In this document: in pieces, positions 1 through 64,000 of the stretch
Layout: every line of letters starts with the position of its first letter
Numbering within the stretch: the first letter of the stretch is position 1
Source: a virus
Taxonomy: Duplodnaviria; Heunggongvirae; Uroviricota; Caudoviricetes
Virus record (IMG/VR): IMGVR_UViG_3300028840_006985
DNA: 64,000 nucleotides
Direction: 5' to 3' (one strand)
Translations under genes and position numbers: made by a program
The notes under the pieces: model-generated
Database searches by the model: none
What the model saw: the letters and a program-made list of their open reading frames with translations, nothing else
Told to the model about the DNA's origin: nothing

Positions 1-7
1 TATTATC

Positions 8-140
8 AAACAGAAACAGAAACAGAAACAGAAACAGAAACAGAAACAGAAACAGAAACAGAAACAGAAACAGAAACAGAAACAGAAACAGAAACAGAAA
101 CAGAAACAGAAACAGAAACAGAAACAGAAACAGAAACAGA
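8..140. repeat. (GAAACA)n hexanucleotide tandem repeat, about 22 units
   Basis: Perfect gaaaca iteration from the window start to about nt 140. In frame 1 it reads (Glu-Thr)n, and no stop codon separates it from ORF 202..606. Confidence 0.95.
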
Positions 141-201
141 CGATAGTGTTGTTTTTGATGTATATACTAAAGATAAAGAGTTAATTTGTGCAAATTACAA
201 C

Positions 202-606
202 GTGGAGGAAGAAAGAATGGATAAATTAAAATTGGAACATATTTTTGTAGATGTAAAAAATGCTGCTCAGCAAGGTGTAAAAGACGCTGCAATTGCAGAG
301 ACAGTTGATGTGTTAGTTAACATAGTTGATAAATATACAAATGGGAAGCTTGCTTTTTTAGAAAAAATACCATTATTAGGTGATGTACGTGGAATGACAT
401 TATCTGCATTGGTTTATAGTTTAACTGTAATTTTTAATACTAAAATACCTCATGCAGATACGATTGGTCAAATATCTAAAATAGCAATGAGAACTCAGTT
501 CTACGAATTTGCTAAACCACATTTTACTAAAATTTCTGAAATGTTTATAGAAATTTTTACAGTCTTAGCGGAACGTGGTCTTTTGCCGAAAGATGAAGGC
601 AAATAG
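202..606 (+). CDS. hypothetical protein; reading frame is open from nt 1, so the gene may begin upstream of the window
   Basis: ORF track. Frame 1 has no stop between nt 1 and 606. An internal ATG at 217 and the GTG at 202 are both possible starts. Confidence 0.5.
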   Translation: MEEERMDKLKLEHIFVDVKNAAQQGVKDAAIAETVDVLVNIVDKYTNGKLAFLEKIPLLGDVRGMTLSALVYSLTVIFNTKIPHADTIGQISKIAMRTQFYEFAKPHFTKISEMFIEIFTVLAERGLLPKDEGK

Positions 607-630
607 AATTAAATAAAGATTATTAGCAAA

Positions 631-1248
631 ATGGAACAACAAAAAATTGTATTAACTGTAGATCATTTAAAACGCATGAACGTTCCGAAAAGATTTTGGA
701 ATGTTTCATTTGATAAAATTTTACCTGAAGAATCAGATCATCGAAAAGTCATTAAAAAGTATTTAATAACAATAGATGAGCGATTTAACAGAGGATGTGG
801 GTTGCTATTAACTGGTAATAATGGTACAGGTAAAACCAGCTGCGCTGTAGTAGTTGGCAAGGAGGCCAGAAGAAAAGGTTATTTAGTATTATTTATCAGA
901 TCAACAGCATTGCGAGATGGGATTATTAATAATAAAGTTTTTGATGATGGAAATACCTTTCTTGAACGTGCTAGGAATGTTGATTTATTAATTATAGATG
1001 ATTTAGGTAAAGAATACTCGAAAGAGTACGGATCATATAATAGTAGTATATATGAAGATCTCCTCAGGGTCAGGGTGGATGAAGTTAAACCTACTATTAT
1101 TACAAGTAATTTAGATGTGGAACAGATGAATAAAGAATATAAAATATCAATGATGAAGCTTTTAAAGAGTTATTTTTTACCCTTATTAGTAAAAGGTTAT
1201 GATTATTTGTCACAAATAGATATGGCTGATTTTTTAAAATGGAAATAA
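631..1248 (+). CDS. DnaC/IstB-like AAA+ ATPase (putative helicase loader)
   Basis: Walker A LLLTGNNGTGKTS and Walker B DLLIIDDLGKE with the spacing typical of DnaC/IstB. Lies upstream of a DnaB-like helicase. Confidence 0.55.
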   Translation: MEQQKIVLTVDHLKRMNVPKRFWNVSFDKILPEESDHRKVIKKYLITIDERFNRGCGLLLTGNNGTGKTSCAVVVGKEARRKGYLVLFIRSTALRDGIINNKVFDDGNTFLERARNVDLLIIDDLGKEYSKEYGSYNSSIYEDLLRVRVDEVKPTIITSNLDVEQMNKEYKISMMKLLKSYFLPLLVKGYDYLSQIDMADFLKWK

Positions 1249-1251
1249 AAA

Positions 1252-2034
1252 ATGATAAAAGGATATAAGTTTTTCTTAAAGGATTATAAGTCAAAGTACG
1301 GCGATTTTCAGTTTAAGGTGGGAGAGAGATATAAGCATGATGGTTTAGTAATTTTATGTAATTCGGGCTTTCATTTTTCAAGAGATTTAGAAGATGCATT
1401 TCAATATTATAAAGAGGAGGCACATCATTGTTGCAAGGTAGAAGGGGGTGGAGAGATAGGAGAAGGTGATGACAAAGTTGTCTGTTCAGAGATACATATC
1501 AAAGAGGAATTAGACATTGCTGAAGTATTAAAAAAATTAAGTGAAGATAATGTTGAAGTATTAGAAAAATTAGGCGAAGACAATAGTTATAATATTAGAA
1601 GGACGATAGCAAGAAATCCTAATTGTCCGGTGGAAACATTAGAAAAATTAAGTGAAGATAATTATAGTGATGTCAGGTGGGGAGTAGCAAAGAACCCTAA
1701 TTGTCCAGTTAAAATATTAGACAAGTTATGCAAAGATAACAATTGGAATGTCAGGAGGATGGTAGCAGGAAATCCCAACTGTTCAACAGAGACTCTAGAA
1801 AAGTTGAGCAAGGATGGCAGTTGGAGTATTAGATGGGCAGTAGTAAACAATCCTAATTGTTTGATAGAGACATTGAAAGAATTAAGTAAAGATAATTATT
1901 GGAATGTCAGGGCGGCAGTAGCAGAAAGTCCCAACTGTCCAATAGAGATACTAAAAGAACTAAGTAAAGATGATGATTGGGAGGTTAGGGAGGCGGTAGC
2001 AAGCAATCCTAATTATGAAACAAAGAAATATTAA
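1252..2034 (+). CDS. LRV/HEAT-like repeat protein (about 23-aa repeats L..LS.D..W.VR..VA.NPNCP.E.L) with a conserved N-terminal domain; paralog of 15800..16459
   Basis: At least seven tandem repeats with the motif VRxxVAxNPNCPxExLxxLSxD. The N-terminal 85 aa (GYKF..DY.S.YG.FQFKVGERYKHDG...GFHFS...EAHHCCKV) is shared with ORF 15800. Confidence 0.7.
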   Translation: MIKGYKFFLKDYKSKYGDFQFKVGERYKHDGLVILCNSGFHFSRDLEDAFQYYKEEAHHCCKVEGGGEIGEGDDKVVCSEIHIKEELDIAEVLKKLSEDNVEVLEKLGEDNSYNIRRTIARNPNCPVETLEKLSEDNYSDVRWGVAKNPNCPVKILDKLCKDNNWNVRRMVAGNPNCSTETLEKLSKDGSWSIRWAVVNNPNCLIETLKELSKDNYWNVRAAVAESPNCPIEILKELSKDDDWEVREAVASNPNYETKKY

Positions 2035-2064
2035 TTAAACACATTAAAAGAGGAAAATAAAAAA

Positions 2065-2673
2065 ATGAGAGATGCAACTGAAATAATAATGGTTTTAGAC
2101 AAGTCAGGCTCCATGGAATCTATAAAAAGTGATACTATAGGAGGGTTTAATCATTTTTTAAAAGACCAACAAAAAGAGCCTGGCGAGGCCAACCTTACTT
2201 TAGTATTTTTTGATACAACATATACGATTTATCCAGCAAAACCAATTAAAACTATTAAACCATTAAATCATAAAACATTTGTTCCGGGTGGATGTACAGC
2301 ATTGTTAGATGCGATAGGACGTGCTGTTATAGAAACAGGTAAACGATTAGCTGATATGCAAGAAGTAGATCGACCTGACAAAGTAATTATGGTGATTATG
2401 ACAGATGGTTTAGAGAATGCAAGTCTTGAACATAATCATCAACAAGTAAAAGATATGATTAAACACCAAGAGGAAAAATATTCTTGGAAGTTTATCTTTT
2501 TAGGTGCGGGCCCAGATGCTTTTGCAGAGGGGACGAGTCTTGGACTTGACTCTGTATTTTATACTGCTTCTTCTATAGGTACGCGGTCAGCTTATCAAGG
2601 CACTACACAGACGGTTGCTGAGTTTCGAAAAACTGGAGCCATAAAGAGGGATTGGAAAAAAGGTATTAAATAA
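2065..2673 (+). CDS. von Willebrand factor A (vWA) domain protein
   Basis: MIDAS-type motif IIMVLDKSGSMES (DxSxS) at the N-terminus, followed by an alpha/beta-like alternation. Confidence 0.55.
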   Translation: MRDATEIIMVLDKSGSMESIKSDTIGGFNHFLKDQQKEPGEANLTLVFFDTTYTIYPAKPIKTIKPLNHKTFVPGGCTALLDAIGRAVIETGKRLADMQEVDRPDKVIMVIMTDGLENASLEHNHQQVKDMIKHQEEKYSWKFIFLGAGPDAFAEGTSLGLDSVFYTASSIGTRSAYQGTTQTVAEFRKTGAIKRDWKKGIK

Positions 2674-3029
2674 TGAGTAATTATCGTGGAATGAAGTTTG
2701 TATATATCTCAGGTCCGTATCGTGCTAATAAAAAAATAGGTGTTAGTGAGAACATACATAATGCACGGAAAGTAGGATATAAAGTAGCTGATTTAGGAGC
2801 TTTTCCTATTGTACCACATAATATGGCGCTTGGATTTGAGGATGATATACATGATGATTTTTGGCTGGATGGATTGCTTGATTTAGTAATTAAATGTGAT
2901 GCGGTTGTGATGGTGGAAGGTTGGCAACAATCCGATGGCTCCATAAAAGAGATGGAGGTAGCGTTAAGAAATAAGATTCCAGTTTTTGATGATCTTTTTA
3001 AACTTCGTGAATGGTTAGCAAAGAGTTAA
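2673..3029 (+). CDS. nucleoside 2-deoxyribosyltransferase-like (DUF4406-like) protein
   Basis: Small protein with VYISGPYR...E...WLDG..D.V...D.VV....W..S.G...E, resembling the phage DUF4406/NDT-fold family. Confidence 0.4.
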   Translation: MSNYRGMKFVYISGPYRANKKIGVSENIHNARKVGYKVADLGAFPIVPHNMALGFEDDIHDDFWLDGLLDLVIKCDAVVMVEGWQQSDGSIKEMEVALRNKIPVFDDLFKLREWLAKS

Positions 3030-3052
3030 AGTTAATTATTTAAATTATTAAA

Positions 3053-4360
3053 ATGGGAGGGAATATTTTCTTTTCCATTTTTTATAATGGAGGCAAATTG
3101 TCAGATCCTAAAATCGACATAAATTTGGCTAATAAAATTGTCGAAGTAGGACAAGAAGGAATTATTGATTTTTTAAATAGTGGTATATCTCCGGAAATGT
3201 TAAAAGGAGATGGTAAAAAAATTTTATTATTTATTTTAGATTTTTGGAAAAAGTATAACTCATTGCCTTCTTTTGAATTAATTAGCGACAATACGGGACA
3301 TAAGATAGAAATTGTTAATGAACCAGTTAAATATTGGCTTGACGAGATTAAAAAACGCGTTCTGTTTGAAGTATTAAAGGACGGGTTAGAGCCTGTTTTA
3401 AAGCATATGAATGATTATAAACCAGATCAGGCTTTTGAAAGCATTATGACATTAGGGCGAGAAATGTGGAATTGTTTACCAAACATTTCCAATATAGAGT
3501 CGATTTTTTCTATTGGTCCACGATTAAAAGAGTATTATTTCAGGATAAAAGAGGGTAAGCTTGGTGTTCCTTCTCCATGGCCAACATTAACATTGGCAAG
3601 TCTTGGGTGGTGGCCAGGCGATTTAATAGCATGTGTAGGTAGGCCGGCTACAGGCAAGACGTGGTGTATGTTATTATTATCACATGCGGCATGGGTTAAA
3701 GGATATAAGGTATTATTTGTTTGTACAGAAATGTCAAGGCTAAAAGTGGCGCAACGTTTTTTTGCAATACATTTAAAATATCCTGCTGACAATCTTCGAA
3801 AAGCAAAATTAGGATATTTTGAAGAACAAGCTTTTTTTGATAGTATTGATGAGTTGTTAGAAACGAAAGGGTTTTATGTAGTCGGTGATGATTATGAAGT
3901 TAATTTAGAAGTTGTTGAGGGAGCTATTTATAAAGTTAGTCCTGATTTTGTGGTTATAGATGGATTATATTTGGTAAAGATTCCTGGCTATTCTGATAGG
4001 ACTCAAAGAATGGCAATGGCGGTAAATGAGATAAAAAATTTAATAAAACGGTACGGGGTGGCTTGTGCTATTTCTTCACAATTTAATCGACAGGTTAAAG
4101 CTAACGATCCTAAGACGGCAGATCTTGAAAATATAGGTTTAAGTGATAATATAGGATGGGCCGCGGATGTAGCCATTGGGCTTATTAGAACAACAGACAT
4201 GAAACAAGACAAAAAGATGTTAATAAAATTGTTAAAATTACGAGAGGGCGAACCTAAGGATTTAGTGGTTAATTGGAGTTTTGATACAATGGATTTCAGT
4301 GAAATTATTGATCCAGGGGAAAATAATACAATCATTGATGAAGGAGAATCTCCTTTTTAA
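3053..4360 (+). CDS. dnaB: DnaB-like replicative DNA helicase
   Basis: RecA-fold helicase core GDLIACVGRPATGKTWCML (Walker A), as in DnaB GDLIIVAARPSMGKT. Walker B-like VVIDGLYLV and an SSQFNR motif follow. Confidence 0.8.
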   Translation: MGGNIFFSIFYNGGKLSDPKIDINLANKIVEVGQEGIIDFLNSGISPEMLKGDGKKILLFILDFWKKYNSLPSFELISDNTGHKIEIVNEPVKYWLDEIKKRVLFEVLKDGLEPVLKHMNDYKPDQAFESIMTLGREMWNCLPNISNIESIFSIGPRLKEYYFRIKEGKLGVPSPWPTLTLASLGWWPGDLIACVGRPATGKTWCMLLLSHAAWVKGYKVLFVCTEMSRLKVAQRFFAIHLKYPADNLRKAKLGYFEEQAFFDSIDELLETKGFYVVGDDYEVNLEVVEGAIYKVSPDFVVIDGLYLVKIPGYSDRTQRMAMAVNEIKNLIKRYGVACAISSQFNRQVKANDPKTADLENIGLSDNIGWAADVAIGLIRTTDMKQDKKMLIKLLKLREGEPKDLVVNWSFDTMDFSEIIDPGENNTIIDEGESPF

Positions 4361-4371
4361 TTGGAGGAACA

Positions 4372-5007
4372 ATGAACTTGCAAGAAAGAATTGATTTTAT
4401 TAAATTTGTTTTTGAAGAAAAATTAATACCGATTTTGGAACAAAAAGGAAGTGATTATGGTAAGAAGAATAATATTAATTCCAGTTTTATTGAAGTAGCT
4501 AAAGATATTAATCGTAAGGATATAGACAAATACGATGTTTGGCAAGTATTCTTTAATAAGCATCTAATAGCGATTAGAACATGGTTGGAAGATCGAAGTG
4601 TACAGTCTGAGCCGATTGATGCAAGGATTGGAGATGCTATAAATTATTTATTCATTTTATGGTCAATGCTTAAGGATGATAATCTTTTAGAACAGAAACA
4701 GAAGCCAGAGATTGAGCAACACTTTGATGTGCATATAGGCAATGGGGATGGTAGTAATATTTTTTGCTGTAATCTTCCATGGGGAAATATTGTAGAAAGT
4801 ACCTTAATATTTGTAACTAAAAATCAAAATATGGATAATATGATTGTTTTTGATAATGGAAAAGGTGATTTATTAGGAGATATTGACTATAATTATCGCA
4901 ATGCATGTCGTATTGATTATAAAACGGGTGCTTTAAGGGTTTATTTTAAAGATTTTCTTGCTGATGGCAGAGAAATTATTATGAAAGTATGTTCTGTTAG
5001 GAAATGA
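4372..5007 (+). CDS. hypothetical protein (possible MazG-like all-alpha NTP pyrophosphohydrolase)
   Basis: Weak resemblance of ...DARIGDAINYLFILWSML to the MazG EExxE/D helix pattern. Speculative. Confidence 0.2.
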   Translation: MNLQERIDFIKFVFEEKLIPILEQKGSDYGKKNNINSSFIEVAKDINRKDIDKYDVWQVFFNKHLIAIRTWLEDRSVQSEPIDARIGDAINYLFILWSMLKDDNLLEQKQKPEIEQHFDVHIGNGDGSNIFCCNLPWGNIVESTLIFVTKNQNMDNMIVFDNGKGDLLGDIDYNYRNACRIDYKTGALRVYFKDFLADGREIIMKVCSVRK

Positions 5008-6002
5008 TTGAACATAAAATAATTAGTTTATTAACCTTAAAGGGATGTAGAAGAATTCGTGTCAGAGGGGGGCGCGTGACGGCTACTTGTCCTAACGAGC
5101 ATGTTCATACTAAAGGAATAGATAAACATCCTTCATTCAGTGCATTTATAAGCAATGGTCCGAGTTATTGTCAATGTTTTTCATGTGGTTTTGATGGAGT
5201 GTTGGAAAAGTTAGCTCACGAATGGGGATATGAAGGGTTTGATCGAGAAGAATATATATTAGAGCATAAAGAAAAAAAGAAAAAGTTTAAATTAAGAGGC
5301 GATCTGAATGCTAATTTAAAAATTTGGGGTAGAGATGAAAGTGAAGAATATTATAAATTTTTACCTGAAACAGCAATAGAGTCATTTATGGGGTGTTGTC
5401 CTCGATATATTTTAAATCGAGGCATATCATTAAGTACAGCGCAGAGGTGGAGTATAGGTTATGATAAAAAGAATTTAAGAGTAATATTTGTTGTGAGAGA
5501 TTTATCAAATAGATTATGTGGTGTAAGCGGAAGAAGTATTATTAATCAAAATCCTAAAATGTTACATTATTCTTGGGATATTAAAAATAGCAAATTGGAA
5601 CCTTTTATTGATTATAGTAGAGAAGATGACTTTCGAAGATTTAAAAAGAGTGATTTTTTATTTGGCGAACATCTTGTTACTAAGGCTCGTAGGGATCTTG
5701 TAATAGTGGAAGGTCATGTAGATGCAATCAAGATTGAACAGGCAGGATTTAACGTAGTGGCATTAATGGGCACTCAATTTAATGAAAAACAGATAAAAAA
5801 AATTATTGACCTTATTTCTACTGGACAATTTGTTATTTTAATGTTAGATGGAGATAGGGCAGGGAGAGAGGCTACTAAAAAATTAGAAAAGGAATTAGAT
5901 GGAGTATTAACTAAAAAAGTAAAATTACCTGACAATACAGATCCTGGGGATTTCAACGATCTGGATTTGAGTAATTTTATTACCAAGGCAACTATTTTTT
6001 AG
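5004..6002 (+). CDS. dnaG: DnaG-like DNA primase (zinc-binding domain plus TOPRIM)
   Basis: Zn motif CPNEHVH...HPSF....CQCFSCGFDG. TOPRIM motifs VIVEGHVDAIKIEQAG and LMLDGDRAGREA. Confidence 0.85.
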   Translation: MIEHKIISLLTLKGCRRIRVRGGRVTATCPNEHVHTKGIDKHPSFSAFISNGPSYCQCFSCGFDGVLEKLAHEWGYEGFDREEYILEHKEKKKKFKLRGDLNANLKIWGRDESEEYYKFLPETAIESFMGCCPRYILNRGISLSTAQRWSIGYDKKNLRVIFVVRDLSNRLCGVSGRSIINQNPKMLHYSWDIKNSKLEPFIDYSREDDFRRFKKSDFLFGEHLVTKARRDLVIVEGHVDAIKIEQAGFNVVALMGTQFNEKQIKKIIDLISTGQFVILMLDGDRAGREATKKLEKELDGVLTKKVKLPDNTDPGDFNDLDLSNFITKATIF

Positions 6003-6042
6003 AAAAACATTTTAAAAAGCAAAAAAGCAAAGGAAGAAAAAA

Positions 6043-6729
6043 ATGAGTTGGTTTAGTGAAGGTTATAAAGATTATAAAGAAAATAAAAAAATAGAAGAGC
6101 AAGAAAGAATAAAAGCACCTTTTAGATTTTTTTTATCACCTGGCGAGAAGAGAGATATTATTTTTGTAGATGATAGAGGGTTTCAGTTTTGGGAACATGT
6201 TGTATATAGGGAACCGGGAAATTTTAGAGGTCCTCGTGATTACTATACATGTTGTGAGAGAGTTTATCCGAAAGGGTGTCCTTTATGTGCGGCAGCGAAC
6301 AAGCGTTCTTATATGACAATGTATACTATTTTGGATACAATGGAGTGGGAGGATAAGAACGGCATTATCCGTAAGAATTCAAGAAAGTTGCTTCCTTTAA
6401 AAGGCGAGGCGTCAGACATTATGGAAAGTGTATCTGAAAATTTGAAACTTTCTGGGGGGAAAGGTTTGATAGGATATCGATGTACTTTTAAACGTGGCGA
6501 CGAACGAAGTATATCGACGGGTATCCATATTACTGGAAAAAATTATGTAGATTTAAATGATGACGAGTTTTTGTTTGTAACGCAAGATAAAAAGAAACAT
6601 CGGCCGCAACCGTTTAAGTATGAAGAAATTTTTAAACCTTTACCAAGAGAAAAATTAATACAGATTTTGACAACTCGGAGTGAATTAGATTCGGTTGAGT
6701 ATGGAAATAGCGATGATATTCCATTCTAA
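6043..6729 (+). CDS. hypothetical protein with a Cys4 zinc-ribbon-like motif
   Basis: CCERVYPKGCPLCAAANKRS. No recognisable family. Confidence 0.4.
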   Translation: MSWFSEGYKDYKENKKIEEQERIKAPFRFFLSPGEKRDIIFVDDRGFQFWEHVVYREPGNFRGPRDYYTCCERVYPKGCPLCAAANKRSYMTMYTILDTMEWEDKNGIIRKNSRKLLPLKGEASDIMESVSENLKLSGGKGLIGYRCTFKRGDERSISTGIHITGKNYVDLNDDEFLFVTQDKKKHRPQPFKYEEIFKPLPREKLIQILTTRSELDSVEYGNSDDIPF

Positions 6730-6756
6730 TTAGTTTAAAAAAAATAGGAGCGAATA

Positions 6757-7149
6757 ATGATCGGTTATGAGTATAATGTTATTGGTTGGTGTAAAAATAG
6801 AACGGTTTTAGGTTGTGAATGGCGTCTGATAGAATTGCTGTCAAAAATTTGTAATTCCATTGGCATGAGACAGTTATCAAGCGGTTCTGTTACGGTAGAA
6901 TGTGATTTGAATAAGCTAGATCGTGAACAATTTCAAGATGAAGGTGGTGTAACTGCTTATTTGATACTGAGTACGTCCCATATTGCAATACATGGTTGGC
7001 CGTATCGTGACATGAAGCGTGATGACGGGGGATATTTTTGGTTGAATGTATGTTCATGTCGATCATTTAACAACTCTGTTATAGATAGTACGTTAAAATC
7101 TGCATTAAATACAACTAATGTAGATACTCACATGTGGAGATATGGATAG
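6757..7149 (+). CDS. S-adenosylmethionine decarboxylase-like pyruvoyl-dependent enzyme (SpeH/AdoMetDC family)
   Basis: GGVTAYLILSTSHIAIHGWPYRD...FWLNVCSC matches the SpeH core [20 protein letters not shown]...IDLFTCG. Size about 130 aa, as for class 1b proenzymes. Confidence 0.55.
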   Translation: MIGYEYNVIGWCKNRTVLGCEWRLIELLSKICNSIGMRQLSSGSVTVECDLNKLDREQFQDEGGVTAYLILSTSHIAIHGWPYRDMKRDDGGYFWLNVCSCRSFNNSVIDSTLKSALNTTNVDTHMWRYG

Positions 7150-7187
7150 TTAAAATTTGCACTAAATACAATTAATGTAGATATTCC
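7081..7187. repeat. imperfect tandem duplication (about 50 bp x 2) spanning the stop codon of ORF 6757..7149
   Basis: gttaaaatctgcattaaatacaactaatgtagatact (7092-7138) and gttaaaatttgcactaaatacaattaatgtagatatt (7149-7186), each preceded by at(a/g)gatagt. Confidence 0.8.
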
Positions 7188-7236
7188 CTCCATTTTTAAT
7201 ACATCTTTAGATATTTAAAATTTTAATCAAATCAAT

Positions 7237-7265
7237 TTGACACATCTGTCAGATGTGTTACACTA
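7237..7265 (+). promoter_or_regulatory. sigma70-like promoter (TTGACA, -10 TACACT) with a 19-bp perfect palindrome ACACATCTGtCAGATGTGT between the elements
   Basis: TTGACA at 7237-7242. Palindrome 7240-7258. Lies upstream of the SNF2 gene. Same architecture as the promoters at 12758, 32463 and 52162. Confidence 0.55.
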
Positions 7266-7311
7266 ATATATAGATGATGATTTATTAACCCCTAACCAAG
7301 GAGAAGAAGAA

Positions 7312-9222
7312 GTGAAAGTTGTTTATGAGGATGGTAAATTTAAATGTTTCTCATCATATGATGAGAAACATTTACCTAAAAGTGCAGGGTGGTGGTGGGA
7401 CTCCGCCAACAAATATTGGTTTACTAAAGAAAAACATAAGGCACTTTTATTAAAGGATTATTTCACTCCATCAGCCTCGTCTGAGGCCAATCGCTGTTTT
7501 CAACCCCAACCTCAGTGCAATTCAATTGCATACAATGACAAAATACCATGTCCTGAGGGAATAAGATATTTTCCATTTCAGGAAGAGGGAATAAGATATT
7601 CCCTTTCTCGAGAGGGGACCCTTAACGCGTCAGAGATGGGGTGTGGCAAATCAATAATGGCATTAGGTCTTATTAATATTGATGAGACTCTTCGGAATAT
7701 ATTAATTATTTGTCCAGCGTCTTTGAAAATCAATTGGCAACGCGAATCTGAGAAATGGTTGGTTAGACCATTTGAGATTTATGTTATAAATAATAATAAA
7801 ATTTCTCCAAATGTAAATGCAAATTTGATTATTGTCAATTATGATCGCCTAAAAGGCGATATTCTTAAATATATTATGAAACGCAATTGGGATTTATTAA
7901 TTGTAGATGAAGCGCATGCCCTGAAAAACGGGGCGGCACAGAGAACAAAAAAAATTCTGGGAGTGCCGCCTACATGGCGTTATCATAATGGAAGCTGGAA
8001 ACAGATTAAACCACGAACCTTTGGTGTAATCGACCAATGTCGAAAAAAGGTGTTCTTAACTGGAACACCTGTTCTTAACCGACCCGTCGAACTATTTTCG
8101 CTTATCTCAGCCTTGGATTCGAAAAATTGGAGATCACGTTCAAAATTCGAAACAAGGTATTGCAATGCTCATATGGGAAAATGGGGGTGGGATAACAAGG
8201 GTGCTAGCAATATTGACGAGCTTAACTTCAAACTTAGATCGTCGATTATGTTTCGAAAAACAAAGGCGGAGGTTTTGCCTGATTTGCCTCCCAAAACCAG
8301 ACAAATTATAGTTCTGCCTGGTGACAGTAAGGTGAAATCATTGATTAAAGAAGAAAAAAAATTAAAGATCGATTTTTCGGATATCGAGGCGTTAACACCT
8401 GTGTCAACGGAGTTTCAACAGTTGTCAGAATTGCGTAAACGGTTAGCAATTGCGAAATTGCCTATGATAATCGAACATATAGAGAATATATTAGAAGGTA
8501 CTGAGAAGATTGTTATTTTTGCGCATCACCATGAGGTCATCGATGCGCTTCATGGCCATTTTCAGGCATCGGTAAAATTAGACGGTAGGAACAGTTTGGA
8601 GGCTAAGCAAAAAGCAATCGATGCATTTCAAGATGGTCAAGCTAGGATTTTTATTGGAAGCATCCAGGCCGCTGGTGTTGGAATTACACTTACCGCGGCA
8701 TCGCATGCGGTATTTGCAGAATCGGATTGGGTCCCGGCGAATTTGAGCCAAGCTGAAGATCGTCTGAATCGAATTGGTCAAAAAAATGCTGTTTTGATCC
8801 AACATTTAGTAGTGGATGGCACGTTGGATGCTAGAATGGTTCAGATAGTAGTGGAAAAACAAAAAATTATTGATGGTATTGTGAAACCAGTAGAGTTGAT
8901 CGAACCTAAGAAATCCGAACCACCAAAATCTAAACCATCAAAATCTAAACCTGGTAATGGTAAAAAAAATAATAACATTACTAACGAGCGCAGGGAGGCA
9001 CTTTGTTGTGCATTGATTAGTTTAGCTGGAAAATGTGACGGCGCTCGTCAGCAAGACGGGTGCGGGTTCAATAAGCTGGATACTAATTTTGGTACTAGTT
9101 TAGCAAAGCGGGGATCAGAACGTCCCCTGACTGACGAGGAGTTTTTAGCTGCGTTGAAAATGATTAAGAAGTACAAACGTCAGATTGAACCTAATTTGTT
9201 TGATTTGATTTATAAAAATTGA
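7312..9222 (+). CDS. SNF2-family DNA helicase / translocase
   Basis: GTG start with AAGGAG RBS. Motifs: GCGKSIMALGLI (motif I), LLIVDEAHALKN (DEAH box), FLTGTPVLNRPVELFSLISAL, and C-terminal helicase motifs QAEDRLNRIGQ. Confidence 0.85.
   Translation: MKVVYEDGKFKCFSSYDEKHLPKSAGWWWDSANKYWFTKEKHKALLLKDYFTPSASSEANRCFQPQPQCNSIAYNDKIPCPEGIRYFPFQEEGIRYSLSREGTLNASEMGCGKSIMALGLINIDETLRNILIICPASLKINWQRESEKWLVRPFEIYVINNNKISPNVNANLIIVNYDRLKGDILKYIMKRNWDLLIVDEAHALKNGAAQRTKKILGVPPTWRYHNGSWKQIKPRTFGVIDQCRKKVFLTGTPVLNRPVELFSLISALDSKNWRSRSKFETRYCNAHMGKWGWDNKGASNIDELNFKLRSSIMFRKTKAEVLPDLPPKTRQIIVLPGDSKVKSLIKEEKKLKIDFSDIEALTPVSTEFQQLSELRKRLAIAKLPMIIEHIENILEGTEKIVIFAHHHEVIDALHGHFQASVKLDGRNSLEAKQKAIDAFQDGQARIFIGSIQAAGVGITLTAASHAVFAESDWVPANLSQAEDRLNRIGQKNAVLIQHLVVDGTLDARMVQIVVEKQKIIDGIVKPVELIEPKKSEPPKSKPSKSKPGNGKKNNNITNERREALCCALISLAGKCDGARQQDGCGFNKLDTNFGTSLAKRGSERPLTDEEFLAALKMIKKYKRQIEPNLFDLIYKN
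7514..7530. promoter_or_regulatory. internal copy (16/17 match) of the AGTGCAATTCAATTGCA palindrome inside the SNF2 coding sequence
   Basis: agtgcaattcaattgca at 7514-7530, encoding ...QCNSIA... Matches the sites at 25274, 39194 and 40316. Confidence 0.5.
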
Positions 9223-9242
9223 AAAGGAGACAAAAATAGAAA

Positions 9243-9443
9243 ATGGATAATAATCAAAAATTAGTGTTCCATAAAAAAACCTTTAGACCCATAATTGAAA
9301 CCATAAGGGCGAGACAATCCATCATCAGTCTAGATAATAGAAACTCCCAAAGGATGAAGATAATGAAAATTGGTAAAAATTCTTTGGGAGTTTCAGGTGT
9401 TTTATTAAAATCTCTACGCAAATCTGGTTTTACCTTGCCTTAA
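9243..9443 (+). CDS. doubtful small ORF (66 aa) overlapping the intergenic repeat
   Basis: ORF track only. The SD-like AAGGAG lies about 13 nt from the ATG, and the ORF overlaps repeat copy 1. Confidence 0.15.
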   Translation: MDNNQKLVFHKKTFRPIIETIRARQSIISLDNRNSQRMKIMKIGKNSLGVSGVLLKSLRKSGFTLP

Positions 9444-9528
9444 AATCTGATTCATACCTCACAATCATTTCCTTTCAGGTGTTTTATTAAAATCCCTATC
9501 CCTATACAAATCTCCTTGCCTTAAAAAG
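9391..9528. repeat. intergenic region with two ~55-bp direct repeats (tttcaggtgttttattaaaatc ... ccttgccttaaaa)
   Basis: Copy 1 at 9391-9445, copy 2 at 9474-9528, with an 83-bp offset. Lies in the 337-bp gap between the SNF2 gene and ORF 9560. Confidence 0.8.
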
Positions 9529-9559
9529 CATCGTATGGTATTGTTTTTTTCTTAAATTA

Positions 9560-10057
9560 ATGATGGTAGAAAAAAAATCTAAAAGGGCTCAAAAAGCTTA
9601 TTTAAAAAAATATTATCGTGAAAATAGGGAAAGATTAAAAGAATATTATCGATTAAAATATCATAACAATCCAGAATATAAGAGGAAGACGATTGAGAAT
9701 GACGCCAAGCGACGAAAAAGGCGTCAAGAAAAGGAGAGGAGGAGAAGAAAAAAAAGGGGTATTCCTTATTTGTATGGCACATTGCCGGTTATTATTAATG
9801 GAAAAAGGTATTATCCTATGAGATTTTTATCAAATTTTATTGGCAAGTCACGACACACGATTAGAATGTGGGAAAAAAGAGGAATAATACCGTGTTATTG
9901 GTTCAAGGGTCGTAGATTTTATACGTATTCTTTAATAAAGGCGATTAAATATGCTGTTGACAGTTTAGATGGTGAGCAACTTAGAGTAAAAAAGGAAAGA
10001 AAGTTTAAAAGCAAGCTGATAGCCTATTTATCCGTGGAGAAAAGAATTGATTTTTAA
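9560..10057 (+). CDS. basic DNA-binding protein with an excisionase/MerR-like HTH
   Basis: N-terminal Lys/Arg-rich region. YYPMRFLSNFIGKSRHTIRMWEKRGIIP...GRRFY resembles Xis/AlpA-type HTH_17. Confidence 0.45.
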   Translation: MMVEKKSKRAQKAYLKKYYRENRERLKEYYRLKYHNNPEYKRKTIENDAKRRKRRQEKERRRRKKRGIPYLYGTLPVIINGKRYYPMRFLSNFIGKSRHTIRMWEKRGIIPCYWFKGRRFYTYSLIKAIKYAVDSLDGEQLRVKKERKFKSKLIAYLSVEKRIDF

Positions 10058-10068
10058 GGAAATCATAT

Positions 10069-10572
10069 ATGGGGTGGTATATATTAAGAGTAATTTCAGG
10101 AAGAGAAAAAAGGGTTAAAAATTTTTTAAATAGGAGGAAAGATAAAAATGTCATTAAACAAATAATGATACCTTCTGAGCTGGTAGTTGATTTTACTAAA
10201 AAAGCAAAGAGTAAAAATCATAGTCATAATCTTTATCCTGGTTATGTCTTCGTTGAAATAGATTTGAATCAACAAGTTATTGAATTTATTAAAAAGACTC
10301 CTGGCGTATTGAATTTTTTAAAAGATTTAAATGGATATCCAAAAGAGATGTCATCAAAAGACATTAATCAAATATTAAATATAAAACCGTCCTTGAGAGA
10401 AAAGAAGTTTACTAAAGGCGATGTAATTACTATTAAAAAAGGTCCTTTTAATGGGTTTAATGGGATAATAGATGATGCTAATAATCCTAGAAAGGTCATC
10501 ATTTTAGTAATGGTGTTTGGGAGACAAACACCGGTGGAATTGGATATCAATTTTATTGAAGAGGTTAAATAA
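10069..10572 (+). CDS. nusG: NusG-like transcription elongation/antitermination factor (NGN plus KOW)
   Basis: WYILRVISGREKRV, PGYVFVEI, KOW FTKGDVITIKKGPFNGFNGII and VFGRQTPVELDINFIEEV closely parallel E. coli NusG (IFGRATPVELDFSQVEK). Confidence 0.85.
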   Translation: MGWYILRVISGREKRVKNFLNRRKDKNVIKQIMIPSELVVDFTKKAKSKNHSHNLYPGYVFVEIDLNQQVIEFIKKTPGVLNFLKDLNGYPKEMSSKDINQILNIKPSLREKKFTKGDVITIKKGPFNGFNGIIDDANNPRKVIILVMVFGRQTPVELDINFIEEVK

Positions 10573-10877
10573 TGGAAAAAACTTTAGAGTCAAAAATTAG
10601 TGTTTATAGACAATTTACTGAAGATGGAGTAATCATTAAAGAAAGTATTGACGAAAACGTTATTATGGTTCATCGATTTCCTGAGGGAGTTACACCTGCG
10701 ACAGTTCAAAGAGTGTTTTCTTCCACTGTCTCAACGGCTCCATACGAAAATATGAAAATTACTATTTCTATAACAGTTCCGTGTTACACAGAAGAAATTA
10801 GTAGTGCTATAAATTTTGCCAAAAATCAGTCTTTGCCTATTTTAGATGAAGAAGTTAAAAAATTAAAGGGGTTATAA
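10572..10877 (+). CDS. hypothetical protein
   Basis: ORF track. Start overlaps the NusG stop (ATGA-type overlap). Confidence 0.5.
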   Translation: MEKTLESKISVYRQFTEDGVIIKESIDENVIMVHRFPEGVTPATVQRVFSSTVSTAPYENMKITISITVPCYTEEISSAINFAKNQSLPILDEEVKKLKGL

Positions 10878-12037
10878 TGGCTGAGCAGTGGTATGACGAG
10901 AGCAATCCAGAACAGAGTGATAGCGAATCTCAGGAGGCTGAAATTATTGGAGAGGAACAAAAGCCTAAACAAAGCAAAGATGAAAGATCTGTCATAATAG
11001 CAGATCTTCGAAAAAAAATTAATAAAAAATTTGGCAAGGGAACCACAGCGCCAGGAAACAAACTTTTAGTGGAGATGGAGCGGATTCCGACGGGCATATT
11101 TTCGTTAGATGAAGCGTTGGGTGGTGGAATACCGGCTGGTAGGATGATAATGTTGAAGGGTGATGAGTCTGCATCTAAGACGACAATTGCCTTGAGGGCT
11201 ATTGGGAATGCTCAAAATATGTGTTCGAATTGTTGGGGATGGCCAACTTGTACTTGCGGAGAGAATAGAGATGCTTTTTGTTGTTTTCTTGATCAGGAGG
11301 GTGCGTTAGATATTCTATGGTCAGAACGATTTGTCGATCTATCTCGATTAGAGGTACAAAGACCGATTACAGCCGAGGAAACGGTAGAAGTTGGTAGCTG
11401 GTGGCTAAGGAGTGGTCAGGTTGATTTATTAGTTCTTGATTCGTTGGCGGCTATGGCAACGGCGGATGAGATTGAGGGAAAAAGTCATATGGGTCAATTA
11501 CCTCGATTAGGCAATGAGGCAATGCGTCGATGGCAGTCGGCGCAAAATGAATGTCGGAAAAAATATAATCGTATTCCTACAATTATATTAATCAATCAGG
11601 TACGTTCTAAAATTGGGGTTGTTTTTGGAGATCCTAGAACGTATCCGGGCGGTCATGGACAGCGGTTTAGCACAACCGCGGATATTGAGTTACGAAAGGG
11701 TAAATATACAATGGATAAGGACACAGGATCGCCGATATCTGTAAGCTTTGGCTTTAGGGTATCTAAAAATAAATCTGCTCCGGCAAACAGATCAGGAGAA
11801 TTTATCATGATGATGGCAGATACGGAAACGAAACAAATGGGTGACATATATGATGAGAAGGTTGTTGTAGCAGAATCAGAACAATTTGGGATTGTTAAAA
11901 AGGAAGGAAAAACTTATCGTTTAGGAGAACAAACTTTTGCATCAAAGATTGATACTATTAAATATATGTTGGAAAATAGAGATGTTTTTGAGGAACTTAA
12001 ATTAGAATTAATGAAGTTGAAATTAAGACAGGAATAA
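10877..12037 (+). CDS. recA: RecA/UvsX-like recombinase with a Cys-rich insertion
   Basis: KFGKGT...[34 protein letters not shown] parallels RecA QFGKGS...[46 protein letters not shown] matches CAFIDAEHALD, and DSLAAM matches DSVAAL. Confidence 0.85.
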   Translation: [386 protein letters not shown]

Positions 12038-12038
12038 A

Positions 12039-12380
12039 ATGTCTAGTATTTACAAAAAGCATGAAAAAGATATCGCTAAACGGCTGGGAGGAAAAAGGCA
12101 GCCTTTGTCTGGGGCATTGCCAGAGGCAAAAAGCGATGTAATAACTGACAAGTTAAGGATAGATTGTAAGTATGTGCATGTGAAATCATACCGGTTAACC
12201 TTGGATGTTTTAAAAAAAATTACTATGGAGTCAGCCGGTCAAGATATTATTCCAGCGATTCAGATCAGATTTGAAAAGTGCGGAAAAGATATTCAATATG
12301 ATGTTGTAAGTCGTGATTGGATCGTGGTTCCATTGTCTGCTTTTGAGGAATTACTTTCGTTGGCTGGTGACGAATGGTAG
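12039..12380 (+). CDS. hypothetical protein, possible Hjc-like PD-(D/E)XK junction-resolving nuclease
   Basis: KRLGGKRQPLSGALPEAKSDVITDKLRIDCKY resembles the archaeal Hjc G..ER...SG....D.iA...IEcK pattern. Sits inside the recombination block. Confidence 0.3.
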   Translation: MSSIYKKHEKDIAKRLGGKRQPLSGALPEAKSDVITDKLRIDCKYVHVKSYRLTLDVLKKITMESAGQDIIPAIQIRFEKCGKDIQYDVVSRDWIVVPLSAFEELLSLAGDEW

Positions 12381-12748
12381 TTAACAATATTGTGAAAATG
12401 GTTGATACGGCGACATCGTTTTTTAAAGGTAAAGTGATAGTACCATCTAATCCAACTTTTGAACAGTGGTTTAGTTTAAATTCTGAACTAATACTTGATG
12501 TTGATCAGATATTATCTGAGGTAATAACATATCTCATGAGAAGAAAAGAAAAGGAGCCAATGTTAAAGCTATTAAACGTATTAGACAGGCATTTAGCCAA
12601 TAAAGATCGGCCATTAAATCTAGTATTTACATTTTTAAGACTTTTTGACTCATACAATCTTGCTTTGAAATACAAAGGAGCTACTAATCCATGCATGGTA
12701 GAAGGGATGTTTGATGAATTGGTAAGAAGAAAAGTTTTAAAAAGATGA
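12374..12748 (+). CDS. hypothetical protein
   Basis: ORF track. Confidence 0.5.
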   Translation: MVVNNIVKMVDTATSFFKGKVIVPSNPTFEQWFSLNSELILDVDQILSEVITYLMRRKEKEPMLKLLNVLDRHLANKDRPLNLVFTFLRLFDSYNLALKYKGATNPCMVEGMFDELVRRKVLKR

Positions 12749-12757
12749 AAAAGTTGC

Positions 12758-12795
12758 TTGACTCTGTTTAAAATACATCTTATAGAGTAAGATGT
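12758..12795 (+). promoter_or_regulatory. sigma70-like promoter (TTGACT, 17-bp spacer, TATAGA) with a palindrome ACATCTTA-tagag-TAAGATGT
   Basis: TTGACT at 12758-12763. Inverted repeat at 12775-12795 overlaps the -10. Lies upstream of ORF 12829. Confidence 0.5.
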
Positions 12796-12828
12796 GATGT
12801 ATTTAACAAAAAAAAACGGAGCAAGAAA

Positions 12829-13161
12829 ATGAGAACTGAAATAATTCAAAAAGTCATTTGCGATCGATGTGGGCGACAGATGACGGAAGTAAAAGATGTT
12901 GGTTCTAATGGTAATGGTTCAGGAGGGGAAAATCGTCCTTCAGATCTTCAAGTTGTAGTTAACGGAGAGGTGGTGTTGCAGTATGATGATCTTTGTGATA
13001 TTTGTGTAGGAAAAGGAGAAAAGATGATTAACCATATGGTTAATCATATGCAAAAGATCGATCTCGGCAAACGGGGCAAACGGGGCAAACGGGGCAAAAA
13101 GGCAAATGGTCAATCAGTTTCGTCTGAGATAGGACAGCCTCAGCAACAAGCAACAGCATAG
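12829..13161 (+). CDS. zinc-ribbon protein with a (KRG)3 basic repeat
   Basis: CDRCGRQM...CDICVG. DNA repeat ggcaaacgg x3 at 13066-13092 encodes KRGKRGKRGKK. Confidence 0.5.
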   Translation: MRTEIIQKVICDRCGRQMTEVKDVGSNGNGSGGENRPSDLQVVVNGEVVLQYDDLCDICVGKGEKMINHMVNHMQKIDLGKRGKRGKRGKKANGQSVSSEIGQPQQQATA

Positions 13162-13171
13162 TTTAATAAAA

Positions 13172-13546
13172 ATGACTAATTCAAACGAAATGGCTCAATG
13201 CCTGGAACAGGTTGGTGCATTAATAGATCTAGGGGCTAATAGAATAGTATTAGCGGGGGCTGGACTTGGATTTGAGTATCAGTTAAAAGATGATAAGCAG
13301 GGAGAGGGAATTGACTTTAATAAGGTAGTTAATGATGAGCAGGTAAGAAAATCGTTATTGCGCGAATATAGAGAATTTGATAAGGAAAAAAATACTGTTT
13401 GTGATTTACTTTTAACAATGGGGTTTAACGAAGAAGATCTAAAGTCAAAAAATTCACGTCCAGTTAATGAAATAATTCAAAAAGTGTGGAACATGTTTAA
13501 TGCCGAATCCCAAAAAAAAGTATCGCATTCTGAAAAAGATATCTGA
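13172..13546 (+). CDS. hypothetical protein
   Basis: ORF track. Confidence 0.5.
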   Translation: MTNSNEMAQCLEQVGALIDLGANRIVLAGAGLGFEYQLKDDKQGEGIDFNKVVNDEQVRKSLLREYREFDKEKNTVCDLLLTMGFNEEDLKSKNSRPVNEIIQKVWNMFNAESQKKVSHSEKDI

Positions 13547-14540
13547 AGATATCTTAAAAAAATGCGGTATGATGCCAGAACCAACAAGACCAGTAAATAG
13601 AATAAGACCGTGGCAGGAGAGGGGGCCTACAGGAGTTCTATATCATTATACAGGTGGTCCTATTGGTTTGAAATCGATGAAATGGGCTAACAAGCCATCA
13701 TGGGGTAATACTGTTAGTAGTTGGCATGTTACGGTATTGGATAGAGTTGAAGATGATATAATTGGTAATTTATGGCTTGAATTATGTCCTGATTGGTTAT
13801 TAGAATTATTTCCAGTGCCAACAATTATAATGGCGAGCTGGGAAAAAGGAACGCATCATGGTAATTGGTCAAACAAGTTCCTGTTAGGAGTAGAGAATAG
13901 AAATAGTGGATATTATGGTTATAAGAAGTTAAAAAATGGCTTATTAGATCTTGGGAAATCGGGAATTAGGGTTGGTCGAAGAATATACGAACCATATACT
14001 CGAGAGCAGCTCATAGCTAATATTAACATTGGCAAGTTGGCCAAGGAAATGTTTAATCAGTTTAATCCTGATGATATTTTAAGTCATCAATGCATTTGGG
14101 CGACAAAAAAAGACGCGGGGCCGTTATTTCCAATACATAATATTCGGGATGCTATTTTTGGAAATAGTAATATTAGATGGCTTAATCTTTTTCAGTCCTT
14201 TCAACAATTAGTAAAGAATATTGGCGGTGATGATTATGATGTATGGGTTTCTGAGACAGAGTCGCGGGGTGACTTTGAAGATTTTCGGGAAATCAGTGAT
14301 GTATATGCAAGCAAGTTTGACACTGAGTTGCCCAGATCCAGATTGACCAGGCTAGGATATAATACTGTTAGTTTTAATAGAAAGAGTTTTTTAAAAGCGG
14401 TTCGATACTTTCAAAAAAGTACTTACGCTTATAAAAGAGTAAAGAAAAAAGAGGATTTAATTTTAAAAGTTGATGGTATCTACGGAATAAATACACATCG
14501 TGTTTTAGATTTAAGATTAAAAGGCATGGGATTATTGTAA
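13500..14540 (+). CDS. putative peptidoglycan hydrolase (N-terminal amidase-like region plus C-terminal PG_binding_1-like domain)
   Basis: The C-terminus FLKAVRYFQKS...LKVDGIYGINTHRVL matches the PG-binding consensus AVkaFQ...vDGi.G..T...L. The N-terminal catalytic assignment is tentative. The true start may be the downstream MMPEP. Confidence 0.4.
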   Translation: MPNPKKKYRILKKISEDILKKCGMMPEPTRPVNRIRPWQERGPTGVLYHYTGGPIGLKSMKWANKPSWGNTVSSWHVTVLDRVEDDIIGNLWLELCPDWLLELFPVPTIIMASWEKGTHHGNWSNKFLLGVENRNSGYYGYKKLKNGLLDLGKSGIRVGRRIYEPYTREQLIANINIGKLAKEMFNQFNPDDILSHQCIWATKKDAGPLFPIHNIRDAIFGNSNIRWLNLFQSFQQLVKNIGGDDYDVWVSETESRGDFEDFREISDVYASKFDTELPRSRLTRLGYNTVSFNRKSFLKAVRYFQKSTYAYKRVKKKEDLILKVDGIYGINTHRVLDLRLKGMGLL

Positions 14541-14543
14541 AAC

Positions 14544-15002
14544 TTGGATAGTCTTGTATTTTCTACAAAGATAATTGATTTAATAATCAATCAAAAGATT
14601 AATAAGTTCTTAAAAAAAGCATCCATAAAGCAATGTCCTCTTTGCAAAGGATTGGGATTTTTTCGTGGACTTAAGGTTGGATGCAGCAAGTGTAACAAGT
14701 CAGGATATTTAGGTTCAGGAGTCAAATTAAATAATATTTATCAATGTAAAATAAACAGAAAAGATATATGTTATTTTGCCGAAATTAAGATAACTGGTGT
14801 GACTGTCGTTAATTCTAATGATATTATTTTTGGGGAATATGGATTTAATTCACAAGTGTTGCTTGATAACTTTATTAAGGATAAAAATCAATTATGGTCA
14901 ATAGGTTTTCTTTTAATGGAAGTTACAGATTATGAGAAATTAGAGATAATGCAAAGACATGACCATCGAGTGGTTCTTAATTTAAAAAGAAAAAGGAGAT
15001 AA
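14544..15002 (+). CDS. hypothetical zinc-finger protein (CxxC...CxxC)
   Basis: CPLCKGLGFFRGLKVGCSKCNKSGY. Confidence 0.45.
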   Translation: MDSLVFSTKIIDLIINQKINKFLKKASIKQCPLCKGLGFFRGLKVGCSKCNKSGYLGSGVKLNNIYQCKINRKDICYFAEIKITGVTVVNSNDIIFGEYGFNSQVLLDNFIKDKNQLWSIGFLLMEVTDYEKLEIMQRHDHRVVLNLKRKRR

Positions 15003-15006
15003 TTAG

Positions 15007-15372
15007 ATGATGAGGCAGGTAGTTAAATTTTTTATTGAATCATTATATAACAAAATTTGCGAATCTGAACAGCGCGAAAAGATTGACAATCTTAAGTGGT
15101 CTTATCATGAATTGAACAATGCGGTTAACACTATGAAGCGTGTAGTTGAACAAGCTAACAATGATTTACGTAATAGAATTAGTAAAATCGAGGAAGGTTT
15201 ATCATTTAACGAGTTGGATATTGTTACATCTCGCAAGAATAATTGTAAGTGTAAAGAGTTAAAAAAAGAAATTGATAAAATTATGGAAAGATTTAATGAA
15301 GAGATAATTGATTTAAAAGAAAATATAGAAAGTATTCGTTATTTAAATGAGGAAAAAAATGAGAATTTATAG
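15007..15372 (+). CDS. hypothetical coiled-coil protein
   Basis: ORF track. Heptad-like charged sequence. Confidence 0.45.
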   Translation: MMRQVVKFFIESLYNKICESEQREKIDNLKWSYHELNNAVNTMKRVVEQANNDLRNRISKIEEGLSFNELDIVTSRKNNCKCKELKKEIDKIMERFNEEIIDLKENIESIRYLNEEKNENL

Positions 15373-15562
15373 ATCATATATATGCAAATCGTGTCGATGG
15401 TGGGCTTATAAAAAACGCACTTATGGAGAATGCAGGATTAATCCGCCGATATCAATGTACCAGGGAGCTTCGCACATATATCATGGTTGGCCGGTTACTC
15501 TTGAAAATGAATGGTGTAGCAAGTATGAGCAATTTGAGAAAGAAGAAAAAAAAGATGAATAA
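15347..15562 (+). CDS. small Cys-containing hypothetical protein
   Basis: ORF track. CKSCRWW...C...WC pattern. Confidence 0.35.
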   Translation: MRKKMRIYRSYICKSCRWWAYKKRTYGECRINPPISMYQGASHIYHGWPVTLENEWCSKYEQFEKEEKKDE

Positions 15563-15806
15563 AACTACTGTTTTTGAATTACATATGGGTAGCAACAGTT
15601 TTAGTAAGGATGATATAGGAAAAACAGTTTGGCTTACTAGACCACAATGGTATGTAAGATTATTGGATCGAATAGGAAGAGGTTTTCCTTTTTTAGACAA
15701 CATATGTAGACGATTAATTGCAAGATTTTACGGATGTGGATATTTTAAAATTGTTGATGTTATTGATAATATGACATTAAAGATTGAACGAGAAAACAAA
15801 TGGTGA
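15555..15806 (+). CDS. hypothetical protein (start trimmed to the ATG at 15555, overlapping the previous stop)
   Basis: ORF 15423..15806 overlaps 15347..15562 out of frame. The in-frame ATG at 15555 (MNKTTVFEL...) gives a plausible gene. Confidence 0.4.
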   Translation: MNKTTVFELHMGSNSFSKDDIGKTVWLTRPQWYVRLLDRIGRGFPFLDNICRRLIARFYGCGYFKIVDVIDNMTLKIERENKW

Positions 15807-16459
15807 TAGAAGGATATAAGTTTTTGGGGAAAGACTATAGGTCAATGTACGGCAATTTTCAGTTTAAGGTAGGAGAACGGTACAAACATGATGGTCCAGT
15901 TAGATTATGTGAGTCAGGTTTTCATTTTTCTAAAAGACTAAGTGATGCGTTCAGTTATTATGGAAAGGAGGCACATCATTGTTGTAAGGTAAAAGGAAGT
16001 GGAAGGATGGAGGAAGGACAAGACAAGGTTGTTTGTTCAGGTATATATATTGAGAAAGAATTGAATTTTGTTGAGGTATTAGAGGAATTAAGTAAACATG
16101 ATAGCGTAAAAAAAGGAGTAGCGGAGAATCCCAATTGCCCGGCAGAAATATTAAAGAAGTTAAGTAAAGATGAAAATTTGAATGTTAAGATGTCAGTAAT
16201 ATGCAATCTTAGTTGTCCTATAGGGATATTGGAAAAATTAAGCAAAGACAAGCATTGGCATATTAGAACATTAGTGGCAGAACATCCCAGGTGTTCTATA
16301 AAAATTTTAGAAGAGTTAAGTGAAGATAAAGATTGGTATGTTAGATATGCGGTAGCAGGGCATCCTAGTTGTCCTGTGAAAGTGTCAGAAAAATTAAATA
16401 AAGATATAAATTCTAACATGTTAATAGCAGTGGAAGAGAGTAAATATGGAACTATCTGA
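15800..16459 (+). CDS. LRV/HEAT-like repeat protein, paralog of 1252..2034
   Basis: Shares the N-terminal domain (about 65% aa and about 80% nt identity over the first 250 nt) and the NPNCP/HPSCP repeat units. Confidence 0.7.
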   Translation: MVIEGYKFLGKDYRSMYGNFQFKVGERYKHDGPVRLCESGFHFSKRLSDAFSYYGKEAHHCCKVKGSGRMEEGQDKVVCSGIYIEKELNFVEVLEELSKHDSVKKGVAENPNCPAEILKKLSKDENLNVKMSVICNLSCPIGILEKLSKDKHWHIRTLVAEHPRCSIKILEELSEDKDWYVRYAVAGHPSCPVKVSEKLNKDINSNMLIAVEESKYGTI

Positions 16460-17300
16460 TATTGTTTTAAATATTCAAAAGCGGAAAAAAAAAGATTTTG
16501 TTTCTAAAATCTTTGATGGAATCTCTAAAAGAGAAGATATTATCCTTCCGATGAAATCGTCCGATTTTGTTAAGGTTCACAGTTTTGGACGTCTTTGCCA
16601 GCGAGAAGAATGCATTTGTGCAAAAATAAATTATATTCGCAAAAGAACTTTGGATCCGCGGTTACTTTTTACATTTAACATGGGAAGTGCTTTGGGCGAT
16701 ATGATACGAGATGAGTGGTTAGGACCAGGTCAATATTTAATTGGCGAATGGAAATGTTTATCATGCGGGGTACATATGGGGGATGAATCAAGGATTAGAA
16801 TGCCTTCAAAATGTAAAATGTGTGGTAACGACAAATTTACGTATATAGAGGAGGATGTTGTAAGTAAAAAATATGGTATTATCGGACATCCTGATGCATT
16901 TCTTATTGAAAATTGCCAATATTATATTGGCGAGATTAAAACTGTACGAAGTATTGGTTATACTAATCTTCGGAGATCTGGTTATAGTATAAACTCTATA
17001 GATCCTACATATTTGTTACAGTTAAGGATTTATATGTGGTTAACCCAGTATAATGATGGGATGTTTATTTTTATCAATAAGGATGCTTCACCATTAAGAC
17101 AAACAAATGATTATCTTACAGTTATAAAAGTAAAACACAATCAAGAGATAATCAATGAGAGGGTTATCAATTGGATTGAGTCATTGCGAGATCTTTTAGA
17201 AAAAGGGAAAGTACCTCAGAGGGAAATTTGTATGAGATTGACGGATAAAAGAGCGAAAGATTGTGAAGTAGCTCATCGGTGTTTTTATGGACGATTCTAA
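16446..17300 (+). CDS. PD-(D/E)XK family nuclease (RecB/Cas4-like) with an internal zinc ribbon
   Basis: GHPDAFLIE...YYIGEIKT is a classic D..E.K motif. Zinc ribbon CLSCGVH...CKMCGND. Confidence 0.5.
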   Translation: MELSDIVLNIQKRKKKDFVSKIFDGISKREDIILPMKSSDFVKVHSFGRLCQREECICAKINYIRKRTLDPRLLFTFNMGSALGDMIRDEWLGPGQYLIGEWKCLSCGVHMGDESRIRMPSKCKMCGNDKFTYIEEDVVSKKYGIIGHPDAFLIENCQYYIGEIKTVRSIGYTNLRRSGYSINSIDPTYLLQLRIYMWLTQYNDGMFIFINKDASPLRQTNDYLTVIKVKHNQEIINERVINWIESLRDLLEKGKVPQREICMRLTDKRAKDCEVAHRCFYGRF

Positions 17301-17838
17301 GATTATTGCTGGATTAGATTTGTCATTATCTAGAACGGGAATTGCGGTGCTTTTTCCGGGGTTTATGAGTAATGAAAACTTGATGGATGGGATTTGTTTT
17401 GAGCATATTGTGGTAGCTAAGTTGAAAAATAATGATATTCAGAGTAGGATTGAAAGAATAATTTATATTTCAGATGAAATTATTAAGATTTTAAATAGCT
17501 ATTGCGTTACACATGTTGCGGTTGAGAATTACGCATATGGTCGTGCTGGTTATGGGAGGGTTTTTGATTTGGCGGAATTAGGTGGACATGTAAAATGTGA
17601 GATATTTTCTAAAATGAATATTATCCCTGATATACTTCAGATTTCCACAATAAGGAAACATCTAATGGGCAGATGTAGACGAAATAATCCCAAAGGTCAG
17701 GTTTTAAGTTTTTTAAAAAGAGTAGGTATAGTTGTTAATAATAATGATGAAGCGGACGCTTTTGCAGTAGCATTAAAATTGTTTGATGATATTAATAATA
17801 ATAAAATGCCAAGTTTAAGTAAATATTGGCGAGGATGA
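17287..17838 (+). CDS. ruvC: RuvC-like Holliday junction resolvase
   Basis: IIAGLDLSLSRTGIAVL (RuvC motif GIDPGSRVTGYGV) and NDEADAFAVAL (DAADALAIA). Confidence 0.75.
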   Translation: MDDSKIIAGLDLSLSRTGIAVLFPGFMSNENLMDGICFEHIVVAKLKNNDIQSRIERIIYISDEIIKILNSYCVTHVAVENYAYGRAGYGRVFDLAELGGHVKCEIFSKMNIIPDILQISTIRKHLMGRCRRNNPKGQVLSFLKRVGIVVNNNDEADAFAVALKLFDDINNNKMPSLSKYWRG

Positions 17839-17842
17839 TAAC

Positions 17843-18241
17843 ATGAAAGGATTTAATGCGTGGATAGGCAGTGGAAATGTTGGTCAGCCAATTAAGTTTG
17901 CAACGACCAAAAAACAGGTTCCATGTTGTTCATTTATGGTAGCGTGTGAAAGAAAAGGGGTATTGGTTTGGGTTAGAGTAAATGTTTATGGGGAGAATTT
18001 AGTTGAAAATTGTAGATCAAATTTGCGGGTTGGTGGATATATTCAGGTTCAGGGCGAGTTGATGAATCGGGCAATTACTCTTGACGAAAAAGTTACGGAA
18101 GTAAGAGGAACTGATTTGATATTTCTTAACAGACCGATTAAGGATAATTCAGATTTTACACCTGGCAATCCTTATAAAAATTTTGAACCTAAAAATATTA
18201 AGTATATTCGAAACAAAGAGTTAACATCAAAAAGTGAGTAA
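17843..18241 (+). CDS. ssb: single-stranded DNA-binding protein (OB fold)
   Basis: N.W.G.GNVGQ...F.....V...S...A..R......W..V.V.GE.A.N....L..G..I.V.G.L follows the SSB topology. Confidence 0.55.
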   Translation: MKGFNAWIGSGNVGQPIKFATTKKQVPCCSFMVACERKGVLVWVRVNVYGENLVENCRSNLRVGGYIQVQGELMNRAITLDEKVTEVRGTDLIFLNRPIKDNSDFTPGNPYKNFEPKNIKYIRNKELTSKSE

Positions 18242-18243
18242 AT

Positions 18244-19179
18244 ATGGCTGGACTTGTAAGTAAAGGTGACAAATCTATCATTTTACGAGATGGTAGCAAT
18301 GTGATTGTTACATCGAATACTAGAACCATAAAAGATTTAAGCAATAACGAATTGCGTGAGTATTCAGCTTATATAAGCGAGCGATCCTACAAGGACAATC
18401 TTCACTTAGCTGAGTCATTATTTTATATTTATAAAAATATATTGTATACAAAATGGACAAACAAAGAAACTGGAGAAAAATATAAAAGCTTCACAGAATA
18501 CGTTGAGTGTGAGTTAAAAAGAAGTTTAAGGACGGCTCGATATTTTTTATCAATTTGGACATGGTTTGGAGTTACGGTTGGAAGTGAAAAGGTTTTAAAA
18601 AAATTTGAAACTGTTGGTTGGGGAAAGCTTAAAGATTTAGTAGAGGTTGTTGACGAAAGCAATATGGATGAGTGGTATGAGAAAGCAACAACTTTAAGCT
18701 GTGAAGAATTAGCTGTGGAATGCAGGGCAGCGTTGGTCAGGAAGAGAATAAGTGATGGAACAGTTGATCCAGATGATGAGGAAGTAAAAAAAGCAAATGA
18801 TAATTTAAAACAAATTCGAGGTAGGGGTGATCGTGCAACGATTAAAAGAGATATAAATAATAATAAACCGTTAAAAACAATTACATTTAAAGTGGACAAT
18901 GATCAGCATTCAATGATTAAGGATGCAATGACAAGAGCACACGAGATTAGCGATCGAAGTTTTCGGCCGGAATTGTTTTCATTTATTGCTCAAGATTTTG
19001 TCGCTACTAATATGTTTAAGACGGGCCATGCTAAAAAAAGTGATCTTATAACCTATCTAAGAAAGCTTGAATCCTTATTGCCTCATATTAAATTAATAAT
19101 TGTTGATACTAACGAAGATGAAATTATTTATGGTTTAGATACTTTAAATAAGTGCATAGAATTAGCAGTATCTTCATGA
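18244..19179 (+). CDS. hypothetical protein
   Basis: ORF track. Confidence 0.5.
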   Translation: MAGLVSKGDKSIILRDGSNVIVTSNTRTIKDLSNNELREYSAYISERSYKDNLHLAESLFYIYKNILYTKWTNKETGEKYKSFTEYVECELKRSLRTARYFLSIWTWFGVTVGSEKVLKKFETVGWGKLKDLVEVVDESNMDEWYEKATTLSCEELAVECRAALVRKRISDGTVDPDDEEVKKANDNLKQIRGRGDRATIKRDINNNKPLKTITFKVDNDQHSMIKDAMTRAHEISDRSFRPELFSFIAQDFVATNMFKTGHAKKSDLITYLRKLESLLPHIKLIIVDTNEDEIIYGLDTLNKCIELAVSS

Positions 19180-20003
19180 ATGCATATCCCTTTTTAAAAT
19201 GGGTTGGTGGAAAAAGACAAATTATAGATAAGTTGTTGATTCATATTCCAAACCTGTTTAAGAATTATTATGAACCCTTTTTAGGAGGAGGGGCGTTATT
19301 TTTTACCTTATATAATACTGGGCAACTTAATAATAAAAAAATTTTTTTGTCAGATTTTAATCAAGAATTGATTGACTGTTATGTTGCTATTCGAGATGAT
19401 GTTCAATCTGTTATTTATTATTTAAAAGATCATTATTATGATCATGATTATTATTATCATATTCGAGATTTAGAACCTAATTTTCTTTCTCTTACAGAAC
19501 GAGCTGCAAGAACGATCTATCTCAACAGGACGGGATTTAATGGGTTATACAGGGTAAACAAGAAGGGAAAGTTCAATGTATTGTTTGGGAGATATGTTAA
19601 TCCGACAATTTGTGATGAAAAAAATCTTATAGCTGTATCTAGCGCTCTTAAAGATGTTATTATTTTATGTTGTTCTTTTGTAGAAATTGCGTATGATAAT
19701 ATTGAAAAACATGATTTTATTTATTTTGACCCTCCTTATATTCCCATATCTAAAACATCACATTTTGTTAATTATAATAAAATGGGGTTTAGTTGGGACG
19801 ATCAAGATAAACTTTTTAGAATTTTTTCTTTATTGACAAAAAGAAAAGCATATGCGATGCTTTCTAATTCTTATATTGATTGGGTAATAAAAAAATATCA
19901 AGAGTTTAATCAAAATATTATTTTTGCTAAACGTCGAGTGAATTCTCGAGGCAGCAAACGGGGACCCGTAAAAGAATTGCTTATATTAAATTATGGAGAA
20001 TGA
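19152..20003 (+). CDS. dam: Dam-type DNA N6-adenine methyltransferase
   Basis: FLKWVGGKRQIIDKLL...YYEPFLGGGALFF (E. coli Dam FLKWAGGKYPLL...VEPFVGAGSVF) and catalytic DPPY. Confidence 0.9.
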   Translation: MHRISSIFMNAYPFLKWVGGKRQIIDKLLIHIPNLFKNYYEPFLGGGALFFTLYNTGQLNNKKIFLSDFNQELIDCYVAIRDDVQSVIYYLKDHYYDHDYYYHIRDLEPNFLSLTERAARTIYLNRTGFNGLYRVNKKGKFNVLFGRYVNPTICDEKNLIAVSSALKDVIILCCSFVEIAYDNIEKHDFIYFDPPYIPISKTSHFVNYNKMGFSWDDQDKLFRIFSLLTKRKAYAMLSNSYIDWVIKKYQEFNQNIIFAKRRVNSRGSKRGPVKELLILNYGE

Positions 20004-20251
20004 AATTGATTAACGCATCGATGATTCCTTACAGAAAAGGAAATCTGGACAATAAAGAATTTTATAAAAAGGTTGCTAAGTATTTGATTAATTCAAGTGT
20101 AAATCAAAAGGCTGATCTGATAACAACAATTTTAAAAAACAAAAAAGTATCTTATCCTAGAACTCAATTAGAGGAAATGAGAAGAGAACTTGGTCCAATA
20201 TTAGCAATAGGCATGTTGGCCATAAAATTAAAAGAAGTAGACGAAGAATAG
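20000..20251 (+). CDS. hypothetical protein
   Basis: ORF track. Confidence 0.45.
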   Translation: MKLINASMIPYRKGNLDNKEFYKKVAKYLINSSVNQKADLITTILKNKKVSYPRTQLEEMRRELGPILAIGMLAIKLKEVDEE

Positions 20252-20257
20252 GGAGAG

Positions 20258-21433
20258 ATGAAAATGTTAAATTTTTCAATAAATAAAGATGAATTATTGC
20301 ATTGTGCATCTATGGCTGCAAATGTAGCCATAAAGGAAAAGTATTTTGCATTATTGTCAAATATTTTAATTCAAGCTCGAAGTGGGGTGTTAAATTTTGA
20401 AGCAAATACGATGGATATTAGTGTTTCGTGTTCTGTTATAGTAGACAATGTAACAGATCTTAATATCTGTTTAGATGCTAAATTGTTTTATAATATTATT
20501 AAGAAATGTGATAGTGATACTTTTAATATTCAGATTGATCGAGACAAAAATGTTCTTATTATTAGAAATGGTAATTCAAGATATAATCTTATTTATATTA
20601 ATGGGGCGGATTATCCTGCTAGATTTTATCCAAAAAATGATTCAGTTTTTTTTACTCTTGATAGAAAAGATTTTTCTTTAGCTATTCAAAAGGTGTTATT
20701 TTGTACTTTAAATGCTGGAAGGGCATCTGACGGTGTTTTTATTAAGTTTGGCGATGAATTAATTGACTTTGTAGCTACTGACGGAAAGAGGATGTCGGTA
20801 TTTTCAATAAAAAACAGTACTGAATATACAGATCAGATACAGATTAATAAAAAAAGCTGCGAGAAAATATTAAAACTTATTGAGGGAGAAGGTGATATAG
20901 AAGTTTGCGTTGATCTTGAAAGTGTTGAGGAAAATTTAAAAAGGTTGTTTATTAAATTTGATAATACAATGATCAGTTTACCCTTAAGTAGAGATAATTT
21001 ATATATAGATTATAAAAAAGTTCTTGAAGATCAAGTTGATAAGAGTTTTCCAATATTAGTAGATAAAAAGAGTTTAACTTCGGCTGTTCAACGATTATTG
21101 TTACTATGTGAACCATCTTCTTCGGAAGATAAAATACCTTATAGTGGAACAATTACTGTCAAGGAAAATATGCTTGAACTGGAAACAGATAATTTTAATA
21201 CAGGATCAGCAATAGAGAAGGTAGTTGCGAATTGTAAAGAACAAGAAAATATTGATGATAATTCTATCACTATAGATTACGGATATTTAGCGTCTTTTTT
21301 GTCAAAGGTTAAAAATGATTTAGCATTATATATTAGTCGTAAAAAAAATCGTGAGTTACTCTTTCTTGAAGAGCGTAACCTCACGGAAAGAGGCTATTGT
21401 GGTATTATTATGTCTATTAATAAAGTTGCTTAA
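20258..21433 (+). CDS. dnaN: DNA polymerase III beta sliding clamp (DnaN-like)
   Basis: N-terminal layout as DnaN. NSRYNLIYINGADYPARF matches SRFSLSTLPAADFPNL. ATDGKRMSVFSI matches ATDGHRLAVCSM. Length 391 aa. Confidence 0.85.
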   Translation: MKMLNFSINKDELLHCASMAANVAIKEKYFALLSNILIQARSGVLNFEANTMDISVSCSVIVDNVTDLNICLDAKLFYNIIKKCDSDTFNIQIDRDKNVLIIRNGNSRYNLIYINGADYPARFYPKNDSVFFTLDRKDFSLAIQKVLFCTLNAGRASDGVFIKFGDELIDFVATDGKRMSVFSIKNSTEYTDQIQINKKSCEKILKLIEGEGDIEVCVDLESVEENLKRLFIKFDNTMISLPLSRDNLYIDYKKVLEDQVDKSFPILVDKKSLTSAVQRLLLLCEPSSSEDKIPYSGTITVKENMLELETDNFNTGSAIEKVVANCKEQENIDDNSITIDYGYLASFLSKVKNDLALYISRKKNRELLFLEERNLTERGYCGIIMSINKVA

Positions 21434-21538
21434 AGTGGTTGGTATGCTATATTAATATAATGTAAACGAGACGGGTGTTTTTCATAGTGTAAATATAATA
21501 TTTGAGTTGATTGACGAATTTGTAAACAGGTAGTTTCT

Positions 21539-21835
21539 TTGAATCAGGTTGGTATAGATTTTAAGAGAATTTCGGTTGCATTGCATGGATCTGGTCATAG
21601 AATAGTTTTAAATAATAATAAAAATAAAATATTTCTTATTCCTAAAGGTTTGTGCAATGCATTATGCGCAGAATTAGGAGTTAAGTATGATACATTGCCT
21701 ATGAGGTGGATGTATCTCTTTGGAAGAGATAAATGGTTTTATTTGCAAAAAAAATCATTATCTAATCATATATACAAAACAATTGCTCGCATTCCTATAT
21801 CATCAATTCCGAACTTAATCAAAAAAATAACTTAA
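21539..21835 (+). CDS. doubtful hypothetical protein (TTG start)
   Basis: ORF track only. Start codon unclear. Confidence 0.25.
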   Translation: MNQVGIDFKRISVALHGSGHRIVLNNNKNKIFLIPKGLCNALCAELGVKYDTLPMRWMYLFGRDKWFYLQKKSLSNHIYKTIARIPISSIPNLIKKIT

Positions 21836-21852
21836 AAAAGGAAAATAATAAA

Positions 21853-22371
21853 ATGAGCTTACAAACGCGGATAATATATCCATTTGTAGAAACATGGCAA
21901 GATTATCCTGATTCGGTTAGTAATGCGGTATTGGTTTATTTTGTTGGCTGTGACAATTATTGTAAAGGTTGTCATAATCATCAATTAATTAATTATTATA
22001 ATAATGATGCCAGGTCTATTTTTCTTGGTAATTTTATTGAAGACTTAAACAATATGTGCACAAGGTGTAATACTGATAAAGTAGTTTTAAGTGGCGGGGA
22101 TCCGTTGTATTGTAAAAATGTGGAATTTGTTAAAAGTTTTTTAGTTCAGAACAATTTATCAGTTACTATTTACACTGGTTATGATTATAGTTATGTAAAA
22201 CGATGTGAAATATCTGGTTTTGATTTTATAAAAGTTGGAAAATTTATTCCAGAAGAAAGTCAACCTCCAGCCAAGAGTGACACATTTCTTAGATTAGCAT
22301 CAAAAAATCAAAAGATTTATAATAAAGACCTCATTGAAGTTACAGACGGCAATGGGGTCTTTTTCTTTTAG
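21853..22371 (+). CDS. nrdG: anaerobic ribonucleotide reductase activating protein (radical SAM)
   Basis: VYFVGCDNYCKGCHN matches the NrdG CxxxCxGCxN cluster (E. coli SGCVHECPGCYN). Size 172 aa. Sits immediately upstream of nrdD. Confidence 0.85.
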   Translation: MSLQTRIIYPFVETWQDYPDSVSNAVLVYFVGCDNYCKGCHNHQLINYYNNDARSIFLGNFIEDLNNMCTRCNTDKVVLSGGDPLYCKNVEFVKSFLVQNNLSVTIYTGYDYSYVKRCEISGFDFIKVGKFIPEESQPPAKSDTFLRLASKNQKIYNKDLIEVTDGNGVFFF

Positions 22372-22381
22372 GAGTCAACAT

Positions 22382-24811
22382 ATGAACACCTCTTCAACTC
22401 TGTCTGAATTTGTTTCTAATCCAACAACAACTAGAACAACTACAAATATTACAAATTCTTTAGTACAGTCTTTAACAAGAAAATACAAATTAGGATATGA
22501 TCTTTGGGATATAGTACAAAAAATAATGGCTATTCATGGGTTATCAAATGATAAGTTTGATTTTGTTGGTAATTTAAACAAGGTTTTGTGTAACAGATTA
22601 AATGATGTGAGCATTGATGACAATTCAAATAAGGTTGAAAAAACGTTTGAGGGATTAATACAGGAAGTTGTATGTCCTATTAAAAAATCAGTTGGTTATG
22701 ATTTTTTATATCAAACAATGCGAAAAATATATGGAAAGGAGGAAGCTAAAAGATTAAGCGGGGAGTTGTATGACTTTTCTTTATCATTAAATGATTCAAC
22801 TAAGATATTAATTCCTTACTGTTATTCTTTTAATGCATCTAATATTATATTAAATGGTAGAAAATTTGGTCAATTATATTCTAATCCACCTAAAAGGATC
22901 GAGTCGTATATAGCATGTTTAAATGAAACTATTCATCAAATGTCTCATCATGTCGCTGGAGCTTTAGCTGTTTCTACAATTTTTATAGATTTTTGTCATA
23001 TTTTATTAATAAAAGAAAAAATACCTTATTATGATATTATAAATAATATGGCGGTTCGTAAGAGAATAGAAAACGCCTTTCAAATGTTTGTACATTCGGT
23101 AAATCATTTATCTAGAAACAGCATTGAATCACCTTTTTCTAATATTTCAATCTTTGATAGACCCAAATTGAGAGCATTAATTGAGGGTATGAAATGGTAT
23201 TTTAATGATTTAAATACGAATAATGTGATTGAATATATTATAGCAATTCAAGATATATTTTTAGATTTTTTTGACAAAGGTGATCCATCTAAAAATGGAT
23301 TGCTTTATAGATTTCCTATTTGTACAGTCAATATTTCAAAGAAAAAAAAGGACAATGAATGGGTAGTCGAGGATGATAAGTTTCTTGAGTCAATAGTAAA
23401 AAGAGATATTTTTAGGTATAACATTTTTTCTAGTGAAGGAATAAAAATTGCTAGTTGTTGTTTTAGGGGAGATCAGCAAGTTGAAACAATGATTAATAGA
23501 GATGGAGTGATTTATGCAGATTTACCAACCTTTAAAGAGTTAATAGACGATATAGATGATTGTAACGATCGTAGAGTATATTATAATGGGTGGAAACATT
23601 TTGATAAGGTTAAAATAGGATATAATGATGATTGGATTGAGATTGTTTGTATGGATGGAAAAAAAATAACTTGTACTAAAGATCATTACTTTCCTTGTTT
23701 AAGTTATGAGGAAGGATTAATTAGATATTATGAATATAATAAAAGGGCAGAAGATTTAACAAGTAATGATTATTTAAAAACTTGTTGTAGTTTTATAAAA
23801 ATTAAAAAAGTTAATAAGGTTCAAAACAATGAAGGAGTTGCTTATTGTATTAATATTAGAAATGGTGAACCGTACTTTACATTGGCTAATGGAATTATAA
23901 CTCATAATTGTCGTCTTATTAACGACACAGAGATGTATGAACTAGGTGGGACAATTAATTCATTCGGTGGATCAGCAATATCAATGGGATCTCATCGTGT
24001 AGTTACAATAAATATTAATAGAATTGCTCTTGAGGCTAAAACTTTAGATGATTATTATGCGATTTTAAAGGAGAGAGTTAGAGATACGGCAAAAATTTTA
24101 AAAGCCCATAAAGAATTAATAAACATGACTACAAAGGAAGGCATTCAGATGTTTATTAAAATGGGTTGGATAGCGATGAGTAGGATGTTTTCAACGTTTG
24201 GAATATTGGGAATAGTTGAAGCAAAGGAAAATTTGGAAAAAAAATTTGGAAATAATGGTGATTATATTGAAGAAACTCTTAAATTAATGAATAAATTAGT
24301 TTTTGAATATTCAAAAAAATATGGTATATATGGCAATATTGAACAAATACCTGGCGAAAGTATGGCTGTTCGATTTGCTGAGGTAGATCGGTTATTATTT
24401 GGAGACGAAGCAATACCACAAAAAATATATTCAAATCAGTTTGTGCCTTTATGGGAAAATTCAACGATTTGGGAAAGGATGGCTGAAGATGGCAAATACA
24501 ATCAATTGATTACTGGGGGCGGAATTGTACATGTGCAGGTTGGAGAGAAAACAACCTCACAGCAGTCGAAAAAAATTATCAAATATGCTATTAAGGTAGG
24601 CAATGAGCATTTTGCTTTAAATGCGATCTATACGGAGTTTCAAGATGGTTCATTTATGCTTGGCAAGTATAAAATTAATCCTCAATCTGGCAGTCCTGCT
24701 AGGGAATATTATACAAGAGTTGTTGGTTTTTTTACTCCTGTTGGTAGTTGGAATAAGGTGAGACGAGAATGGGAGTTTCCACAACGAAAGTTCAACGGAG
24801 TAGACGTATGA
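22382..24811 (+). CDS. nrdD: anaerobic (class III) ribonucleoside-triphosphate reductase, intein-containing
   Basis: Start moved to the ATG at 22382, which follows AGGAG. A C-terminal glycyl-radical-like YYTRVVGFF motif. Adjacent to nrdG. No C-terminal Zn ribbon is seen. Confidence 0.7.
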   Translation: MNTSSTLSEFVSNPTTTRTTTNITNSLVQSLTRKYKLGYDLWDIVQKIMAIHGLSNDKFDFVGNLNKVLCNRLNDVSIDDNSNKVEKTFEGLIQEVVCPIKKSVGYDFLYQTMRKIYGKEEAKRLSGELYDFSLSLNDSTKILIPYCYSFNASNIILNGRKFGQLYSNPPKRIESYIACLNETIHQMSHHVAGALAVSTIFIDFCHILLIKEKIPYYDIINNMAVRKRIENAFQMFVHSVNHLSRNSIESPFSNISIFDRPKLRALIEGMKWYFNDLNTNNVIEYIIAIQDIFLDFFDKGDPSKNGLLYRFPICTVNISKKKKDNEWVVEDDKFLESIVKRDIFRYNIFSSEGIKIASCCFRGDQQVETMINRDGVIYADLPTFKELIDDIDDCNDRRVYYNGWKHFDKVKIGYNDDWIEIVCMDGKKITCTKDHYFPCLSYEEGLIRYYEYNKRAEDLTSNDYLKTCCSFIKIKKVNKVQNNEGVAYCINIRNGEPYFTLANGIITHNCRLINDTEMYELGGTINSFGGSAISMGSHRVVTININRIALEAKTLDDYYAILKERVRDTAKILKAHKELINMTTKEGIQMFIKMGWIAMSRMFSTFGILGIVEAKENLEKKFGNNGDYIEETLKLMNKLVFEYSKKYGIYGNIEQIPGESMAVRFAEVDRLLFGDEAIPQKIYSNQFVPLWENSTIWERMAEDGKYNQLITGGGIVHVQVGEKTTSQQSKKIIKYAIKVGNEHFALNAIYTEFQDGSFMLGKYKINPQSGSPAREYYTRVVGFFTPVGSWNKVRREWEFPQRKFNGVDV
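23459..23908 (+). mobile_element. mini-intein (150 aa, no homing-endonuclease domain) inserted in NrdD
   Basis: Begins CFRGDQQVETMI (block A, Cys1) and ends ...NGIITHN, followed by +1 Cys (CRLINDTEM). Extein junction reads IKIASC|CRLIND. Confidence 0.7.
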
Positions 24812-25080
24812 CGAATGAGAAAATTTTTACTATTTTGAATAAATATTCAAAATTTTTAAATAAGAAAGGATATAAATCTCGTGCGATTAAACAGAAATTA
24901 TATTATCCTAACGATATTGACGCAATGGGGCATGTTTTAGTAATGATTCCTAGGATAAAGCAATTTATTAAAGAGGAGAGACGAGAAAAAGCTTTTCGTT
25001 GGCTGGGGTTTGTTCAAGGTATTTTATGGTCTTATGGAGAGTATACAATAGAAGAATTACGTGATCATAATAAAATATGA
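24808..25080 (+). CDS. hypothetical protein (start trimmed to MTNEKIF)
   Basis: ORF track 24769..25080 overlaps the nrdD 3' end. The in-frame ATG at 24808 overlaps the nrdD stop. Confidence 0.4.
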   Translation: MTNEKIFTILNKYSKFLNKKGYKSRAIKQKLYYPNDIDAMGHVLVMIPRIKQFIKEERREKAFRWLGFVQGILWSYGEYTIEELRDHNKI

Positions 25081-25274
25081 GAAAGAGGCCGAATAAAAAA
25101 ATATACAATCTTGGAATTACCTGGTGTTTAAAATGTGAAAAGATGACTAATGATAATATATGGAAAAAAATAAAAGAAGGAATTTTCGTTGGTCAGTGCA
25201 ATTGGTGCAAGACAAGAATGGTTGCCTATATGTATGAAAAAGGTAAAATTGTTGCTGACAAAATAAATGATTGA
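25077..25274 (+). CDS. small zinc-ribbon protein
   Basis: CLKCEKM...CNWCKTRM. Confidence 0.4.
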   Translation: MRKRPNKKIYNLGITWCLKCEKMTNDNIWKKIKEGIFVGQCNWCKTRMVAYMYEKGKIVADKIND

Positions 25275-25292
25275 GTGCAATTGAATTGCACT
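25274..25292. promoter_or_regulatory. palindrome AGTGCAATTGAATTGCACT immediately upstream of the RBS of ORF 25305
   Basis: Reverse-orientation copy (central G) of the motif at 39194 and 40316. Followed by AAGGAG and then ATG. Confidence 0.6.
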
Positions 25293-25304
25293 TAAGGAGA
25301 TTTT

Positions 25305-25565
25305 ATGGCTGCGGTCATTAGAAAAGTACCCTCATTATATGGATTAATTGAGGTGGAGCGAGACGAAGATCCGCCTCGAATGCTTAATGTGGGGGTCATT
25401 ATTAATGGCGGATATATGGTAGAGAATTTTGTCAATATGAGTATTTTACCGTTAGAATTGCAACAGATGATTAGAAATGCTCTTTTTGATAGAAGATCTA
25501 TAGATAATAGGATTGACAAAAAGACAAAACAAGAACTTTATGAGGCTTCTAAAAAGAAAGAATAA
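25305..25565 (+). CDS. hypothetical protein
   Basis: ORF track. Strong RBS AAGGAG. Confidence 0.55.
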   Translation: MAAVIRKVPSLYGLIEVERDEDPPRMLNVGVIINGGYMVENFVNMSILPLELQQMIRNALFDRRSIDNRIDKKTKQELYEASKKKE

Positions 25566-25648
25566 TCAGTAATCTTTTTAAAACGCTGTTTGCAAAGAAT
25601 GGAATTGTTATAATATTTATGATATTCTTTTAATAAAAGGATAAAAAC

Positions 25649-26419
25649 ATGAATGCAAATAGCGTAGAAGTTTTAGACAAGGTAAGCGATAAAGAGTTTA
25701 AAAATTTTAGTACGACTAGAATTTCAAGAAAAAATGGATCTATTTTAGATTCTAGAAAATTAAATCGAAGACGTCCTCGAGTTTATAATAGTCGTATGGG
25801 TCGAAGCATTGTTGAACTAAAGGAGCTTCCATTTGTAGATGAAATTGATTTAATGATCAAGAATGGGTTTACTGATGCTTATATAGTAGAGCATATTCAA
25901 CAAGAGAAACATGCTTTACTAAATTATCCACGAGATCAGCTAATAGGTACAATACAAAAATATCGTGACGAATTACCGCCGTCCAAAGTTGCTGCTCTTG
26001 CAATGCCATCTCAGTTTATATCAAAGATGAAACAATTCAATCAAGGTGTTGATGTTTTAGGCGAATTAAATGATTTGTACCATCTTCATCGTGAACGTGT
26101 TAACATTGCCGTGGAGATAGAAAGGCAAGAACAGATGCTATTGCCTGGCACAGTAAAGGAGATTGCTCAGGCGCTAGAGATACTAAAGGTTATTGGTGAA
26201 ATGCAAATGAATTTGGGACTTACAGAAAGACATTTGGGTACGATTGGAATTGATGCTAATATTATGGCTGTGATAGATCAGGAAATTGACAGAGACTCAA
26301 AGGATGCACTTCAGAATCCTGAAAATCGTCGTAAAATTTTAGAGTTAGTTGATAATTTATCTTCCGTGGATGAAAGTATTTTAAAAGAAGTTTCTGAGAA
26401 GATAAAACATCAATACTAA
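25649..26419 (+). CDS. hypothetical protein
   Basis: ORF track. Confidence 0.5.
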   Translation: MNANSVEVLDKVSDKEFKNFSTTRISRKNGSILDSRKLNRRRPRVYNSRMGRSIVELKELPFVDEIDLMIKNGFTDAYIVEHIQQEKHALLNYPRDQLIGTIQKYRDELPPSKVAALAMPSQFISKMKQFNQGVDVLGELNDLYHLHRERVNIAVEIERQEQMLLPGTVKEIAQALEILKVIGEMQMNLGLTERHLGTIGIDANIMAVIDQEIDRDSKDALQNPENRRKILELVDNLSSVDESILKEVSEKIKHQY

Positions 26420-26436
26420 AAAAGGATTATTGCAAA

Positions 26437-26916
26437 ATGACTAAAGATTTTTTTGGAGAAGTTTTAGAAAAAATTGAAAAAGAAGTAAAAGAAGCAAAAA
26501 AAAAGGAAGAGATAGAGAAAATAAAAATGGAAAGAACCTTAGAAGAGGCAATACGACCTTTAAGTCGAGTTACTACCTTGGTGTATATTCTTAAAAAGAA
26601 GGGAATCTTAACTGATGTTGACATTGATGAGTATCAGTCTTTTTCTGATGCGCTAATGAAAAATTTAATTTCTTTTAATATGATAATAGCTGAAATAATG
26701 ATTAAAGACGAAGAAGGAGATTTTATTGATGATTTGGACGAGGATGGAATTAAAGAATATATAAAAAAGACAAGTGACTGTATAAATGCCGGACAATGGA
26801 TTATTGATAATTGTTGTAATGAGTTTTTTAATTTGGAAGAAGTTGAAAGTTTTAAAACAGTAATTAATCAAGTGATAGAAATAAGGACAAAATTGGAAAA
26901 CAATGTCAAGATATGA
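26437..26916 (+). CDS. hypothetical acidic protein
   Basis: ORF track. Confidence 0.5.
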   Translation: MTKDFFGEVLEKIEKEVKEAKKKEEIEKIKMERTLEEAIRPLSRVTTLVYILKKKGILTDVDIDEYQSFSDALMKNLISFNMIIAEIMIKDEEGDFIDDLDEDGIKEYIKKTSDCINAGQWIIDNCCNEFFNLEEVESFKTVINQVIEIRTKLENNVKI

Positions 26917-27115
26917 TGACGGATATATCCAATTTAATGATGTACAGGTGGTAAAAATTACTCCTTATGCTTGCTTGTTGGAAATAAATGATAATGAGTT
27001 TTGGATCCCGTTTTCAAATATTAACCAAGAGGAATCTGATATAATAGTTGAAGGCAATATTGGAACGGTTTTTATTAAAGAATGGTTAGTAAAAAAAGAA
27101 CACATTGGAGAGTAA
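26903..27115 (+). CDS. hypothetical protein
   Basis: ORF track. Confidence 0.4.
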   Translation: MSRYDDGYIQFNDVQVVKITPYACLLEINDNEFWIPFSNINQEESDIIVEGNIGTVFIKEWLVKKEHIGE

Positions 27116-27302
27116 AAGAATGGATTGTGTAACTATTGAATGTGCTAAATGTGGTGGTATAAATATTTCATATAAGAAAGAATTGACCTATAAGGTTCAA
27201 AGAATGAAAAATGCTATTGATGCTACATTTTCATGTACCTGTGGTCATACATGGAGCGGACGAAAATATAACAACTTAAAGTATAACAATTTAGATTTTT
27301 AA
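27105..27302 (+). CDS. small zinc-ribbon protein
   Basis: CAKCGG...CTCGHTW. Confidence 0.4.
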   Translation: MESKRMDCVTIECAKCGGINISYKKELTYKVQRMKNAIDATFSCTCGHTWSGRKYNNLKYNNLDF

Positions 27303-27319
27303 GGGTAAAGGAATGGCGA

Positions 27320-27727
27320 ATGACTAGTAATAAAAAAGAATTATTACAAGAAATGGTTGAGGTTTTTTCCGATGCTACAAAATTTCAAAAGAAGCTTAAA
27401 GAATTTAAAGGAAGAATAGAAAATGTTGACAAACGATTAGCATTGGATATTGATGGTATTTTGAACGGCATAGAACAGTTAGTGGATTCATGTTGTACTC
27501 GGACGGAAGCATGTTTGCATAAAGACGAAGATATGGAAAAAATAATTAAGAGGTTAGACAGGAAAGAGTCAGGAGAAGACACTCTTAGCCCTGACTTTAT
27601 GATTCATTCTGTGAATCATAAAAATGGACGATTGGATGACGAGATTGAAGCTTTAAGGACTGCAGTTAATCTTGCAGAAGATAGTCTTTTTTATTATATT
27701 ATTCCAGAGGTTAAAGGAACTTGTTAA
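27320..27727 (+). CDS. hypothetical protein
   Basis: ORF track. Confidence 0.45.
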   Translation: MTSNKKELLQEMVEVFSDATKFQKKLKEFKGRIENVDKRLALDIDGILNGIEQLVDSCCTRTEACLHKDEDMEKIIKRLDRKESGEDTLSPDFMIHSVNHKNGRLDDEIEALRTAVNLAEDSLFYYIIPEVKGTC

Positions 27728-28046
27728 TATGTCAGATCAAAAATTCAAAAAAAACGATATTGTAAAGTATATTTTTAACGGAAGCAAGGGTAAAATAGTT
27801 GATCATAGAATTATTGGTGGAACTAATGAGTATTTAGTTAAATTTAAAAAATATATTCCTGATTGGGTTGGTGAGCCTTACTTAGAAAAATGTGAATGCG
27901 ACTGTAATAATGATGATGATAATGATGGATGTGGTACTTGCAATGTATATATTGGCAAAGATTCAACGGATTATGAATTTAGAATAAAAGATGGTATAGT
28001 TCGGCATATATTGGCAAAGATTCAACGGATTATGAATTTAGAATAA
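27672..28046 (+). CDS. hypothetical protein whose 3' end is altered by a 59-bp tandem duplication
   Basis: ORF track. The true start may be the MSDQKF ATG near 27729. The C-terminus reads through the duplicated copy in a shifted frame. Confidence 0.4.
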   Translation: MQKIVFFIILFQRLKELVNMSDQKFKKNDIVKYIFNGSKGKIVDHRIIGGTNEYLVKFKKYIPDWVGEPYLEKCECDCNNDDDNDGCGTCNVYIGKDSTDYEFRIKDGIVRHILAKIQRIMNLE

Positions 28047-28066
28047 AAGATGGTATAGTTCGGCAT
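27949..28066. repeat. perfect 59-bp tandem duplication (2 copies)
   Basis: atattggcaaagattcaacggattatgaatttagaataaaagatggtatagttcggcat at 27949-28007 and again at 28008-28066. Confidence 0.9.
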
Positions 28067-28116
28067 TTTTTTTAATATAAATATTTTAAGAAAGGGGAGA
28101 CAATTTTAGGAGAAGA

Positions 28117-28419
28117 ATGATGAACATATTTAATAAAGGCGATCAAGTTCATTGGAGTAGTCAATCTAATGGTACAAATCTGATCAAAAGTGGAATAGTT
28201 ATTGCTATAATAAAAGCAGGTGAATGTCCTCCTGTGCCTCAAAATTATTTAAAGACTCACAGGGTTCAGTATGCTGGAATTCGGCCTCGAAATCATACAT
28301 CTTATTTAATTGAGGTTAAGAGGTATAGTAAAAAAGGAAAAGAGTTAGAAAAACCTTTTATTTATTGGCCAAAGACCGGAGATCTACAGCAAGGTCGTTT
28401 TGTCCCATCTCACCAATAG
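28117..28419 (+). CDS. hypothetical protein
   Basis: ORF track. RBS GGAG upstream, and a TATAAATA box at 28073. Confidence 0.5.
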   Translation: MMNIFNKGDQVHWSSQSNGTNLIKSGIVIAIIKAGECPPVPQNYLKTHRVQYAGIRPRNHTSYLIEVKRYSKKGKELEKPFIYWPKTGDLQQGRFVPSHQ

Positions 28420-28542
28420 ACATATCTTTTAATACTTGTATTAAAAATTACATCAAATTAAGATAGAGTTAAAAAAATTGACTTATTAGACGTCAAATGG
28501 AATACTAAGATAATCATACCTCATATTAAAAAGGAATAAAAA

Positions 28543-28755
28543 ATGAAAATGAGTGAAAGTTTATCAAACCCGTTTAATCAAAATATTGACTATGTTATAG
28601 GTGTTTTTTGGCAATCATTAAAACATCAAGCAAAATGGTCTTTTGGTAGGTACAGTCCACTATCTTTTTCTATCAGATCCGTCATTAAAGCTACTAAGTA
28701 TGCATGGAAAAGCAGAAAAGAAGTAGCCGCAAGACATTTTTTTTCCACCTATTAA
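28543..28755 (+). CDS. hypothetical protein
   Basis: ORF track. Confidence 0.4.
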   Translation: MKMSESLSNPFNQNIDYVIGVFWQSLKHQAKWSFGRYSPLSFSIRSVIKATKYAWKSRKEVAARHFFSTY

Positions 28756-28764
28756 GGAGTTAGT

Positions 28765-29352
28765 ATGAAATCATTAGCGAAAATTGTTAAGTTTCCGTCA
28801 GTCAATCAATCTACTGTTATTAACGAAATAGATTATATATGTAATAATTTGTTTTCTGAGACAGTAGATGAATTGATAGATTTAAAGGGTAAAATAGCAG
28901 AACTAAAAAAGTGTTATGAGGAAAATCAGGAACGATTAAGAAACGAGGCACGACTGACTTGGTCTCAAGATGGTAAGCTGCAAAATATTAGATTTGGTGG
29001 CAAAAAAGGTCATGTAACGGTTTCCTCTAAGGTAAAACCTAAAAAAGTGTCAAAGGTAGATGAGGACAAATTTATCAACCAGTATGGAAAGAAGGCTTTT
29101 CAATGTATTTTCAGAAGAGATGTCAATGTTGCAATAACGGGTTCGACTGAAGATTTTATTCGAAAAGCTTATGATAGCAATTTTCCAATTGAAGACTTCT
29201 TCGATATTACAGAGGTGATTATCCCTCAAGAAGACTGTTTTCAATGGTTAAATGCTTCAGGGCTATCATTGCAAGATATTGACGGAATAGAAGCCGATTT
29301 GTGGGCCCTTCATAGTACTCCTGGAGTGACAGTTACCAAGAAGGATAAATAA
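28765..29352 (+). CDS. hypothetical protein
   Basis: ORF track. Confidence 0.5.
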   Translation: MKSLAKIVKFPSVNQSTVINEIDYICNNLFSETVDELIDLKGKIAELKKCYEENQERLRNEARLTWSQDGKLQNIRFGGKKGHVTVSSKVKPKKVSKVDEDKFINQYGKKAFQCIFRRDVNVAITGSTEDFIRKAYDSNFPIEDFFDITEVIIPQEDCFQWLNASGLSLQDIDGIEADLWALHSTPGVTVTKKDK

Positions 29353-29355
29353 AAA

Positions 29356-29583
29356 ATGGAAGTTGTTATACCTGATAACATGGCCTGGATCTTATATGTA
29401 ATTATTTATTTTATCATTGGGTTGGTTGTAGCAAGGATTGCTTACGGTATTAATAATGGTTTCAAAGAAAGGCCAAATTTTGCGACTTATACTTTTTTAC
29501 CATTGTGTTGGCCTATTTTATTATTTATAGGTATTGCTATTTTTTTAATGAATCTATTTTCTTTGTCTATGGGAGATGAATAA
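29356..29583 (+). CDS. small membrane protein (2 TM)
   Basis: Hydrophobic stretches ILYVIIYFIIGLVVARIAY and LPLCWPILLFIGIAIFLMNLF. Confidence 0.5.
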   Translation: MEVVIPDNMAWILYVIIYFIIGLVVARIAYGINNGFKERPNFATYTFLPLCWPILLFIGIAIFLMNLFSLSMGDE

Positions 29584-29854
29584 AATGGGAAAAGATTTTG
29601 GTAAATTTAACAACGATCAAACAATAGAAATGAAGATGTCTTTCAATAAAGACGTGTGGGTAACAATTTCACAAGTGGTCGACTCTTGTGATATGAAGGG
29701 ATTTTTTGAAGAAACATCCGTAATGGAAATAAAAAATATTGGCTGTTTGGTGAGAGTGACTCACCATCAGGGTATAGCGTTAACATTTGTACCAAATGTT
29801 AAGATTGGTCAAGACAAGCATGGTAATAAAAAACTTATTGCCTTATATATTTAA
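29576..29854 (+). CDS. hypothetical protein
   Basis: ORF track. Confidence 0.45.
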   Translation: MNKMGKDFGKFNNDQTIEMKMSFNKDVWVTISQVVDSCDMKGFFEETSVMEIKNIGCLVRVTHHQGIALTFVPNVKIGQDKHGNKKLIALYI

Positions 29855-29867
29855 GCGGTACGGTATT

Positions 29868-29981
29868 ATGGATTATTATAATAGTTATATGGTTAAAATT
29901 TTAATATTTGTTGCAGTCAGTTTTTTTGGACTTGCCACAGGATATATTGGGTGTTCGACCATTCTGTCAATCATGGGGTGA
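29868..29981 (+). CDS. small membrane peptide (37 aa; trimmed from ORF 29787..29981)
   Basis: MDYYNSYMVKILIFVAVSFFGLATGYIGCSTILSIMG. The upstream part of the ORF overlaps its neighbour out of frame. Confidence 0.3.
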   Translation: MDYYNSYMVKILIFVAVSFFGLATGYIGCSTILSIMG

Positions 29982-29985
29982 AAAA

Positions 29986-30246
29986 ATGAATAAAGAAGCT
30001 TTTATAAATCAACCATTAAGAGATGACGCAAAATTAGTGGTTGACGAATCAAGGATTAATACTCTTACTGAAGGAGAAGAAATATTTTTAGGCCGTGTAT
30101 TTGAGATTTGGCCAACCAAATCAACCGAACAAGTAGTTAAACTGGTGGCATCTTTGAGTAATTATTTACATTCTAAAGGTTGTTGCCTGCTGTCGGGGGT
30201 GGGTTGTTACAATAAATTATATGCGCAACGTGTCAGCAAGGAATAA
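29986..30246 (+). CDS. hypothetical protein (start trimmed to MNKEAF at 29986)
   Basis: In-frame ATG preceded by GGGGTGA. Avoids overlap with the upstream ORFs. Confidence 0.4.
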   Translation: MNKEAFINQPLRDDAKLVVDESRINTLTEGEEIFLGRVFEIWPTKSTEQVVKLVASLSNYLHSKGCCLLSGVGCYNKLYAQRVSKE

Positions 30247-30430
30247 AAAGCGTAAAATTACAATTTTGTTAATAATAATTGCCGGAGTTATAGTAACAAC
30301 AGCCCTGAGTATGACAGATTTTTTTAATTTTATTTTATCATTAATGGACAATGTAATATTTGATTTTTTAAAAGCGTTAACAGGGGTTGTTGTAATAAAA
30401 TATCTAATAACACCTTGTGAGTTAGATTAA
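30221..30430 (+). CDS. small membrane protein
   Basis: ITILLIIIAGVIVTTALSM hydrophobic segment. Confidence 0.4.
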   Translation: MRNVSARNKKRKITILLIIIAGVIVTTALSMTDFFNFILSLMDNVIFDFLKALTGVVVIKYLITPCELD

Positions 30431-30431
30431 A

Positions 30432-31121
30432 ATGAGTAAAGAAATTTGGGTTAAATTAAGCGGCTATAAGTACGAATATGAAGTATCCAATTATGGTTAT
30501 GTTAAATATTTAAAAAAAGGTAATTATGTTTATTTAACCAGAAGAGGAGGACAAAAAAGGGTTTTCTATACTTTTGTTTTGCAAGATGGAAAAACAAAAA
30601 ATGTCTCAGTAGGCAAATTGATATTGACAACTTTTAAAGATCCAGGGTGTCAAGGATTACATGCTGCATATAAAGATGATGATTTTCGCAATTGTCATCT
30701 TGATAACTTATACTGGACGCTTCCATCTGGATTGACCGAACAAAATGTGGTTGATCTTAGAGAGGAGCAACGCAAGGGAGTGTCTTTAAAAGATTTATCA
30801 AAAAAATATGGTTTACATTTTCGTAGTATTAAAGACATAATTGACGGTCGCGTGTGGCCAACAGCGGGGAAGCATTTAAAAAAAGATAAGGAGGTTAAAG
30901 CTAAGCAAGAGGTTAAAGCTAAGCAAGAGGTTAAAGCTAAGCAAGAGGTTAAAGTTAAGCAAGTTAAGCAAAAAACTAACAAAGAATTAAAGAGGACAAA
31001 AAAGGAAATAAAAACTTTTTTAGTTTCTTCTGGTGAAAGAAGTCTTGTTATGGCAAGAATAGCCAAAGTTGAAGAGATGTGTGATGGTATTTTTCGTGAT
31101 GGAAATACTTATTTGTTTTAA
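30432..31121 (+). CDS. HNH homing endonuclease-like protein (NUMOD4 plus HNH_3) with a KAKQEV tandem repeat
   Basis: N-terminal WVKLSGYKYEYEVSNYGYVK (NUMOD4). NCHLDNLYW (HNH_3). An 18-nt repeat gaggttaaagctaagcaa x3 at about 30888-30960. Confidence 0.5.
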   Translation: MSKEIWVKLSGYKYEYEVSNYGYVKYLKKGNYVYLTRRGGQKRVFYTFVLQDGKTKNVSVGKLILTTFKDPGCQGLHAAYKDDDFRNCHLDNLYWTLPSGLTEQNVVDLREEQRKGVSLKDLSKKYGLHFRSIKDIIDGRVWPTAGKHLKKDKEVKAKQEVKAKQEVKAKQEVKVKQVKQKTNKELKRTKKEIKTFLVSSGERSLVMARIAKVEEMCDGIFRDGNTYLF

Positions 31122-31139
31122 AAAAGATAGGAGAGAATA

Positions 31140-32396
31140 ATGGATTTTGATTTATCAAGAAAAAGCACTTGGGGTTTAATAATAGCAGTAGGAATTATTG
31201 GTTTATTATTAATATGTTGGGGTAGGATGTTCGAAACTAATTCGGCAGGGTTTATGCAAGTAAAACAAGCAGCAATAACGGGAAATTTGTCCTGTAAAAG
31301 CAAACCTGGAATGTATCTCCAACTGTTCGGTGATATTTTCACTTATCCTGAAGCCACGACGTTTTACTTTACAGTTGATAAGGAAACCGGAGAAAAAAGA
31401 GATCAATCTTTACCTACTCGATTTAATGATGGAGCTAGGGCAAGCGTATCTGGCTCAGTCCGCGTTATATTGCCAACTGATTGTGAAGATCTAAAGCTTT
31501 TACATCGGAAGTTTAAAAGCGCTAAGGGAGTAATGGCGAAATTAGTTTTACCGGCCGTTCGTAAGGCATTATTTAATACAGGTCCCCATATGAGTGCAGC
31601 GGAAAGTTTTGCTGAGCGACGTGGTGAATTTGCTGCATTAGTTGAAAATCAGCTAGTCAATGGGATTATCCTAGTAGAGAAAATTCAAGAGATAAAACCA
31701 GATCTTATTACTGGAGAGAATAAAAAAATATGGGTATTAGTGAAAAAGCGATGCAGTGTGCTAGTAGATAAAGAGAGTTGCATTGATGGATATTTACGTG
31801 ATCGTGCTGCATTTTTAGATTTCAATGTAAAAGTTATCAATTTGGTTATTGACAATATTACGTATTCTCCTAAAGTGTTGGAACAAATTGAAACTCAACG
31901 AAAAGCACGGATGGATATTATTACTCAGCAAGCACAGGCAAAACAAGCGGAAGCGCGTGCAGCGAAGGCTAACGCGGAAGCTAAGGCGCAAATCGCTGAG
32001 ACACGAGCCAAGGAAGAGGTTCAGAAAACACAGCGTGTCGTACGGGCTGAGGCGGACAAGGAAGAAGCTATTTTAAGAGCACAGAAGAAAAAAGAAGTGG
32101 CTTTTCTTGATTTAGCTGCAGCTGAATTAGAGAAAAAAGCTAATATTTTACGCGGTGAAGGTGAAGCATCCCGTCGACGAGCTATTATGCACGCTGATGG
32201 AGCCTTATCTCAAAAATTAGAAGTTATGGCTCAGATTCATCAATATTATGCAGACGCTTTAGCCCATGCCAAACCTGGCGCTTTAGTTCCTCAGACGGTC
32301 ATTGGTCAAGGAAAATCTTCCTCAGCTAACGATTTAATCCAATTGTTACTTGTGAAAACAGCTAAGGATTTGAATATAAATTCTAAATTAAAATAA
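31140..32396 (+). CDS. SPFH/band-7 (flotillin/HflKC-like) membrane protein
   Basis: N-terminal TM helix LIIAVGIIGLLLICW. Central SPFH-like region. C-terminal Ala/Glu/Lys-rich coiled coil QAQAKQAEARAAKANAEAKAQIAETRAKEE. Confidence 0.6.
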   Translation: MDFDLSRKSTWGLIIAVGIIGLLLICWGRMFETNSAGFMQVKQAAITGNLSCKSKPGMYLQLFGDIFTYPEATTFYFTVDKETGEKRDQSLPTRFNDGARASVSGSVRVILPTDCEDLKLLHRKFKSAKGVMAKLVLPAVRKALFNTGPHMSAAESFAERRGEFAALVENQLVNGIILVEKIQEIKPDLITGENKKIWVLVKKRCSVLVDKESCIDGYLRDRAAFLDFNVKVINLVIDNITYSPKVLEQIETQRKARMDIITQQAQAKQAEARAAKANAEAKAQIAETRAKEEVQKTQRVVRAEADKEEAILRAQKKKEVAFLDLAAAELEKKANILRGEGEASRRRAIMHADGALSQKLEVMAQIHQYYADALAHAKPGALVPQTVIGQGKSSSANDLIQLLLVKTAKDLNINSKLK

Positions 32397-32462
32397 CATT
32401 TATTCCTATCTGTAACTTACCTTACATTCTTTTCAATAATAGTTAATCTAAAAAAGAAAATA

Positions 32463-32493
32463 TTGACTTATATCTGCAGATGTGCAATATTAA
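32463..32493 (+). promoter_or_regulatory. sigma70-like promoter (TTGACT ... TATTAA) with the palindrome ATCTGCAGAT between the elements
   Basis: TTGACT at 32463-32468. Palindrome 32472-32481. -10-like TATTAA at 32488-32493. RBS AAGGAG lies before ORF 32533. Confidence 0.5.
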
Positions 32494-32532
32494 TAAGACA
32501 TAATTTTTCACTAAAAGGAGATATAAGAAAAT

Positions 32533-32853
32533 ATGTTACAATTGATATACTTTTTGTTGATTTGTTTTGGAATGACTAATATTGTTACAGGTAGTAATCT
32601 TAGAGTTTTTAAGTTTCTAAGGAAGAAGTCTAACCTTTTCAAATGTTCAATGTGTTTTGGGTTCTGGATAGGGGTGGTGTTAGGGGTATTTAATTTCATA
32701 ACTCCTGCTAATTTATTATCTATTCAGATTTATTATCCATGTTATCCATTTGTAAAATGGTTTATAAATGGATTTACTTGTGGGGTGATCAGCTCAGGAT
32801 GGTGTTGGATCATAAGGGTGTTATTACATGCGTTAAAAGAAGATCAAATTTAA
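32533..32853 (+). CDS. membrane protein (multiple TM)
   Basis: Hydrophobic segments LIYFLLICFGMTNIVTG and FGFWIGVVLGVFNFI. Confidence 0.5.
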   Translation: MLQLIYFLLICFGMTNIVTGSNLRVFKFLRKKSNLFKCSMCFGFWIGVVLGVFNFITPANLLSIQIYYPCYPFVKWFINGFTCGVISSGWCWIIRVLLHALKEDQI

Positions 32854-32864
32854 AAGGAGAAAAA

Positions 32865-33287
32865 ATGGGATTTGCAGCATTTTTAACTACTGTGGGAGTT
32901 TTAATTCTATCTGTAGCGTTTATGATAGAATGTTTTATTATTGCTAAATTTATAGAAACTGTTTGGAATGGGGTTTTGCTTTGTGCTCAATTCACGTTTG
33001 GAACAATTATTACTATTATAGGAGGTGTAACATATTATAACTGTTGGGCAATCAATCTAAGGTATTCTTATGAGGGAATGCGGCAAGAGGTTAAAAGCCT
33101 AATAACAGAGAGAACAGTTTTAGAGCAGCAATTGAGAAGAGTAGAAAGAGAATCACAAGAAAGGTTAGAAGGATTACAAAAAGAAATTAAAGTAGTACAA
33201 AAGGAATCCAACCTATTAATGGATATTCCAGATCATTTTTTTTTAAACCAAATGAAAACAAGAAATTTAGGTGAAGTCAATGATTAA
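32865..33287 (+). CDS. membrane protein with a C-terminal coiled coil (start trimmed to MGFAAFL; RBS AAGGAG)
   Basis: AAGGAG at 32854-32859, then the ATG at 32865. Two TM segments, then a charged coiled coil. Confidence 0.5.
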   Translation: MGFAAFLTTVGVLILSVAFMIECFIIAKFIETVWNGVLLCAQFTFGTIITIIGGVTYYNCWAINLRYSYEGMRQEVKSLITERTVLEQQLRRVERESQERLEGLQKEIKVVQKESNLLMDIPDHFFLNQMKTRNLGEVND

Positions 33288-33477
33288 AAAGACCAATGCC
33301 TCCATGACGGGGGCTATAAATTCCCTAGTGGAGAAATACAATAAACTGAAAAAAGAAAGCAATTTTCTTAAAAAGCAAATTCAGGAAAAAAATGCTGATG
33401 TCCAGGCAATTAAAAGCTATCTTGAATATGGCTTACATGAAGATGCCTTAAATTATATAAGATTTAAAGCAATATAA
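33271..33477 (+). CDS. small hypothetical coiled-coil protein
   Basis: ORF track. Confidence 0.35.
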   Translation: MKSMIKKTNASMTGAINSLVEKYNKLKKESNFLKKQIQEKNADVQAIKSYLEYGLHEDALNYIRFKAI

Positions 33478-33478
33478 A

Positions 33479-34177
33479 ATGGTAGAATGGAAGCCGTTGC
33501 GGGGCTATGAGTTATATCTAATATCATCAAATGGGGATATTAAAGATTTAATGACTGATCGATATCTGGTTGCGAGTTATCAAGAAAGTGGTCCAAGTGT
33601 ATTGCTTTTTAGTGAGAATGGATATACTCGCTGTAAAGTAGCAGATTTGGTTTTAAAAACTTTTTTGCGTCTCCCCGAAAAAGATGAGATTCTCTTTTTT
33701 TTTGATGGTAATTGTAATAATGTAAATATTTCTAATCTTTCATGGAAAAAAAAGAAAGAGGAAGTTGTTAAAAAAAAGCAGCAAATTGCCGATGATTATG
33801 TCTGTGCAATCAAATGTTCATTTTATTCGGGGAGCCGAAAGATTTCGCAATTAGCAGATTGTTATGATTTGGAAATTGAAGACATAAAAGATATTTTATT
33901 TAATCCTTGTTGGAACTATATTGATATTCCTGGAACGAAGATAATCGATAATAATGGTAAAAAAATTCCAGATAGAAAATTGCCTGAATTGGCGGTCTTT
34001 CTTAGAAAATGTAATAAGTATTATAAAAAACGGAAAATAGACAAAGGAGATATTGAAGAGGGTAAAAACGAAGAAGAAGAATATGATGATTATGAAAAAG
34101 AACTCCCTGAAATGTCATTAAGAGAATTTAGGAACTTTATAAGAAATAAAAATGGAGATGATAATGAAAAAAAATGA
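33479..34177 (+). CDS. second NUMOD4/HNH-like homing-endonuclease-like protein
   Basis: WKPLRGYELYLISSNGDIKD (NUMOD4-like) and GNCNNVNISNLSW (HNH_3-like). Acidic C-terminus. Confidence 0.35.
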   Translation: MVEWKPLRGYELYLISSNGDIKDLMTDRYLVASYQESGPSVLLFSENGYTRCKVADLVLKTFLRLPEKDEILFFFDGNCNNVNISNLSWKKKKEEVVKKKQQIADDYVCAIKCSFYSGSRKISQLADCYDLEIEDIKDILFNPCWNYIDIPGTKIIDNNGKKIPDRKLPELAVFLRKCNKYYKKRKIDKGDIEEGKNEEEEYDDYEKELPEMSLREFRNFIRNKNGDDNEKK

Positions 34178-34679
34178 CAATTTTATGTTAAAGAAGCAAA
34201 TAATTAAATATTTAGAACAAAAGCAGACTGCCAGTATTCATGATATTGTGATTAATACAGGTCAAGTTATACATAACATAAGAAAAGTACTTGAAGAATT
34301 AATTTTTTTAGGTTTTTTAAGAAAGGATAATAAACAAACAGATGCTTATGATCTATGTTTAGGAAGAAACTATAAAAAGAATCAATCTTGTTATAGCTTA
34401 GTAAAATATCCTCAAAGTGATATTGATTTATTTCCAAAAAAGATAAAATACGTAGCCAGTAAAGTACAAGATCTTATCCAAGAACGCGGAGAAATGAGCA
34501 TACCTCAAATTTCTATTGAGTTGAAAATTTCTCAACATTATGCAGGTCAAGTTTTGAAGAAATTAGAACAAAAAGGAAAGCTTGTTAGAGTTGTTAAGCC
34601 ACAACGAACAGAAGAGGAGGTAAGAAGGAGGGTTAGAACAGTGGGAAGAAAAATGAGTTTTTTTTCCGTAAAGTGTTAA
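34152..34679 (+). CDS. putative DNA-binding protein with two winged-helix-like segments
   Basis: IIKYLEQKQTASIHDIV...LEELIFLGFLRK, and a second segment IPQISIELKISQHYAGQVLKKLEQKGKLVRV. Confidence 0.35.
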   Translation: MEMIMKKNDNFMLKKQIIKYLEQKQTASIHDIVINTGQVIHNIRKVLEELIFLGFLRKDNKQTDAYDLCLGRNYKKNQSCYSLVKYPQSDIDLFPKKIKYVASKVQDLIQERGEMSIPQISIELKISQHYAGQVLKKLEQKGKLVRVVKPQRTEEEVRRRVRTVGRKMSFFSVKC

Positions 34680-34710
34680 TACAATTGGATTATGCATGGG
34701 AGGTTAACAA

Positions 34711-35685
34711 ATGAATACAACATTATTTACTAATGAACAAGAAAAGTATACGATAGGTTGGGTCGCTGGAGGCGGGGAGATTAGAGAGGATGGAATTTGG
34801 ATTAATTCTAAAAAAGATGTTTCTAAAATTACTGGTATTTCAACAGATGTTTTACGTTTAATCTATAATTATGTAGATTTAAGAAAGTGTGATTTTGACA
34901 ATTATTTTATATTTGAAAAATGGCTTACTATTAGGGGGTTATTTGACAATTGCGGAGAAATTCTTTACAACAATGAACCGCAGTGTATTATCAGCATTAA
35001 AGCTAACACTTGGCAAAAGCGAAAGTTGTGGTCCGATTTGCTTCAAAGAATATATCAATTTATTCATATTCCAGGAAGTTGGGAAAATGTAAATGATGGT
35101 TTTAAGATTACATGGCTGGGCAATAATGCATTAGATTTATTAGGTAAAGTGTACCATTGTCCAAATCAAAGTTCACGTATTTATTTAAGCGAAAATTATG
35201 ATACATATATATATTTATGTGCATGGTATCCTTCAAAATTAAAATCTACAGGATTTAAATGGACAAAAACGGATCAGGCAGCACTCCCGCCTACCAAGGA
35301 AAAAATCTCAGATGCAGGATATGATATTACTATTATTAAGGAAATTAAAACAATTGGTGATGTAACTTTTTATGATACAGGAATAAAAGTTCAGCCTGAT
35401 TTTGGGTACTATTTTGACTTAGTGCCTCGTTCGTCTATATCAAAAACTGGCTACATGTTAGCGAACAATGTAGGAATAATTGATCGAGCTTATCGGGGGC
35501 CAATTATTGTAGCATTACGAAAAGTAGATCATTATACTGAAGATTTAAAGCTACCTTGTAAGATTGCTCAAATAATTCCTCGTCATATAGTTCATTTGCA
35601 ACCGATTGAAGTCGATCAACTGGATGAGACTGCTCGTGGCGAAGGTGGATTTGGTAGCACTGATTCTAAAAAAAGAGAACAATAA
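34711..35685 (+). CDS. dut: dUTP pyrophosphatase (trimeric dUTPase) carrying an about 190-aa N-terminal extension
   Basis: All five dUTPase motifs are in the C-terminal half: DAGYDITI, VPRSSISKTG, GIIDRAYRGPI, KIAQIIP, ARGEGGFGSTD. Confidence 0.85.
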   Translation: MNTTLFTNEQEKYTIGWVAGGGEIREDGIWINSKKDVSKITGISTDVLRLIYNYVDLRKCDFDNYFIFEKWLTIRGLFDNCGEILYNNEPQCIISIKANTWQKRKLWSDLLQRIYQFIHIPGSWENVNDGFKITWLGNNALDLLGKVYHCPNQSSRIYLSENYDTYIYLCAWYPSKLKSTGFKWTKTDQAALPPTKEKISDAGYDITIIKEIKTIGDVTFYDTGIKVQPDFGYYFDLVPRSSISKTGYMLANNVGIIDRAYRGPIIVALRKVDHYTEDLKLPCKIAQIIPRHIVHLQPIEVDQLDETARGEGGFGSTDSKKREQ

Positions 35686-35963
35686 TGCGATTTATTTACA
35701 TAATAATAGGTATGCTTTTTGTTTTCGCTCTATGTAGAGGTGTTTTCACTGATAGTAATATAGTAGAAAATGCTTTAATAGCAAATGGCTTTCAAAATAT
35801 TAGTATAATAGATAAAAGTTTTTTTCTTGTTGGCCTGAGAGGGTGCAGCGGAAAAGATGCAGCTTTATTTAAAACGAGAGCAATCAATCCAACCGGCAAG
35901 GACGTTGAGATTATTGTTTGTGTTGGGTGGCCTTTTAAGGGCGCTACAATTCGGGTGAAGTAA
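35685..35963 (+). CDS. hypothetical protein with an N-terminal hydrophobic segment
   Basis: ORF track. Confidence 0.45.
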   Translation: MRFIYIIIGMLFVFALCRGVFTDSNIVENALIANGFQNISIIDKSFFLVGLRGCSGKDAALFKTRAINPTGKDVEIIVCVGWPFKGATIRVK

Positions 35964-36262
35964 TGAATATTTTTCAATTTGATGATATTAATTCTCGGGT
36001 AGAGAGAAGTATCGAACTGGCGGGCAACATGTTAGTAGAGGTTGCCCGTGCTATTGATTCTAAGGCTCAAGCTGGAGATGGCGGACCTATTGCGATAGGT
36101 GTTGAACTGGGAATAATGCTTATTCTTCGATCTCTTCATGTTGCAATAATGACTGATGAAGTAGATTTAGATCAAGCACGTAAAATACTTAAATCTATCA
36201 ATGAGGATCTGACAGAAAGATTTGATAACATTACTATTGCTGATAAAAGTAATAAAAACTAA
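35963..36262 (+). CDS. hypothetical protein
   Basis: ORF track. Confidence 0.45.
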   Translation: MNIFQFDDINSRVERSIELAGNMLVEVARAIDSKAQAGDGGPIAIGVELGIMLILRSLHVAIMTDEVDLDQARKILKSINEDLTERFDNITIADKSNKN

Positions 36263-36297
36263 TTAGTTATCAAAAAAATCAAAAAAAGGTTTAAAAA

Positions 36298-36576
36298 ATG
36301 AATTTGTCTGAGAAAGAAATAGCAATTCCTGATTGGTGGGAGCCAATGAAGTCAATCAGACATTCGATGAATAGTTTAGATTTTGATTGTAATCTTATTG
36401 GTTTTTATAAAAAAGTTCGTTTATTGTTAAAAAGTTTACAGCAAATTGAAGAAATGGTTAAAATTGGGAATAAACTTCCATTAGGAGTTGCTAAATGGAT
36501 GACAAGAAGAAGAATTGAAATATTAAAAAGGACAAGAGAAGTGTTGGAAAATCAATTATCCAAAGAGAGGGTGTAG
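36298..36576 (+). CDS. hypothetical protein
   Basis: ORF track. Confidence 0.45.
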   Translation: MNLSEKEIAIPDWWEPMKSIRHSMNSLDFDCNLIGFYKKVRLLLKSLQQIEEMVKIGNKLPLGVAKWMTRRRIEILKRTREVLENQLSKERV

Positions 36577-36893
36577 TGTTTAATCAAGAGATGATAAATA
36601 AGATTAACGAACTTGTGAACGGATTAAATAAATATACTTATTCTTCGCCTCCTAATAATTCGTTGGATCTCTATAAAACAGTACGGTTACTGATAAATAA
36701 TTTAATAAATTTTATAGAGTTAGAAGAGGCTATTGAAATAGAAGAATATTTTCGTATGAGAAAAATAGAAATTGGAGAGAGAGAGGATTTTGAAATTATG
36801 GCATTAAAAATGATAGAGAAATTGGTTCAAAAACAAATTTATCAACTTAATTTAAACTTGAAAAAAGCAGAGATAGAAACCAATGAAGTATAA
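36576..36893 (+). CDS. hypothetical protein
   Basis: ORF track. Confidence 0.45.
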   Translation: MFNQEMINKINELVNGLNKYTYSSPPNNSLDLYKTVRLLINNLINFIELEEAIEIEEYFRMRKIEIGEREDFEIMALKMIEKLVQKQIYQLNLNLKKAEIETNEV

Positions 36894-37344
36894 AAACAAA
36901 GTATTAATGACACGATTGGTAACTACTGGTCCTAACCCCGAAATTCATGGGATAGCTCAAATTGTAATGTGGCCTCATATTCCTCCGGTTTTTCGATTTA
37001 CTGAAAAAGCATTATGTTTTTTTCAAACTATTTTTCCTGAATATCGCCAAATTAATAAAGCATATGTCAAATGTATTGGCTATGGTTGGTTATTGGAATC
37101 ACCTATGAGTGATGACGTGATAAAGCGGGAGGCGGTAGGATCATATGCTGCTTGGCAAAGCGTGGTTGATTATGTGGATTGGTTATACCATGGAGATAGG
37201 AGTAATATTATTATTCAAGGTGTTCCAGATGATGAAAGTGTTTTACCTTTTGTTTGGGGATTGTATCAAGATTATTTAAAAATAATACAAACGGACGAAC
37301 ATCTTAGCCATGAATGGCCTTTTGTTAATTGCAAGGAAGGATAA
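36883..37344 (+). CDS. hypothetical protein
   Basis: ORF track. Confidence 0.45.
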   Translation: MKYKNKVLMTRLVTTGPNPEIHGIAQIVMWPHIPPVFRFTEKALCFFQTIFPEYRQINKAYVKCIGYGWLLESPMSDDVIKREAVGSYAAWQSVVDYVDWLYHGDRSNIIIQGVPDDESVLPFVWGLYQDYLKIIQTDEHLSHEWPFVNCKEG

Positions 37345-37699
37345 AATGGAATTACTGTTTACAATTAGTGGAATAATTAATATTGTTTTAAGCGTTTTAT
37401 TATGGAAAAAAGAGAAGGCCATAAAGAAAGAGAGAGACAATCCAATCAGACTAGGTCATCACGTTATCATTAGAGATCTTGATGAGCAATATGACTATTG
37501 GGTAGGATTGCTAGTTGGATATGACTCTATTGGTATTCCTTTAGTTCTCAATCAAAAAACTAAAATAGTATATGCTACAGAATATGCGATTATTGTTCTA
37601 CACAATAAGGAGTTGGTTGAAAATTTAGATGAAATGCCACCCTTGGAGCAAATAGACTATTTAAGACCATTTAATTTAAATATGTTTAAAACATGCTGA
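37310..37699 (+). CDS. hypothetical protein with an N-terminal TM segment
   Basis: ORF track. LLFTISGIINIVLSVLLW. Confidence 0.45.
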   Translation: MNGLLLIARKDKMELLFTISGIINIVLSVLLWKKEKAIKKERDNPIRLGHHVIIRDLDEQYDYWVGLLVGYDSIGIPLVLNQKTKIVYATEYAIIVLHNKELVENLDEMPPLEQIDYLRPFNLNMFKTC

Positions 37700-38052
37700 A
37701 AGAATTAATAAAACAGGTTGTAGGATGTCAACAATGTGGAAGGTGTTGTAGAGGCTGTGTCGAAAAATTAGGTTATTTTCAAGTGCCTAGTGGATATTTA
37801 TTGTCTGATGTTGTTAATGCTAATACGGTAGTAATCAATAATGCTATGACGCGGTTTCGTGTAATAGCTGAGCAGCATGGTTTTGATAAGGTAGATGGGT
37901 TTTTATCCGACACAGGATGTATTTTGCCTTACGATGTAAGGTCTATTACGTGCTTATCTTACTTTTGTGGTAATATTGTTGATATCGAAAATAGAAAAAA
38001 ATTAGATAAATATTTGAAGTTATTACGCAAGAAGCGAAAATATTTATTTTAG
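37693..38052 (+). CDS. YkgJ-like CxxCxxCC zinc/iron-chelating domain protein
   Basis: CQQCGRCCRGC plus further Cys residues (TGC...ITCLSYFCGN). Confidence 0.45.
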   Translation: MLKELIKQVVGCQQCGRCCRGCVEKLGYFQVPSGYLLSDVVNANTVVINNAMTRFRVIAEQHGFDKVDGFLSDTGCILPYDVRSITCLSYFCGNIVDIENRKKLDKYLKLLRKKRKYLF

Positions 38053-38201
38053 ATAACTTAACCGCACTACTTAAGCTTGCCTTGTTCAAAAAAACATTAT
38101 CATCTCTGAGATATATAAAATTTTTATAAAATTAATTTGACATATTTTAGAGATAGTAGTACTCTTTAGGTGAAGTTATTAAAAAAGGAAAGAAGGAAAA
38201 A

Positions 38202-38477
38202 ATGGAAATAGACAATTGGTGTAGATTGGGTAACGGAGATTGCTCAATTCTATATTTAAAAAATGATGTCAAAAAATGTATTAAAACAATAGAGGAGGCA
38301 TCTATAATAACACCACAGGGATGTGCCTATGCTAATGGAAACTTATTAAGGAATGCTGATATAAATTCCAACGGAACAGTGACACCAAGATGTCTAAAAT
38401 ATTGTCAGTATCAAAAATGTGAAATGAAACCTGAAGAATTCATTCGCTGGAATGGTAACTGTACGTATTATGTGTAA
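38202..38477 (+). CDS. small Cys-rich hypothetical protein
   Basis: ORF track. RBS AAGGAAAGAAGGA. Confidence 0.45.
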   Translation: MEIDNWCRLGNGDCSILYLKNDVKKCIKTIEEASIITPQGCAYANGNLLRNADINSNGTVTPRCLKYCQYQKCEMKPEEFIRWNGNCTYYV

Positions 38478-38790
38478 TACTTCTGATGATTGGGATTATT
38501 GTTGGACGAATTGTCCAAAATGTAACAGGTCTTATCATATGTCCGACGGGGGATGCGATTGTAGCATAATGGAGCAAGAAAGAAAAATAGAAAAGTTTTG
38601 GGATGAATTCAACGGAATAGAAGAGGTTGTTATTGAGTCAGCATTGTTTAAAAAAGAAGATGCATGGGGAGATTTTCTCAATAAAGGAGATATGGAGGTT
38701 GTTATTTACACAAAAGATAATGATTTTACATTAACTTTGTCTAATTGGAAAAGAGTACAAAAAATTTTAAATCAAACTTCGCATAATTAA
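38452..38790 (+). CDS. small Cys-rich hypothetical protein
   Basis: CWTNCPKCN...GGCDCS. Confidence 0.45.
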   Translation: MVTVRIMCNTSDDWDYCWTNCPKCNRSYHMSDGGCDCSIMEQERKIEKFWDEFNGIEEVVIESALFKKEDAWGDFLNKGDMEVVIYTKDNDFTLTLSNWKRVQKILNQTSHN

Positions 38791-38856
38791 TATCTTTAAT
38801 TACTTCAATAAAGCTGGAAGATCAAAATAAAAAATCGATACAACAGGAGAAAGGTA

Positions 38857-39180
38857 ATGAAAAAAATAGAGTCTGGTGAAACATTTGTAACAATAGCAAT
38901 TATTATTGCAAGTATAATAATTGCTATTGTATTAACGTTTCAACATGTGATAGATTCACAAATAAATTTAGATATAGCATTTCAATCGGCTCATCAGTTT
39001 TCAAAGAAAATAGAGGATATTGCAGATATCAATTGTGTAGCGCAAGATAGCGATAGTGATGGCTATTGTTCATGTAGCCTTATTAAAAAAGATGGAAGTG
39101 TAATTTCTCTGGAATGTGGCTGTCGGCAAAAATTTTATGGTTGCAAACTGGCAACATTCAAGGTTGGGGAAATAGATTAG
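38857..39180 (+). CDS. membrane-anchored hypothetical protein
   Basis: N-terminal TM segment TFVTIAIIIASIIIAIVLTF. C-terminal Cys pairs. Confidence 0.5.
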   Translation: MKKIESGETFVTIAIIIASIIIAIVLTFQHVIDSQINLDIAFQSAHQFSKKIEDIADINCVAQDSDSDGYCSCSLIKKDGSVISLECGCRQKFYGCKLATFKVGEID

Positions 39181-39193
39181 GGAAGAAGTCGCC

Positions 39194-39212
39194 AGTGCAA
39201 TTCAATTGCACT
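39194..39212. promoter_or_regulatory. palindrome AGTGCAATTCAATTGCACT about 45 nt upstream of ORF 39258
   Basis: Perfect 8-bp arms around a central C. Identical to the copy at 40316. Confidence 0.6.
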
Positions 39213-39257
39213 GGTATAAGGGGAAAGAGCTATACGATTTAGAGTTAGGAGAGGAAG

Positions 39258-40055
39258 ATGAGCATTAAGAGTTTTAAGGACATTATGAACCTTCATGGGC
39301 TAATAGGCCAAGACGAATCTGATTGGTATCAGCACCAAAACGGCGGCGGGTGGATAAAAAAGACAGCATATGTTAACAAGACAGTATATGTTGGGCCTTA
39401 TGCAATAGTTTATGGTAAGGCCTTAGTATCTGGTAAGGCAAAAATTAATGGGACGGCTCAGATTTATGGAACGGTTCGAATTTGGGATGAAGTAAAAGTT
39501 TATGGCAATGCAATAGTAGGTGGAAATGCGGTACTGTTTGACAATGTAGAAATTTATGACAATGCAAAAATTTATGATAATGTAGTAGTAGTTGATGAGG
39601 CAATGGTAGCCGGCGAAGCTATCATATATGATAATGTTCGAGTATATGATAATGCGCGAATTTATGGCAAAGCAAGGGCATTTGACGATGTACATGTAGG
39701 TAATAATGCAAGAGTATACGAGAATGCAGTATTATTTCATAAGACAAAAATTCGTGGCAACGCATGTGTTTATGGCAACGCATGTGTTAAGGGTTCTAGC
39801 ATTATTCGTGGTTATGTTCAAATTTGTGGTGAGGCAGAAGTTGTGGATAAAATTTATGAGGGAAATATCATAGTTTCAACCGCGACATATAAGGGATTGA
39901 AGACTAAAGACAATCAAAGTAAAAAAATTGAATCCAATTTAACACCTGAAGTACCTAAATATAATTCATCATGTCCTATTTGCGGGTCTCCGGCGCAAGA
40001 TTTAATATTTAAAATTTACTGTTCTAAGACAGGATGTCAAAATTATCATCCGTAG
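39258..40055 (+). CDS. left-handed beta-helix (hexapeptide-repeat) protein with a conserved N-terminal region and C-terminal zinc ribbon; paralog A
   Basis: At least 20 consecutive hexads [IV]-[YF]-[GD]-N-A-x. N-terminus MNLHGLIGQDESDWYQHQNGGGW. C-terminus SSCPICGSPAQDLIFKIYCSKTGCQNYHP. Confidence 0.7.
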   Translation: MSIKSFKDIMNLHGLIGQDESDWYQHQNGGGWIKKTAYVNKTVYVGPYAIVYGKALVSGKAKINGTAQIYGTVRIWDEVKVYGNAIVGGNAVLFDNVEIYDNAKIYDNVVVVDEAMVAGEAIIYDNVRVYDNARIYGKARAFDDVHVGNNARVYENAVLFHKTKIRGNACVYGNACVKGSSIIRGYVQICGEAEVVDKIYEGNIIVSTATYKGLKTKDNQSKKIESNLTPEVPKYNSSCPICGSPAQDLIFKIYCSKTGCQNYHP

Positions 40056-40315
40056 GAGAAAGAAATGGTTATGCGTAAGAAAAAGTTCCCATCCGAGATT
40101 GATAAAATATTTCCTCTTTTTTTCTGGACTAAGTGTGATAAATGTTTTTGTGAATTCCGTTGAGAGAAAATGTGGAGAATTAAGAAATTTGAAGATCACA
40201 GTTGTAAGGTGTTTTTTTATTTTTGTGTCGTTAATTATTATATTTGTACAAAATGTGCACCTACTCTTCTAGAACTTACAAAAATAAGACGTTGTTTATG
40301 CATATAATATTAATT

Positions 40316-40334
40316 AGTGCAATTCAATTGCACT
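40316..40334. promoter_or_regulatory. palindrome AGTGCAATTCAATTGCACT immediately upstream of the RBS of ORF 40359
   Basis: Followed by gacacAAGGAGG and the ATG at 40359. Confidence 0.6.
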
Positions 40335-40358
40335 GACACAAGGAGGAAAGAAGAGAAA

Positions 40359-41141
40359 ATGGATTTTAGTCAGGTTATGAACCTTCATGGGCTAATAGGT
40401 CAAGACGAATCTGATTGGCATCAACACCAAAACGGCGGCGGGTGGGTACAGAATATAGCTAGAGTTGAGCCTGCAGCATATATTGGATCCGAGGCAATAG
40501 TTTATGGTCATGCGCGAATTTATGGCAAAGCGGAGGTGTACAATCAAGCTCGAGTATTCAACAGTGCACAAGTACATGGTCATGCTCAAGTATTTGATAA
40601 TGCATGGGTTTACGGAAATGCGGCAATATTTGATAATGCGAGAGTATTTGGATTTGCATCGGTTGACGATAATGCGAGAGTATATGGTGATGCAATAATA
40701 CGTGACAATACACAAGTATTTGGAAATGCGGAAGTTTATGATCATGTACAGATTGAAGAAAATGCAAGAATTTATGGTAATGCGCGAATTTATGGCCATG
40801 CAATGGTTTGTGATAATGCACAAGTTTGTGATAATGCACAAGTTTATGGCAATGCAAGGGTCGGCGGTTCTAGCAGTATTGAAGAATATGTTGAAGTTTG
40901 TGGTTGTATAAAAATTGCAGACAATAAAAGATACAGGGGAAATATTGTAATTACTACTACTAATGATGATAAAAAGCGTACTCTTCTTATTAAAAAATCT
41001 ACAGATGGACAGCCTAATCCGAAGAAAAAAATTGAATTATCTCAATATAATTCATCATGTCCTATTTGTAAATCACCAGCACAAGATTTAATATTTAAAG
41101 TTTACTGCTCCAAGGTGGGATGTCAAAATTATCATCTGTAA
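40359..41141 (+). CDS. left-handed beta-helix (hexapeptide-repeat) protein, paralog B
   Basis: Start trimmed to MDFSQ (AAGGAGG RBS). Ends are about 90-96% nt-identical to paralog A, while the central repeats have diverged. C-terminus SSCPICKSPAQDLIFKVYCSKVGCQNYHL. Confidence 0.7.
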   Translation: MDFSQVMNLHGLIGQDESDWHQHQNGGGWVQNIARVEPAAYIGSEAIVYGHARIYGKAEVYNQARVFNSAQVHGHAQVFDNAWVYGNAAIFDNARVFGFASVDDNARVYGDAIIRDNTQVFGNAEVYDHVQIEENARIYGNARIYGHAMVCDNAQVCDNAQVYGNARVGGSSSIEEYVEVCGCIKIADNKRYRGNIVITTTNDDKKRTLLIKKSTDGQPNPKKKIELSQYNSSCPICKSPAQDLIFKVYCSKVGCQNYHL

Positions 41142-41401
41142 AAAGTAAAAGAAGGAAGAATATGATCGCGCTTAATATTTTAGCTTCTTTAGGAACGATT
41201 ATTTTCATACTGTGGGTTGTAGCGATTATTGCAGGAAAAGCAAATGGATTTTTTACAAGATTATTTTACCGCCTTGGGTTGACTAATCTTACTCAAAAGG
41301 AGTATATGTTATTAGTAAAGTTTTACGATGGTGAAGAAGTAAGTCCAGATGAGGTTAAAAAAGTGTTAAGTATTTTATACGGAGAAAATGATGATTATTA
41401 A
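41120..41401 (+). CDS. small membrane protein
   Basis: IALNILASLGTIIFILWVVAIIAG. Confidence 0.45.
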   Translation: MSKLSSVKSKRRKNMIALNILASLGTIIFILWVVAIIAGKANGFFTRLFYRLGLTNLTQKEYMLLVKFYDGEEVSPDEVKKVLSILYGENDDY

Positions 41402-41951
41402 TTTAAAAGATGCCAAAGTAAAACTAATTCAAAAAGCTGAAACGTATCAAGTTCAAAAAAGACTATTTAGATGTCCTATTTGTGGTCATCATGATTCAGG
41501 GTTTTCGTATGGTCATTTAATCGCTGATGCTAAAAACGAACCTAAAGATTTTGGGCCATGGTATTGTGAATCATGCGGACAAGGCGTATTTGGCCATGTA
41601 ACAAAGGATGGGCAAGTTTTTCTTAAGATTGATCCTGATGTAAAATTTCATAAGTTTCTTGCACTATTGCGCTATGAAGACTTATTTATTATTGTTGAAG
41701 GTAGCACCTCTATTGAAAAAGAGTATCACACTATAGAAATGCATCGTTTTTATTATGAGGAACACGCTTGTCCAGTTAATTTTTTAAGAGGGGTAAAAGA
41801 AGTTATTTATAATAAGAAATTAGATCCTCACGGTGTATTTAAAGTTGTTGCTGTTGTTGACAGAGGTTGGGAAGAGGATTTGGAGAATGCAACTATTGAA
41901 AAGTTTGAAAAACTATTTAATGTTGAATTTTCAGAAAAAAACAAAATTTAG
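41388..41951 (+). CDS. hypothetical zinc-ribbon protein
   Basis: CPICGHHD...CESCGQG. Confidence 0.45.
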   Translation: MMIINLKDAKVKLIQKAETYQVQKRLFRCPICGHHDSGFSYGHLIADAKNEPKDFGPWYCESCGQGVFGHVTKDGQVFLKIDPDVKFHKFLALLRYEDLFIIVEGSTSIEKEYHTIEMHRFYYEEHACPVNFLRGVKEVIYNKKLDPHGVFKVVAVVDRGWEEDLENATIEKFEKLFNVEFSEKNKI

Positions 41952-42006
41952 TTTTAACATATGAATAACCAAAAGAAAATCTTTTTTTAAAAGAAGGGAG
42001 GAAAAA

Positions 42007-42399
42007 ATGGAATCAATAGCGGAAGCAATGGGATTAACAACAACAGGATTAACAATAGTAATCATTATTGCAATATTTGTATATATGATGTTGGTTGGTG
42101 TTACATATTGTCTAGCTGATAAGTATACTAGCTTGGACATAGAAGATATAGGGCTTATACTTGTAATACTTTGGCCTATATATCTTCCTGGTCTATTACC
42201 GTATGTGTTTTTTAAAAAATCAATGCCATGTATCATTGAATGGTATAATAAAAGAAGTAAAAATAAAATTCCTGATATCTACATAAGGGAGGGAGCAAAA
42301 ATAAAAACTCTTGAGCAATACAGTAAGATTGTTGGATTAGTGGAGGAGTATGAAATAGAAAACGATTTTGAAAATTTATTAAACAAAAGAAGAAACTAA
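42007..42399 (+). CDS. membrane protein
   Basis: Two hydrophobic helices (LTIVIIIAIFVYMMLVGV and LILVILWPIYLPGLL). Confidence 0.5.
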   Translation: MESIAEAMGLTTTGLTIVIIIAIFVYMMLVGVTYCLADKYTSLDIEDIGLILVILWPIYLPGLLPYVFFKKSMPCIIEWYNKRSKNKIPDIYIREGAKIKTLEQYSKIVGLVEEYEIENDFENLLNKRRN

Positions 42400-42404
42400 A
42401 AGAG

Positions 42405-42563
42405 ATGGAACCAACAACGGGAGTGATGGAATTAATAACGGACGTGATAGGCTTTTTTGTCATGGTACTTATGCTTATATATCTAGTACTTCCCGGTATC
42501 ATTGCTCGAATGGATTTCAAACGGATAGAGGCAAGAAGAAAAACAAAAAAGAAAAAATCTTAG
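42405..42563 (+). CDS. small membrane protein (52 aa), absent from the ORF track
   Basis: ATG at 42405. MEPTTGVMELITDVIGFFVMVLMLIYLVLPGIIARMDFKRIEARRKTKKKKS, a single TM with a basic tail. Confidence 0.3.
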   Translation: MEPTTGVMELITDVIGFFVMVLMLIYLVLPGIIARMDFKRIEARRKTKKKKS

Positions 42564-42815
42564 GAGATGTGATGTTAGAAATTGTTAATCAAAAAGTATC
42601 AGAAACCTCGACAGAAATGAAAAAATGTTGTCAAAAAATGTTAAGGGAAGTGGACAAACTTGCTGCGTTGTTAAAAGATCAAATGATGGTGCTGGAACGT
42701 TAGCGTGGTGGGAATTTCTCAGGGACAGAATGGACAATATAAATAATTTATATGAAAATATAACGTTAGCTTTTGTTCAATTTTTAAAAGAAAAAAGAGA
42801 AAAGGAGAACAAAAA

Positions 42816-43373
42816 ATGAAATCGTATCAAATTTTATTAATTCCAATACTTTTATCATTAGTTGGATGTAAGTGTAAAAATACAGTCACTACTGATGCGC
42901 GGGTGGACGCTGGCATAGTTCAATCCAAAGTATCAAAAGATGCCAGGCTGGTAGAAAATCTTGAAGGCATGTGGTATATAGACGACGATGGGGTCTGCTT
43001 ACATTTGAAGAAAAAACAGGAAGGTTATTCATATGAAGGATTACAAAAGACCAAATATGATACCTTTGAAGAGATTAATGTGCTTGTAAAATTTGAAGAG
43101 GGTAGAAAATTAACAATGCTACTTTCATTTTTTCCAGCGGGCAAAGGAGAACATGGGGTTCAAATAGATACGTTTTTGCTAATAGGCAAGGCGGGCCCTG
43201 AGTGGAAAAAAATATTCTTTGATCATGCTACAAATATTTCAATGGTTTCTAATTCTGATCATACTGGATATAAGATAATTGAGACGAATCTGACTTCAAC
43301 ATGGAAAAAGCTTGTTACACGTGAGGGGTTAGAGAAATGCAGGTGTGCCAGGTCGAAATTAGAATCTCTATAA
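42816..43373 (+). CDS. putative lipoprotein
   Basis: Signal peptide with lipobox LLSLVGC at the N-terminus (MKSYQILLIPILLSLVGCK). Confidence 0.5.
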   Translation: MKSYQILLIPILLSLVGCKCKNTVTTDARVDAGIVQSKVSKDARLVENLEGMWYIDDDGVCLHLKKKQEGYSYEGLQKTKYDTFEEINVLVKFEEGRKLTMLLSFFPAGKGEHGVQIDTFLLIGKAGPEWKKIFFDHATNISMVSNSDHTGYKIIETNLTSTWKKLVTREGLEKCRCARSKLESL

Positions 43374-43395
43374 AGGGAGTAAAAGGAGTAAAAGA

Positions 43396-43779
43396 ATGAG
43401 CCAAATAGATTTATTGGAAGAATCCAAAAAAGAAAATGCTAAATTAACTGAACAAAATGCTAAATTAACTATGGATATCACAGAAAGAGATAGCAGAATA
43501 AGCGATTTGCAAGATCGGATTTATCACAGAAGGATAAATAAGATTAGTAATTTTTTTAAAACGTGTGCATTATACGCTTTATTGATTGGCTATATTGTTA
43601 TTGGCGGGGCCACCTGTCAACATGTTCAAAATTCGTCTGATTCGACTAAATATAGTCATACTCAAATCATGATACATGGTGGAACGGCTGGGATAGCTTG
43701 GCCGATTTATTTGGTGTCGAAGGTTGGTGGAGTATTTGTAAGCAAAACGGACAATAAGCAAGTAGAAGCAAAGGAATAA
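43396..43779 (+). CDS. coiled-coil plus transmembrane protein
   Basis: N-terminal heptad region (AKLTEQNAKLTMDITERDSRISDLQDRI), then the TM segment CALYALLIGYIVIGGA. Confidence 0.45.
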   Translation: MSQIDLLEESKKENAKLTEQNAKLTMDITERDSRISDLQDRIYHRRINKISNFFKTCALYALLIGYIVIGGATCQHVQNSSDSTKYSHTQIMIHGGTAGIAWPIYLVSKVGGVFVSKTDNKQVEAKE

Positions 43780-43782
43780 AGA

Positions 43783-44259
43783 ATGAAAATAAAAACAGAA
43801 GATCTTCATAAGGCATTTGAAGAAGTTTATAAGGCGATGGTTGAACAATTTCAGTGTCCAGGATGTGTCAATGGGTCAAGTCCTGTTAGTTGTTCTAAAT
43901 ACGTGTTACAAGAAACTGACTATTTAGGGGTGGAAGGCAAATATTGTGCAGCTCACGCGCCTGGAACAATGATGACATATGGAGCATCATTTAGAAAAAT
44001 AGTTTTAGGGTTGCCGATTGGATTCAATAAATATGTAGGCGATCGGCCTGAATTATATTTATTTCTTAACAATCAATATCCTAACTATAACAAATTCAAT
44101 AGAGCCATTTGGGCCTTAGAAAAGGATGGTTATTTATTTGTAAGGGCATATTGCCCTCGCATCAATCAAGGCTTTATAAATATTATTCGTGATGGAAAGT
44201 TTTGTGATTTACCTTCTGGCGTGGTAGATGTAAGTGAATTCATTGATGAGGTGGATTAA
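43783..44259 (+). CDS. hypothetical Cys-containing protein
   Basis: ORF track. Confidence 0.45.
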   Translation: MKIKTEDLHKAFEEVYKAMVEQFQCPGCVNGSSPVSCSKYVLQETDYLGVEGKYCAAHAPGTMMTYGASFRKIVLGLPIGFNKYVGDRPELYLFLNNQYPNYNKFNRAIWALEKDGYLFVRAYCPRINQGFINIIRDGKFCDLPSGVVDVSEFIDEVD

Positions 44260-44266
44260 TTGTTCT

Positions 44267-44364
44267 AAGAAAACCTAATCAAGAAAACCTAATCAAGAAA
44301 ACCTAATCAAGAAAACCTAATCAAGAAAACCTAATCAAGAAAACTTAATCAAGAAAACCTAATA
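44267..44364. repeat. 14-bp tandem repeat aagaaaacctaatc x7 (intergenic)
   Basis: Seven head-to-tail units with one variant (aagaaaacttaatc). Confidence 0.9.
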
Positions 44365-44379
44365 AAAGGAAAAGATGAA

Positions 44380-44895
44380 ATGTATCTATTAAATGGCGAT
44401 TTAAATCAATTGGTAAATTTGACACGGTTTTTAAAAAATTGTGAACTTTACGTTACCCGCGTTGGTATTTATCCTGCTTTTAATAATGTAGAACAGTATG
44501 TAAAAGCACTTGAGGCAATTTTTAAGAATCGTGTCGAGGGGTGGTGGAGTCAAAAACATGAACTCATTCAACATAATATTTGTACAAAAGAAGAGTTCAA
44601 TTCAATCTTACAACAAGAAATAAGAGAAAAAAGACAGGCATGGGAGGAAAAGGAAGAAATGGCCGGCAAGGAAAAAAAGAAAATCAACTGTTGCAAGAAG
44701 GGGGAGGAGGATATTTTCTTTAAGAAGGCCGACAATTGTGATGGGCCAGAGGAGGACGGATTCGTATTAGCTATTAAGGGGCAATACCCTGATCCCGCAT
44801 ATGAACTTATCAATTACTGTCCTTATTGTGGAAAAAAAATATACCAGGAAGAGAAGAAAGAAGAGGTGGAAGCAACGGTTGGGTGGATGATTTAA
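44380..44895 (+). CDS. hypothetical protein
   Basis: ORF track. C-terminal CPYCGKK. Confidence 0.45.
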   Translation: MYLLNGDLNQLVNLTRFLKNCELYVTRVGIYPAFNNVEQYVKALEAIFKNRVEGWWSQKHELIQHNICTKEEFNSILQQEIREKRQAWEEKEEMAGKEKKKINCCKKGEEDIFFKKADNCDGPEEDGFVLAIKGQYPDPAYELINYCPYCGKKIYQEEKKEEVEATVGWMI

Positions 44896-45220
44896 TAAAT
44901 GCGCATTCTTTAAACAATCGGATGGGGGTGGATAGTTTGACAGATATTTTTACAATAACTAAATTTAATCTTGTCAACGTTGAGGACAATGTACAGGTAA
45001 AATATATTTTAAGCAAAAACGGTGAACCATTATGGCATAAGAAGCTTTGTAATGTTCTAGGATCATAGTTTTATTTTAATTTTAAAGAGTATATTCTTGA
45101 GGAGAAACTTGACGACAGAGATTTTTTATTTATGCATGAAGGCAGGTTGGCGCGCTGGGTGGATATATTAAAAATGCAGAATTATAAGAAGGATTTTACA
45201 TTATTGATGTAGGAAGGAAA

Positions 45221-45430
45221 ATGTATAGTGATAATTGTATAAAAATACATAAAAAAGCACAACAAATTTTAAAAGAAAGAGCCAATCTTTTAAAAAAAAG
45301 GCACGAATCGGGACTGTCTGAAGATGAAGAACTTAAATTGATGGAAATGGGCGATGCATTAAATGAAGTATTAACGCCGTGCTTTAGTTGCGAGAAGGGG
45401 GGAGGCAGGGAGGAGGTAAACAATGAATAA
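45221..45430 (+). CDS. small hypothetical protein
   Basis: ORF track. Confidence 0.35.
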   Translation: MYSDNCIKIHKKAQQILKERANLLKKRHESGLSEDEELKLMEMGDALNEVLTPCFSCEKGGGREEVNNE

Positions 45431-45677
45431 TGAATCAGCAATGTATAGTTGTTCTGAGGTTATAGTAGGATTTTTCGACGATTTTAATCTTGACAATGCT
45501 CAGAATGTATTAAAACAATTACCATATTTTGTAAAGATTTTAAACACATATGAACTTATTCTTGCGGTTCATGTAAAAGTTGTGGAAAATAGGGTAATAG
45601 ATTTTGCAGAGAATGCGAAAAAATTAAAATGCATAAAGTATGTAAATTTGAATTACTTTGTAAAACCTACTTTATAA
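45423..45677 (+). CDS. small hypothetical protein
   Basis: ORF track. Confidence 0.35.
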   Translation: MNNESAMYSCSEVIVGFFDDFNLDNAQNVLKQLPYFVKILNTYELILAVHVKVVENRVIDFAENAKKLKCIKYVNLNYFVKPTL

Positions 45678-45713
45678 AACCTACTTTATAAAACCTACTT
45701 TATAAAACCTACA
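45661..45713. repeat. 14-bp tandem repeat taaaacctacttta x about 3.8, sharing an AAAACCTA core with the 44267 repeat
   Basis: Spans the stop codon of ORF 45423..45677 and continues downstream. Confidence 0.85.
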
Positions 45714-46077
45714 TAGGCATCTAACATTGCTCAATAAAAATATTAGAAAAACTAAGCAAAGATGTTTCAACGGACCTGCGCCCTAACTATTATTGCAGCT
45801 TGAAACATGGTTTTAAAGCATCAAAAAATTCAGTAAGCCACATTTCATTGTTTTTTCTTCAATTAAAAAAGTTAATATCTGTTGAATAAAGGTCAAAGGA
45901 TTTGCCATCGACAATTCTCTAAGAAGATAGATGTACAATTATACCAACGTGTAAGTATGTGAAAATATTGATAAATGAATTTTGGAATTTTTTTGAAACC
46001 TTTTGCTTAAATAATTGAAATAATTGAAGAAATTGACACTGTTGAAAAAAAGATAACAAAAACAAGGAGTAAGAAAA
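45678..46077. other. 400-bp region without a convincing ORF (possible origin, regulatory hub or ncRNA locus)
   Basis: Only short overlapping minus-strand ORFs. AT-rich, with the internal repeats aataattgaaataattgaagaaattgaca. Confidence 0.4.
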
Positions 46078-46314
46078 GTGGAAAAAACTAAAGATGTGGA
46101 CCAAAATGGAACAATTTTCGAGATTATTCTCGAAGGTAACCGAAGGAAAATCAGGTGTTTTAGCGATTCTTTGATAGAGATTGACACCTATGTTAGGCAA
46201 TTATGCCTGGACGGATTCAGGGGGAAAGGTCTCTTGGTATGCTTATATCAGAGAGAAGATAGTCCGAGATGTATTCCTCAATATGAGCTACCTCTTCAAA
46301 TCGGAACGTGTTAA
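46078..46314 (+). CDS. small hypothetical protein (GTG start; RBS AAGGAG)
   Basis: ORF track. Confidence 0.4.
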   Translation: MEKTKDVDQNGTIFEIILEGNRRKIRCFSDSLIEIDTYVRQLCLDGFRGKGLLVCLYQREDSPRCIPQYELPLQIGTC

Positions 46315-46511
46315 AGATGAGTAAAAAGTCAGAAAAGAAGAAAAAAAGACGCGAAAAAAGACGCAAGGCTAGGTTAAGAGAGAAAAAGAGAATTCAAAGT
46401 GAAAAAATGAAAAGCGCCAGGGAGGCTATGAGGCAAGAAAATGATTTTTCACTCACGGATTCCCAGTTGCTTGCGTTGGCCAGTGTGCTTCTTAAAAAGA
46501 GAGGAGAATAA
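46308..46511 (+). CDS. small highly basic protein
   Basis: KKKKRREKRRKARLREKKRIQSEKMK. Confidence 0.4.
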   Translation: MLKMSKKSEKKKKRREKRRKARLREKKRIQSEKMKSAREAMRQENDFSLTDSQLLALASVLLKKRGE

Positions 46512-46513
46512 TA

Positions 46514-46822
46514 ATGACAGAAGAAGAGAAAATATTTAATGAGTTTAATCAATCAGATGAATTTAACGATCTTAGGATTAATATTGTTGATACGATTTTT
46601 AACATGGTACAAGCAAAAACAAATAATGCTTTTTTAACACAAGTCGTCATGATGAGGATTAGTATAGATATGGTAATCTCGTTTCTTATAATAGGTCTTG
46701 ATAGAATTGGTAAGTTTGATCAAAAATTTGTTGATGATTTTTTTGAGGACTTAAAAGGTGATTTTTTAAGACGATACAATGATTTTGTAGAAGAGAAGAA
46801 AAAGCGGGCCGAACAAAACTAA
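46514..46822 (+). CDS. small hypothetical protein, member 1 of a tandem paralog triplet
   Basis: About 100 aa. Shares the pattern ...I.DxI.xMVxNELL...G..VG..LI.SSL.T...EKI.DDFC..L..DF with 46870 and 47169. Confidence 0.45.
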   Translation: MTEEEKIFNEFNQSDEFNDLRINIVDTIFNMVQAKTNNAFLTQVVMMRISIDMVISFLIIGLDRIGKFDQKFVDDFFEDLKGDFLRRYNDFVEEKKKRAEQN

Positions 46823-46869
46823 ATAAATCTGTCATAATTTAAAAATTAATAATAAAAGAGAAGGCTAAG

Positions 46870-47169
46870 ATGAAGGAAGAAAAAATAGATCAAATTCTTA
46901 AAATGGTAAAAAATGAGTTATTGTTTGACGACAATCTTTCACCTGAGGATATGGTGGAAGTAGGGAGTAAGGTAGGAATGAGTCTGATTTTTAGCTCCCT
47001 TATGACGTGGATACATTGTAGGACTGAGCAAGAGGCGGAAAAACTCATTGATGAGTTTTGTCAAGCACTTAGTGAGGATTTTAAAAGAACTCGAAAGGAA
47101 ATCAGGAAAAATATCAATGAAGAAACTCTTAAATGGTTTCAAAAAGGGTTTCAAAAAGGAGAAGCATAA
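46870..47169 (+). CDS. small hypothetical protein, paralog 2
   Basis: As above. Confidence 0.45.
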   Translation: MKEEKIDQILKMVKNELLFDDNLSPEDMVEVGSKVGMSLIFSSLMTWIHCRTEQEAEKLIDEFCQALSEDFKRTRKEIRKNINEETLKWFQKGFQKGEA

Positions 47170-47462
47170 TGGATGAAAGCAAACTGAGAATAAAACTTTT
47201 AAAAAAAGAAGAAAAGCAAGCTATAATTGATAAAATTTTGGATATAGTAGGAAATGAGCTTTTAACACTTGACAGCGGTGCTGATATGTTGGAAATAGGT
47301 TATCATATAGGAGCACACTTAATAGTCACATCATCATTAACAACGGCATATTTTACTAATGATGTTAATAAAGAAAAAATTTTTGATGACCTTTGTGATT
47401 CATTTAGAAAAGATTTGGAAGCTGCTTGGGATGATTTTAGGAAAAAAGCAGAAGTACTTTAA
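47169..47462 (+). CDS. small hypothetical protein, paralog 3 (start trimmed to MDESK; RBS AAAGGAG)
   Basis: As above. Confidence 0.45.
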   Translation: MDESKLRIKLLKKEEKQAIIDKILDIVGNELLTLDSGADMLEIGYHIGAHLIVTSSLTTAYFTNDVNKEKIFDDLCDSFRKDLEAAWDDFRKKAEVL

Positions 47463-47489
47463 AATAAAGAGAAATAAAAAGGGAAGGAA

Positions 47490-47861
47490 ATGTTTATTGT
47501 ATTAACGACGGAAAGTGGTAAAAAACACTTATTTAATCTCGATGATATTATTTGCACGGAGGATTCAGGGTTTGAAGGGGCTATGTTAGTCATTCACAAT
47601 GGCGAGAAACCTTGCCGTATTATGGTACAAGAGACGCCTGAGCAAATAGCTACGGCGATTGAACGCGCCGAAACAGAGGTTGCCAGGGTGGAAGATTGTC
47701 CTTTTTGTTCTTCTGCTATTACCAAAAATAGCACGTTAAATATAATTCCTCTATCTAATGATTTTCAAAAAGTAAAAATACCTCAAGTGGATATAAAAAA
47801 GGAGCTTGCCAGCAGACTGACCAAATCATTATGCAATGAAAAAAAAGAGGAGGAAGAGTAA
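47490..47861 (+). CDS. hypothetical protein
   Basis: ORF track. Confidence 0.45.
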   Translation: MFIVLTTESGKKHLFNLDDIICTEDSGFEGAMLVIHNGEKPCRIMVQETPEQIATAIERAETEVARVEDCPFCSSAITKNSTLNIIPLSNDFQKVKIPQVDIKKELASRLTKSLCNEKKEEEE

Positions 47862-48033
47862 AATGAGTCGTCTTTTTTTATTAGTTGCAATATTTGGAAT
47901 ATTTTGGTCTTTAGATTTTATTGATCAATCAGATTTTATTGATAGACAGTCAATATTGATAGAGGAATAAAATGAGTATAGCATTTACAATAGTGTTATT
48001 TTTTATGATTGGTATGGCGCTTCGATGTATGAT

Positions 48034-48194
48034 GGATTCTTAAAAAATGCTCCTGGACAAAATCTACCGTCCATGAGTTTTAAATTCCGAGCCTTCTAAA
48101 ATCCCGATCTAATAAAATCAAGCACTTACAAGAATGGGCTCTTAAAAAATGCTCCTGGACAAAATCTACCGTCCATGAGTTTTAAATTCCGAGC
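48034..48194. repeat. two about 59-bp near-identical direct repeats separated by a 43-bp spacer (intergenic)
   Basis: ...tcttaaaaaatgctcctggacaaaatctaccgtccatgagttttaaattccgagc at 48034-48092 and again at 48136-48194. Confidence 0.85.
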
Positions 48195-48228
48195 TAAAAA
48201 TGATAGAATATTGGCAGGAGGATAGAAT

Positions 48229-48906
48229 ATGAAATTAGTTGAAGAGTTAAAAATAATAGCGGCGGCAAATGGTGAACCTGGTATTTTGTATGAATCGAGC
48301 CTTTCTCGGATTAAAGAGCATATTGAGAATCATGATACTGGATTTATCACTGCCCATCGTCGGGAGATTAGGCATCTGGATGGAAGAGTTGAAAAACCGA
48401 CTTACAAGCAAAACAAGTCGCGCAATCTAAGATTGCGGGCAGAATTGGGACAAAAATACGTGGTCACTAAAATTCGAGGGATCTATATTGAAAATTATAA
48501 AAGCACAGATCCAGAGAAGCCTGAGTATGAGGTTAGGGAGGGGTCGTTTTTTGTTGTTGATATAAATGACCTTGGAGATCTTGAATTAGAGTTGCGCCGA
48601 CTAGGTAAAAAATGGAATCAAGATTCTATCATGTTCGTTCCGAAGGGCGGCAAGAACGGATACCTTTGGGGGACGGGTAATGCCTGGCCGCTATTAGACC
48701 AGGTTGAAAAATTTAAAAACCCGGTATTTGGTGAGAGGGGAGAATTTATGAGTAAGGTTCGTGGGCGTCCATTTATTTTTCCAGAGATTAAAGAAGAGGA
48801 TATTAATCCTATAGTGATTGGCGAATATTTACCCGATTATCAAAGAAGTGTTATGGGTGAAATGGGAAGACGGGCCTTTATTAATTCAGATTGGCGTAAG
48901 GGTTGA
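48229..48906 (+). CDS. hypothetical protein
   Basis: ORF track. RBS GGAGGA. Confidence 0.5.
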   Translation: MKLVEELKIIAAANGEPGILYESSLSRIKEHIENHDTGFITAHRREIRHLDGRVEKPTYKQNKSRNLRLRAELGQKYVVTKIRGIYIENYKSTDPEKPEYEVREGSFFVVDINDLGDLELELRRLGKKWNQDSIMFVPKGGKNGYLWGTGNAWPLLDQVEKFKNPVFGERGEFMSKVRGRPFIFPEIKEEDINPIVIGEYLPDYQRSVMGEMGRRAFINSDWRKG

Positions 48907-48949
48907 TTAAGATAAAATATTTTTATTAGGAACATTTTAAGAGGTATGA

Positions 48950-49225
48950 ATGGCATATCATAAAAAACTTGGTGTGTTTGATCATCTCGATTGGGATGAT
49001 TTAACCGAAAAAGAAAAAGAAATAGCAGCCAAATTTAGCTGTCCCACTGCTAAGTATAAAAAAGACACGGTTTTTCATATTGGGAGATATTCTCAACCGG
49101 GTTTAGCTAGAACATTAATATGTGCAATTTGTGGACATGATAAATTCTATGTAGGTTCGGATTCGTGGTGGACCGGTGTAAAATGTGTGAATTGTGAGTC
49201 AGAATATTGTGTTCATGAAGGTTAA
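48950..49225 (+). CDS. small Cys-rich protein
   Basis: CPTAKY...CAICGHDKF...CVNCESEYC. Confidence 0.45.
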   Translation: MAYHKKLGVFDHLDWDDLTEKEKEIAAKFSCPTAKYKKDTVFHIGRYSQPGLARTLICAICGHDKFYVGSDSWWTGVKCVNCESEYCVHEG

Positions 49226-49250
49226 AAAATATATCAAAAAGGATTAAATC

Positions 49251-49517
49251 ATGGAATGCGATAATTGTAGATGGTTTTATAGGTATAACAGCTCTACGAT
49301 GGGAAATTGTCAAAGGCGTTCACCTCCACAAGGGGGGTGGCCTATTGTGAATTACCAAGATTCTTGTGAAGAGGGAGAAATTAAAATAGAATGCGATACA
49401 TGCAAATGGCATATTTCAGGATATTGCAAACATCCCTCTGTAGCAAAAGATGCTTTATCTTCTGGAGACGCGGTGTACAATTGGGATTGTTGCGGTGATC
49501 ATAGTCCGAATGATTAA
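49251..49517 (+). CDS. small Cys-rich protein
   Basis: CDNCRWF...GNCQRR...CDTCKWH...CCGDH. Confidence 0.45.
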   Translation: MECDNCRWFYRYNSSTMGNCQRRSPPQGGWPIVNYQDSCEEGEIKIECDTCKWHISGYCKHPSVAKDALSSGDAVYNWDCCGDHSPND

Positions 49518-49549
49518 AGAGTTAAAAACAATAAAAAGGAAAATTTTAA

Positions 49550-50089
49550 ATGGCAATGATTTATGTTGATACTAGATTCGTAAAAGGAATTCCAACTTTT
49601 CAGAACATTATTGAATGGGATTGTAAAAAGTTGGAAGCCAAGCTTTCATGTGGACACATCCATCGTTTTAGGTGGAGTGATTGTGTTACAAATTGTGTTA
49701 TGAATGCAGAAATGGATTATTATGGTTTTTTAAGAAGTATTCAGGCTGGTGACAAAATTCAATGTTGCGGTGATAAGTGTTTAACGTATCCAGATCAATA
49801 TCGAGACAGGTTTCTTTTGCTAGGAACCAATAAGTTAGAACAGATTATGATTTTGATGAGCGTTACTCCGGACCAATGCTGGAATGAAATTCTTATGACA
49901 GTATGTGAGGAAGTACAAATTAAGACTTTAATGGATATTAAAGAAGGATTAAAAGATGTAGAATATGTAAAGTTAGTTGTTAAATATTTAAAAGAAGAAG
50001 GTTTAATATTCACACATAAGGATGGTAAGATTCTTATTACCAATGATGGTTATAAGTATTTAAATTATTTGACAAAAAAGAAAGATTAG
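49550..50089 (+). CDS. hypothetical protein
   Basis: ORF track. Confidence 0.45.
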   Translation: MAMIYVDTRFVKGIPTFQNIIEWDCKKLEAKLSCGHIHRFRWSDCVTNCVMNAEMDYYGFLRSIQAGDKIQCCGDKCLTYPDQYRDRFLLLGTNKLEQIMILMSVTPDQCWNEILMTVCEEVQIKTLMDIKEGLKDVEYVKLVVKYLKEEGLIFTHKDGKILITNDGYKYLNYLTKKKD

Positions 50090-50102
50090 GGATGAAATCA
50101 AA

Positions 50103-50369
50103 ATGATATGTCTTAGGTGTGGTTGGTGTTGTCAGTATTTAACAGTGGTTCTTCCAGATGGTACTTACAAAATAAATGGGCCTTGCAAGTTTTTAAAATG
50201 GAAAGGAGATATGGCAGTTTGTACTATTCATGGAAAACGATGGAAAATAGTAGACGATCATGGTAATGTCCATGAGGGTAATTGGGATGAAACGCCCTGT
50301 GGTCAACATGGACAGGTAGAATCTAAAAATAGTTCATGTCGTATGGGGCAATATATAAAAAGGAGATAA
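50103..50369 (+). CDS. YkgJ-like CxxCxxCC domain protein
   Basis: CLRCGWCCQ plus downstream Cys/His residues. Confidence 0.45.
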   Translation: MICLRCGWCCQYLTVVLPDGTYKINGPCKFLKWKGDMAVCTIHGKRWKIVDDHGNVHEGNWDETPCGQHGQVESKNSSCRMGQYIKRR

Positions 50370-50372
50370 CTT

Positions 50373-50675
50373 ATGATAAAAAAAGAGATAACTGTTAATA
50401 ATGCTATCAATTGTTTAAATGAAATTTTTAAACATGATCCTGAAGCAGTCGCATTGTTAGTTAAAAATAGGATTCCTTGCAATAAAGCTTTAGCCGCTCA
50501 CGAATCAGTACAAGTAAGAGAAAATTGTGATGGAAAGTTTTCTGTTGGAATTTTAGGAATACTCAATGGTCTTTTCGGTGCTGATGAAAAAGGATATGGG
50601 CCTATTGCTGCTGTTTGCGAGAAGGATGGAACTATAACTTCTTTTCAAAGATATGGAGATAGAAATGGAAACTAA
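50373..50675 (+). CDS. hypothetical protein
   Basis: ORF track. Confidence 0.45.
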   Translation: MIKKEITVNNAINCLNEIFKHDPEAVALLVKNRIPCNKALAAHESVQVRENCDGKFSVGILGILNGLFGADEKGYGPIAAVCEKDGTITSFQRYGDRNGN

Positions 50676-51051
50676 AGTTGTACTATATAATTTGTCTCCT
50701 TCTATTATAATAGATAGGCCGGCAAATTTACCAACACTAAATGGTAGGATTTATCCTCAAGAACTAATTGAAAATGCAATTAAAGAATTTCAAGATAAAA
50801 TTCATATATATAAAAATAATATCCTTCTTGAAAGAAGTAATATCCTTCTTGAGGTAAATCATGAAGATGTTCAACCTGTAGATATACAAGTATATAATCC
50901 TTTTTTAACCAAGATTCAAGATCGAAGAGTTAATAAAGCGCCAAGTATGTTTATTCCCAAAATAACAGTTTGCAAGCACGAATTTATTCCATTACTTACT
51001 AGTATATGTTGTAAACATTGCGGAGTTGATATTAAAGAGTTGAAAGAATAA
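50653..51051 (+). CDS. hypothetical protein
   Basis: ORF track. Confidence 0.45.
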   Translation: MEIEMETKVVLYNLSPSIIIDRPANLPTLNGRIYPQELIENAIKEFQDKIHIYKNNILLERSNILLEVNHEDVQPVDIQVYNPFLTKIQDRRVNKAPSMFIPKITVCKHEFIPLLTSICCKHCGVDIKELKE

Positions 51052-51155
51052 ATTTGTAATTTTGACAGATTATTCATCGTAAGAACTAGTAGAGGAATTT
51101 GAAAAAAATCTTGATTATTTTCTTTTAAAAGATTAAAGAAGGAGGCAAAAAATAA

Positions 51156-51377
51156 ATGTCAGCTAGTTATAACGGATTGTTGGTTACTTTTAAAAAAGAT
51201 TTATGCGAAGAACATGTTGAAACAATAATGCAAGCGATAAAATTAATAAAAGATGTCATAGATGTTAGACCTGTCGACGATGAAGGTTACAATGTTAGCG
51301 TATCCAGGATACAGGCTACAAGAGAATGTAGTAACGATCTTCATAATCTATTAGAAAAGTGGAGAAAAAGGTGGTGA
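51156..51377 (+). CDS. small hypothetical protein
   Basis: ORF track. RBS AAGGAGG. Confidence 0.45.
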   Translation: MSASYNGLLVTFKKDLCEEHVETIMQAIKLIKDVIDVRPVDDEGYNVSVSRIQATRECSNDLHNLLEKWRKRW

Positions 51378-52130
51378 AATCGTTCCTATCTTTTTAATAC
51401 ATTCCTTAATTTGACCACTAATACATTCTTTTTCAGTTTCAGATAGGGCATCTTCATATAAACTACGCAAAGTTATAATAGCGTTTTTATAATATTCGAT
51501 ATCGACTTTATTATTTAAAAATGTAGATGGTTCTTTTTGTATTTGATTGTTGTTATTGTTTGGTTTTTTAGAAGGAACGTTAACACCTTTAATAAAGGTT
51601 TTCATCTTTTTTATAATATCTTTATCATTAATAATATCTGATGGGTCAATAATTGATTTATCTTTTGAAGATAAGTTATAAAATGCTCCAATTATAGAAT
51701 CATTATTATTTATAGAGGGTAAATAATCCTTAATGACAGGTCCAATAGTTTGATGATCTTTAAGAGCTTGAACTAATTGAGGAAAATAATTCCATAAACT
51801 AGTTTTGGAACTATTTCTTATGTCGAACTGAATAACACTTTCAATCCATTGAAATAGATTTTTAACATTAATTGAAAATTTGGGACTAGTGCTTTGACGT
51901 CGATGACCGTCGCTCCCGTGAGGTCGATATTTAATGTATTCGTAAGTTTTCCAATTTTGATTTTTAAATGGTTTTAATTGTCGTATTTCTTGATAATGAC
52001 ATTTGGCTATTCCTAGTGTGTTACATATTTCCATTGCCATGAGCCAAAATTCATTATCATATTTAATGACATCTAATTTTTTAGATTTATTCAAGGTTAG
52101 AACAGCTATTCTTTTAACTTCTTCATCCAT
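51351..52130 (-). CDS. KilA-N/Bro-N-like DNA-binding (anti-repressor-like) protein; the only convincing minus-strand gene
   Basis: N-terminus FWLMAMEICNTLGIAKCHYQEIRQL resembles the Bro-N/KilA-N pattern. Asn-rich low-complexity linker. Convergently overlaps ORF 51156..51377 by 27 nt. Confidence 0.35.
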   Translation of the reverse strand: MDEEVKRIAVLTLNKSKKLDVIKYDNEFWLMAMEICNTLGIAKCHYQEIRQLKPFKNQNWKTYEYIKYRPHGSDGHRRQSTSPKFSINVKNLFQWIESVIQFDIRNSSKTSLWNYFPQLVQALKDHQTIGPVIKDYLPSINNNDSIIGAFYNLSSKDKSIIDPSDIINDKDIIKKMKTFIKGVNVPSKKPNNNNNQIQKEPSTFLNNKVDIEYYKNAIITLRSLYEDALSETEKECISGQIKECIKKIGTISPPFSPLF

Positions 52131-52161
52131 TTTTATTTTATCCTTTCAAACTTGATTAGCT

Positions 52162-52192
52162 TTGACATTTTTTTTCTGTCATCATAAGATGA
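52162..52192 (+). promoter_or_regulatory. sigma70-like promoter (TTGACA, 17-bp spacer, TAAGAT) with the palindrome TCATCataaGATGA overlapping the -10
   Basis: TTGACA at 52162-52167. Palindrome at 52179-52192. Lies upstream of the terminase gene, in the divergent region shared with the minus-strand gene. Confidence 0.5.
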
Positions 52193-52311
52193 TTTATCAC
52201 AATACAATATTATTTATAATTGTCAAACAAAAAATAGAAGTACCAATGTTAATAATTATTGAATATTACAGGGTTAATCTTATACTAGATTAATAAAGAT
52301 AAGAGGATTAT

Positions 52312-54309
52312 ATGTCAGTAATTATTGACGGCGGTAAATTTACTTCTCAAAGGACTAGAGAAGAGGTTGTTAGAGATTTTACAGAAAGAATAAGTAATCT
52401 TTCAGAAGTCGAATTTAACATTTTAAAAGAGTTTTTAAAAGAAATAACAGGCTCTAACGATAAGAGTTGGGTGGATGAAGAAGGTAATAAAAGAAAATAT
52501 CGTTTAATAGATCTATATCGTTTAATAGAGTATGAGCATGAGGTTGTAGATCCTGAAACATGGATAACGGATCCTTATTATTTTGGAAATACTGGTAACG
52601 AATTATGGCCTAAGTTAAAGGAAGATTTTATAGAACTGTTTTCTGGAAATTATCACGAAGTGATAATGACCGGAGCGATTGGAACAGGGAAAACCTTTTT
52701 TTCAAACGTCTGTCTTTGTAGAACAATTTATGAAATATCTTGCCTAAGAAGTCCACAAAAAAGCCATGGTCAAGCCGACGGGCAGATGATAGCGATTGTA
52801 GTATTTCATGTTACTAAAGAGTTAGCCAAGAAGGTTGTTTTTGATAGCATAGTAAACATGATTAGAAATAGTCCATATTTTATGGAACATTTTCAACCGA
52901 AGATTACTAAGAATGAAATTATTTTTCCCAAAAATATTTGGTTAGCTCCTTTATCGAGCAATACAAAAAGTGCTATTGGACTGAATATTTATTCAGCTCT
53001 TTTTGACGAGTCTAATTTTAAAAAAAGAGAAGGCGGATCGGCTACGGATATTAACGAGGCAAAAGCGTTATATGATTCTGTTTCGCGTCGTATGACGTCA
53101 CGGTTTGGTCGTTCTGGAAAGGTTCCTGGCCTTATTATATTGCCATCTTCTAAGCAAACAGAAGACGATTTTACTCAAACCAGATTGTTGGAATCAAGAA
53201 ATGATAGTACTGTTTTTGCTCGTGACTATTCTCAATGGAGTGTTTTACCTCCAGATCGATTTACAAAAAAGAGATTTAAAGTTTTTGTAGGATCTTCTTA
53301 TATGGGTTCTAGGATTTTAGAATCAGAAGAAAAAATTTTTATTACAGATGAAATGAAAGAGGATGGATGTAAAATTATTGAAGTACCTGAGAATTTTAGA
53401 ATTGATTTCGAAAGAGACATAGATCGATCATTGAGAGAATTTGCAGGAATAGCTACAGTTACAATAAAACCATTTATTACTAATCGAGATAAAATTTACA
53501 ATGCTATAGATAATAGACAACATCCGTTTGAGTTTATAGAGTGGGATAGCATATCGGCTCTTACGATTAAGGATAAATTGTTTCATACAGATGAGGAAAA
53601 TGATATTTCTAGACCTATTTTAAATCCAACTGCTCCACGTTATATTCATTTGGATCCTTCATTAACAGGTGATGCTACCGGGTTTGCCATGGGTCATATT
53701 TCAGAATATATAAATATAGTTAGACGGAATAGAAAAACTGGCGGGCTCGTTTATGAAAATGCTCCAGTTATTATTATTGATATAATGCTTAGAATAGTGC
53801 CTCCCAAAAATGGCGAGGTGGACCAAGGTGCTATTAGAGAATTGATTTATACATTAAGTGAAATTGGATTTCCTATTCGTTTTGTTTCTATGGATTCATA
53901 CCAATCTGCTGGAATTAAACAGAAATTAAAGCAAAAAGGCTATATATCTGATATAATTAGTGTAGATCGTAAAATGGATCCCTATGACATGTTAAAACAA
54001 ACCTTATACGAGGATCGCATAAGGTATTATAATTACAAACCTTTTATTAATGAAATAAAAGATTTGATTGAAGATCATAAAAAAAGAAAGGTGGATCATT
54101 TGCCCAAGCGAAGCAAAGACGTTGCAGACGCTGTTTGTGGAGTTGTTTATGGATTGACAACTAGGATGTCTGGTGAGCCGATGCCTTTACTAAATAGTAT
54201 ATCGGCGAATGGTGAGTATAAAGAAGATCTATCTTGGGTTGTTGGTGAAAGAAATAAAAATAAAAAAGTTGTTAATAATAGTCAACCACTACCATTTTTT
54301 ATAGGTTAG
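52312..54309 (+). CDS. terL: terminase large subunit (ATPase plus nuclease)
   Basis: Walker A VIMTGAIGTGKTF. Size 665 aa. Position at the head of the morphogenesis module. Downstream Asp-rich nuclease-like region. Confidence 0.7.
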   Translation: MSVIIDGGKFTSQRTREEVVRDFTERISNLSEVEFNILKEFLKEITGSNDKSWVDEEGNKRKYRLIDLYRLIEYEHEVVDPETWITDPYYFGNTGNELWPKLKEDFIELFSGNYHEVIMTGAIGTGKTFFSNVCLCRTIYEISCLRSPQKSHGQADGQMIAIVVFHVTKELAKKVVFDSIVNMIRNSPYFMEHFQPKITKNEIIFPKNIWLAPLSSNTKSAIGLNIYSALFDESNFKKREGGSATDINEAKALYDSVSRRMTSRFGRSGKVPGLIILPSSKQTEDDFTQTRLLESRNDSTVFARDYSQWSVLPPDRFTKKRFKVFVGSSYMGSRILESEEKIFITDEMKEDGCKIIEVPENFRIDFERDIDRSLREFAGIATVTIKPFITNRDKIYNAIDNRQHPFEFIEWDSISALTIKDKLFHTDEENDISRPILNPTAPRYIHLDPSLTGDATGFAMGHISEYINIVRRNRKTGGLVYENAPVIIIDIMLRIVPPKNGEVDQGAIRELIYTLSEIGFPIRFVSMDSYQSAGIKQKLKQKGYISDIISVDRKMDPYDMLKQTLYEDRIRYYNYKPFINEIKDLIEDHKKRKVDHLPKRSKDVADAVCGVVYGLTTRMSGEPMPLLNSISANGEYKEDLSWVVGERNKNKKVVNNSQPLPFFIG

Positions 54310-54320
54310 GAGTAATAGCT

Positions 54321-55289
54321 ATGAACTATCTTAATGAGGTTAGAGTATTGTTATTTGAATTAAATAGTATTTTAACCGAATCGGTCAATAAACGTCTTCG
54401 GCTTAATATTAAAAGAGATTATGGAAGAATAAAAGATATAGTAAAAAAATTTAACAAAATGGATCGTAAATTATTCAATAAGAATATATCTGATATAAGG
54501 AAGTTTGTTAAAAGTGATACAAGACTATTGGATAAGTTTGAATCATTAATAGATGATTTTAACGATTTACAAAATGAATTAAAGAATGATGTGAAAATAT
54601 TTATTAAAAGGATAAATCAACTATCTAATAAGTATAAAACTATAGAAACTATCGCATGGACGGTAGACAAGATTAGTGATATCGCAGCGGGGTTACTTTC
54701 AAGTGTGCTTTTTACGTTTTTAATTATAGCATCTAATGAACACGATGATGATGAGCAAATAGTAGAAGGTATTTTTAGCAAAAAAGAAAAAAAATTTAAC
54801 AAGGATTGGGTGCTTAATATAGAATCTTTTAAAAATATTTACATAGCTTCTTTTGGAAAATTTTTTGAATATGTTGATAGCTTAATTCACAATACTATTA
54901 AACTTATTGATACCAGCGAAGATATAGATGATGAAGAAGCAGAAAATATAAAAAAAGAATTATTAACTAGAATTAAAAATATTAAAAAAGATTATAAAAA
55001 ATTATCTCAAGCTTTGAATTCTATTGTTAAATTTGTAAAAGATATAAAATCTATAAAAAAAGAATCAGTTGACGAAGCTTTTAATAGTTCTCAACGTTCT
55101 TCAATTGGAAAAATAGTTAAAAAAGGTCAAAAGTATCATTTATATACAATGGAATTTGGATATGATCGATTACATGGTAGTTATAAAACATTAAATGCTG
55201 CTAAAAAGGCAGCAAAAAATAAAAATATTGATGTTGAAAACAACATGTATGAACTTGTAGATGGTAAAATGATCGTTCTAAAAAAATAA
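54321..55289 (+). CDS. hypothetical coiled-coil protein
   Basis: ORF track. Lys/Glu-rich. Confidence 0.45.
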   Translation: MNYLNEVRVLLFELNSILTESVNKRLRLNIKRDYGRIKDIVKKFNKMDRKLFNKNISDIRKFVKSDTRLLDKFESLIDDFNDLQNELKNDVKIFIKRINQLSNKYKTIETIAWTVDKISDIAAGLLSSVLFTFLIIASNEHDDDEQIVEGIFSKKEKKFNKDWVLNIESFKNIYIASFGKFFEYVDSLIHNTIKLIDTSEDIDDEEAENIKKELLTRIKNIKKDYKKLSQALNSIVKFVKDIKSIKKESVDEAFNSSQRSSIGKIVKKGQKYHLYTMEFGYDRLHGSYKTLNAAKKAAKNKNIDVENNMYELVDGKMIVLKK

Positions 55290-55298
55290 GGTTAATAA

Positions 55299-57035
55299 AT
55301 GAGCATTACTGACAAAGTTGCATCATATATAAGAAATGTATTCAAAAAAGAACATGAACAAAAACGAGAAGAAACTGTTTCAATTGGTGCAGAAGATTAT
55401 AATATCTTTCTTCAATATGGTTTTAATTCGCTTAGTGATTATTTAAAACTAGATCAAGATCTTTTAAGCAGGTACGGCGATTATGAAGAAATGGATGAAT
55501 ATGCTGATTTGTCAAGTGGTCTAGACATATTTGCAGATGACACAACAACTCCTGACACAGAACGCAACCAATCAATCTGGATTGAAGGTGAAGATGAAAA
55601 CATTGTTAACAATCTAAATGAAATGATGCATAAAAAGGTTAGAATTGAAGATATCTTATGGGAAGTAACTAGAACTGCTTGTAAATATGGTAACGATTTT
55701 GAAGAAATTTTAGTTAATGATGAGGGAGTACAGGGGTTAGCATTTCTTCCTCCGGCCACAGCTCGGAGAATATCAGATAATCGTGGTGAGCTATTAGGCT
55801 TTACACAGTCGTTATCTGGCCGAGTTGATATTGATTTAAACATTCTTAAAGATGGGCTACCTGGTGGTTCTTATCGTGATGAGAGTAGTAATTCTGTTTT
55901 ATTTGAACCATGGAAGGTTGTACATTTTCGATTAAGATCAAAAAATCGAGGTGGAAATCACGGAATTTCTATTATGGAACCAGCTAGGTGGGTATGGAAA
56001 CGATTGGTGCTTATGGAAGACTCCATGTTGATTTACAAGCTAACACGTGCTCCATCGAGATACGCTTTTTATGTTGATATTGGAGATATGCCGCCAAAGG
56101 AAGGATTAGCATATGTAAATAAGATTAGAGCACAATATAAAAAGAGAAAGTTTGTTAATCAGAATGGCAAACTAGATATGAGACATAATCCCTTATCTAG
56201 TGATGATGATTTTTTTGTTCCTACTAGATCGGGAAAAGAAAGCACAAGAATAGACGTTCTTAGCGGTCCATCTTATCAAAGCATAGAGGATGTTGACTAT
56301 ATGAGAATGAAACTGTATGCGGCAATGAAGATACCACGTGCGTATTTAGGATATGAAGATACTATCTCGAGATCTACGCTTGCTCAAGAGGATGTTAGAT
56401 TCTGTCGGTCAGTTTTACGCATACAACGAGTAGTAAAAGCTGGTTTTAAACAAGTTTGTAGAGTGGATCTTGCAATTAAAGGCTTAGATCCGTCTTCAAT
56501 AGATTTTGAAGTATTTATGAATGTACCCTCATCCGTATTTGAATCAGCTCAGATGGAAATAAAAGTTGCACGAGCTGAATTGGCAGAAAGGATGGGAGAA
56601 TGGGCTAGTAATAGATGGATAATGGAAAATATTTTTGGTTGGTCTAATTTAGAGATAGAAAGGATGCTAAAACAACGAACTCAGGATGAATTGCGTAAGG
56701 CAGTAATTGATGGAAGAGTTGAAAAGATTAGAATGGGACAAATACCGCCAGAATTGGCTGGATTAATAGGACAGCCAGAAACAGGAATGGAACAACAACC
56801 TGAAGAAGAACAAGAAGAAAATAAAAAAAGAGCAGTCAATGCTATACAAGACGGCAATCATGATAAATTATATAAAGTTATAGAAGAACAGTTTTTAAAA
56901 AATGATAAAACTATGAAAAAAGTATCTAAAGATGAGGTTAATGAAATTATTAAATCAAATCGGATACTTAACAGTAAAATTACCGAATTAAAACATTTAA
57001 TGAATGAAATAAAGGATGCCACAAGAACAAGATAA
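55299..57035 (+). CDS. portal protein (gp20-like), putative
   Basis: 578 aa. Sits between the terminase and the prohead protease, the T4-like order. Confidence 0.5.
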   Translation: MSITDKVASYIRNVFKKEHEQKREETVSIGAEDYNIFLQYGFNSLSDYLKLDQDLLSRYGDYEEMDEYADLSSGLDIFADDTTTPDTERNQSIWIEGEDENIVNNLNEMMHKKVRIEDILWEVTRTACKYGNDFEEILVNDEGVQGLAFLPPATARRISDNRGELLGFTQSLSGRVDIDLNILKDGLPGGSYRDESSNSVLFEPWKVVHFRLRSKNRGGNHGISIMEPARWVWKRLVLMEDSMLIYKLTRAPSRYAFYVDIGDMPPKEGLAYVNKIRAQYKKRKFVNQNGKLDMRHNPLSSDDDFFVPTRSGKESTRIDVLSGPSYQSIEDVDYMRMKLYAAMKIPRAYLGYEDTISRSTLAQEDVRFCRSVLRIQRVVKAGFKQVCRVDLAIKGLDPSSIDFEVFMNVPSSVFESAQMEIKVARAELAERMGEWASNRWIMENIFGWSNLEIERMLKQRTQDELRKAVIDGRVEKIRMGQIPPELAGLIGQPETGMEQQPEEEQEENKKRAVNAIQDGNHDKLYKVIEEQFLKNDKTMKKVSKDEVNEIIKSNRILNSKITELKHLMNEIKDATRTR

Positions 57036-57156
57036 GTGTAAAAATTATAAAATATAGAAGTAAGTACTTATTTTTCTTGGTACATTTGTTTGTCATATCA
57101 TATAATATATTAAATAGTTACAAGGTTGATGATATTTAGTACTGGATTTTTAAAAT

Positions 57157-58002
57157 ATGAGCAAATTTGTTACTGAAGATTTTTTATTGAATTTGTCTAG
57201 CGGTTCCTACGAAACATTGATTGAGAAAGTGGAAACTTTCTGTAAAGAGTTATTTCCGGAGGATAATGTAAAAGTTTTAGCAACATTTCCAAGACACGTA
57301 ATAATAATTAAAAATGATAATAATATATATAGAATTGGATTTAAAAATACAAATAATAAGATAGAGGTTCTTGAAACAGAAGAAATTGATATATCAAAAT
57401 ATGTCATTAATGAAAATACCATAAAAGAGTTATCAGGATCTATTATTGATGACATTTTAAATGATAATAATGCTATTGATAAGATATCAAATTTGGCCTT
57501 TGTTTTATCATTAAGTGAAGATAGGGCCAATAATGATTTTATGATGGCGGTAAAAGATATATTTAATCAGGATAGATTTTGGAAAAAATTTATTGATAAT
57601 GCTGTTCAATCCTATAAAGAAAATCATCGAGATATAAAATTAGATACTTTTTCAGATAGGAAATATGAAAAACTATATATAGGAAAAGTATCTGAAAAAG
57701 ATTTTCATCTTTATACCGAATCTATCATTGATGACCTAACTAAAATAATAGAAGAATTTAATAATATTAAACAAAATATAATGTTATTATCAGATGGTGG
57801 TTTTGCAAAAGAAGTTAATAACTTTTTTAATGATGTTGTAGAAGATATGAATCTTATTCAAGATAAAATAAGTATACTTATCGAGGAAAATAATCATTGT
57901 CCGTTATGTATGGGCTTTTTGTGCGATGAATTTACAGAAAATATTAGTCGATATAGAACGGCTAATGCTTTTTTAAACAAAATAGTTAATTTGGGAGGAT
58001 AG
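57157..58002 (+). CDS. hypothetical head-module protein
   Basis: ORF track. Ends with CPLCMGFLCDEF. Confidence 0.45.
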   Translation: MSKFVTEDFLLNLSSGSYETLIEKVETFCKELFPEDNVKVLATFPRHVIIIKNDNNIYRIGFKNTNNKIEVLETEEIDISKYVINENTIKELSGSIIDDILNDNNAIDKISNLAFVLSLSEDRANNDFMMAVKDIFNQDRFWKKFIDNAVQSYKENHRDIKLDTFSDRKYEKLYIGKVSEKDFHLYTESIIDDLTKIIEEFNNIKQNIMLLSDGGFAKEVNNFFNDVVEDMNLIQDKISILIEENNHCPLCMGFLCDEFTENISRYRTANAFLNKIVNLGG

Positions 58003-58006
58003 AAAA

Positions 58007-58816
58007 ATGAATTATAGAAATTATAAAATTTCTTCACTGGAAGAAGATTTAAAATATTTAGGGCTTCAAAAATTTGCGGAAGAAATGGGATTAGATGAAG
58101 AGGGTAACCTGAACGAGGATAAGAGTAATCAGCTAGATGAAGATGAAATTGATGAAACAGACGATGATGAAGATATTGACGATTTAAGAGAACGCAGGCT
58201 TACCAGGGTTGGTAAAATGCGTAAAAAGGGTCCTCATAAAAAAGGATTTAGACGGATTAAAAAAGCCGGTGGTGGTTATTATTTTAAAAAAGTTACTGGC
58301 AAAATGCTAAGAGCGGAAAAAAGACGTCGAAAGAAAACATCATATAAAAAAGCCGTCGCCAAATCACATAAAAAGCTTCGCGCTCGTGGATATGGTGAAA
58401 ATGTTGACACAAAGATTAACGAGCTTCAATATATTGCGGGAGGTGATGACGGTAAATTTGAACAGTATGTAGAGTGTCTTGACAATGCTAGAAAGCTTGC
58501 TGCTAAACTGATAGACGAATTTGAAGCTATGGGAGAAAACAGTTTTAGCAAAGAAATTGATGACATGATCTTGGCCGGCAGTTTAGCTGAGTCGGCAATG
58601 AGTAATATTTATAGCATGGATACTCTTTCTGAAGATATTGAATATCAGCTTGAGGAAGGCATTGACAGGATTGTCAATTTACTTCATGAAGCGATGGAAA
58701 AATGGGAAGAGATTAGTTTAAAAAATGAAGATGAAACAAATGAAGTAGATGAAGACGTTGATAATGATGAAACATTGGATAATAACGATGACGATGTTCC
58801 AGAAATTTTTCAATAA
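58007..58816 (+). CDS. highly charged protein (prohead core / internal protein-like)
   Basis: Alternating acidic (DEDEIDETDDDEDIDD) and basic (KRRRKKTSYKK) tracts. Sits where T4 gp67/gp68 would. Confidence 0.4.
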   Translation: MNYRNYKISSLEEDLKYLGLQKFAEEMGLDEEGNLNEDKSNQLDEDEIDETDDDEDIDDLRERRLTRVGKMRKKGPHKKGFRRIKKAGGGYYFKKVTGKMLRAEKRRRKKTSYKKAVAKSHKKLRARGYGENVDTKINELQYIAGGDDGKFEQYVECLDNARKLAAKLIDEFEAMGENSFSKEIDDMILAGSLAESAMSNIYSMDTLSEDIEYQLEEGIDRIVNLLHEAMEKWEEISLKNEDETNEVDEDVDNDETLDNNDDDVPEIFQ

Positions 58817-58832
58817 GAAACAATTATAGGTA

Positions 58833-60371
58833 ATGGGGTTATTAATGGACGATAAAAAATTACTAATAGACGAATGGAACTCTGTTAGCTGTAATTTAAT
58901 AGAAGAAGGTAGTGGTGGTAATACAAAAATTGTAGCAAAAGGACAATTTGCGTATAGCAACACGCCTACTGCTAATAATAGAGTTTATTCTCGTCAATTA
59001 TGGGAACGTGAAATTACTAAAAAAAAGAACATGATTGGCGAACGAAAAGTTTATGGCGAACTAGATCACCCTGGCGATGGAAAAACCAGGCTTGAAAGAG
59101 CTAGTCATATAGTAACAGCACTTCATATAAAGCCTAATGGTGAAGTGTATGGCGAAGCTGATGTGATGGACACATCAAAAGGAAAGGATTTAAAAGCTAT
59201 TTTAAAAGCTGGCGGAAAGGTTGGCGTATCTAGTCGTGGTTTTGGAACTACAAGAACTGATGGTAGAGGAAATGAAATTGTACAAGAAGATTATCAGCTT
59301 GTTACTTTCGATTTTGTAGCCGATCCCGCGGTTGCTTCATCGTATCCTGATTTTAAAGAAGAAGACATTGACATAAAAGGAGATTTACTAATGAATCTTG
59401 GTGAATTAAGACAAAAATATCCTGAATTGGTAAAACAATTACAGGAAGAAATTCAGGCTAAAAGTCTGGAACAACAAAAAAGTGAAAATGCTATTAAAGA
59501 GAGTCTTAAGAAAGACATAAAAGAAGAATTTGAAAAAAAACTTATTCAAAATGTTCAAAAAGCAAAAGACAGTATTCGGGAAGAAGTTGAAAGTGAAATG
59601 AAGAGTGATCCAGCTATTGCTGGCGCGAAAGTAGTTCTTGAAGATATCGTTTCTAAACTTTCGCCGTTTCTTTTGCCAGAAGATATAAAAGACATGTTAC
59701 AAAAGAAAGATGACGAAATTAATCGTTTAAAAGAAGAAATAGAAAAAGTTATAGCCGATGAAAAAGAAAAATATGAAAAATTAGAGGGTGATCATAAAGA
59801 GTTGACTGATGTTTCTAAAAAGATTGGCTATGAATACTATGTTGAACAGCGGCTTAAAAGTGAAGATAATCCCGATTTGATTAGAAATATTTTAGGCGAT
59901 TTAACTCGTTTTAATAGTTTAGAAAAATTAGGAAAAGCAATTGACGAAGCTATAGAAACGTCAAAGGAGGTAATGGATCATAAAGAAGAAGAAAATGAAA
60001 AAATTGAAAAATTAAAAGAAGAGAACGAAAGATTAAAAAGTGATAATGAAAAACTTTTTAACGAGGCGAAGAATTTAGCATTGCGAATTTATCTAGAGCG
60101 CAAGCTGGACGGTGAACCGCAAAGAATAAAAATTAAGAAGATAGTAGAAGAAAATATTAATAGTGGAAATATAAAAGATAAAAGTCAAATTGATGAGATG
60201 ATTGATACATATAAAGCAGATAATCCCGTAAGTGAGGAGTTTACCAAAATTAATTCCACACTCCGTTCAAGTCGGGAAAGTAAGAACAATGATGACAGTA
60301 AAAAAACTCTTAGTGAGGGAAACGTTTTAGGCGTAGAAATGCAGAGATTATGTGAATTATCAGGAGTTTAA
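58833..60371 (+). CDS. prohead protease (gp21-like) fused to a coiled-coil scaffold-like domain
   Basis: N-terminal about 190 aa with the His/Ser candidates YGELDHPGDGK and GVSSRGFG. C-terminal about 300 aa of E/K-rich coiled coil. Immediately upstream of the major capsid protein. Confidence 0.5.
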   Translation: MGLLMDDKKLLIDEWNSVSCNLIEEGSGGNTKIVAKGQFAYSNTPTANNRVYSRQLWEREITKKKNMIGERKVYGELDHPGDGKTRLERASHIVTALHIKPNGEVYGEADVMDTSKGKDLKAILKAGGKVGVSSRGFGTTRTDGRGNEIVQEDYQLVTFDFVADPAVASSYPDFKEEDIDIKGDLLMNLGELRQKYPELVKQLQEEIQAKSLEQQKSENAIKESLKKDIKEEFEKKLIQNVQKAKDSIREEVESEMKSDPAIAGAKVVLEDIVSKLSPFLLPEDIKDMLQKKDDEINRLKEEIEKVIADEKEKYEKLEGDHKELTDVSKKIGYEYYVEQRLKSEDNPDLIRNILGDLTRFNSLEKLGKAIDEAIETSKEVMDHKEEENEKIEKLKEENERLKSDNEKLFNEAKNLALRIYLERKLDGEPQRIKIKKIVEENINSGNIKDKSQIDEMIDTYKADNPVSEEFTKINSTLRSSRESKNNDDSKKTLSEGNVLGVEMQRLCELSGV

Positions 60372-60394
60372 ATTTTTAACAAACTTTCTCGAAA

Positions 60395-61900
60395 ATGGAG
60401 GAAATTGTGGAAGCAAGACAATTATTAGAACAAGAGAGCAAACGATCTATTCAGGATCGAAGTTTCGTTCGAGCAGTTAGTAAAAAATGGGAAAAAATGC
60501 TTGAAGGAATTAGCGATCCTTACACTCGCGGCGTAACTGCTATTCTTTTAGAAAATGAAGTTAATCACCTTTATCAACTAAAAGAATCTACTACAACCGG
60601 ATCTTTTGCAGATTTTATTAAATTTGTATTTCCTATGATCCGACGCGTATGGCCTAATCTTATTGGAAATCGGTTAGCATCTATTCAGCCTATGACCGGA
60701 CCTATTGGCGGCATTTTTACCTGGGAGTACAAATACGGTACAACCAAGGGGACAATTACAGCCGGTGATAATATGATTGAAAACTTCGATCGGTTTTACA
60801 GTTCTGAATATATCTATAACGAGCTAATCGGTACTGGAGACGGTCTAACTGCTAATTATACAGGTACACTTACTTGGTTGCCTGTTAAACCATATCAAGC
60901 ATGTCCAAATGCTCAGGTAGTGTTAGAGTTCATCTCTACAGATATTAGTGATAACGATATGCGTATTTATGATGCCGCTGGTGCATCTGGTGCATCGCCT
61001 TTAACCGGAGATGTTGGTGCAGCATCTACAATTACGTTTGCTACTGGTGATTATGATATTACTTTTAATGCAAATGTAAAAAATCAAGAACCAGTTTACG
61101 CTAATTACTATTATGATATGGAGGCTGCTACTAATACAGTACCTCAAATTAATCTTGATATTTCTCTTGAGAGTATTAAGGCTAATAGTAGAAAGTTGCG
61201 CATGCTATGGTCTGCTGAAGCAACTGACGATCTTCGAGCTATCCATGGAATGGACGCCGAAGGTGAGCTGGTGGCTGGAGTAGCATCAGAAGTAGCATTG
61301 GAAATTGACCGCGAACTTATTATGGATATGTACGCTGGTGCAGTGGCATCTGGAAACTCTGCTGTGTTCGACGCTGATCCAGGAACAGTTAATCCAGTAG
61401 ATCATTATCGAAATATTTTAACACCTTGTACAAAAGTAAGTCAGGAAATTGGTAAACGGACTCTTCGTGGTCCTGGCAACTGGATGGTAACCTCTCCACA
61501 AGCATCGGTATTGTTTGCGGCGTTAGAAGCGCATGGAGATTTCAAATCATTATTCAGCCCAGGTCCAGGTCCAGCTGGTCAAGGAACACTTGGTCAAGCG
61601 GCTCCAACACCTCCACAAGGCCCAGAAGGCTTTGGAGTATTTACAATGGGAGTTCTTCAAAATCGTTGGACCGTATATATCGATCCGTTGTTTCCAAACG
61701 ACAAAATTTTAGTTGGATTAAAGGGTCGCACATTTCTTGATGCAGGAATGGTATATGCACCATATGTTCCTCTTCAAGTAACTTCTACCGTGCTAGATCC
61801 AGACGACATGCAGTTCCGAAAAGGGATGCGGACACGTTACGCCAAAAAGTTAACAAACAATAACTTCTATGGTATAATTAATTTACAGAATCTACCGTAA
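60395..61900 (+). CDS. major capsid protein (T4 gp23-like)
   Basis: 501 aa. Position after the protease/scaffold gene. N-terminal region with IGNRLASIQPMTGPIGGIF, which resembles the gp23 family. Locally higher GC and codon regularity. Confidence 0.6.
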   Translation: MEEIVEARQLLEQESKRSIQDRSFVRAVSKKWEKMLEGISDPYTRGVTAILLENEVNHLYQLKESTTTGSFADFIKFVFPMIRRVWPNLIGNRLASIQPMTGPIGGIFTWEYKYGTTKGTITAGDNMIENFDRFYSSEYIYNELIGTGDGLTANYTGTLTWLPVKPYQACPNAQVVLEFISTDISDNDMRIYDAAGASGASPLTGDVGAASTITFATGDYDITFNANVKNQEPVYANYYYDMEAATNTVPQINLDISLESIKANSRKLRMLWSAEATDDLRAIHGMDAEGELVAGVASEVALEIDRELIMDMYAGAVASGNSAVFDADPGTVNPVDHYRNILTPCTKVSQEIGKRTLRGPGNWMVTSPQASVLFAALEAHGDFKSLFSPGPGPAGQGTLGQAAPTPPQGPEGFGVFTMGVLQNRWTVYIDPLFPNDKILVGLKGRTFLDAGMVYAPYVPLQVTSTVLDPDDMQFRKGMRTRYAKKLTNNNFYGIINLQNLP

Positions 61901-61916
61901 CCCATAGCTTAAAGGT

Positions 61917-61947
61917 GGGGTTCGGCTCTGCCCGGACCTCATCTTTT
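61917..61947 (+). terminator. putative rho-independent terminator after the capsid gene
   Basis: GGTTCGG-ctctgc-CCGGACC hairpin followed by TCATCTTTT. Confidence 0.4.
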
Positions 61948-62001
61948 ATCCCCTTTCCAATGGATAATTTTCTAAGTTGAAAAAATAAGGATAGACAACA
62001 A

Positions 62002-62505
62002 ATGATATTTAAATTAAATCCTTCTTGGCCAAGCGATCGCATATCGCTTGAAGGTGTTATTATCAAAAGAGATACTATATTAAAAGATCCAAAATACCAA
62101 AAATGGACTAAATCTATTTTTGAAGGAAAACCACCTCTATTAATAGAGATAAAAGAAAGTCAACAATTGGACATGTGGGACAATGAAAAAGTTGATACAT
62201 CTACTTTGCCTCCTGTTGAAGAAGTAAAAAAAGAGGAAGAAGAGGACAAAAATCAATTAAGTTTTTCTATTTTAGAGCCCAGAATAGATAACACTAGAGA
62301 ACATGTCAAAAATAATTTTGACGATTTAACCATGTTAGATTATGTTGGACCGGTTATAGCCAGACGATTAAGATCATCCGGCTATAAAACTTATGAATCG
62401 ATAGCAAACGTTGAGTCAGCCACCGTATTAGCGATACAAATTAGAAAAAATGAAGAAATAGTTGAGAAGATAATTGAAAGTGCTAAACAGTTAATTGGAA
62501 AATGA
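62002..62505 (+). CDS. hypothetical head-associated protein
   Basis: ORF track. Confidence 0.45.
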   Translation: MIFKLNPSWPSDRISLEGVIIKRDTILKDPKYQKWTKSIFEGKPPLLIEIKESQQLDMWDNEKVDTSTLPPVEEVKKEEEEDKNQLSFSILEPRIDNTREHVKNNFDDLTMLDYVGPVIARRLRSSGYKTYESIANVESATVLAIQIRKNEEIVEKIIESAKQLIGK

Positions 62506-62622
62506 TGTGGAAATTTTTTAAAGAAATATGGAACAATTATTTTATTGATAAAGTAATAATCGTTGTTGATATAATATTTATTTTTACTATTTTCATAATA
62601 GTAACATATATGGTTTTTAATT

Positions 62623-63369
62623 ATGGCTGTCGTTAGAAAGACAAAACTTAAAGATTACATTGTTAGAAAACTTGGCGGCGGAAAGATGTGCATTGAATTA
62701 AGCGCATTACATATTGATGATGCAATTGATGAAGGTTTTAGATGGTTTTCTGCTAGACGTGGCATTTACATAAGAAAAAGTTTTTCTGTTACAGAAGGTG
62801 TTCAGGAATATGATTTAACTACGTTATTAACAACTACTGAATTTGATCAATTAATAGATGTTGTTAATTTATGGTTACCTGAACTTAGTACAGGATATAA
62901 TGTATTTGCTGATTGGAATTTTTTAGATTTACCTTCAACATATCCTCTTGAATTAAACGTAGTAGATAACGAATTTATTTATAGTGGACTGGTTTTAACA
63001 CTTCAACAAAGAGAGATGGCTAAAAGGATTTTAAGTGCTGAAATTGATTTTGAATATGATATTTTGAATGGTTTGTTAAATATAATTCCAGAACCTGACA
63101 AAAGCGGAACAGCTATTTTTGAATATAAAAAAATAGTTGCTGACGGGGACAAATTAAGTCCTAAAGATGAAGAAATACTATACAAGGCTATTGTAGCATA
63201 CGCCAAAGAGATATTGGGAAGAATAAGAAGTAAATATCAGGCAATTCCAGTGCCAGGTGGTTCAGTAACTTTAGATGGGGAGCAATTACTATCAGAAGCT
63301 AGAGCTGATTTTGAATTGCTTGAACAAAGAATTCAAAATATTGAACCTATGGGATTTTTTAGTGGATGA
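62623..63369 (+). CDS. hypothetical structural protein
   Basis: ORF track. Confidence 0.45.
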   Translation: MAVVRKTKLKDYIVRKLGGGKMCIELSALHIDDAIDEGFRWFSARRGIYIRKSFSVTEGVQEYDLTTLLTTTEFDQLIDVVNLWLPELSTGYNVFADWNFLDLPSTYPLELNVVDNEFIYSGLVLTLQQREMAKRILSAEIDFEYDILNGLLNIIPEPDKSGTAIFEYKKIVADGDKLSPKDEEILYKAIVAYAKEILGRIRSKYQAIPVPGGSVTLDGEQLLSEARADFELLEQRIQNIEPMGFFSG

Positions 63370-63373
63370 CAAA

Positions 63374-64000
63374 ATGAATCAAAAAATAAATAATCTTAAA
63401 AGAATTGCAAAGATAGTAGAGCATAAAACTCAAAAAAGAAGATTGCAAATTCTTTTTGATAGAATGATTAATTTTATAAAAAGTTCTGATTTTGTAGGAT
63501 TGCATTGTCAATCAAGACCTCGTAGTAGTCGTGGAAGAGAAGACACTATAGGATCTGGATCTTCTTATGCTCAAGGTGGAAAAAATTATGAGGATGTATT
63601 TCCATTTGTTCTTGACGGATTAACTTATAATTTAAGAGATAAAGCATCAGAGTTAGGCTTATTGGATATTCCCGACAAATATACTGACGAACATGATATT
63701 TGGTATGATAATGTTATAGATTTTTTAGATGAGTATAAAATTAGATGGATTTGGACAGATAGAAGAGAATTTTTAACTTCATATGGAGAATATTGTTATT
63801 TGGTACAAATTCCAGAAAAGGCAATTATTTATTATGACAATGATCCTAATATGGCAGGACCTGAGTCCGAGTTTTACGTATATGATTCTAACATTGCTGC
63901 ACCAAGGGTTTTTTTAGTTGAAGATTATTTTATAAATTATGTAGAAGAATATTTAAAAGGGCATAGAAAACCAGAATTAAAATTTAGTAGCGAAACTGGA
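63374..64000 (+). CDS. hypothetical protein, 3' partial (continues past the window end)
   Basis: ATG at 63374. The reading frame stays open for 627 nt to the window edge. Absent from the ORF track because no stop falls inside the window. Confidence 0.45.
   Translation, partial: MNQKINNLKRIAKIVEHKTQKRRLQILFDRMINFIKSSDFVGLHCQSRPRSSRGREDTIGSGSSYAQGGKNYEDVFPFVLDGLTYNLRDKASELGLLDIPDKYTDEHDIWYDNVIDFLDEYKIRWIWTDRREFLTSYGEYCYLVQIPEKAIIYYDNDPNMAGPESEFYVYDSNIAAPRVFLVEDYFINYVEEYLKGHRKPELKFSSETG

Follow-up and report, generated by a model that had tools for sequence, protein, structure and literature searches.

Homologs of AdoMetDC (S-adenosylmethionine decarboxylase; SpeD) are the commonest polyamine enzyme in phage genomes (Li et al., 2023; PMC9992855). 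Some of these phage homologs were shown by experiment to be arginine or ornithine decarboxylases (PMC9992855; PMC10407285). The SpeD homolog of Pelagibacter phage HTVC201P (AXH71538) is an experimentally proven pyruvoyl L-arginine decarboxylase (ADC), and SpeD of Sinorhizobium phage phiN3 (AKF13430) is by experiment a true AdoMetDC though it clusters with L-ornithine decarboxylases (ODCs) (PMC9992855). Validated phage SpeDs with true AdoMetDC activity include those of S-PM2, phiYs40, phiN3, and P2559s. The SpeDC proteins are pyruvoyl ODCs of bacteria, archaea, and phages, and their diagnostic residues are Gln, Thr, Phe, and Tyr (QxxETSLxSGHF…Y) (PMC10407285). SpeDA proteins, the pyruvoyl-dependent L-arginine decarboxylases that derive from SpeD, are polyphyletic (PMC10407285), and hence no sequence signature is decisive for them. 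Phage SpeD homologs are thus an already established class of auxiliary metabolic genes, and the finding of one more is itself ordinary. The homolog described here belongs to a large clade that departs from canonical AdoMetDC, and its candidate substrate is the focus of this report.

The gene and its 3' repeat

The window is a 64,000-nt stretch of phage DNA (IMG/VR record IMGVR_UViG_3300028840_006985). An ORF on its + strand (6757..7149 in the ORF list) starts with ATG, encodes a 130-aa SpeD/AdoMetDC-fold proenzyme, and ends with a TAG stop codon at 7147-7149. A Shine-Dalgarno-like AGGAG (6746..6750), read from the sequence, lies 6 nt 5' of the ATG. This motif and all parts of the gene and its repeat are on the + strand. 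The identical 130-aa protein is encoded on contigs of up to 176 kb in the JGI, ENA, and Logan assemblies. The ORF is a real gene, of the auxiliary metabolic kind, and is carried by a T4-like phage with a genome of ~160-176 kb and 32% GC. Positions 5000-9300 had no match by DNA similarity among 50,697 phage records, and therefore the phage has no annotated close relative. A tblastn search of the phage collection with the ORF gave only two weak megaphage matches.

The earlier note had described a ~50-bp imperfect tandem duplication that relocates the stop codon of this gene. The repeat is real, but its two copies are 38 nt long. They are identical at 34 of 38 positions (89%) and are offset by 57 nt, hence in frame; beyond these initial 38 nt, the rest of each 57-nt unit is not alike. 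Copy 1 (7092..7129), located by repeat search, pattern search, and translation, lies within the coding region and encodes LKSALNTTNVDT. Copy 2 (7149..7186) begins at the G of the TAG stop codon and occupies the intergenic spacer downstream of it, where the same frame would give LKFALNTINVDI. The pattern search found the repeat twice in the window where 0.00 copies were expected, and it is the same in three independent assemblies. A weak third partial copy (7210..7232) of 23 nt, with 78% identity to the first part of copy 2, is possibly due to chance. A relocation of the stop codon is not supported. The residues that follow copy 1 (THMWRYG) still resemble those of the closest homologs P0002 (RAHSWIQ) and P0020 (SQRWVS), and the length of the C-terminal tail is variable within the phage sub-branch that contains the 130-aa protein. 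Read-through of the TAG into copy 2 was considered and rejected: under the standard code the ORFs of the window are closely packed and unbroken, a search of the window for tRNAs found none, and the last strand would be duplicated. The spacings (57 and 65 nt) and the number of good copies, only two, do not support a role as iterons or as an operator.

That the gene is a remnant, decaying or non-catalytic, and that the repeat marks recent damage to it, is very improbable. The 38-nt duplication at the 3' end and a C-terminus that is the shortest of the sub-branch would fit such decay, but the catalytic and clade-invariant residues are all intact and the last strand is modeled at pLDDT 96-98. The ribosome binding site is good, the ORF is identical in three assemblies, and phages of 32 to 60% GC still carry homologs at 46-51% identity.

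Fold and predicted processing

The Pfam family PF02675 (AdoMet_dc) matches residues 17-126 of the protein with 34.7 bits (E 2.4e-8), above the gathering score of 25 bits. This agrees with the family named in the earlier note. PHROG 3125 'S-adenosylmethionine decarboxylase' also matches (E 1.6e-8), and the best BFVD matches are phage AdoMetDC proenzymes. The AlphaFold2 model has a pLDDT of 94.2 and a pTM of 0.88. Its best PDB matches in Foldseek are the Thermotoga maritima AdoMetDC structures 1VR7, 1TLU, and 1TMI and the Aquifex aeolicus structure 2III (TMq 0.70-0.74, TMt 0.75-0.81, E 6e-8 to 6e-7, probability 1.00), with TM scores of 0.74/0.81 against 1VR7. The alpha/beta sandwich of the prokaryotic ~120-aa protomer is present in the model. 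Judged by profile matches and the predicted structure, the 130-aa protein has the class 1b AdoMetDC/SpeD fold.

The peptide GGVTAYLILSTSHIAIHGWPYRD...LNVCSC, in which the note had recognized the proenzyme core with its pyruvoyl-forming Ser, corresponds to residues 63-101. A seven-sequence profile alignment to 1TLU places S74, H79, and C101 in register with S63, H68, and C83 of T. maritima AdoMetDC, and all three are invariant across 42 aligned clade members. This bears out the assignment of the pyruvoyl-forming Ser as a predicted processing site. By alignment to Glu62-Ser63 of T. maritima, residues 1-73 (6757..6975) form the predicted beta chain and Ser74 (codon TCC, 6976..6978) is the predicted pyruvoyl precursor. 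The invariant His79 is encoded at 6991..6993 and Cys101-Arg102 at 7057..7062, with Arg102 in place of the Gly of the canonical TCG.

By analogy with the T. maritima enzyme, the proenzyme would cleave itself between Thr73 and Ser74, and Ser74 would become the N-terminal pyruvoyl cofactor. The cofactor would form a Schiff base with an alpha-amino acid and decarboxylate it, with His79 and Cys101 in processing and protonation roles. The protein is very probably a self-cleaving pyruvoyl decarboxylase of the class 1b SpeD fold.

Departures from canonical AdoMetDC and the candidate substrate

The NCBIfam equivalog model TIGR03330 scores the protein at 30.0 bits, below its cut-off of 75.65 bits. Controls scored 121.9 (S-T4 SpeD), 123.8 (the N-domain of a Bacillaceae fusion), and 108.6 bits (Lachnospiraceae). 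As a substrate discriminator TIGR03330 was rejected, since phiN3 SpeD, experimentally a true AdoMetDC, also fails it (28.9 bits). Thr73 stands before Ser74 at the position where canonical AdoMetDC has Glu (E-S), a residue that touches the adenine base in SAMDC (PMC1282579). This exchange was rejected as a discriminator too, since SpeE-fused Bacillaceae proteins carry STSH. The STSH motif is found in Bacillaceae SpeD-SpeE fusions and in SpeE-linked Lachnospiraceae homologs, and both pass TIGR03330 with 109-124 bits.

An acidic loop, F59-Q-D-E-G-G64 (6931..6948), replaces the canonical class 1b F-x-P-Q-G and is preceded by a 13-residue insertion. The Pro of the F-x-P-x-G loop is absent, whereas the W-P proline (P82) is present. 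A conserved Pro separates true AdoMetDC from ADC according to the legend of Fig. 8 in PMC10407285. We infer that the loop Pro is meant, because phiN3 SpeD is without the W-P proline. The acidic residue of strand 1 (Glu11 in T. maritima) corresponds to an Ile in the protein. This position was kept as a weak discriminator; class C, the sister group, has Asp there, and the canonical S-T4 SpeD has Thr. The canonical TCG is SCR in the protein, while His75 and W-P of the ESHxxxHTWP motif are kept. The loop YRDMKRDDGGYF (residues 83-94; 7003..7038) follows directly after the HGWP motif and is modeled as coil with high pLDDT.

The motif FEDEGG…STSH…WPxR…SCRxF defines the clade of the protein. It yielded 255 cluster representatives at E<1e-10, along with 73 loci in IMG/VR and numerous MAGs of Myxococcota, and it is large and uncharacterized. 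The view that decarboxylases of the polyamine pathway are unusual in phages had to be given up, given the presence of this clade on 73 IMG/VR contigs and the rank of AdoMetDC as the commonest phage polyamine enzyme (PMC9992855). The 130-aa protein is a member of class B. Its sub-branch has so far been found only in distant T4-like phages. In the sub-branch alignment D61, E62, G63, and G64 do not vary, and neither do S100, C101, R102, and F104; the YRDMKRDDGGYF-type loop (pattern RDxxRDDGGFFW) is found only in this sub-branch (P0002, P0020, P0023, P0025, P0039, P0052, and P0062).

Gene linkage also sets the clade apart. SpeE linkage was scored by tblastn with two SpeE domains. A spermidine synthase gene (speE) was within 2.6 kb of 34 of the 37 canonical-like homologs, whereas none was near the class B genes at 28 cellular loci or the class C genes at 13. 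The viral members of the clade likewise had no SpeE nearby (0 of 73 IMG/VR loci, the window, and loci L162-L168), and no Spermine_synth domain was found among the ORFs scanned in the window, which represents 64 kb of the ~160-176-kb genome. Most phage SpeDs are served by the SpeE of the host. An absent phage SpeE is weak evidence because of this dependence. Arginase-family (agmatinase-like) genes lie within ~1 kb of class C genes at 4 of 13 loci, and an MFS transporter then follows in both class C loci scanned (L114 and L116). No such arginase-family gene was found beside a class B gene or a phage member. When speY/DHS was looked for in the surroundings of class C genes, the result was negative, and LMWPc, arginase-family, and MFS genes were there instead. 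The neighbors of class B at 27 Myxococcota loci are FabH, isocitrate lyase, and thioredoxin-like genes, among which no polyamine signal was found. For class B, the protein's own class, the Myxococcota neighborhoods are thus uninformative.

The favored reading, to which we give a probability of about one half, is that the protein is a basic-amino-acid decarboxylase. It would convert L-arginine to agmatine or L-ornithine to putrescine, and the polyamine supply of the infected cell would rise, an effect that other SpeD homologs of phages have been shown to have. This substrate is suggested because two canonical features are lost, the gene is never beside a spermidine synthase gene, and the sister group is found beside arginase-family genes. 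Points that weigh the other way are the phiN3 score, STSH in SpeE-linked homologs, the presence of only one of the four diagnostic SpeDC residues, and the retained His75 and W-P.

A true AdoMetDC (EC 4.1.1.50) that gives decarboxylated AdoMet to the host spermidine synthase is the less likely, though still plausible, assignment. The Pfam and PHROG family names agree on it, S/H/C, His75, and WP are kept, and AdoMetDC is the commonest polyamine enzyme of phages (PMC9992855). The phiN3 protein, at 28.9 bits on TIGR03330, demonstrates that a very divergent homolog can have AdoMetDC activity, and STSH variants fused to SpeE exist. However, the score is well under the TIGR03330 cut-off, and the protein has lost the Glu of the ES pair, the Pro of the loop, and the acidic residue of strand 1. 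The clade is never SpeE-linked, as opposed to 34 of 37 canonical-like loci, its sister group is linked to arginase-family genes, and a SAM lyase homolog of the same phage would compete for the substrate. The AdoMetDC-like enzyme of the earlier note is therefore retained as to family and fold (Pfam, profile-to-PDB alignment, AlphaFold2) and disfavored as to AdoMetDC activity (TIGR03330, loss of Glu and Pro, no SpeE link).

That SAM lyase family protein (48229-48906; PF23780, 33.5 bits against a GA of 28) allows a counter-defense reading, in which AdoMet decarboxylation and the lyase together starve SAM-dependent restriction or BREX. According to PMC7877911, SAM depletion is an established means by which phages counter restriction. 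The idea is nevertheless highly unlikely. It needs AdoMet as the substrate, which the evidence disfavors, and the phage has SAM-dependent enzymes of its own, a Dam-type methyltransferase (19152-20003) and an NrdG-like radical SAM protein. PADLOC gave no match for the ORF, its neighbors, or the SAM lyase homolog, other sub-branch loci are without a SAM lyase, and pyruvoyl AdoMetDCs are slow by kcat/Km (PMC9992855).

The position of the gene beside replication genes was confirmed within the window, where DnaB (3053-4360), primase (5004-6002), an SNF2 helicase (7312-9222), and RecA (10877-12037) surround it. It is not conserved: in the closest relatives the gene sits just upstream of the prohead protease and not with replication genes. 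The phage sub-branch has its distinctive RDxxRDDGGFFW loop and is usually placed just upstream of the prohead protease. Its purpose might concern the virion or DNA and not general polyamine supply. The aminopropyltransferase or DNA-modification neighbors that the note had looked to were not borne out; among the window ORFs scanned there was no aminopropyltransferase gene and no hypermodification gene (hydroxymethylase, DNA kinase, or aminoacyl/glycosyl transferase). Another amino-acid-like substrate, neither AdoMet nor Arg/Orn, such as a precursor for DNA or nucleotide modification, in line with the base hypermodification that the note had proposed, is an unlikely choice. It would account for invariant features near the active site that are absent from characterized groups (Arg after Cys, WPxR, and RDxxRDDGGFFW in the sub-branch), for the lack of a polyamine signal beside class B, and for the frequent location of phage homologs among DNA-metabolism genes. 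The missing hypermodification genes and the unconserved gene position speak against it, and every neofunctionalization known to date stays within polyamine precursors (PMC10407285). A further independent neofunctionalization of the SpeD fold in the clade as a whole, toward a substrate or role new among pyruvoyl enzymes, is unlikely. The basis of that reading is a clade of 255 cluster representatives that is spread widely over phages and Myxococcota and is never SpeE-linked.

The 130-aa protein marks a large clade that is automatically annotated as 'S-adenosylmethionine decarboxylase'. Knowledge of the activity of one clade member would confirm or correct how hundreds of proteins from phages and Myxococcota are annotated, and would also tell if arginine or ornithine decarboxylation arose again from the SpeD fold.

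Comparison with characterized SpeD proteins

The protein is like the class 1b AdoMetDC of T. maritima (1TLU, 1TMI, and 1VR7) and A. aeolicus 2III in its fold, its length in the range of ~120-135 aa, and its Ser/His/Cys register. It differs from T. maritima AdoMetDC by an identity of only ~19%, with Thr for Glu62, FQDEGG for F-L-P-Y-G, and SCR for TCG. Further differences are the 13-residue insertion that precedes the acidic loop, a loop of 9-12 residues after WP, and the failure on TIGR03330.

The proven ADC of HTVC201P (AXH71538) is likewise a phage-encoded ~120-aa SpeD fold, with a Thr-Ser-His cleavage site and, ahead of the active-site strand, a loop that is acidic and lacks Pro. Its gene too lies among replication genes, and its 38.4 bits on TIGR03330 are below the cut-off like the score of the 130-aa protein. 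It differs in having Gln-x-x-Glu-Thr-Ser, HSWD (no Pro after W), and YTC instead of SCR, and it is far from the 130-aa protein in a neighbor-joining tree (distance 0.93). Acidic residues are found in the same loop in the HTVC201P enzyme (DKEGNKG) and in SpeDC domains (GEDERV). With SpeDC the protein shares the Thr before the pyruvoyl Ser, the E-D-E-type acidic loop, and an SC motif that is followed by an aromatic residue and Asp. Unlike SpeDC, it has one of the four diagnostic residues (Thr only) and keeps SH…HGWP. When the SpeDC positions are mapped from the domains in Fig. S5 of PMC10407285, it has Leu at the Gln, Gly80 at the Phe, and Trp95 at the Tyr position. A SpeDA would be expected to keep S/H/C, to lack the AdoMetDC-specific Pro and a SpeE partner, and to have genes for agmatine use (speB or aguAB) nearby or in the host. 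The protein keeps S/H/C, is without the loop Pro, and has no SpeE linkage, and the arginase link is found in class C only, so that SpeDA is a tentative assignment.

SpeD of phiN3 is a similarly divergent phage homolog with a similarly low TIGR03330 score (28.9) and an FSCKDF-type motif. It differs by QDSH…AHFCD, by the Pro kept in its pre-strand loop, and by having no WP. The cyanophage S-T4 SpeD is, like the protein described here, encoded by an auxiliary gene of a T4-like phage among replication genes, and its speD lies between the clamp and clamp-loader genes. It differs in being canonical (FEPQG…AESH…HTWPE…TCG), with 122 bits on TIGR03330.

The SpeD-like gene and its product

The SpeD-like ORF at 6757-7149 (+) is well formed. 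It starts with ATG, encodes 130 aa and ends with a TAG stop at 7147-7149, and an AGGAG can be read before it at 6746-6750 (+). The window has ~32% GC and dense coding, with nearly all genes on the + strand. JGI, ENA and Logan data contain contigs of up to 175,959 bp with an identical protein (one ENA contig of 159,807 bp was read), and three assemblies agree base for base over the 3' end of the gene and the spacer. The source is a distant, uncultured T4-like phage: head genes of T4 type in the window encode portal, prohead protease S77, gp13 and a gp23-like capsid protein, and this capsid protein reaches a best identity of ~32% at most in the phage collection.

The earlier note proposed an enzyme resembling S-adenosylmethionine decarboxylase (AdoMetDC) from a peptide that corresponds to residues 63-101, and suggested a profile search as a check. 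PF02675 (AdoMet_dc) matches with 34.7 bits, above its gathering score of 25, and PHROG 3125 ('S-adenosylmethionine decarboxylase') matches with E 1.6e-8. A 7-sequence profile retrieves the Thermotoga maritima and Aquifex aeolicus AdoMetDCs from the PDB; its LSTSHxxIHTWP…SC segment places Ser74, His79 and Cys101 on T. maritima S63, H68 and C83. This trio is essential for self-processing and catalysis (Li et al., PMC10407285). Residues G63, G64, S74, H75, H79, S100 and C101 are invariant in an alignment of 42 sequences, so that the self-cleavage Ser and His named in the note are conserved. The AlphaFold2 model built from the same alignment (pLDDT 94.2) matches 1VR7, 1TLU, 1TMI and 2III best in the PDB (TMq 0.70-0.74, TMt 0.75-0.81), followed by eukaryotic AdoMetDCs; its top BFVD matches are phage AdoMetDC proenzymes. 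The proposed AdoMetDC-like fold is thus borne out: the protein has the class 1b SpeD fold with an intact Ser/His/Cys set, and very probably processes itself to a pyruvoyl enzyme.

Such genes are not unusual in phages, contrary to the earlier note; AdoMetDC homologs are the polyamine enzyme met most often in phage genomes (Li et al., PMC9992855). True AdoMetDC has been validated in phages S-PM2, phiYs40, phiN3 and P2559s, and other phage homologs are pyruvoyl-dependent arginine decarboxylase (ADC; pelagiphage HTVC201P) or ornithine decarboxylases (Li et al., PMC9992855). Neofunctionalised arginine (SpeDA) and ornithine (SpeDC) versions are widespread in bacteria and archaea (PMC10407285). The clade of the window protein itself occurs on 73 IMG/VR contigs.

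At the 3' end, a 38-nt segment of the ORF (7092-7129) recurs at 7149-7186 with 34/38 identities. The offset is 57 nt and therefore in frame, and a degenerate pattern matches these two sites and no other in the 64-kb window, where 0.00 matches are expected. The first base of copy 2 is the third base of the TAG stop, and its translation would be LKFALNTINVDI…. The repeat noticed earlier is real, but the 19-nt stretches after the two 38-nt copies are unrelated, so the 57-nt unit as a whole has not been cleanly duplicated in tandem. No evidence points to a relocated stop codon. The protein end after copy 1 (THMWRYG) resembles those of two close homologs, P0002 (RAHSWIQ) and P0020 (SQRWVS), and is modelled as the last strand with pLDDT 96-98. 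Tail length varies within the protein's sub-branch (below); that of the window protein is the shortest, but P0052 and P0062 end only 4-6 residues later. We speculate that the repeat may be the scar of a gene-relocating event.

Genes around the SpeD-like gene

The earlier note placed the gene next to replication genes. This holds in the window, where primase and SNF2 helicase genes adjoin it, but is not conserved among its relatives. Phage SpeD homologs are commonly found among replication genes: that of HTVC201P lies between exonuclease and RNR genes, and that of cyanophage S-T4 between clamp and clamp-loader genes. Five other loci from the protein's own sub-branch come from phages of 43% to 60% GC, with 46-51% identity to the window protein. 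On three distinct contigs (L006, of which L166 is a duplicate; L162; and L168) the gene lies ~0.5 kb upstream of prohead protease and capsid genes, away from replication genes. This placement hints that it is expressed late there, together with the head genes, unlike in the window. Other related phage genes (class B, below) stand beside PD-(D/E)XK, ParB and DNA methylase genes, and further ones beside DNA polymerase A, SbcCD-like and AAA_24 genes. Because gene positions differ in this way, the primase/SNF2 adjacency is no conserved functional link.

The best promoter candidate in the spacer upstream of the SNF2 helicase gene is sigma-70-like (TTGACA-16-TACACT with TG, 7237-7264). It lies inside an 18-nt imperfect palindrome at 7231-7267 (ATCAATTTGACACATCTG / CAGATGTGTTACACTAAT) that looks like an operator. 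Between primase and the SpeD-like gene, a 228-aa ORF (6043-6729, +) contains a Cys cluster (YYTCCERVYPKGCPLCAA) and ends ...GNSDDIPF. This ending is the motif at the C-terminal tip of bacterial SSB proteins; that of E. coli ends DDDIPF. The ORF has no Pfam or PDB sequence match and matches PHROG 17226 (no known function); its product is probably a phage ssDNA-binding protein whose tail mimics that of the host SSB.

Elsewhere, an anaerobic ribonucleotide reductase NrdD (22334-24811, +; PF13597, 217 bits) suggests a host of anaerobic or facultative lifestyle. It possibly holds an intein, given a sub-threshold intein-splicing match at residues 426-482 (27.9 bits against a GA of 35.8). Two adjacent paralogous ORFs (39258-40055 and 40317-41141, +) each have two stretches that match PHROGs 5070 and 7964, both of unknown function. 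Two homing-endonuclease-like ORFs (30432-31121 and 33479-34177, +; NUMOD4 motif, HNH PHROG 959) occur at separate places among small genes of unknown function.

Homolog classes and their genomic context

A profile was searched exhaustively against 1.84 billion cluster representatives; 2,110 proteins matched with E≤1e-3, of which 255 reached E≤1e-10. Among the 150 best matches, nearly all have [ST]TSH instead of the canonical ESH. Combined with a genome scan, the search resolves three classes. Class A is canonical-like (F-x-P-x-G…[ST]TSH…HTWPE…[ST]CG) and comes from Bacillota and Actinomycetota. Class B (FEDEGG…STSH…HTWPxR…SCRxF) comes mostly from Myxococcota MAGs and many phages, and class C (D[DE]GG…TTSH…WPLR…SC[KR]xF) from Planctomycetota and Myxococcota. 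Within class B, the window protein falls in a sub-branch with P0002, P0020, P0023, P0025, P0039, P0040, P0052, P0062 and P0080 (40-57% identity to it), whose hallmarks are HGWP and an additional loop, RDxxRDDGGFFW. In a neighbour-joining tree on ~130 columns, a rough guide only, the sub-branch stands well apart from class A, HTVC201P ADC and phiN3 SpeD. The large clade that includes the window protein is distinct from canonical SpeD, HTVC201P ADC, phiN3 SpeD and SpeDC.

Two viral homologs stand out. A 1,522-aa ORF (L049, 9833-14401; IMG/VR UViG_3300028595_000040) opens with a canonical-like AdoMetDC domain (…STSHLAIHTWPE…LSCN), followed by two DPPY-motif repeats and a long C-terminal region. 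DPPY motifs are typical of N6-adenine methyltransferases, and the ORF unusually joins a SpeD domain to domains like those of SAM-dependent enzymes. In a class C homolog (L044, 9791-10252; IMG/VR UViG_3300037470_000856) the active-site octapeptide TTSHLSIH occurs three times in tandem; the cleavage site may be genuinely triplicated in frame, or the repeats may stem from misassembly.

Genomic context is the most informative test. Every fetched locus was searched by tblastn with two spermidine synthase (SpeE) domains and two arginase-family proteins. SpeE lies near 34 of the 37 class A loci (median 955 bp, maximum 2.6 kb), and none has an arginase-family gene. Neither gene was found at the 28 class B loci, the 73 IMG/VR viral loci or the 8 loci formed by the window and L162-L168. 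The 13 class C loci have no SpeE, and four have an arginase-family gene within ~1 kb. Planctomycetota-type class C loci share a recurring order of LMWPc (LMW phosphatase-like), SpeD-like, arginase-family and MFS transporter genes. L114 has the full set, and parts of it are present in L116 (arginase, MFS), L119 (LMWPc, arginase) and L112 (LMWPc). Its gene content would fit an arginine-to-putrescine module that includes a transporter. SpeDA was predicted by the same reasoning, as a SpeD homolog without SpeE that adjoins an agmatinase gene (Li et al.). SpeD homologs without SpeE, and beside arginase-family genes, argue that the WPxR/SC[RK]xF super-clade is uncoupled from aminopropyl transfer and that class C at least makes agmatine. 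Class B Myxococcota neighbours are uninformative on substrate. Pfam hits and scans of the 64-kb window, part of a ~160-176 kb genome, revealed no agmatinase. As for the aminopropyltransferase and DNA-modification genes that the earlier note had suggested looking for, these scans showed no spermidine synthase and no recognisable DNA-hypermodification enzyme.

Substrate of the window protein

On TIGR03330, the class 1b AdoMetDC equivalog with a cut-off of 75.65 bits, the window protein scores 30 bits, canonical S-T4 SpeD 122 and HTVC201P ADC 38. The shortfall shows divergence and does not establish a different activity, since phiN3 SpeD, a true AdoMetDC by experiment (Li et al., PMC9992855), scores only 28.9 bits. 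In SAMDC the Glu that precedes Ser contacts the adenine base (PMC1282579), and the window protein has Thr there. Thr alone is not diagnostic, because it also occurs in class A proteins, which have a fused spermidine synthase domain or adjoin a gene for one. Nine Bacillaceae and Brevibacillus proteins of 434-535 aa (L130, L131, L132, L139, L141, L142, L143, L145 and L159) have an N-terminal SpeD-type domain with STSH and, by tblastn, a SpeE-like domain in the C-terminal part. In the two scanned with Pfam, L130 and L141, PF02675 (113-121 bits) is fused to a spermidine/spermine synthase domain (PF01564). They resemble the Pelagibacter AdoMetDC-aminopropyltransferase fusions, which are functional (PMC11107197).

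A single Pro is said to separate true AdoMetDC from ADC (Li et al., PMC10407285). Placed by way of phiN3, this would probably be the F-x-P-x-G proline, because phiN3 has no W-P proline and keeps a Pro in the pre-strand loop. The window protein lacks the F-x-P-x-G proline. SpeDC identity is ruled out: of the diagnostic Gln, Thr, Phe and Tyr (PMC10407285), mapped via the SpeDC domains printed in Fig. S5 of that paper, it has Thr only.

The window also encodes a SAM lyase family protein (48229-48906, +; PF23780, 33.5 bits against a GA of 28), a Dam-type N6-adenine methyltransferase (19152-20003, +; PF02086, 179 bits) and an NrdG-like radical SAM activase (21853-22371, +). The phage uses SAM and may also destroy it. 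We give a basic amino acid as substrate a probability of about 0.5 and rank AdoMet below it, as the less likely substrate. SAM-depleting counter-defence alongside the SAM lyase homolog shares the remaining probability with another substrate and an inactive remnant. SpeD homologs in phages were already known, and the main value of the analysis is that it points to a clade probably misnamed by current annotation. At the pre-strand loop, the window protein's FQDEGG is acidic like the corresponding loops of the proven ADC of HTVC201P (DKEGNKG) and of SpeDC (GEDERV).

Follow-up and report, generated by a model that had tools for sequence, protein, structure and literature searches.

Upstream of the SNF2 helicase gene of a metagenomic phage, the spacer between a consensus −35 hexamer and its −10 hexamer is filled by a palindrome, and similar inverted repeats built on CATCT and AGATG accompany TTGAC[A/T] hexamers elsewhere in the same genome. 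This raises the question of whether these dyads are operators and, if so, whether one regulator reads them all. The initial annotation listed four such sites, at 7237, 12758, 32463 and 52162, and a fifth repeat at 38102, and attributed the set to a single phage or host regulator. The quoted sequences of all five sites are present at these positions of the window, that is, the whole stretch of 64,000 nucleotides that was analysed.

The phage and its promoters

The window comes from the 175.5-kb metagenomic contig k141_746074 of ENA ERZ27256783, and the phage is known only from metagenomes. The GC content is 32%, and the plus strand carries nearly all genes. Replication genes encode DnaB, a DnaC-like protein, primase, the SNF2 helicase, RecA, SSB and the beta-clamp. 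The window further encodes a NusG paralog, an anaerobic NrdD and a T4-type structural module (large terminase, Portal_T4, Peptidase_S77, Gp23 and gp13), the sheath and gp19 genes being situated just beyond the window edge. The anaerobic NrdD and the low GC content suggest that the host, too, is anaerobic and low in GC. Judged from its sequence, the phage is a deep-branching T4-like one without close relatives, and comparative tests are therefore limited. Megablast against 50,697 phage records yielded no match at the DNA level. The best isolates show 30–36% protein identity to the window proteins, and a scan of IMG/VR and the JGI metagenomes yielded relatives at 23–47% only. Other contigs carrying window proteins are all 100% identical to this phage and hence are uninformative on the conservation of the dyads. 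Among metagenomic sequences, the SNF2 helicase has its nearest relative on the contig L002 (49% identity, syntenic); the relative P0010 is 54% identical. Three more relatives, L051 (34% GC), L053 (50% GC) and L062, were set aside as uninformative on the dyad, having another gene context and unrelated intergenic motifs of their own.

By their sequence, the four sites of the initial annotation and the promoter downstream of 38102 (P38137) are promoters of the sigma-A/sigma-70 type, with the structure TTGACW, 16–17 nt, TAnnnT. The −35 hexamer is TTGACA or TTGACT in all five, the spacer is 16 nt at 7237 and 17 nt at 12758, 32463, 52162 and 38137, and the −10 hexamers are TACACT, TATAGA, AATATT, TAAGAT and TACTCT, with a deviation at one key position in two of them. 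All five are intergenic and precede genes of the plus strand, with 40–150 nt to the start codon. Thus, the description of the four original sites as intergenic TTGAC[A/T] hexamers followed by a dyad stands, and they make good promoters of this type. More generally, TTGACW is enriched in non-coding DNA: nine of the 46 plus-strand copies fall into the 5.7% of the sequence that is non-coding (P = 0.001).

In total, about 9–10 promoters belong to the TTGACW class (7237, 12758, 28478, 32463, 38137, 46033, 51062, 52162 and the promoter of the RNA-ligase gene), a count that takes in one site left of the window, L006:813. In that direction, the source contig has just this one TTGACT promoter, without a dyad, followed by minus-strand tail genes. 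The promoters at 28478, 38137 and 46033 and that of the RNA-ligase gene likewise have no dyad. Several promoters of the class are preceded by an A/T-rich tract resembling an UP element, e.g. at 7215–7236 and 38113–38136. L002 has promoters at orthologous positions; one of them follows RecA and is the positional counterpart of P12758.

Some of these promoters also contain TRTGn, the ‘−16 region’, which is well established as an extended −10 element in Gram-positive promoters (Voskuil & Chambliss 2002, cited in PMC2613000). It is seen at 7254–7257 (TGTGtTACACT), at 32481–32484 (TGTGcAATATT), at L006:813 and, as TATG, at L002:9960–9963; neither 12758 nor 52162 has it. A second class of promoters has no −35 hexamer and consists of TATAATAT. 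Its copies precede structural and other genes, and five of ten are intergenic (P = 1e-4). The resulting map, TTGACW-17-TAnnnT with or without TRTGn plus the class lacking −35, is a first sketch of the early/late programme of this phage.

Dyads at individual promoters

P7237 (7237–7264, plus strand) is formed by TTGACA at 7237–7242, a 16-nt spacer and TACACT at 7259–7264. It is situated in the intergenic gap 7150–7311, upstream of the operon encoding the SNF2 helicase, the NusG paralog (10069..10572) and RecA. A perfect 19-bp palindrome, ACACATCTGtCAGATGTGT (7240–7258), with perfect arms of 9 bp, takes up the whole spacer and reaches 3 nt into the −35 hexamer. Separately from this site, we noticed a cleaner family of 19-bp palindromes, AGTGCAATTNAATTGCACT, with three copies.

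Two more repeats are found on both sides of P7237. The upstream element, ATCTttAGATAT, occupies 7203–7214, and its AGATAT begins 28 nt before the −35 hexamer. Downstream, codons 10–21 of the SNF2 gene contain a perfect 34-bp palindrome (7341–7374, fold z −9.0) at 108 bp from the P7237 dyad. Its centre, CATCATATGATG (7350–7365), is near-identical to the site at 52179, with the same core and the same gap, and elsewhere in about 84 kb of the phage genome CATC-N4-5-GATG occurs only in this centre. The SNF2 gene of L002 has a different hairpin, of 8 bp, at a similar place.

P12758 (12758–12786, plus strand; TTGACT at 12758, 17 nt, TATAGA at 12781–12786) precedes the 12829 operon, which extends to the genes of SSB, a methyltransferase and the clamp. 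The inverted repeat ACATCTTAtagagTAAGATGT (12775–12795) reads ACATCTTA-tagag-TAAGATGT, with one arm on each side of the −10 hexamer; AGATGTG occupies 12790–12796.

P32463 (32463–32491, plus strand; TTGACT at 32463, 17 nt, AATATT at 32486–32491, with TGTGc as TRTGn) is upstream of the 32533 gene cluster. The element ATCTGCAGAT, a palindrome at 32472–32481 followed by GTG (32472–32484 in all), is in register with the spacer of P7237.

The promoter-like site P52162 (52162–52190, plus strand; TTGACA at 52162, 17 nt, TAAGAT at 52185–52190) is situated in the gap between a minus-strand Bro-N-like gene and the terminase gene. Its dyad, TCATCataaGATGA (52179–52192), covers the −10 hexamer; with arms of 5 bp and a different flank, it is the family's weakest case. 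The same gap is overlapped by a minus-strand TTGACA (52226) and by a late-like minus-strand TATAAATAATATT. The initial annotation counted the SNF2 helicase gene, the 12829 operon, the cluster at 32533 and the terminase operon among the controlled genes. The first three do have promoters with dyads, while control of the terminase from the TTGACA site is uncertain because of the late-type gene set and the late-like TATAAATAATATT in the gap.

The repeat ATCTCtGAGAT (38102–38112) is 25 nt upstream of the −35 hexamer of P38137 (38137–38165; TTGACA, 17 nt, TACTCT). AGATAT at 28 nt before −35, with the A/T-rich UP-like tract next to it, is common to P7237, P38137 and the L002 promoter, and ATCTttAGAT at P7237 matches the 38102 site in position, about 65 nt upstream of the start. 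Hence the sites at 38102 and 7203 belong to a separate upstream element rather than to the spacer dyad, and 38102, originally proposed as the fifth site of the family, has to be removed from it.

Two other occurrences of the arms lie outside this set. A third copy of ACATCT..AGATGT, with a gap of 7, is within coding sequence at 17658–17676 and has no TTGACW nearby. AGATGTG at 42565 is part of a Shine-Dalgarno and start context, AGGAGatgtgATG, and was rejected for that reason.

Every dyad of the spacer/−10 kind (7240–7258, 12775–12795, 32472–32481 and 52179–52192) overlaps the core promoter. The initial annotation was right in this respect: a protein bound at these positions would keep RNA polymerase off the promoter.

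Selection may, however, have acted on complementarity as such. The repeats would then be hairpins, either in read-through mRNA, with a role in processing or stability, or in single-stranded DNA, and no protein-binding sequence would be needed. We regard this as unlikely, although several observations agree with it. The arms stay complementary despite loops of varying length, and their extensions differ from site to site (outer ACA/TGT at 7240, inner TTA/TAA at 12775). At 7238–7260 and 32469–32484 the extensions have G-U pairs on the sense strand, and the genome contains another hairpin family with covarying flanks. Read-through is plausible, since the genes are all co-oriented and no terminator is found between them. 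The RNA fold of the 7240–7258 palindrome has an energy of −10.8 kcal/mol (z −2.6), and within its intergenic region no local hairpin scores better (z −3.7); the repeat at 12775–12795 has z −3.25. On the other hand, the sites at 32463 (z −0.28), 52162 (z −1.95) and 38102 (z +0.27) fold no better than shuffled sequences, significant hairpins occur in just four of 25 intergenic regions, and the elements are located within the non-transcribed spacers of their own promoters. U-tracts are absent, as are Rfam matches, and nothing was found by the Rfam and tRNA scans. Intrinsic terminators were rejected as well: none of the dyads is followed by a T-run, and none is listed by the terminator scan. A true terminator is located at 61912–61947.

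Departure from chance and origin of the arms

Inverted repeats in general are not enriched at these promoters. Repeats with arms of at least 5 bp, no more than 34 nt after TTGACW, were found at four of nine intergenic copies (44%) vs. 29 of 86 controls (34%). The specific motif behaves differently: CATC..GATG or ATCT..AGAT follows the −35 hexamer at four of nine intergenic TTGACW and at none of 37 coding ones (Fisher P = 0.0008). Thus, the expected enrichment of the palindrome upstream of genes relative to coding sequence holds for the particular dyad and not for generic repeats. CATC-N0-12-GATG is present at three of nine promoters vs. 0.067 expected, with a familywise P of about 0.0007 by a min-P test, which was used instead of a max-count test dominated by words of A and T only. 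The motif was picked after inspecting the very data on which these figures rest. Out of seven GATG in the promoter windows, three have CATC 4–16 nt upstream, which is 20–40 times the expectation (P = 4e-4 to 3e-3).

The longer form ACATCT-N0-14-AGATGT occurs three times in the window, with 0.07–0.08 copies expected. The shorter form ATCT-N0-12-AGAT occurs seven times in 3.65 kb of intergenic DNA vs. 1.9 expected, and the reverse orientation is absent (0 vs. 1.8). The arm ACATCT is common to 7237 (at 7242) and 12758; only 0.05% of the shuffled sequences show such sharing. A banded alignment brings the spacers of 7237 and 32463 into the same register over ATCTG[T]CAGATGTG, with a score of 22 compared with 12.5 ± 2.0 for shuffled sequences (familywise P = 0.0017). 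When all 6-mer inverted repeats of the whole window were scanned without bias, the motif came second, at a familywise P of only about 0.10–0.13. An 8-nt word shared at free positions by any two promoter segments is not unusual (P = 0.83).

The half-site (C)ACATCT is seen in five of the six half-sites of the three best sites, whereas 52162 and 38102 share 4–5 nt only, and the bases common to all sites amount to only 4–6 bp. The CATC(T)/(A)GATG dyad is thus a non-random and real signal, but a modest one, resting mainly on 7237, 12758 and 32463.

Pattern searches in bacterial genomes and IMG/VR revealed neither a host regulator nor a shared phage operator. In 185,579 bacterial genomes (596 Gb), the exact 19-bp palindrome has seven matches in unrelated taxa, which is the chance level. 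In IMG/VR, the pattern TTGAC-N-ATCTG-N-CAGATGTG is found in 31 stretches from about 12 unrelated lineages, a number near chance; two of them resemble real TRTGn promoters.

The right arm has a clear counterpart in the promoter structure. At both 7237 and 32463, AGATGTG ends one base before the −10 hexamer. In the RNA-ligase promoter, ACATGTGaTATTAA, which reads ACATGTGa-TATTAA, TGTG abuts −10 as well. The orthologous SNF2 promoter of L002, TTGACA-aaactggtg-AGATATGt-CAAAAT, keeps the register and has no complementary left arm. The dyad is therefore not conserved in L002, whose orthologous promoters retain TTGACW and AGATATG only, and AGAT(G/A)TG abutting −10 is evidently part of the promoter itself in this lineage.

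One may then ask whether any regulator is needed. AGAT(G/A)TG could be the extended −10 of this lineage, AGA plus TRTGn, read by the host sigma factor, with the CATC(T) partners arising by chance or from base composition. We consider this doubtful, though a possibility of some weight. It agrees with the abutting TGTGn at 7237, 32463 and the RNA-ligase promoter, with the identical register and the missing left arm in L002, and with TRTGn being already known from Gram-positive promoters (PMC2613000). Heterogeneous spacing, the lack of enrichment of generic repeats, the whole-window familywise P of only about 0.1 and the unremarkable free-position sharing point the same way. At the same time, the excess of CATC upstream of GATG is far above expectation, the contrast of four of nine promoters with none of 37 natural controls remains, the agreement in register between 7237 and 32463 extends to the left parts of their spacers (ATCTG), and the perfect 9-bp arms at 7237 reach well past TRTG. 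Since the excess of CATC persists given GATG, we infer that the left arm was added specifically in this phage and makes a dyad from a promoter element.

The geometry of the dyads varies. The gap between CATC and GATG is 5 nt at 7237, 4 nt at 32463 (with TATC as the left arm), 4 nt at 52162 and 11 nt at 12758. The dyads are centred at about −22 at 7237 and 32463, and on the −10 hexamer at 12758 and 52162. The distance between half-site centres is 10 bp at 7237, 9 bp at 32463 and 16 bp at 12758, that is, about one helical turn in the first two cases and about 1.5 turns in the third. A rigid dimer could bind 7237 and 32463 alike, but not 12758. Given these gaps and centres, one regulator for all five sites, as initially suggested, is unlikely. 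Two defining features of an operator family of a single regulator, constant spacing of the half-sites and conservation in relatives, are absent here.

Candidate regulators and known systems

The initial annotation pointed to two HTH proteins as possible repressors. The first, 9560..10057 (plus strand), has a very basic N-terminal half and an HTH of the MerR/excisionase (Xis) type, and is encoded in the operon of P7237. Its match to Pfam MerR_1 (E = 6e-4) falls short of the curated cut-off, a match to the PHROG ‘transcriptional regulator’ has E = 1.6e-5, and there is no PDB relative. The second, 34152..34679 (plus strand), has a C-terminal winged helix (FeoC/MarR/DeoR-like) and belongs to the operon of P32463, adjoining an NUMOD4 endonuclease-like gene. 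In both proteins the HTH matches are sub-threshold or generic only. Both are therefore located as the proposal requires, in operons with dyad promoters, and neither could be tied to the CATC/GATG motif in silico. As both are encoded behind dyad promoters, binding by either would mean autoregulation.

The reading that we favour, tentatively, is that the dyads are operators of a dimeric, probably phage-encoded protein that sterically represses three or four operons. From the promoter architecture, the non-random dyad and its overlap with the core promoter we infer protein binding and repression, as well as which proteins may be involved. Three or four of the 9–10 promoters (7237, 32463, 12758 and, more weakly, 52162) would have gained, a few bases farther upstream, a CATC(T) complementary to the promoter's own extended −10 element, so that the latter may serve as an arm of a dyad with its centre at −22 or on −10. 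A dimer bound at the spacer or at −10 would exclude RNA polymerase and could thereby time or shut off the operons. The candidate binders are the HTH proteins 9560..10057 and 34152..34679, and the 34-bp palindrome at 7341–7374, with the same CATC-N4-GATG core, might serve the SNF2 promoter as an auxiliary site.

A more elaborate version can be imagined, to which we give little credence. The phage of an anaerobic host, probably of the Gram-positive type, would run a subset of host-sigma promoters with its own operator protein tolerant of variable spacing; the half-palindrome at about −64 and the 34-bp palindrome at about +86 would flank the SNF2 promoter and serve cooperativity or looping, and the regulator would be an HTH protein of the controlled operons.

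If the operators are real, they would define a small regulon, comprising the helicase/NusG/RecA operon, the replication-accessory operon, the membrane/nucleotide-metabolism cluster and perhaps the packaging genes. This would be a timing switch in a lineage that has neither a cultured member nor a studied transcription programme, and a case of a T4-like phage using operator-type repression beyond modification of RNA polymerase alone. If the dyads are only intrinsic to the promoters, the finding is an ordinary one.

Yet another function can be considered by analogy with MerR regulation. The dyad is inside the spacer between −35 and −10, and a protein with a MerR-type HTH is encoded nearby. In phage lambda, the Q binding element (QBE) is likewise located between −35 and −10, in the promoter PR'. 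A factor bound in the spacer might thus modify RNA polymerase, the dyad being a site of activation or loading according to the MerR or lambda Q models, perhaps with participation of the phage NusG paralog; proteins of this kind respond to particular nucleic-acid signals, which recruit them (PMC12691694). Both this paralog and the MerR-type protein are encoded behind P7237, and the −10 hexamers of the dyad promoters (TACACT, TATAGA, AATATT, TAAGAT) are weak. However, MerR-type promoters have spacers of 19–20 bp, which are untwisted by the regulator, whereas the spacers here have the optimal length of 16–17 nt, and a MerR-type promoter was rejected on these grounds. No Q-like protein was found among the scanned proteins. 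The known signals of NusG paralogs are situated in the transcribed leader rather than in the spacer. We consider a loading site very improbable.

Compared with the known TRTGn promoters, four of the seven bases of the right arm AGATGTG are explained, while the known motif includes neither the preceding AGA nor any complementary CATCT upstream.

The TTGACW promoters resemble the early promoters of T4 in having a consensus −35 hexamer and an A/T-rich UP-like tract and in preceding early and replication operons. The separate class without −35, situated before structural genes, is also reminiscent of T4. The difference is in the −35 hexamer itself, which is of the GTTTAC type in T4 early promoters and TTGACA here. 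Further, T4 shuts off its early promoters via modification of RNA polymerase and is not known to use operators for this.

The comparison with classical operators is of the same mixed nature. Unlike the latter, the phage half-sites have inconstant spacing and only about 4–6 bp in common, the dyad is absent from the nearest relative, and the cognate protein is represented by candidates. The phage itself, being T4-like and apparently lytic, also differs from the classical users of operators. On the other hand, its dyads of 10–19 bp lie across the spacer or the −10 hexamer, similar to the OR/OL sites of lambda CI and Cro, the LexA boxes, the sites of P22 Arc and Mnt, and tetO of TetR. As in these systems, a half-site is common to several promoters, candidate regulator genes belong to the controlled operons, and steric exclusion of RNA polymerase would be expected.

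Palindromes and hairpins at the starts of genes

The 19-bp palindrome AGTGCAATT[C/G]AATTGCACT occurs in the window at 25274–25292, 39194–39212 and 40316–40334, with a partial copy at 7515–7530. An unbiased scan for inverted repeats places it first (p=4.6e-7, familywise about 0.03). All three copies are followed, 12–45 nt downstream, by a ribosome-binding site and a start codon; moreover, one of them starts 6 nt 3' of a -10 element of the form TATAATAT, and the transcript would hence begin with it. The stem is lengthened by flanking bases that differ from copy to copy (TT/AA, CC/GG, T/A) and yet remain paired, which suggests that the hairpin is under selection. The palindrome was not found in IMG/VR. 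As a side observation, the three members of this family in the window form a cleaner palindrome than the CATCT..AGATG dyads of the TTGACW promoters.

Two perfect inverted repeats with 17-nt arms lie early in coding regions. The first one (7341–7374; RNA fold z -9.0) is situated 29 nt past the start codon of the SNF2 helicase gene, its right arm encoding the conserved residues YDEKHL and its left arm encoding non-conserved ones. In L002, the nearest metagenomic relative for the SNF2 helicase, a different, 8-bp hairpin is seen at a similar place in the SNF2 gene. The second repeat (38890–38930; z -5.8) starts 33 nt past the start codon of gene 38857..39180. The operon containing the SNF2 repeat also includes a NusG paralog (10069–10572), which has the NusG NGN domain (E=7e-20) and a KOW domain, and its adjacency to the SNF2 helicase is conserved in L002 and in the contig of the 54%-identical relative P0010. 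NusG paralogs such as LoaP require a leader RNA hairpin (PMC12691694).

Direct, tandem and inverted repeats, mostly in non-coding DNA

A 38-nt direct repeat (7092–7129 and 7149–7186, 89% identical, with a period of 57 nt; a third, partial copy at 7210–7232) extends over the last part of the AdoMet-decarboxylase-like gene and into the gap immediately 5' of the TTGACA promoter at 7237. Its 21-nt core occurs twice, while 0.03 occurrences are expected. The repeat may serve as a binding site for a regulator or as an origin-like element. In the promoter itself (7237–7252), as well as at 28478–28496 and 52162–52181, the -35 hexamer recurs downstream in inverted orientation, the three sites reading TGACA-catc-TGTCA, TTGAC-9-GTCAA and TGACA-9-TGTCA; the orthologous promoter of L002 (9942–9967) has TTGACA-14-TGTCAA. 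Intergenic DNA contains three TGAC..GTCA pairs against 0.18 expected.

At 44.2–46.3 kb, where the window has its longest non-coding stretch, there are two tandem arrays of 14-nt units, AAGAAAACCTAATC repeated 6.9 times (44267–44363) and TACTTTATAAAACC repeated 4.2 times (45654–45712), both including AAAACCTA. The arrays look iteron-like; a replication origin might lie here, or an array of regulator sites. A 61-nt direct repeat (48032–48092 and 48134–48194, 97% identical, with a period of 102 nt) occupies the 367-nt gap upstream of the S-AdoMet lyase-like gene 48229, and each of its copies carries a GGAC..GTCC hairpin.

Genome arrangement and possible mobile elements

The second assembly, ENA ERZ27256798 (159.8 kb), is identical as far as a repeat-protein gene (L017 compared with L018, both from the left of the window), past which its sequence is that of the region to the right of the window (window 63911–64000), reverse-complemented. 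This implies either an inversion of about 70 kb between inverted paralogous genes, namely the family to which window genes 1252..2034 and 15800..16459 belong, or an incorrect join made at the repeat in question. Two NUMOD4 homing-endonuclease-like genes are present (30432–31121 and 33479–34177), and an intein-splicing match, weak and sub-threshold, falls in the middle of the anaerobic ribonucleotide reductase NrdD (22334–24811).

Predicted transcription signals of structural genes, and repeated intergenic signals of distant relatives

The distant SNF2-bearing relatives L051 and L053 have repeated intergenic signals of their own. In L053 (50% GC), GTTGCACRCAAGATCAACTCCATCGTTTC precedes nearly every small gene (about 15 intergenic gaps), and in L051 (9501–13529) small genes are separated by tRNA-like segments (GGTTCGATTCC).

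The major capsid gene is followed by a 14-bp G+C-rich stem and TCTTTT (61912–61947; -20.5 kcal/mol, z -4.1), which make up a clear intrinsic terminator. From L017 we infer a Sigma70_r2-like gene on the minus strand, approximately 70–71 kb from the window start. Upstream of structural genes there is a second promoter class without a -35 box, represented by TATAATAT and by TATAAATAATATT (21494, 25609, 40303, 57101 and 62570 on the plus strand, 52207–52219 on the minus strand, and 8613–8665 on the minus strand of L018). Five of the ten TATAATAT copies are intergenic (P=1e-4). Both TATAATAT and TATAAATAATATT resemble the T4 late promoter, TATAAATA.

Follow-up and report, generated by a model that had tools for sequence, protein, structure and literature searches.

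The stretch of viral DNA analysed here (the window, 64,000 nucleotides) carries a gene for the class III anaerobic ribonucleotide reductase NrdD at 22382-24811; this and all other features given below lie on the plus strand. The NrdD reading frame is open throughout, as a single ORF at 22334-24811 in the translation of the window, and the ATG at 22382, which has an AGGAG 7 nt before it, is likely to be the true start. From this ATG the precursor has 809 amino acids, with an in-frame insert at residues 360-509 whose excision would leave a mature NrdD of 659 amino acids. The nrdD gene adjoins that of an NrdG-type radical-SAM activase, which lies immediately 5' at 21853-22371 (Pfam Fer4_12, E=5e-10, and Radical_SAM), and the same NrdG-NrdD order is present on a related contig, L003.

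The activase, both exteins and the glycyl radical motif are all intact. The N-extein (residues 1-359, 22382-23458) aligns to positions 34-329 of Thermotoga maritima NrdD (tmNrdD), contains the conserved PYC cysteine (22811-22831) and ends in IKIASC. The C-extein (residues 510-809 plus stop, 23909-24811) also aligns to tmNrdD and contains the glycyl-radical motif RVVGFF (24716-24733). With the insert removed the protein scores 234.1 bits against Pfam NRDD, well above the cutoff of 26.2, and this score, the glycyl-radical motif, the finger-loop cysteine and the adjacent NrdG identify it as the NrdD of a class III enzyme. Its score of 433.6 bits against NCBIfam NF006127 is below the equivalog cutoff of 545; judged by sequence, it is a divergent phage NrdD. 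NrdD proteins typically carry a C-terminal Zn-ribbon with the ligand pattern CxxCx14CxxC, of which tmNrdD has the variant CxxxHx6CxxC. The original prediction held that the window NrdD lacks the ribbon cysteines, and this is borne out by the alignment to tmNrdD, in which the four ligands fall on F, S, N and S within a Zn-less ribbon segment at 24635-24694. The loss of all four ligands is a trait of the clade of this NrdD, with 13 of 120 homologs in the same state.

The insert was predicted as a 150-aa element at 23459-23908 that starts with Cys, ends in GIITHN and is followed by Cys, and the translation agrees with this to the base. It comprises 150 codons without a stop, translating to CFRGDQQVETMI...ANGIITHN, and runs from CFRGDQ, directly after IKIASC, to GIITHN, directly before CRLIND. 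The empty site is found in an NrdD that is 72% identical in the protein alignment (P0002, encoded on the syntenic phage contig L003) and reads uninterrupted as RYNIFSSEGTKIASC/CRLVSD, where the slash marks the insertion point. This closest homolog has a precise 150-aa gap opposite the insert. Among the 120 best homologs the insert is absent from 70, in which ASCCRL is contiguous; in a further 48 the identical site is occupied. The inserts of these 48 range from 137 to 358 aa and always begin with Cys and end in His-Asn or Gly-Asn before a further Cys. Among the long inserts, several include a LAGLIDADG endonuclease domain.

The insert breaks the Pfam NRDD match into two pieces, which in-silico excision joins into one stretch (residues 81-653 against profile positions 2-560 of 562), with the score rising from 216.8 to 234.1 bits. 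The match to NCBIfam NF006127 likewise becomes a single stretch, and the extein-only protein aligns with tmNrdD end to end and gap-free across ASCCRL, so that a contiguous conserved motif is restored as had been anticipated. An ordinary lineage-specific NrdD domain, showing the C...HN/C pattern by chance, would be in keeping with the sub-threshold scores of the curated intein profiles described below, and with nothing else. This reading is refuted by the empty site, by the precise gap in 70 homologs, one of them 72% identical, by the HINT fold and by same-site homology to LAGLIDADG-containing inteins, and its chance of being correct is negligible. Gap-free alignment of intein-less homologs across 23459-23908, named at the outset as the mark of such a domain, is not what is seen: these homologs are gapped there, with ASCCRL contiguous. 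The GC content is 26.9% for the insert, 30.7% for the exteins and 32.8% for the window, and the difference is too small to be interpreted as a sign of foreign origin.

Searched alone, the insert matches the Pfam Intein_splicing profile (PF14890) with E=4e-8 and 33.6 bits, about 2 bits short of the gathering cutoff of 35.8. The scores against the TIGR models of intein N- and C-termini, TIGR01445 (18.0, cutoff 24.5) and TIGR01443 (15.5, cutoff 15.6), are also sub-threshold, so that all three profiles are narrowly missed. Full-length relatives of the insert score similarly low against the Pfam intein profile, at 30-35 bits, and it is thus the whole family that has diverged from the Pfam seed. Sequence matches in the PDB were to the TFIIB and gp41-1 mini-inteins. 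An AlphaFold2 model of the insert (pLDDT 94.1, pTM 0.86) is an all-beta HINT structure with no extra domain, and when it was compared with the PDB using Foldseek each of the top 50 matches was either an intein or a related HINT domain of bacterial intein-like or hedgehog type, with E-values down to 4e-7 and TM scores of at most 0.76. On the basis of this model the insert is confidently predicted to adopt the HINT fold. With the Pfam and PDB sequence matches and the homolog gap added, the resemblance to inteins lies far outside what chance would give. The translation, the homolog gap, Pfam, the model and Foldseek together describe 23459-23908 as a mini-intein of 150 aa consisting of the HINT splicing domain alone.

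Several structurally characterised mini-inteins, TFIIB Mvu/Mja (5o9i/5o9j), gp41-1 (6qaz), Pho RadA (4e2t) and a hyperthermophile intein (7oec), have the HINT fold in common with the window model (Foldseek E 4e-7 to 2e-5, TM 0.62-0.76) and likewise carry Cys/Ser1, TxxH, HN and a +1 nucleophile, although they are just 12-20% identical in sequence and interrupt other host proteins. Wild-type gp41-1 also shares with the window intein a Phe at position 12 of block B and a Thr at position 5 of block G. In bacterial intein-like (BIL) domains there is no +1 nucleophile, and they mostly undergo cleavage. A BIL domain was ruled out by the Cys+1 of the window protein, which is part of a conserved extein motif.

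Residue conservation was counted over 43 unique members of the intein family. Cys1 of block A (23459-23461), the nucleophile of the N-S acyl shift, is present in all 43 and also, as read by eye, in the junctions legible in further representative sequences. Block B is T73-K-D-H76 (TxxH; 23675-23686), in a register taken from gp41-1 (6riz), with T/S and H each in 42 of 43 members. Block G is Thr148-His149-Asn150 (23900-23908; T in 41, H in 40 and N in 43 of 43). The C-extein nucleophile Cys+1 (23909-23911) corresponds by alignment to tmNrdD C330 and T4 C290 (PMC4493059). The boundary signature that had been read as canonical for an intein is therefore backed by intact Cys1, TxxH, His-Asn and Cys+1 and by the HINT-fold model, and these residues, together with insertion at exact boundaries and the predicted structure, are the features expected of class 1. 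Two usual class 1 features are missing, namely a curated profile score above threshold and an Asp at position 4 of block F (F:4). The F:4 residue of class 1 inteins is usually Asp. In the window intein it is Cys130 (23846-23848), whose counterpart in the alignment to the engineered gp41-1 D107C is residue 107, and in the family it is Cys in 40 and Asp in 3 of 43 members; gp41-1 and Mtu RecA, the mini-intein and intein whose block F was compared, have Asp. This Asp is usual rather than strictly defining, as PRP8 inteins have Trp (PMC2807308). With Cys at F:4 instead of the coordinating Asp, the catalytic details may differ. We nevertheless consider it highly probable that this NrdD precursor, from an uncultured tailed phage, contains a mini-intein of the canonical type (class 1) that has lost its endonuclease; that it splices, and does so by the class 1 route, is suggested by conservation.

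Cys at F:4 is the nucleophile of class 3 inteins and brings to mind a class 3-like route, in which Cys130 would first attack the N-terminal junction, a block F branched intermediate would pass the N-extein to Cys+1, and Cys1 would be dispensable. The class 3 definition was reportedly widened by Tori and Perler in 2011 to Cys1/Ser1 inteins. The family has two of the three WCT residues (PMC2807308; PMC4031507), F:4 Cys in 40 and G:5 Thr in 41 of 43 members, and Tori et al. report three WCT inteins that retain Ser1 or Cys1 (PMC2807308). Position 12 of block B (B:12) is Phe78 in the window intein, and MP-Be DnaB, a class 3 intein, still gave about half spliced product when Trp was changed to Phe (PMC2807308). 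The class 3 inteins MP-Be DnaB and Msm/Mch DnaBi1 resemble the window intein in F:4 Cys, G:5 Thr, phage association and HINT fold, and the class 3 structures 6bs8 and 6rix are among the Foldseek matches of the model (E about 1e-4). However, class 3 inteins have lost the N-terminal nucleophile, whereas Cys1 is invariant here, in 43 of 43 members and in the further representatives. As the extein motif does not need Cys1, its conservation points to the intein's own function. B:7 is kept as Thr/Ser, as in class 1, and B:12, Trp in class 3, varies between N, H and F with W in one member only. Class 3 inteins usually have Ser/Thr at +1 and occupy helicase or terminase P-loops, whereas here +1 is Cys and the host is NrdD. 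The three members with Asp at F:4 imply that Cys is not obligatory at this position, and gp41-1, a class 1 intein, did not take up class 3 splicing when given the WCT residues (PMC7664689). Assignment to class 3 was rejected given the invariant Cys1 and an incomplete WCT set (F78, C130 and T148, with B:12 not Trp), and a class 3-like route is improbable.

The absence of a homing endonuclease, also part of the original prediction, is confirmed in three ways: the insert has no Pfam match to a LAGLIDADG or HNH endonuclease, the model has no additional domain, and in the family alignment the window intein is missing the endonuclease block of about 200 aa found in its relatives, which makes it a mini-intein. 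The junction at which full-length relatives hold this LAGLIDADG domain is Leu106/Lys107 (23774-23779). One of these relatives, P0003, matches Pfam LAGLIDADG_3 sub-threshold (22.1 bits, cutoff 22.5), and others bear precomputed PF14528 annotations. When 1.84 billion representative sequences were searched exhaustively with phmmer, 32 matches were returned, each an NrdD with an intein at the same site, the nearest database relative being about 50% identical. No further member of the family was detected by a family-specific HMM in any six-frame ORF of the window, and tblastn of the intein against a phage collection gave no match at E<=0.01, although phage c-st carries a homolog. When the splicing domains were placed in a neighbour-joining tree, several mini-inteins grouped on long branches, and the tree is ambiguous on whether each of them lost the endonuclease independently; unlike the tree, raw distances place the window intein nearest to the full-length P0011, P0006 and P0003.

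The best comparison is the putative intein noted in NrdD of Clostridium phage c-st/D-1873 (CST076, AP008983; PMC3653736). It occupies the same site, reading ALASC/CFDGQQ...EPYFTLPNGIITHN/CRLTSS where the window reads IKIASC/CFRGDQ...EPYFTLANGIITHN/CRLIND, and both have Cys1, Cys+1 and the block F Cys in a YC(F/I) context. BLASTP aligns the two inteins over the C-terminal part (E=9e-11, 40% identity) and the N-terminal part (5e-5, 30%), while the host NrdD proteins share only about 30% identity. The c-st intein has 330 aa including a LAGLIDADG domain (LIGAYLGDGS...YFTDGGNSNR), in contrast to the 150 aa of the window intein, where this domain is missing between Leu106 and Lys107. With the same site and homologous splicing blocks, the window intein belongs, as does that of c-st, to a family in the NrdD finger loop (SC/CR). 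Inteins, introns and homing endonucleases repeatedly target phage nrdD: intein-interrupted nrdD genes are reported for the Jug jumbo gut phages (PMC12880540) and intein remnants for Lactococcus phage 949 (PMC3653736). In those phages introns and free-standing endonucleases break nrdD up into several ORFs, whereas the window has a single ORF with one endonuclease-free intein. Both site and family are thus already known in phages, NrdD inteins at this site having been published more than a decade ago, and the window adds a new endonuclease-less member without changing current understanding. This new member is a natural mini-intein of 150 aa that has both Cys1 and Cys+1, and the loop into which its family homes is the most critical one in class III ribonucleotide reductase. 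The gene is appropriately annotated as a single NrdD precursor in which residues 360-509 are an intein, rather than as an oversized or aberrant NrdD, and small natural mini-inteins of this kind are possible parts for protein engineering.

The insertion had been placed in a cysteine-containing, probably catalytic segment. The SCCR motif of tmNrdD (328-331) corresponds to MGCR of T4 NrdD (288-291), the finger-loop motif with the radical cysteine, and the tmNrdD mutants C329A and C330A are each inactive (PMC4493059). By alignment to tmNrdD the insert divides this motif as SC/CR, immediately before the position of the radical-carrying cysteine. Since Cys+1 is the equivalent of the thiyl-radical cysteine and the precursor has its finger loop broken, NrdD is probably active only after splicing. 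In the class 1 scheme the 809-aa precursor would be translated with the HINT domain dividing SC/CR. An N-S acyl shift at Cys1, assisted by Thr73 and His76 of block B, would be followed by transfer of the N-extein onto the Cys+1 thiol. Cyclisation of Asn150, assisted by His149, would then free the intein, and an S-N shift would remake the peptide bond to give the 659-aa NrdD with a contiguous ...IKIASCCRLIND... sequence.

The intein probably originated from LAGLIDADG-containing inteins homing into the same conserved site, with later loss of the endonuclease. Having lost it, the window intein would no longer be able to home on its own, and would persist because NrdD function needs precise splicing. 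Endonuclease loss is also the stage at which degeneration is expected to begin, and the element could be a splicing-dead relic, with NrdD either pseudogene-like and inactive or working with the domain retained. It has no close relatives, and an extra hairpin of 13 residues, LSYEEGLIRYYEY (23699-23737), is unusual and has lower model confidence. Against such a relic, all catalytic residues are intact in an open reading frame, the model as a whole folds confidently, and the exteins, glycyl radical motif and adjacent NrdG activase are preserved. The insert moreover splits the essential SCCR motif, where if unspliced it would very probably inactivate NrdD. A relic is very improbable, slightly more so than the class 3-like route.

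A splicing-competent class 1 intein could still be sensitive to oxidation, as the window intein contains eight cysteines and the extein residue at -1 is also Cys. A more speculative proposal, by analogy with the redox-trapped M. smegmatis DnaBi1 intein and its Cys48-Cys118(F:4) disulfide (PMC6195587), is that the thiol cluster of Cys-1, Cys1, Cys130 and Cys+1 makes the NrdD intein family a redox gate. If this were true, a disulfide formed under oxidising conditions would block splicing, and the oxygen-sensitive glycyl-radical NrdD would mature only in a reduced or anoxic infected cell. Such a gate would explain why F:4 is a near-invariant Cys in inteins that as a family are devoted to one anaerobic enzyme, and we regard it as unlikely, though less so than the alternatives weighed above. 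In a stronger variant the F:4 Cys could act covalently, in a hybrid class 1/class 3 route that retains Cys1. The combination of an F:4 Cys with a kept Cys1 across the family is a minor mechanistic curiosity.

The NrdD gene occupies the sole long reading frame at its locus (22334..24811, plus strand). Its likely start is ATG 22382, 7 nt after AGGAG, which gives an 809-aa precursor. Translation reproduces exactly the sequence and boundaries originally predicted for the insert: 150 codons without a stop (23459-23908, plus strand; precursor residues 360-509) encode CFRGDQQVETMI...ANGIITHN, between ...IKIASC and CRLIND.... A NrdG-type radical-SAM activase is encoded directly upstream on the same strand (21853-22371). 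The window is a tailed-phage genome segment, encoding a DnaB-like helicase, UvsX-like recombinase, sliding clamp, terminase, portal, prohead protease and a T4-type major capsid protein. Among sequenced phages this capsid protein has no match better than about 32% identity. The precursor itself is 100% identical to a protein in a public collection, P0001, found on three contigs, the longest of about 176 kb.

Both the Pfam NRDD and the NCBIfam NrdD models split into two pieces on the insert-containing protein. Excision in silico leaves a single Pfam NRDD stretch (residues 81-653 against profile positions 2-560 of 562), with the score rising from 216.8 to 234.1 bits, and a single match to NF006127 (46-656 against 24-628). 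The excised protein also aligns with Thermotoga maritima NrdD (tmNrdD; 4COI/4U3E, E=1e-67) without a break through "ASCCRL", restoring the contiguous conserved motif expected of the extein. An ordinary domain would align without a gap across 23459-23908 in intein-less homologs, but the opposite was found: 70 of the 120 best homologs, proteins of 640-720 aa, lack the insert, and the closest homolog, P0002 (72% protein identity), has the empty site RYNIFSSEGTKIASC|CRLVSD, where the bar marks the insertion point. P0002 comes from a phage-like contig of 69 kb whose gene order, clamp...NrdG-NrdD, is that of the window. Another 48 of the 120 carry an insert of 137-358 aa at precisely the same column, and without exception it begins with Cys, ends in [H/G]N and is followed by CR[L/M].

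The insert is confirmed to be a genuine mini-intein, at an NrdD insertion site that was already known, the exact-site gap in homologs being joined by a HINT-fold model and conserved splicing residues. Pfam Intein_splicing matches the insert alone with E=4e-8 and 33.6 bits, just under the 35.8-bit gathering score, and sequence matches in the PDB include the TFIIB Mvu mini-intein (E=5e-5) and the gp41-1 mini-intein. AlphaFold2, given 21 family members, yields a confident, all-beta model (mean pLDDT 94.1, pTM 0.86). In a Foldseek search of the PDB the 50 best matches to this model are without exception inteins or related HINT domains (bacterial intein-like, hedgehog), reaching E=4e-7 and TM 0.76 at best. 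Among 43 unique family members the first residue, Cys1, is invariant, as is Asn at block G position 7 (G:7); Thr/Ser B:7 and His B:10 are each found in 42, Thr G:5 in 41 and His G:6 in 40. The window intein has all of the class 1 splicing residues, with Cys at +1. Homolog alignment shows that blocks A, B, F and G are common to it and to same-site inteins of 340-358 aa, which carry LAGLIDADG motifs (LIGCFLGDGS ... IIDGLxxTDG) in their middle part. This middle block is missing between Leu106 and Lys107 of the window intein, in agreement with the original prediction that it has no homing endonuclease. Several relatives have precomputed LAGLIDADG_3 (PF14528) annotations, and the homolog P0003 scores a sub-threshold 22.1 bits against this model (cutoff 22.5 bits). 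Intein residues 81-93 (LSYEEGLIRYYEY, window 23699-23737) form an additional beta-hairpin that nearly all other family members lack, and are the sole lower-confidence part of the model (block mean pLDDT 78).

The insertion point had been placed in a probably catalytic segment, and it falls between the equivalents of C329 (Cys-1) and C330 (Cys+1) of the tmNrdD finger loop, the latter matching the motif cysteine of T4; the C329A and C330A variants of tmNrdD are both inactive (Aurelius et al., PMC4493059). The active-site loop of NrdD is interrupted by the window intein. Use of an indispensable catalytic residue as the +1 nucleophile is the classic intein situation, and NrdD function therefore probably depends on exact splicing. 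With the catalytic residues, NrdG and NrdD all intact and an essential motif interrupted, it is very unlikely that the element is a relic that no longer splices.

Standard class 1 splicing is the best-supported mechanism and, judged from the conserved residues, very probably the one used. It would proceed by an N-S shift at Cys1, trans-thioesterification onto Cys+1, cyclisation of Asn150 and an S-N shift. In standard inteins block F position 4 (F:4) is usually Asp, while in the window intein it is Cys130 (window 23846-23848), a register set by aligning it with 6riz, the structure of an engineered gp41-1 (D107C/F65W), and by the three family members with Asp in that column; the remaining 40 of the 43 unique members have Cys. 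Class 3 inteins are defined by Cys F:4, Thr G:5 and Trp B:12, and use the F:4 Cys as first nucleophile (PMC2807308, PMC4031507). The window family resembles them in Cys F:4 with Thr G:5 ('xCT'), which could favour a class 3-like route, but differs in its invariant Cys1 and is otherwise class 1. Such a route is very unlikely because Cys1 is kept although the extein has no need of it, Thr is conserved at B:7 while B:12 varies (Phe in the window intein), +1 is Cys, and WCT grafted onto a class 1 intein did not give class 3 splicing (PMC7664689). The four clustered thiols (Cys-1, Cys1, Cys130, Cys+1) might make splicing redox-conditional, a speculative suggestion to which we give a small chance; its closest precedent is the Cys F:4 disulfide switch of M. 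smegmatis DnaBi1 (PMC6195587). If true, maturation of an oxygen-sensitive enzyme would be coupled to reducing conditions, and it is only the conserved F:4 Cys and this possible gating that offer an experimentally cheap question.

An exhaustive HMMER search with the 150-aa intein against 1.84 billion cluster representatives (E<=1e-3) yielded 32 proteins. Inspection of every sequence showed all 32 to be NrdDs, from several subfamilies, with the intein at the [S/M/N/L]C|C...HN|CRL site, so the intein family is site-specific. This distribution is consistent with the family's LAGLIDADG enzyme homing into the DNA that encodes the conserved finger loop. Published work on the Clostridium phages c-st and D-1873 describes a putative intein interrupting nrdD (PMC3653736). 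The c-st gene reads ALASC|CFDGQQ...(330 aa)...EPYFTLPNGIITHN|CRLTSS, an identical insertion site, and the two inteins are homologous (BLASTP E=9e-11 for one half and 5e-5 for the other); in Jug phages nrdD is a known hotspot of inteins and introns (PMC12880540). Family and site are thus already in the literature, and the window intein, which shares only about 50% identity with its nearest relatives, is a new endonuclease-less member.

The predicted lack of Zn-ribbon cysteines in NrdD also holds: in the alignment all four tmNrdD ligands (CxxxHx6CxxC) are replaced, their positions being taken by F, S, N and S (24635-24694, plus strand; NrdD residues 752-771). Thirteen of the 120 best homologs have this pattern, and retain the glycyl-radical motif TR[V/I]VGF, mostly as TRVVGFF, together with the conserved PYC-motif Cys. 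Their SCCR motif is contiguous in ten intein-free members; in the other three (P0001, P0070, P0087) it is split and restored on splicing, and these contain only mini-inteins (150, 154, 162 aa), with no full-length intein among the three. NrdG is encoded beside NrdD in both members whose context was seen (n=2). Loss of the Zn ligands is a feature of the clade and not decay. The 13 seem to form a clade of NrdDs that are functional though Zn-free, an unexpected situation given that activation by NrdG is thought to require the Zn site.

Elsewhere in the window, the PHROG terminase profiles give only weak matches to the large terminase ORF (52312-54309, 665 aa). In one of them, residues 50-619 are set against 364 profile positions, a geometry that may reflect an insertion or strong divergence; a scan of this ORF with an HMM specific to the NrdD intein family found no intein.

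Inteins at other NrdD sites occur in homologs P0010, P0028, P0059, P0122, P0125, P0131, P0085, P0137 and P0024, with up to four or more in NrdDs related to that of the window. In these related proteins, inteins at FVH|SVN, SNE|SPF and IG|SHRV end GN|S, and those at PY|C and GA|CA end HN|C. The F:4-like position is Cys in the GN|S-ending inteins (VWCPTT, VYCVEV) and Asp in the PY|C-site intein (VYDITT); the former suggest that Cys1 with Cys F:4 may be commoner in the inteins of phage RNRs than textbooks imply. In two further homologs, P0013 and P0014, a Fer4_12 (NrdG-like activase) region of about 260-275 aa is fused to the N-terminus of NrdD, in what looks like an activase-reductase fusion; both are also extended at the C-terminus and have a mini-intein of 146 aa at the SC|CR site.
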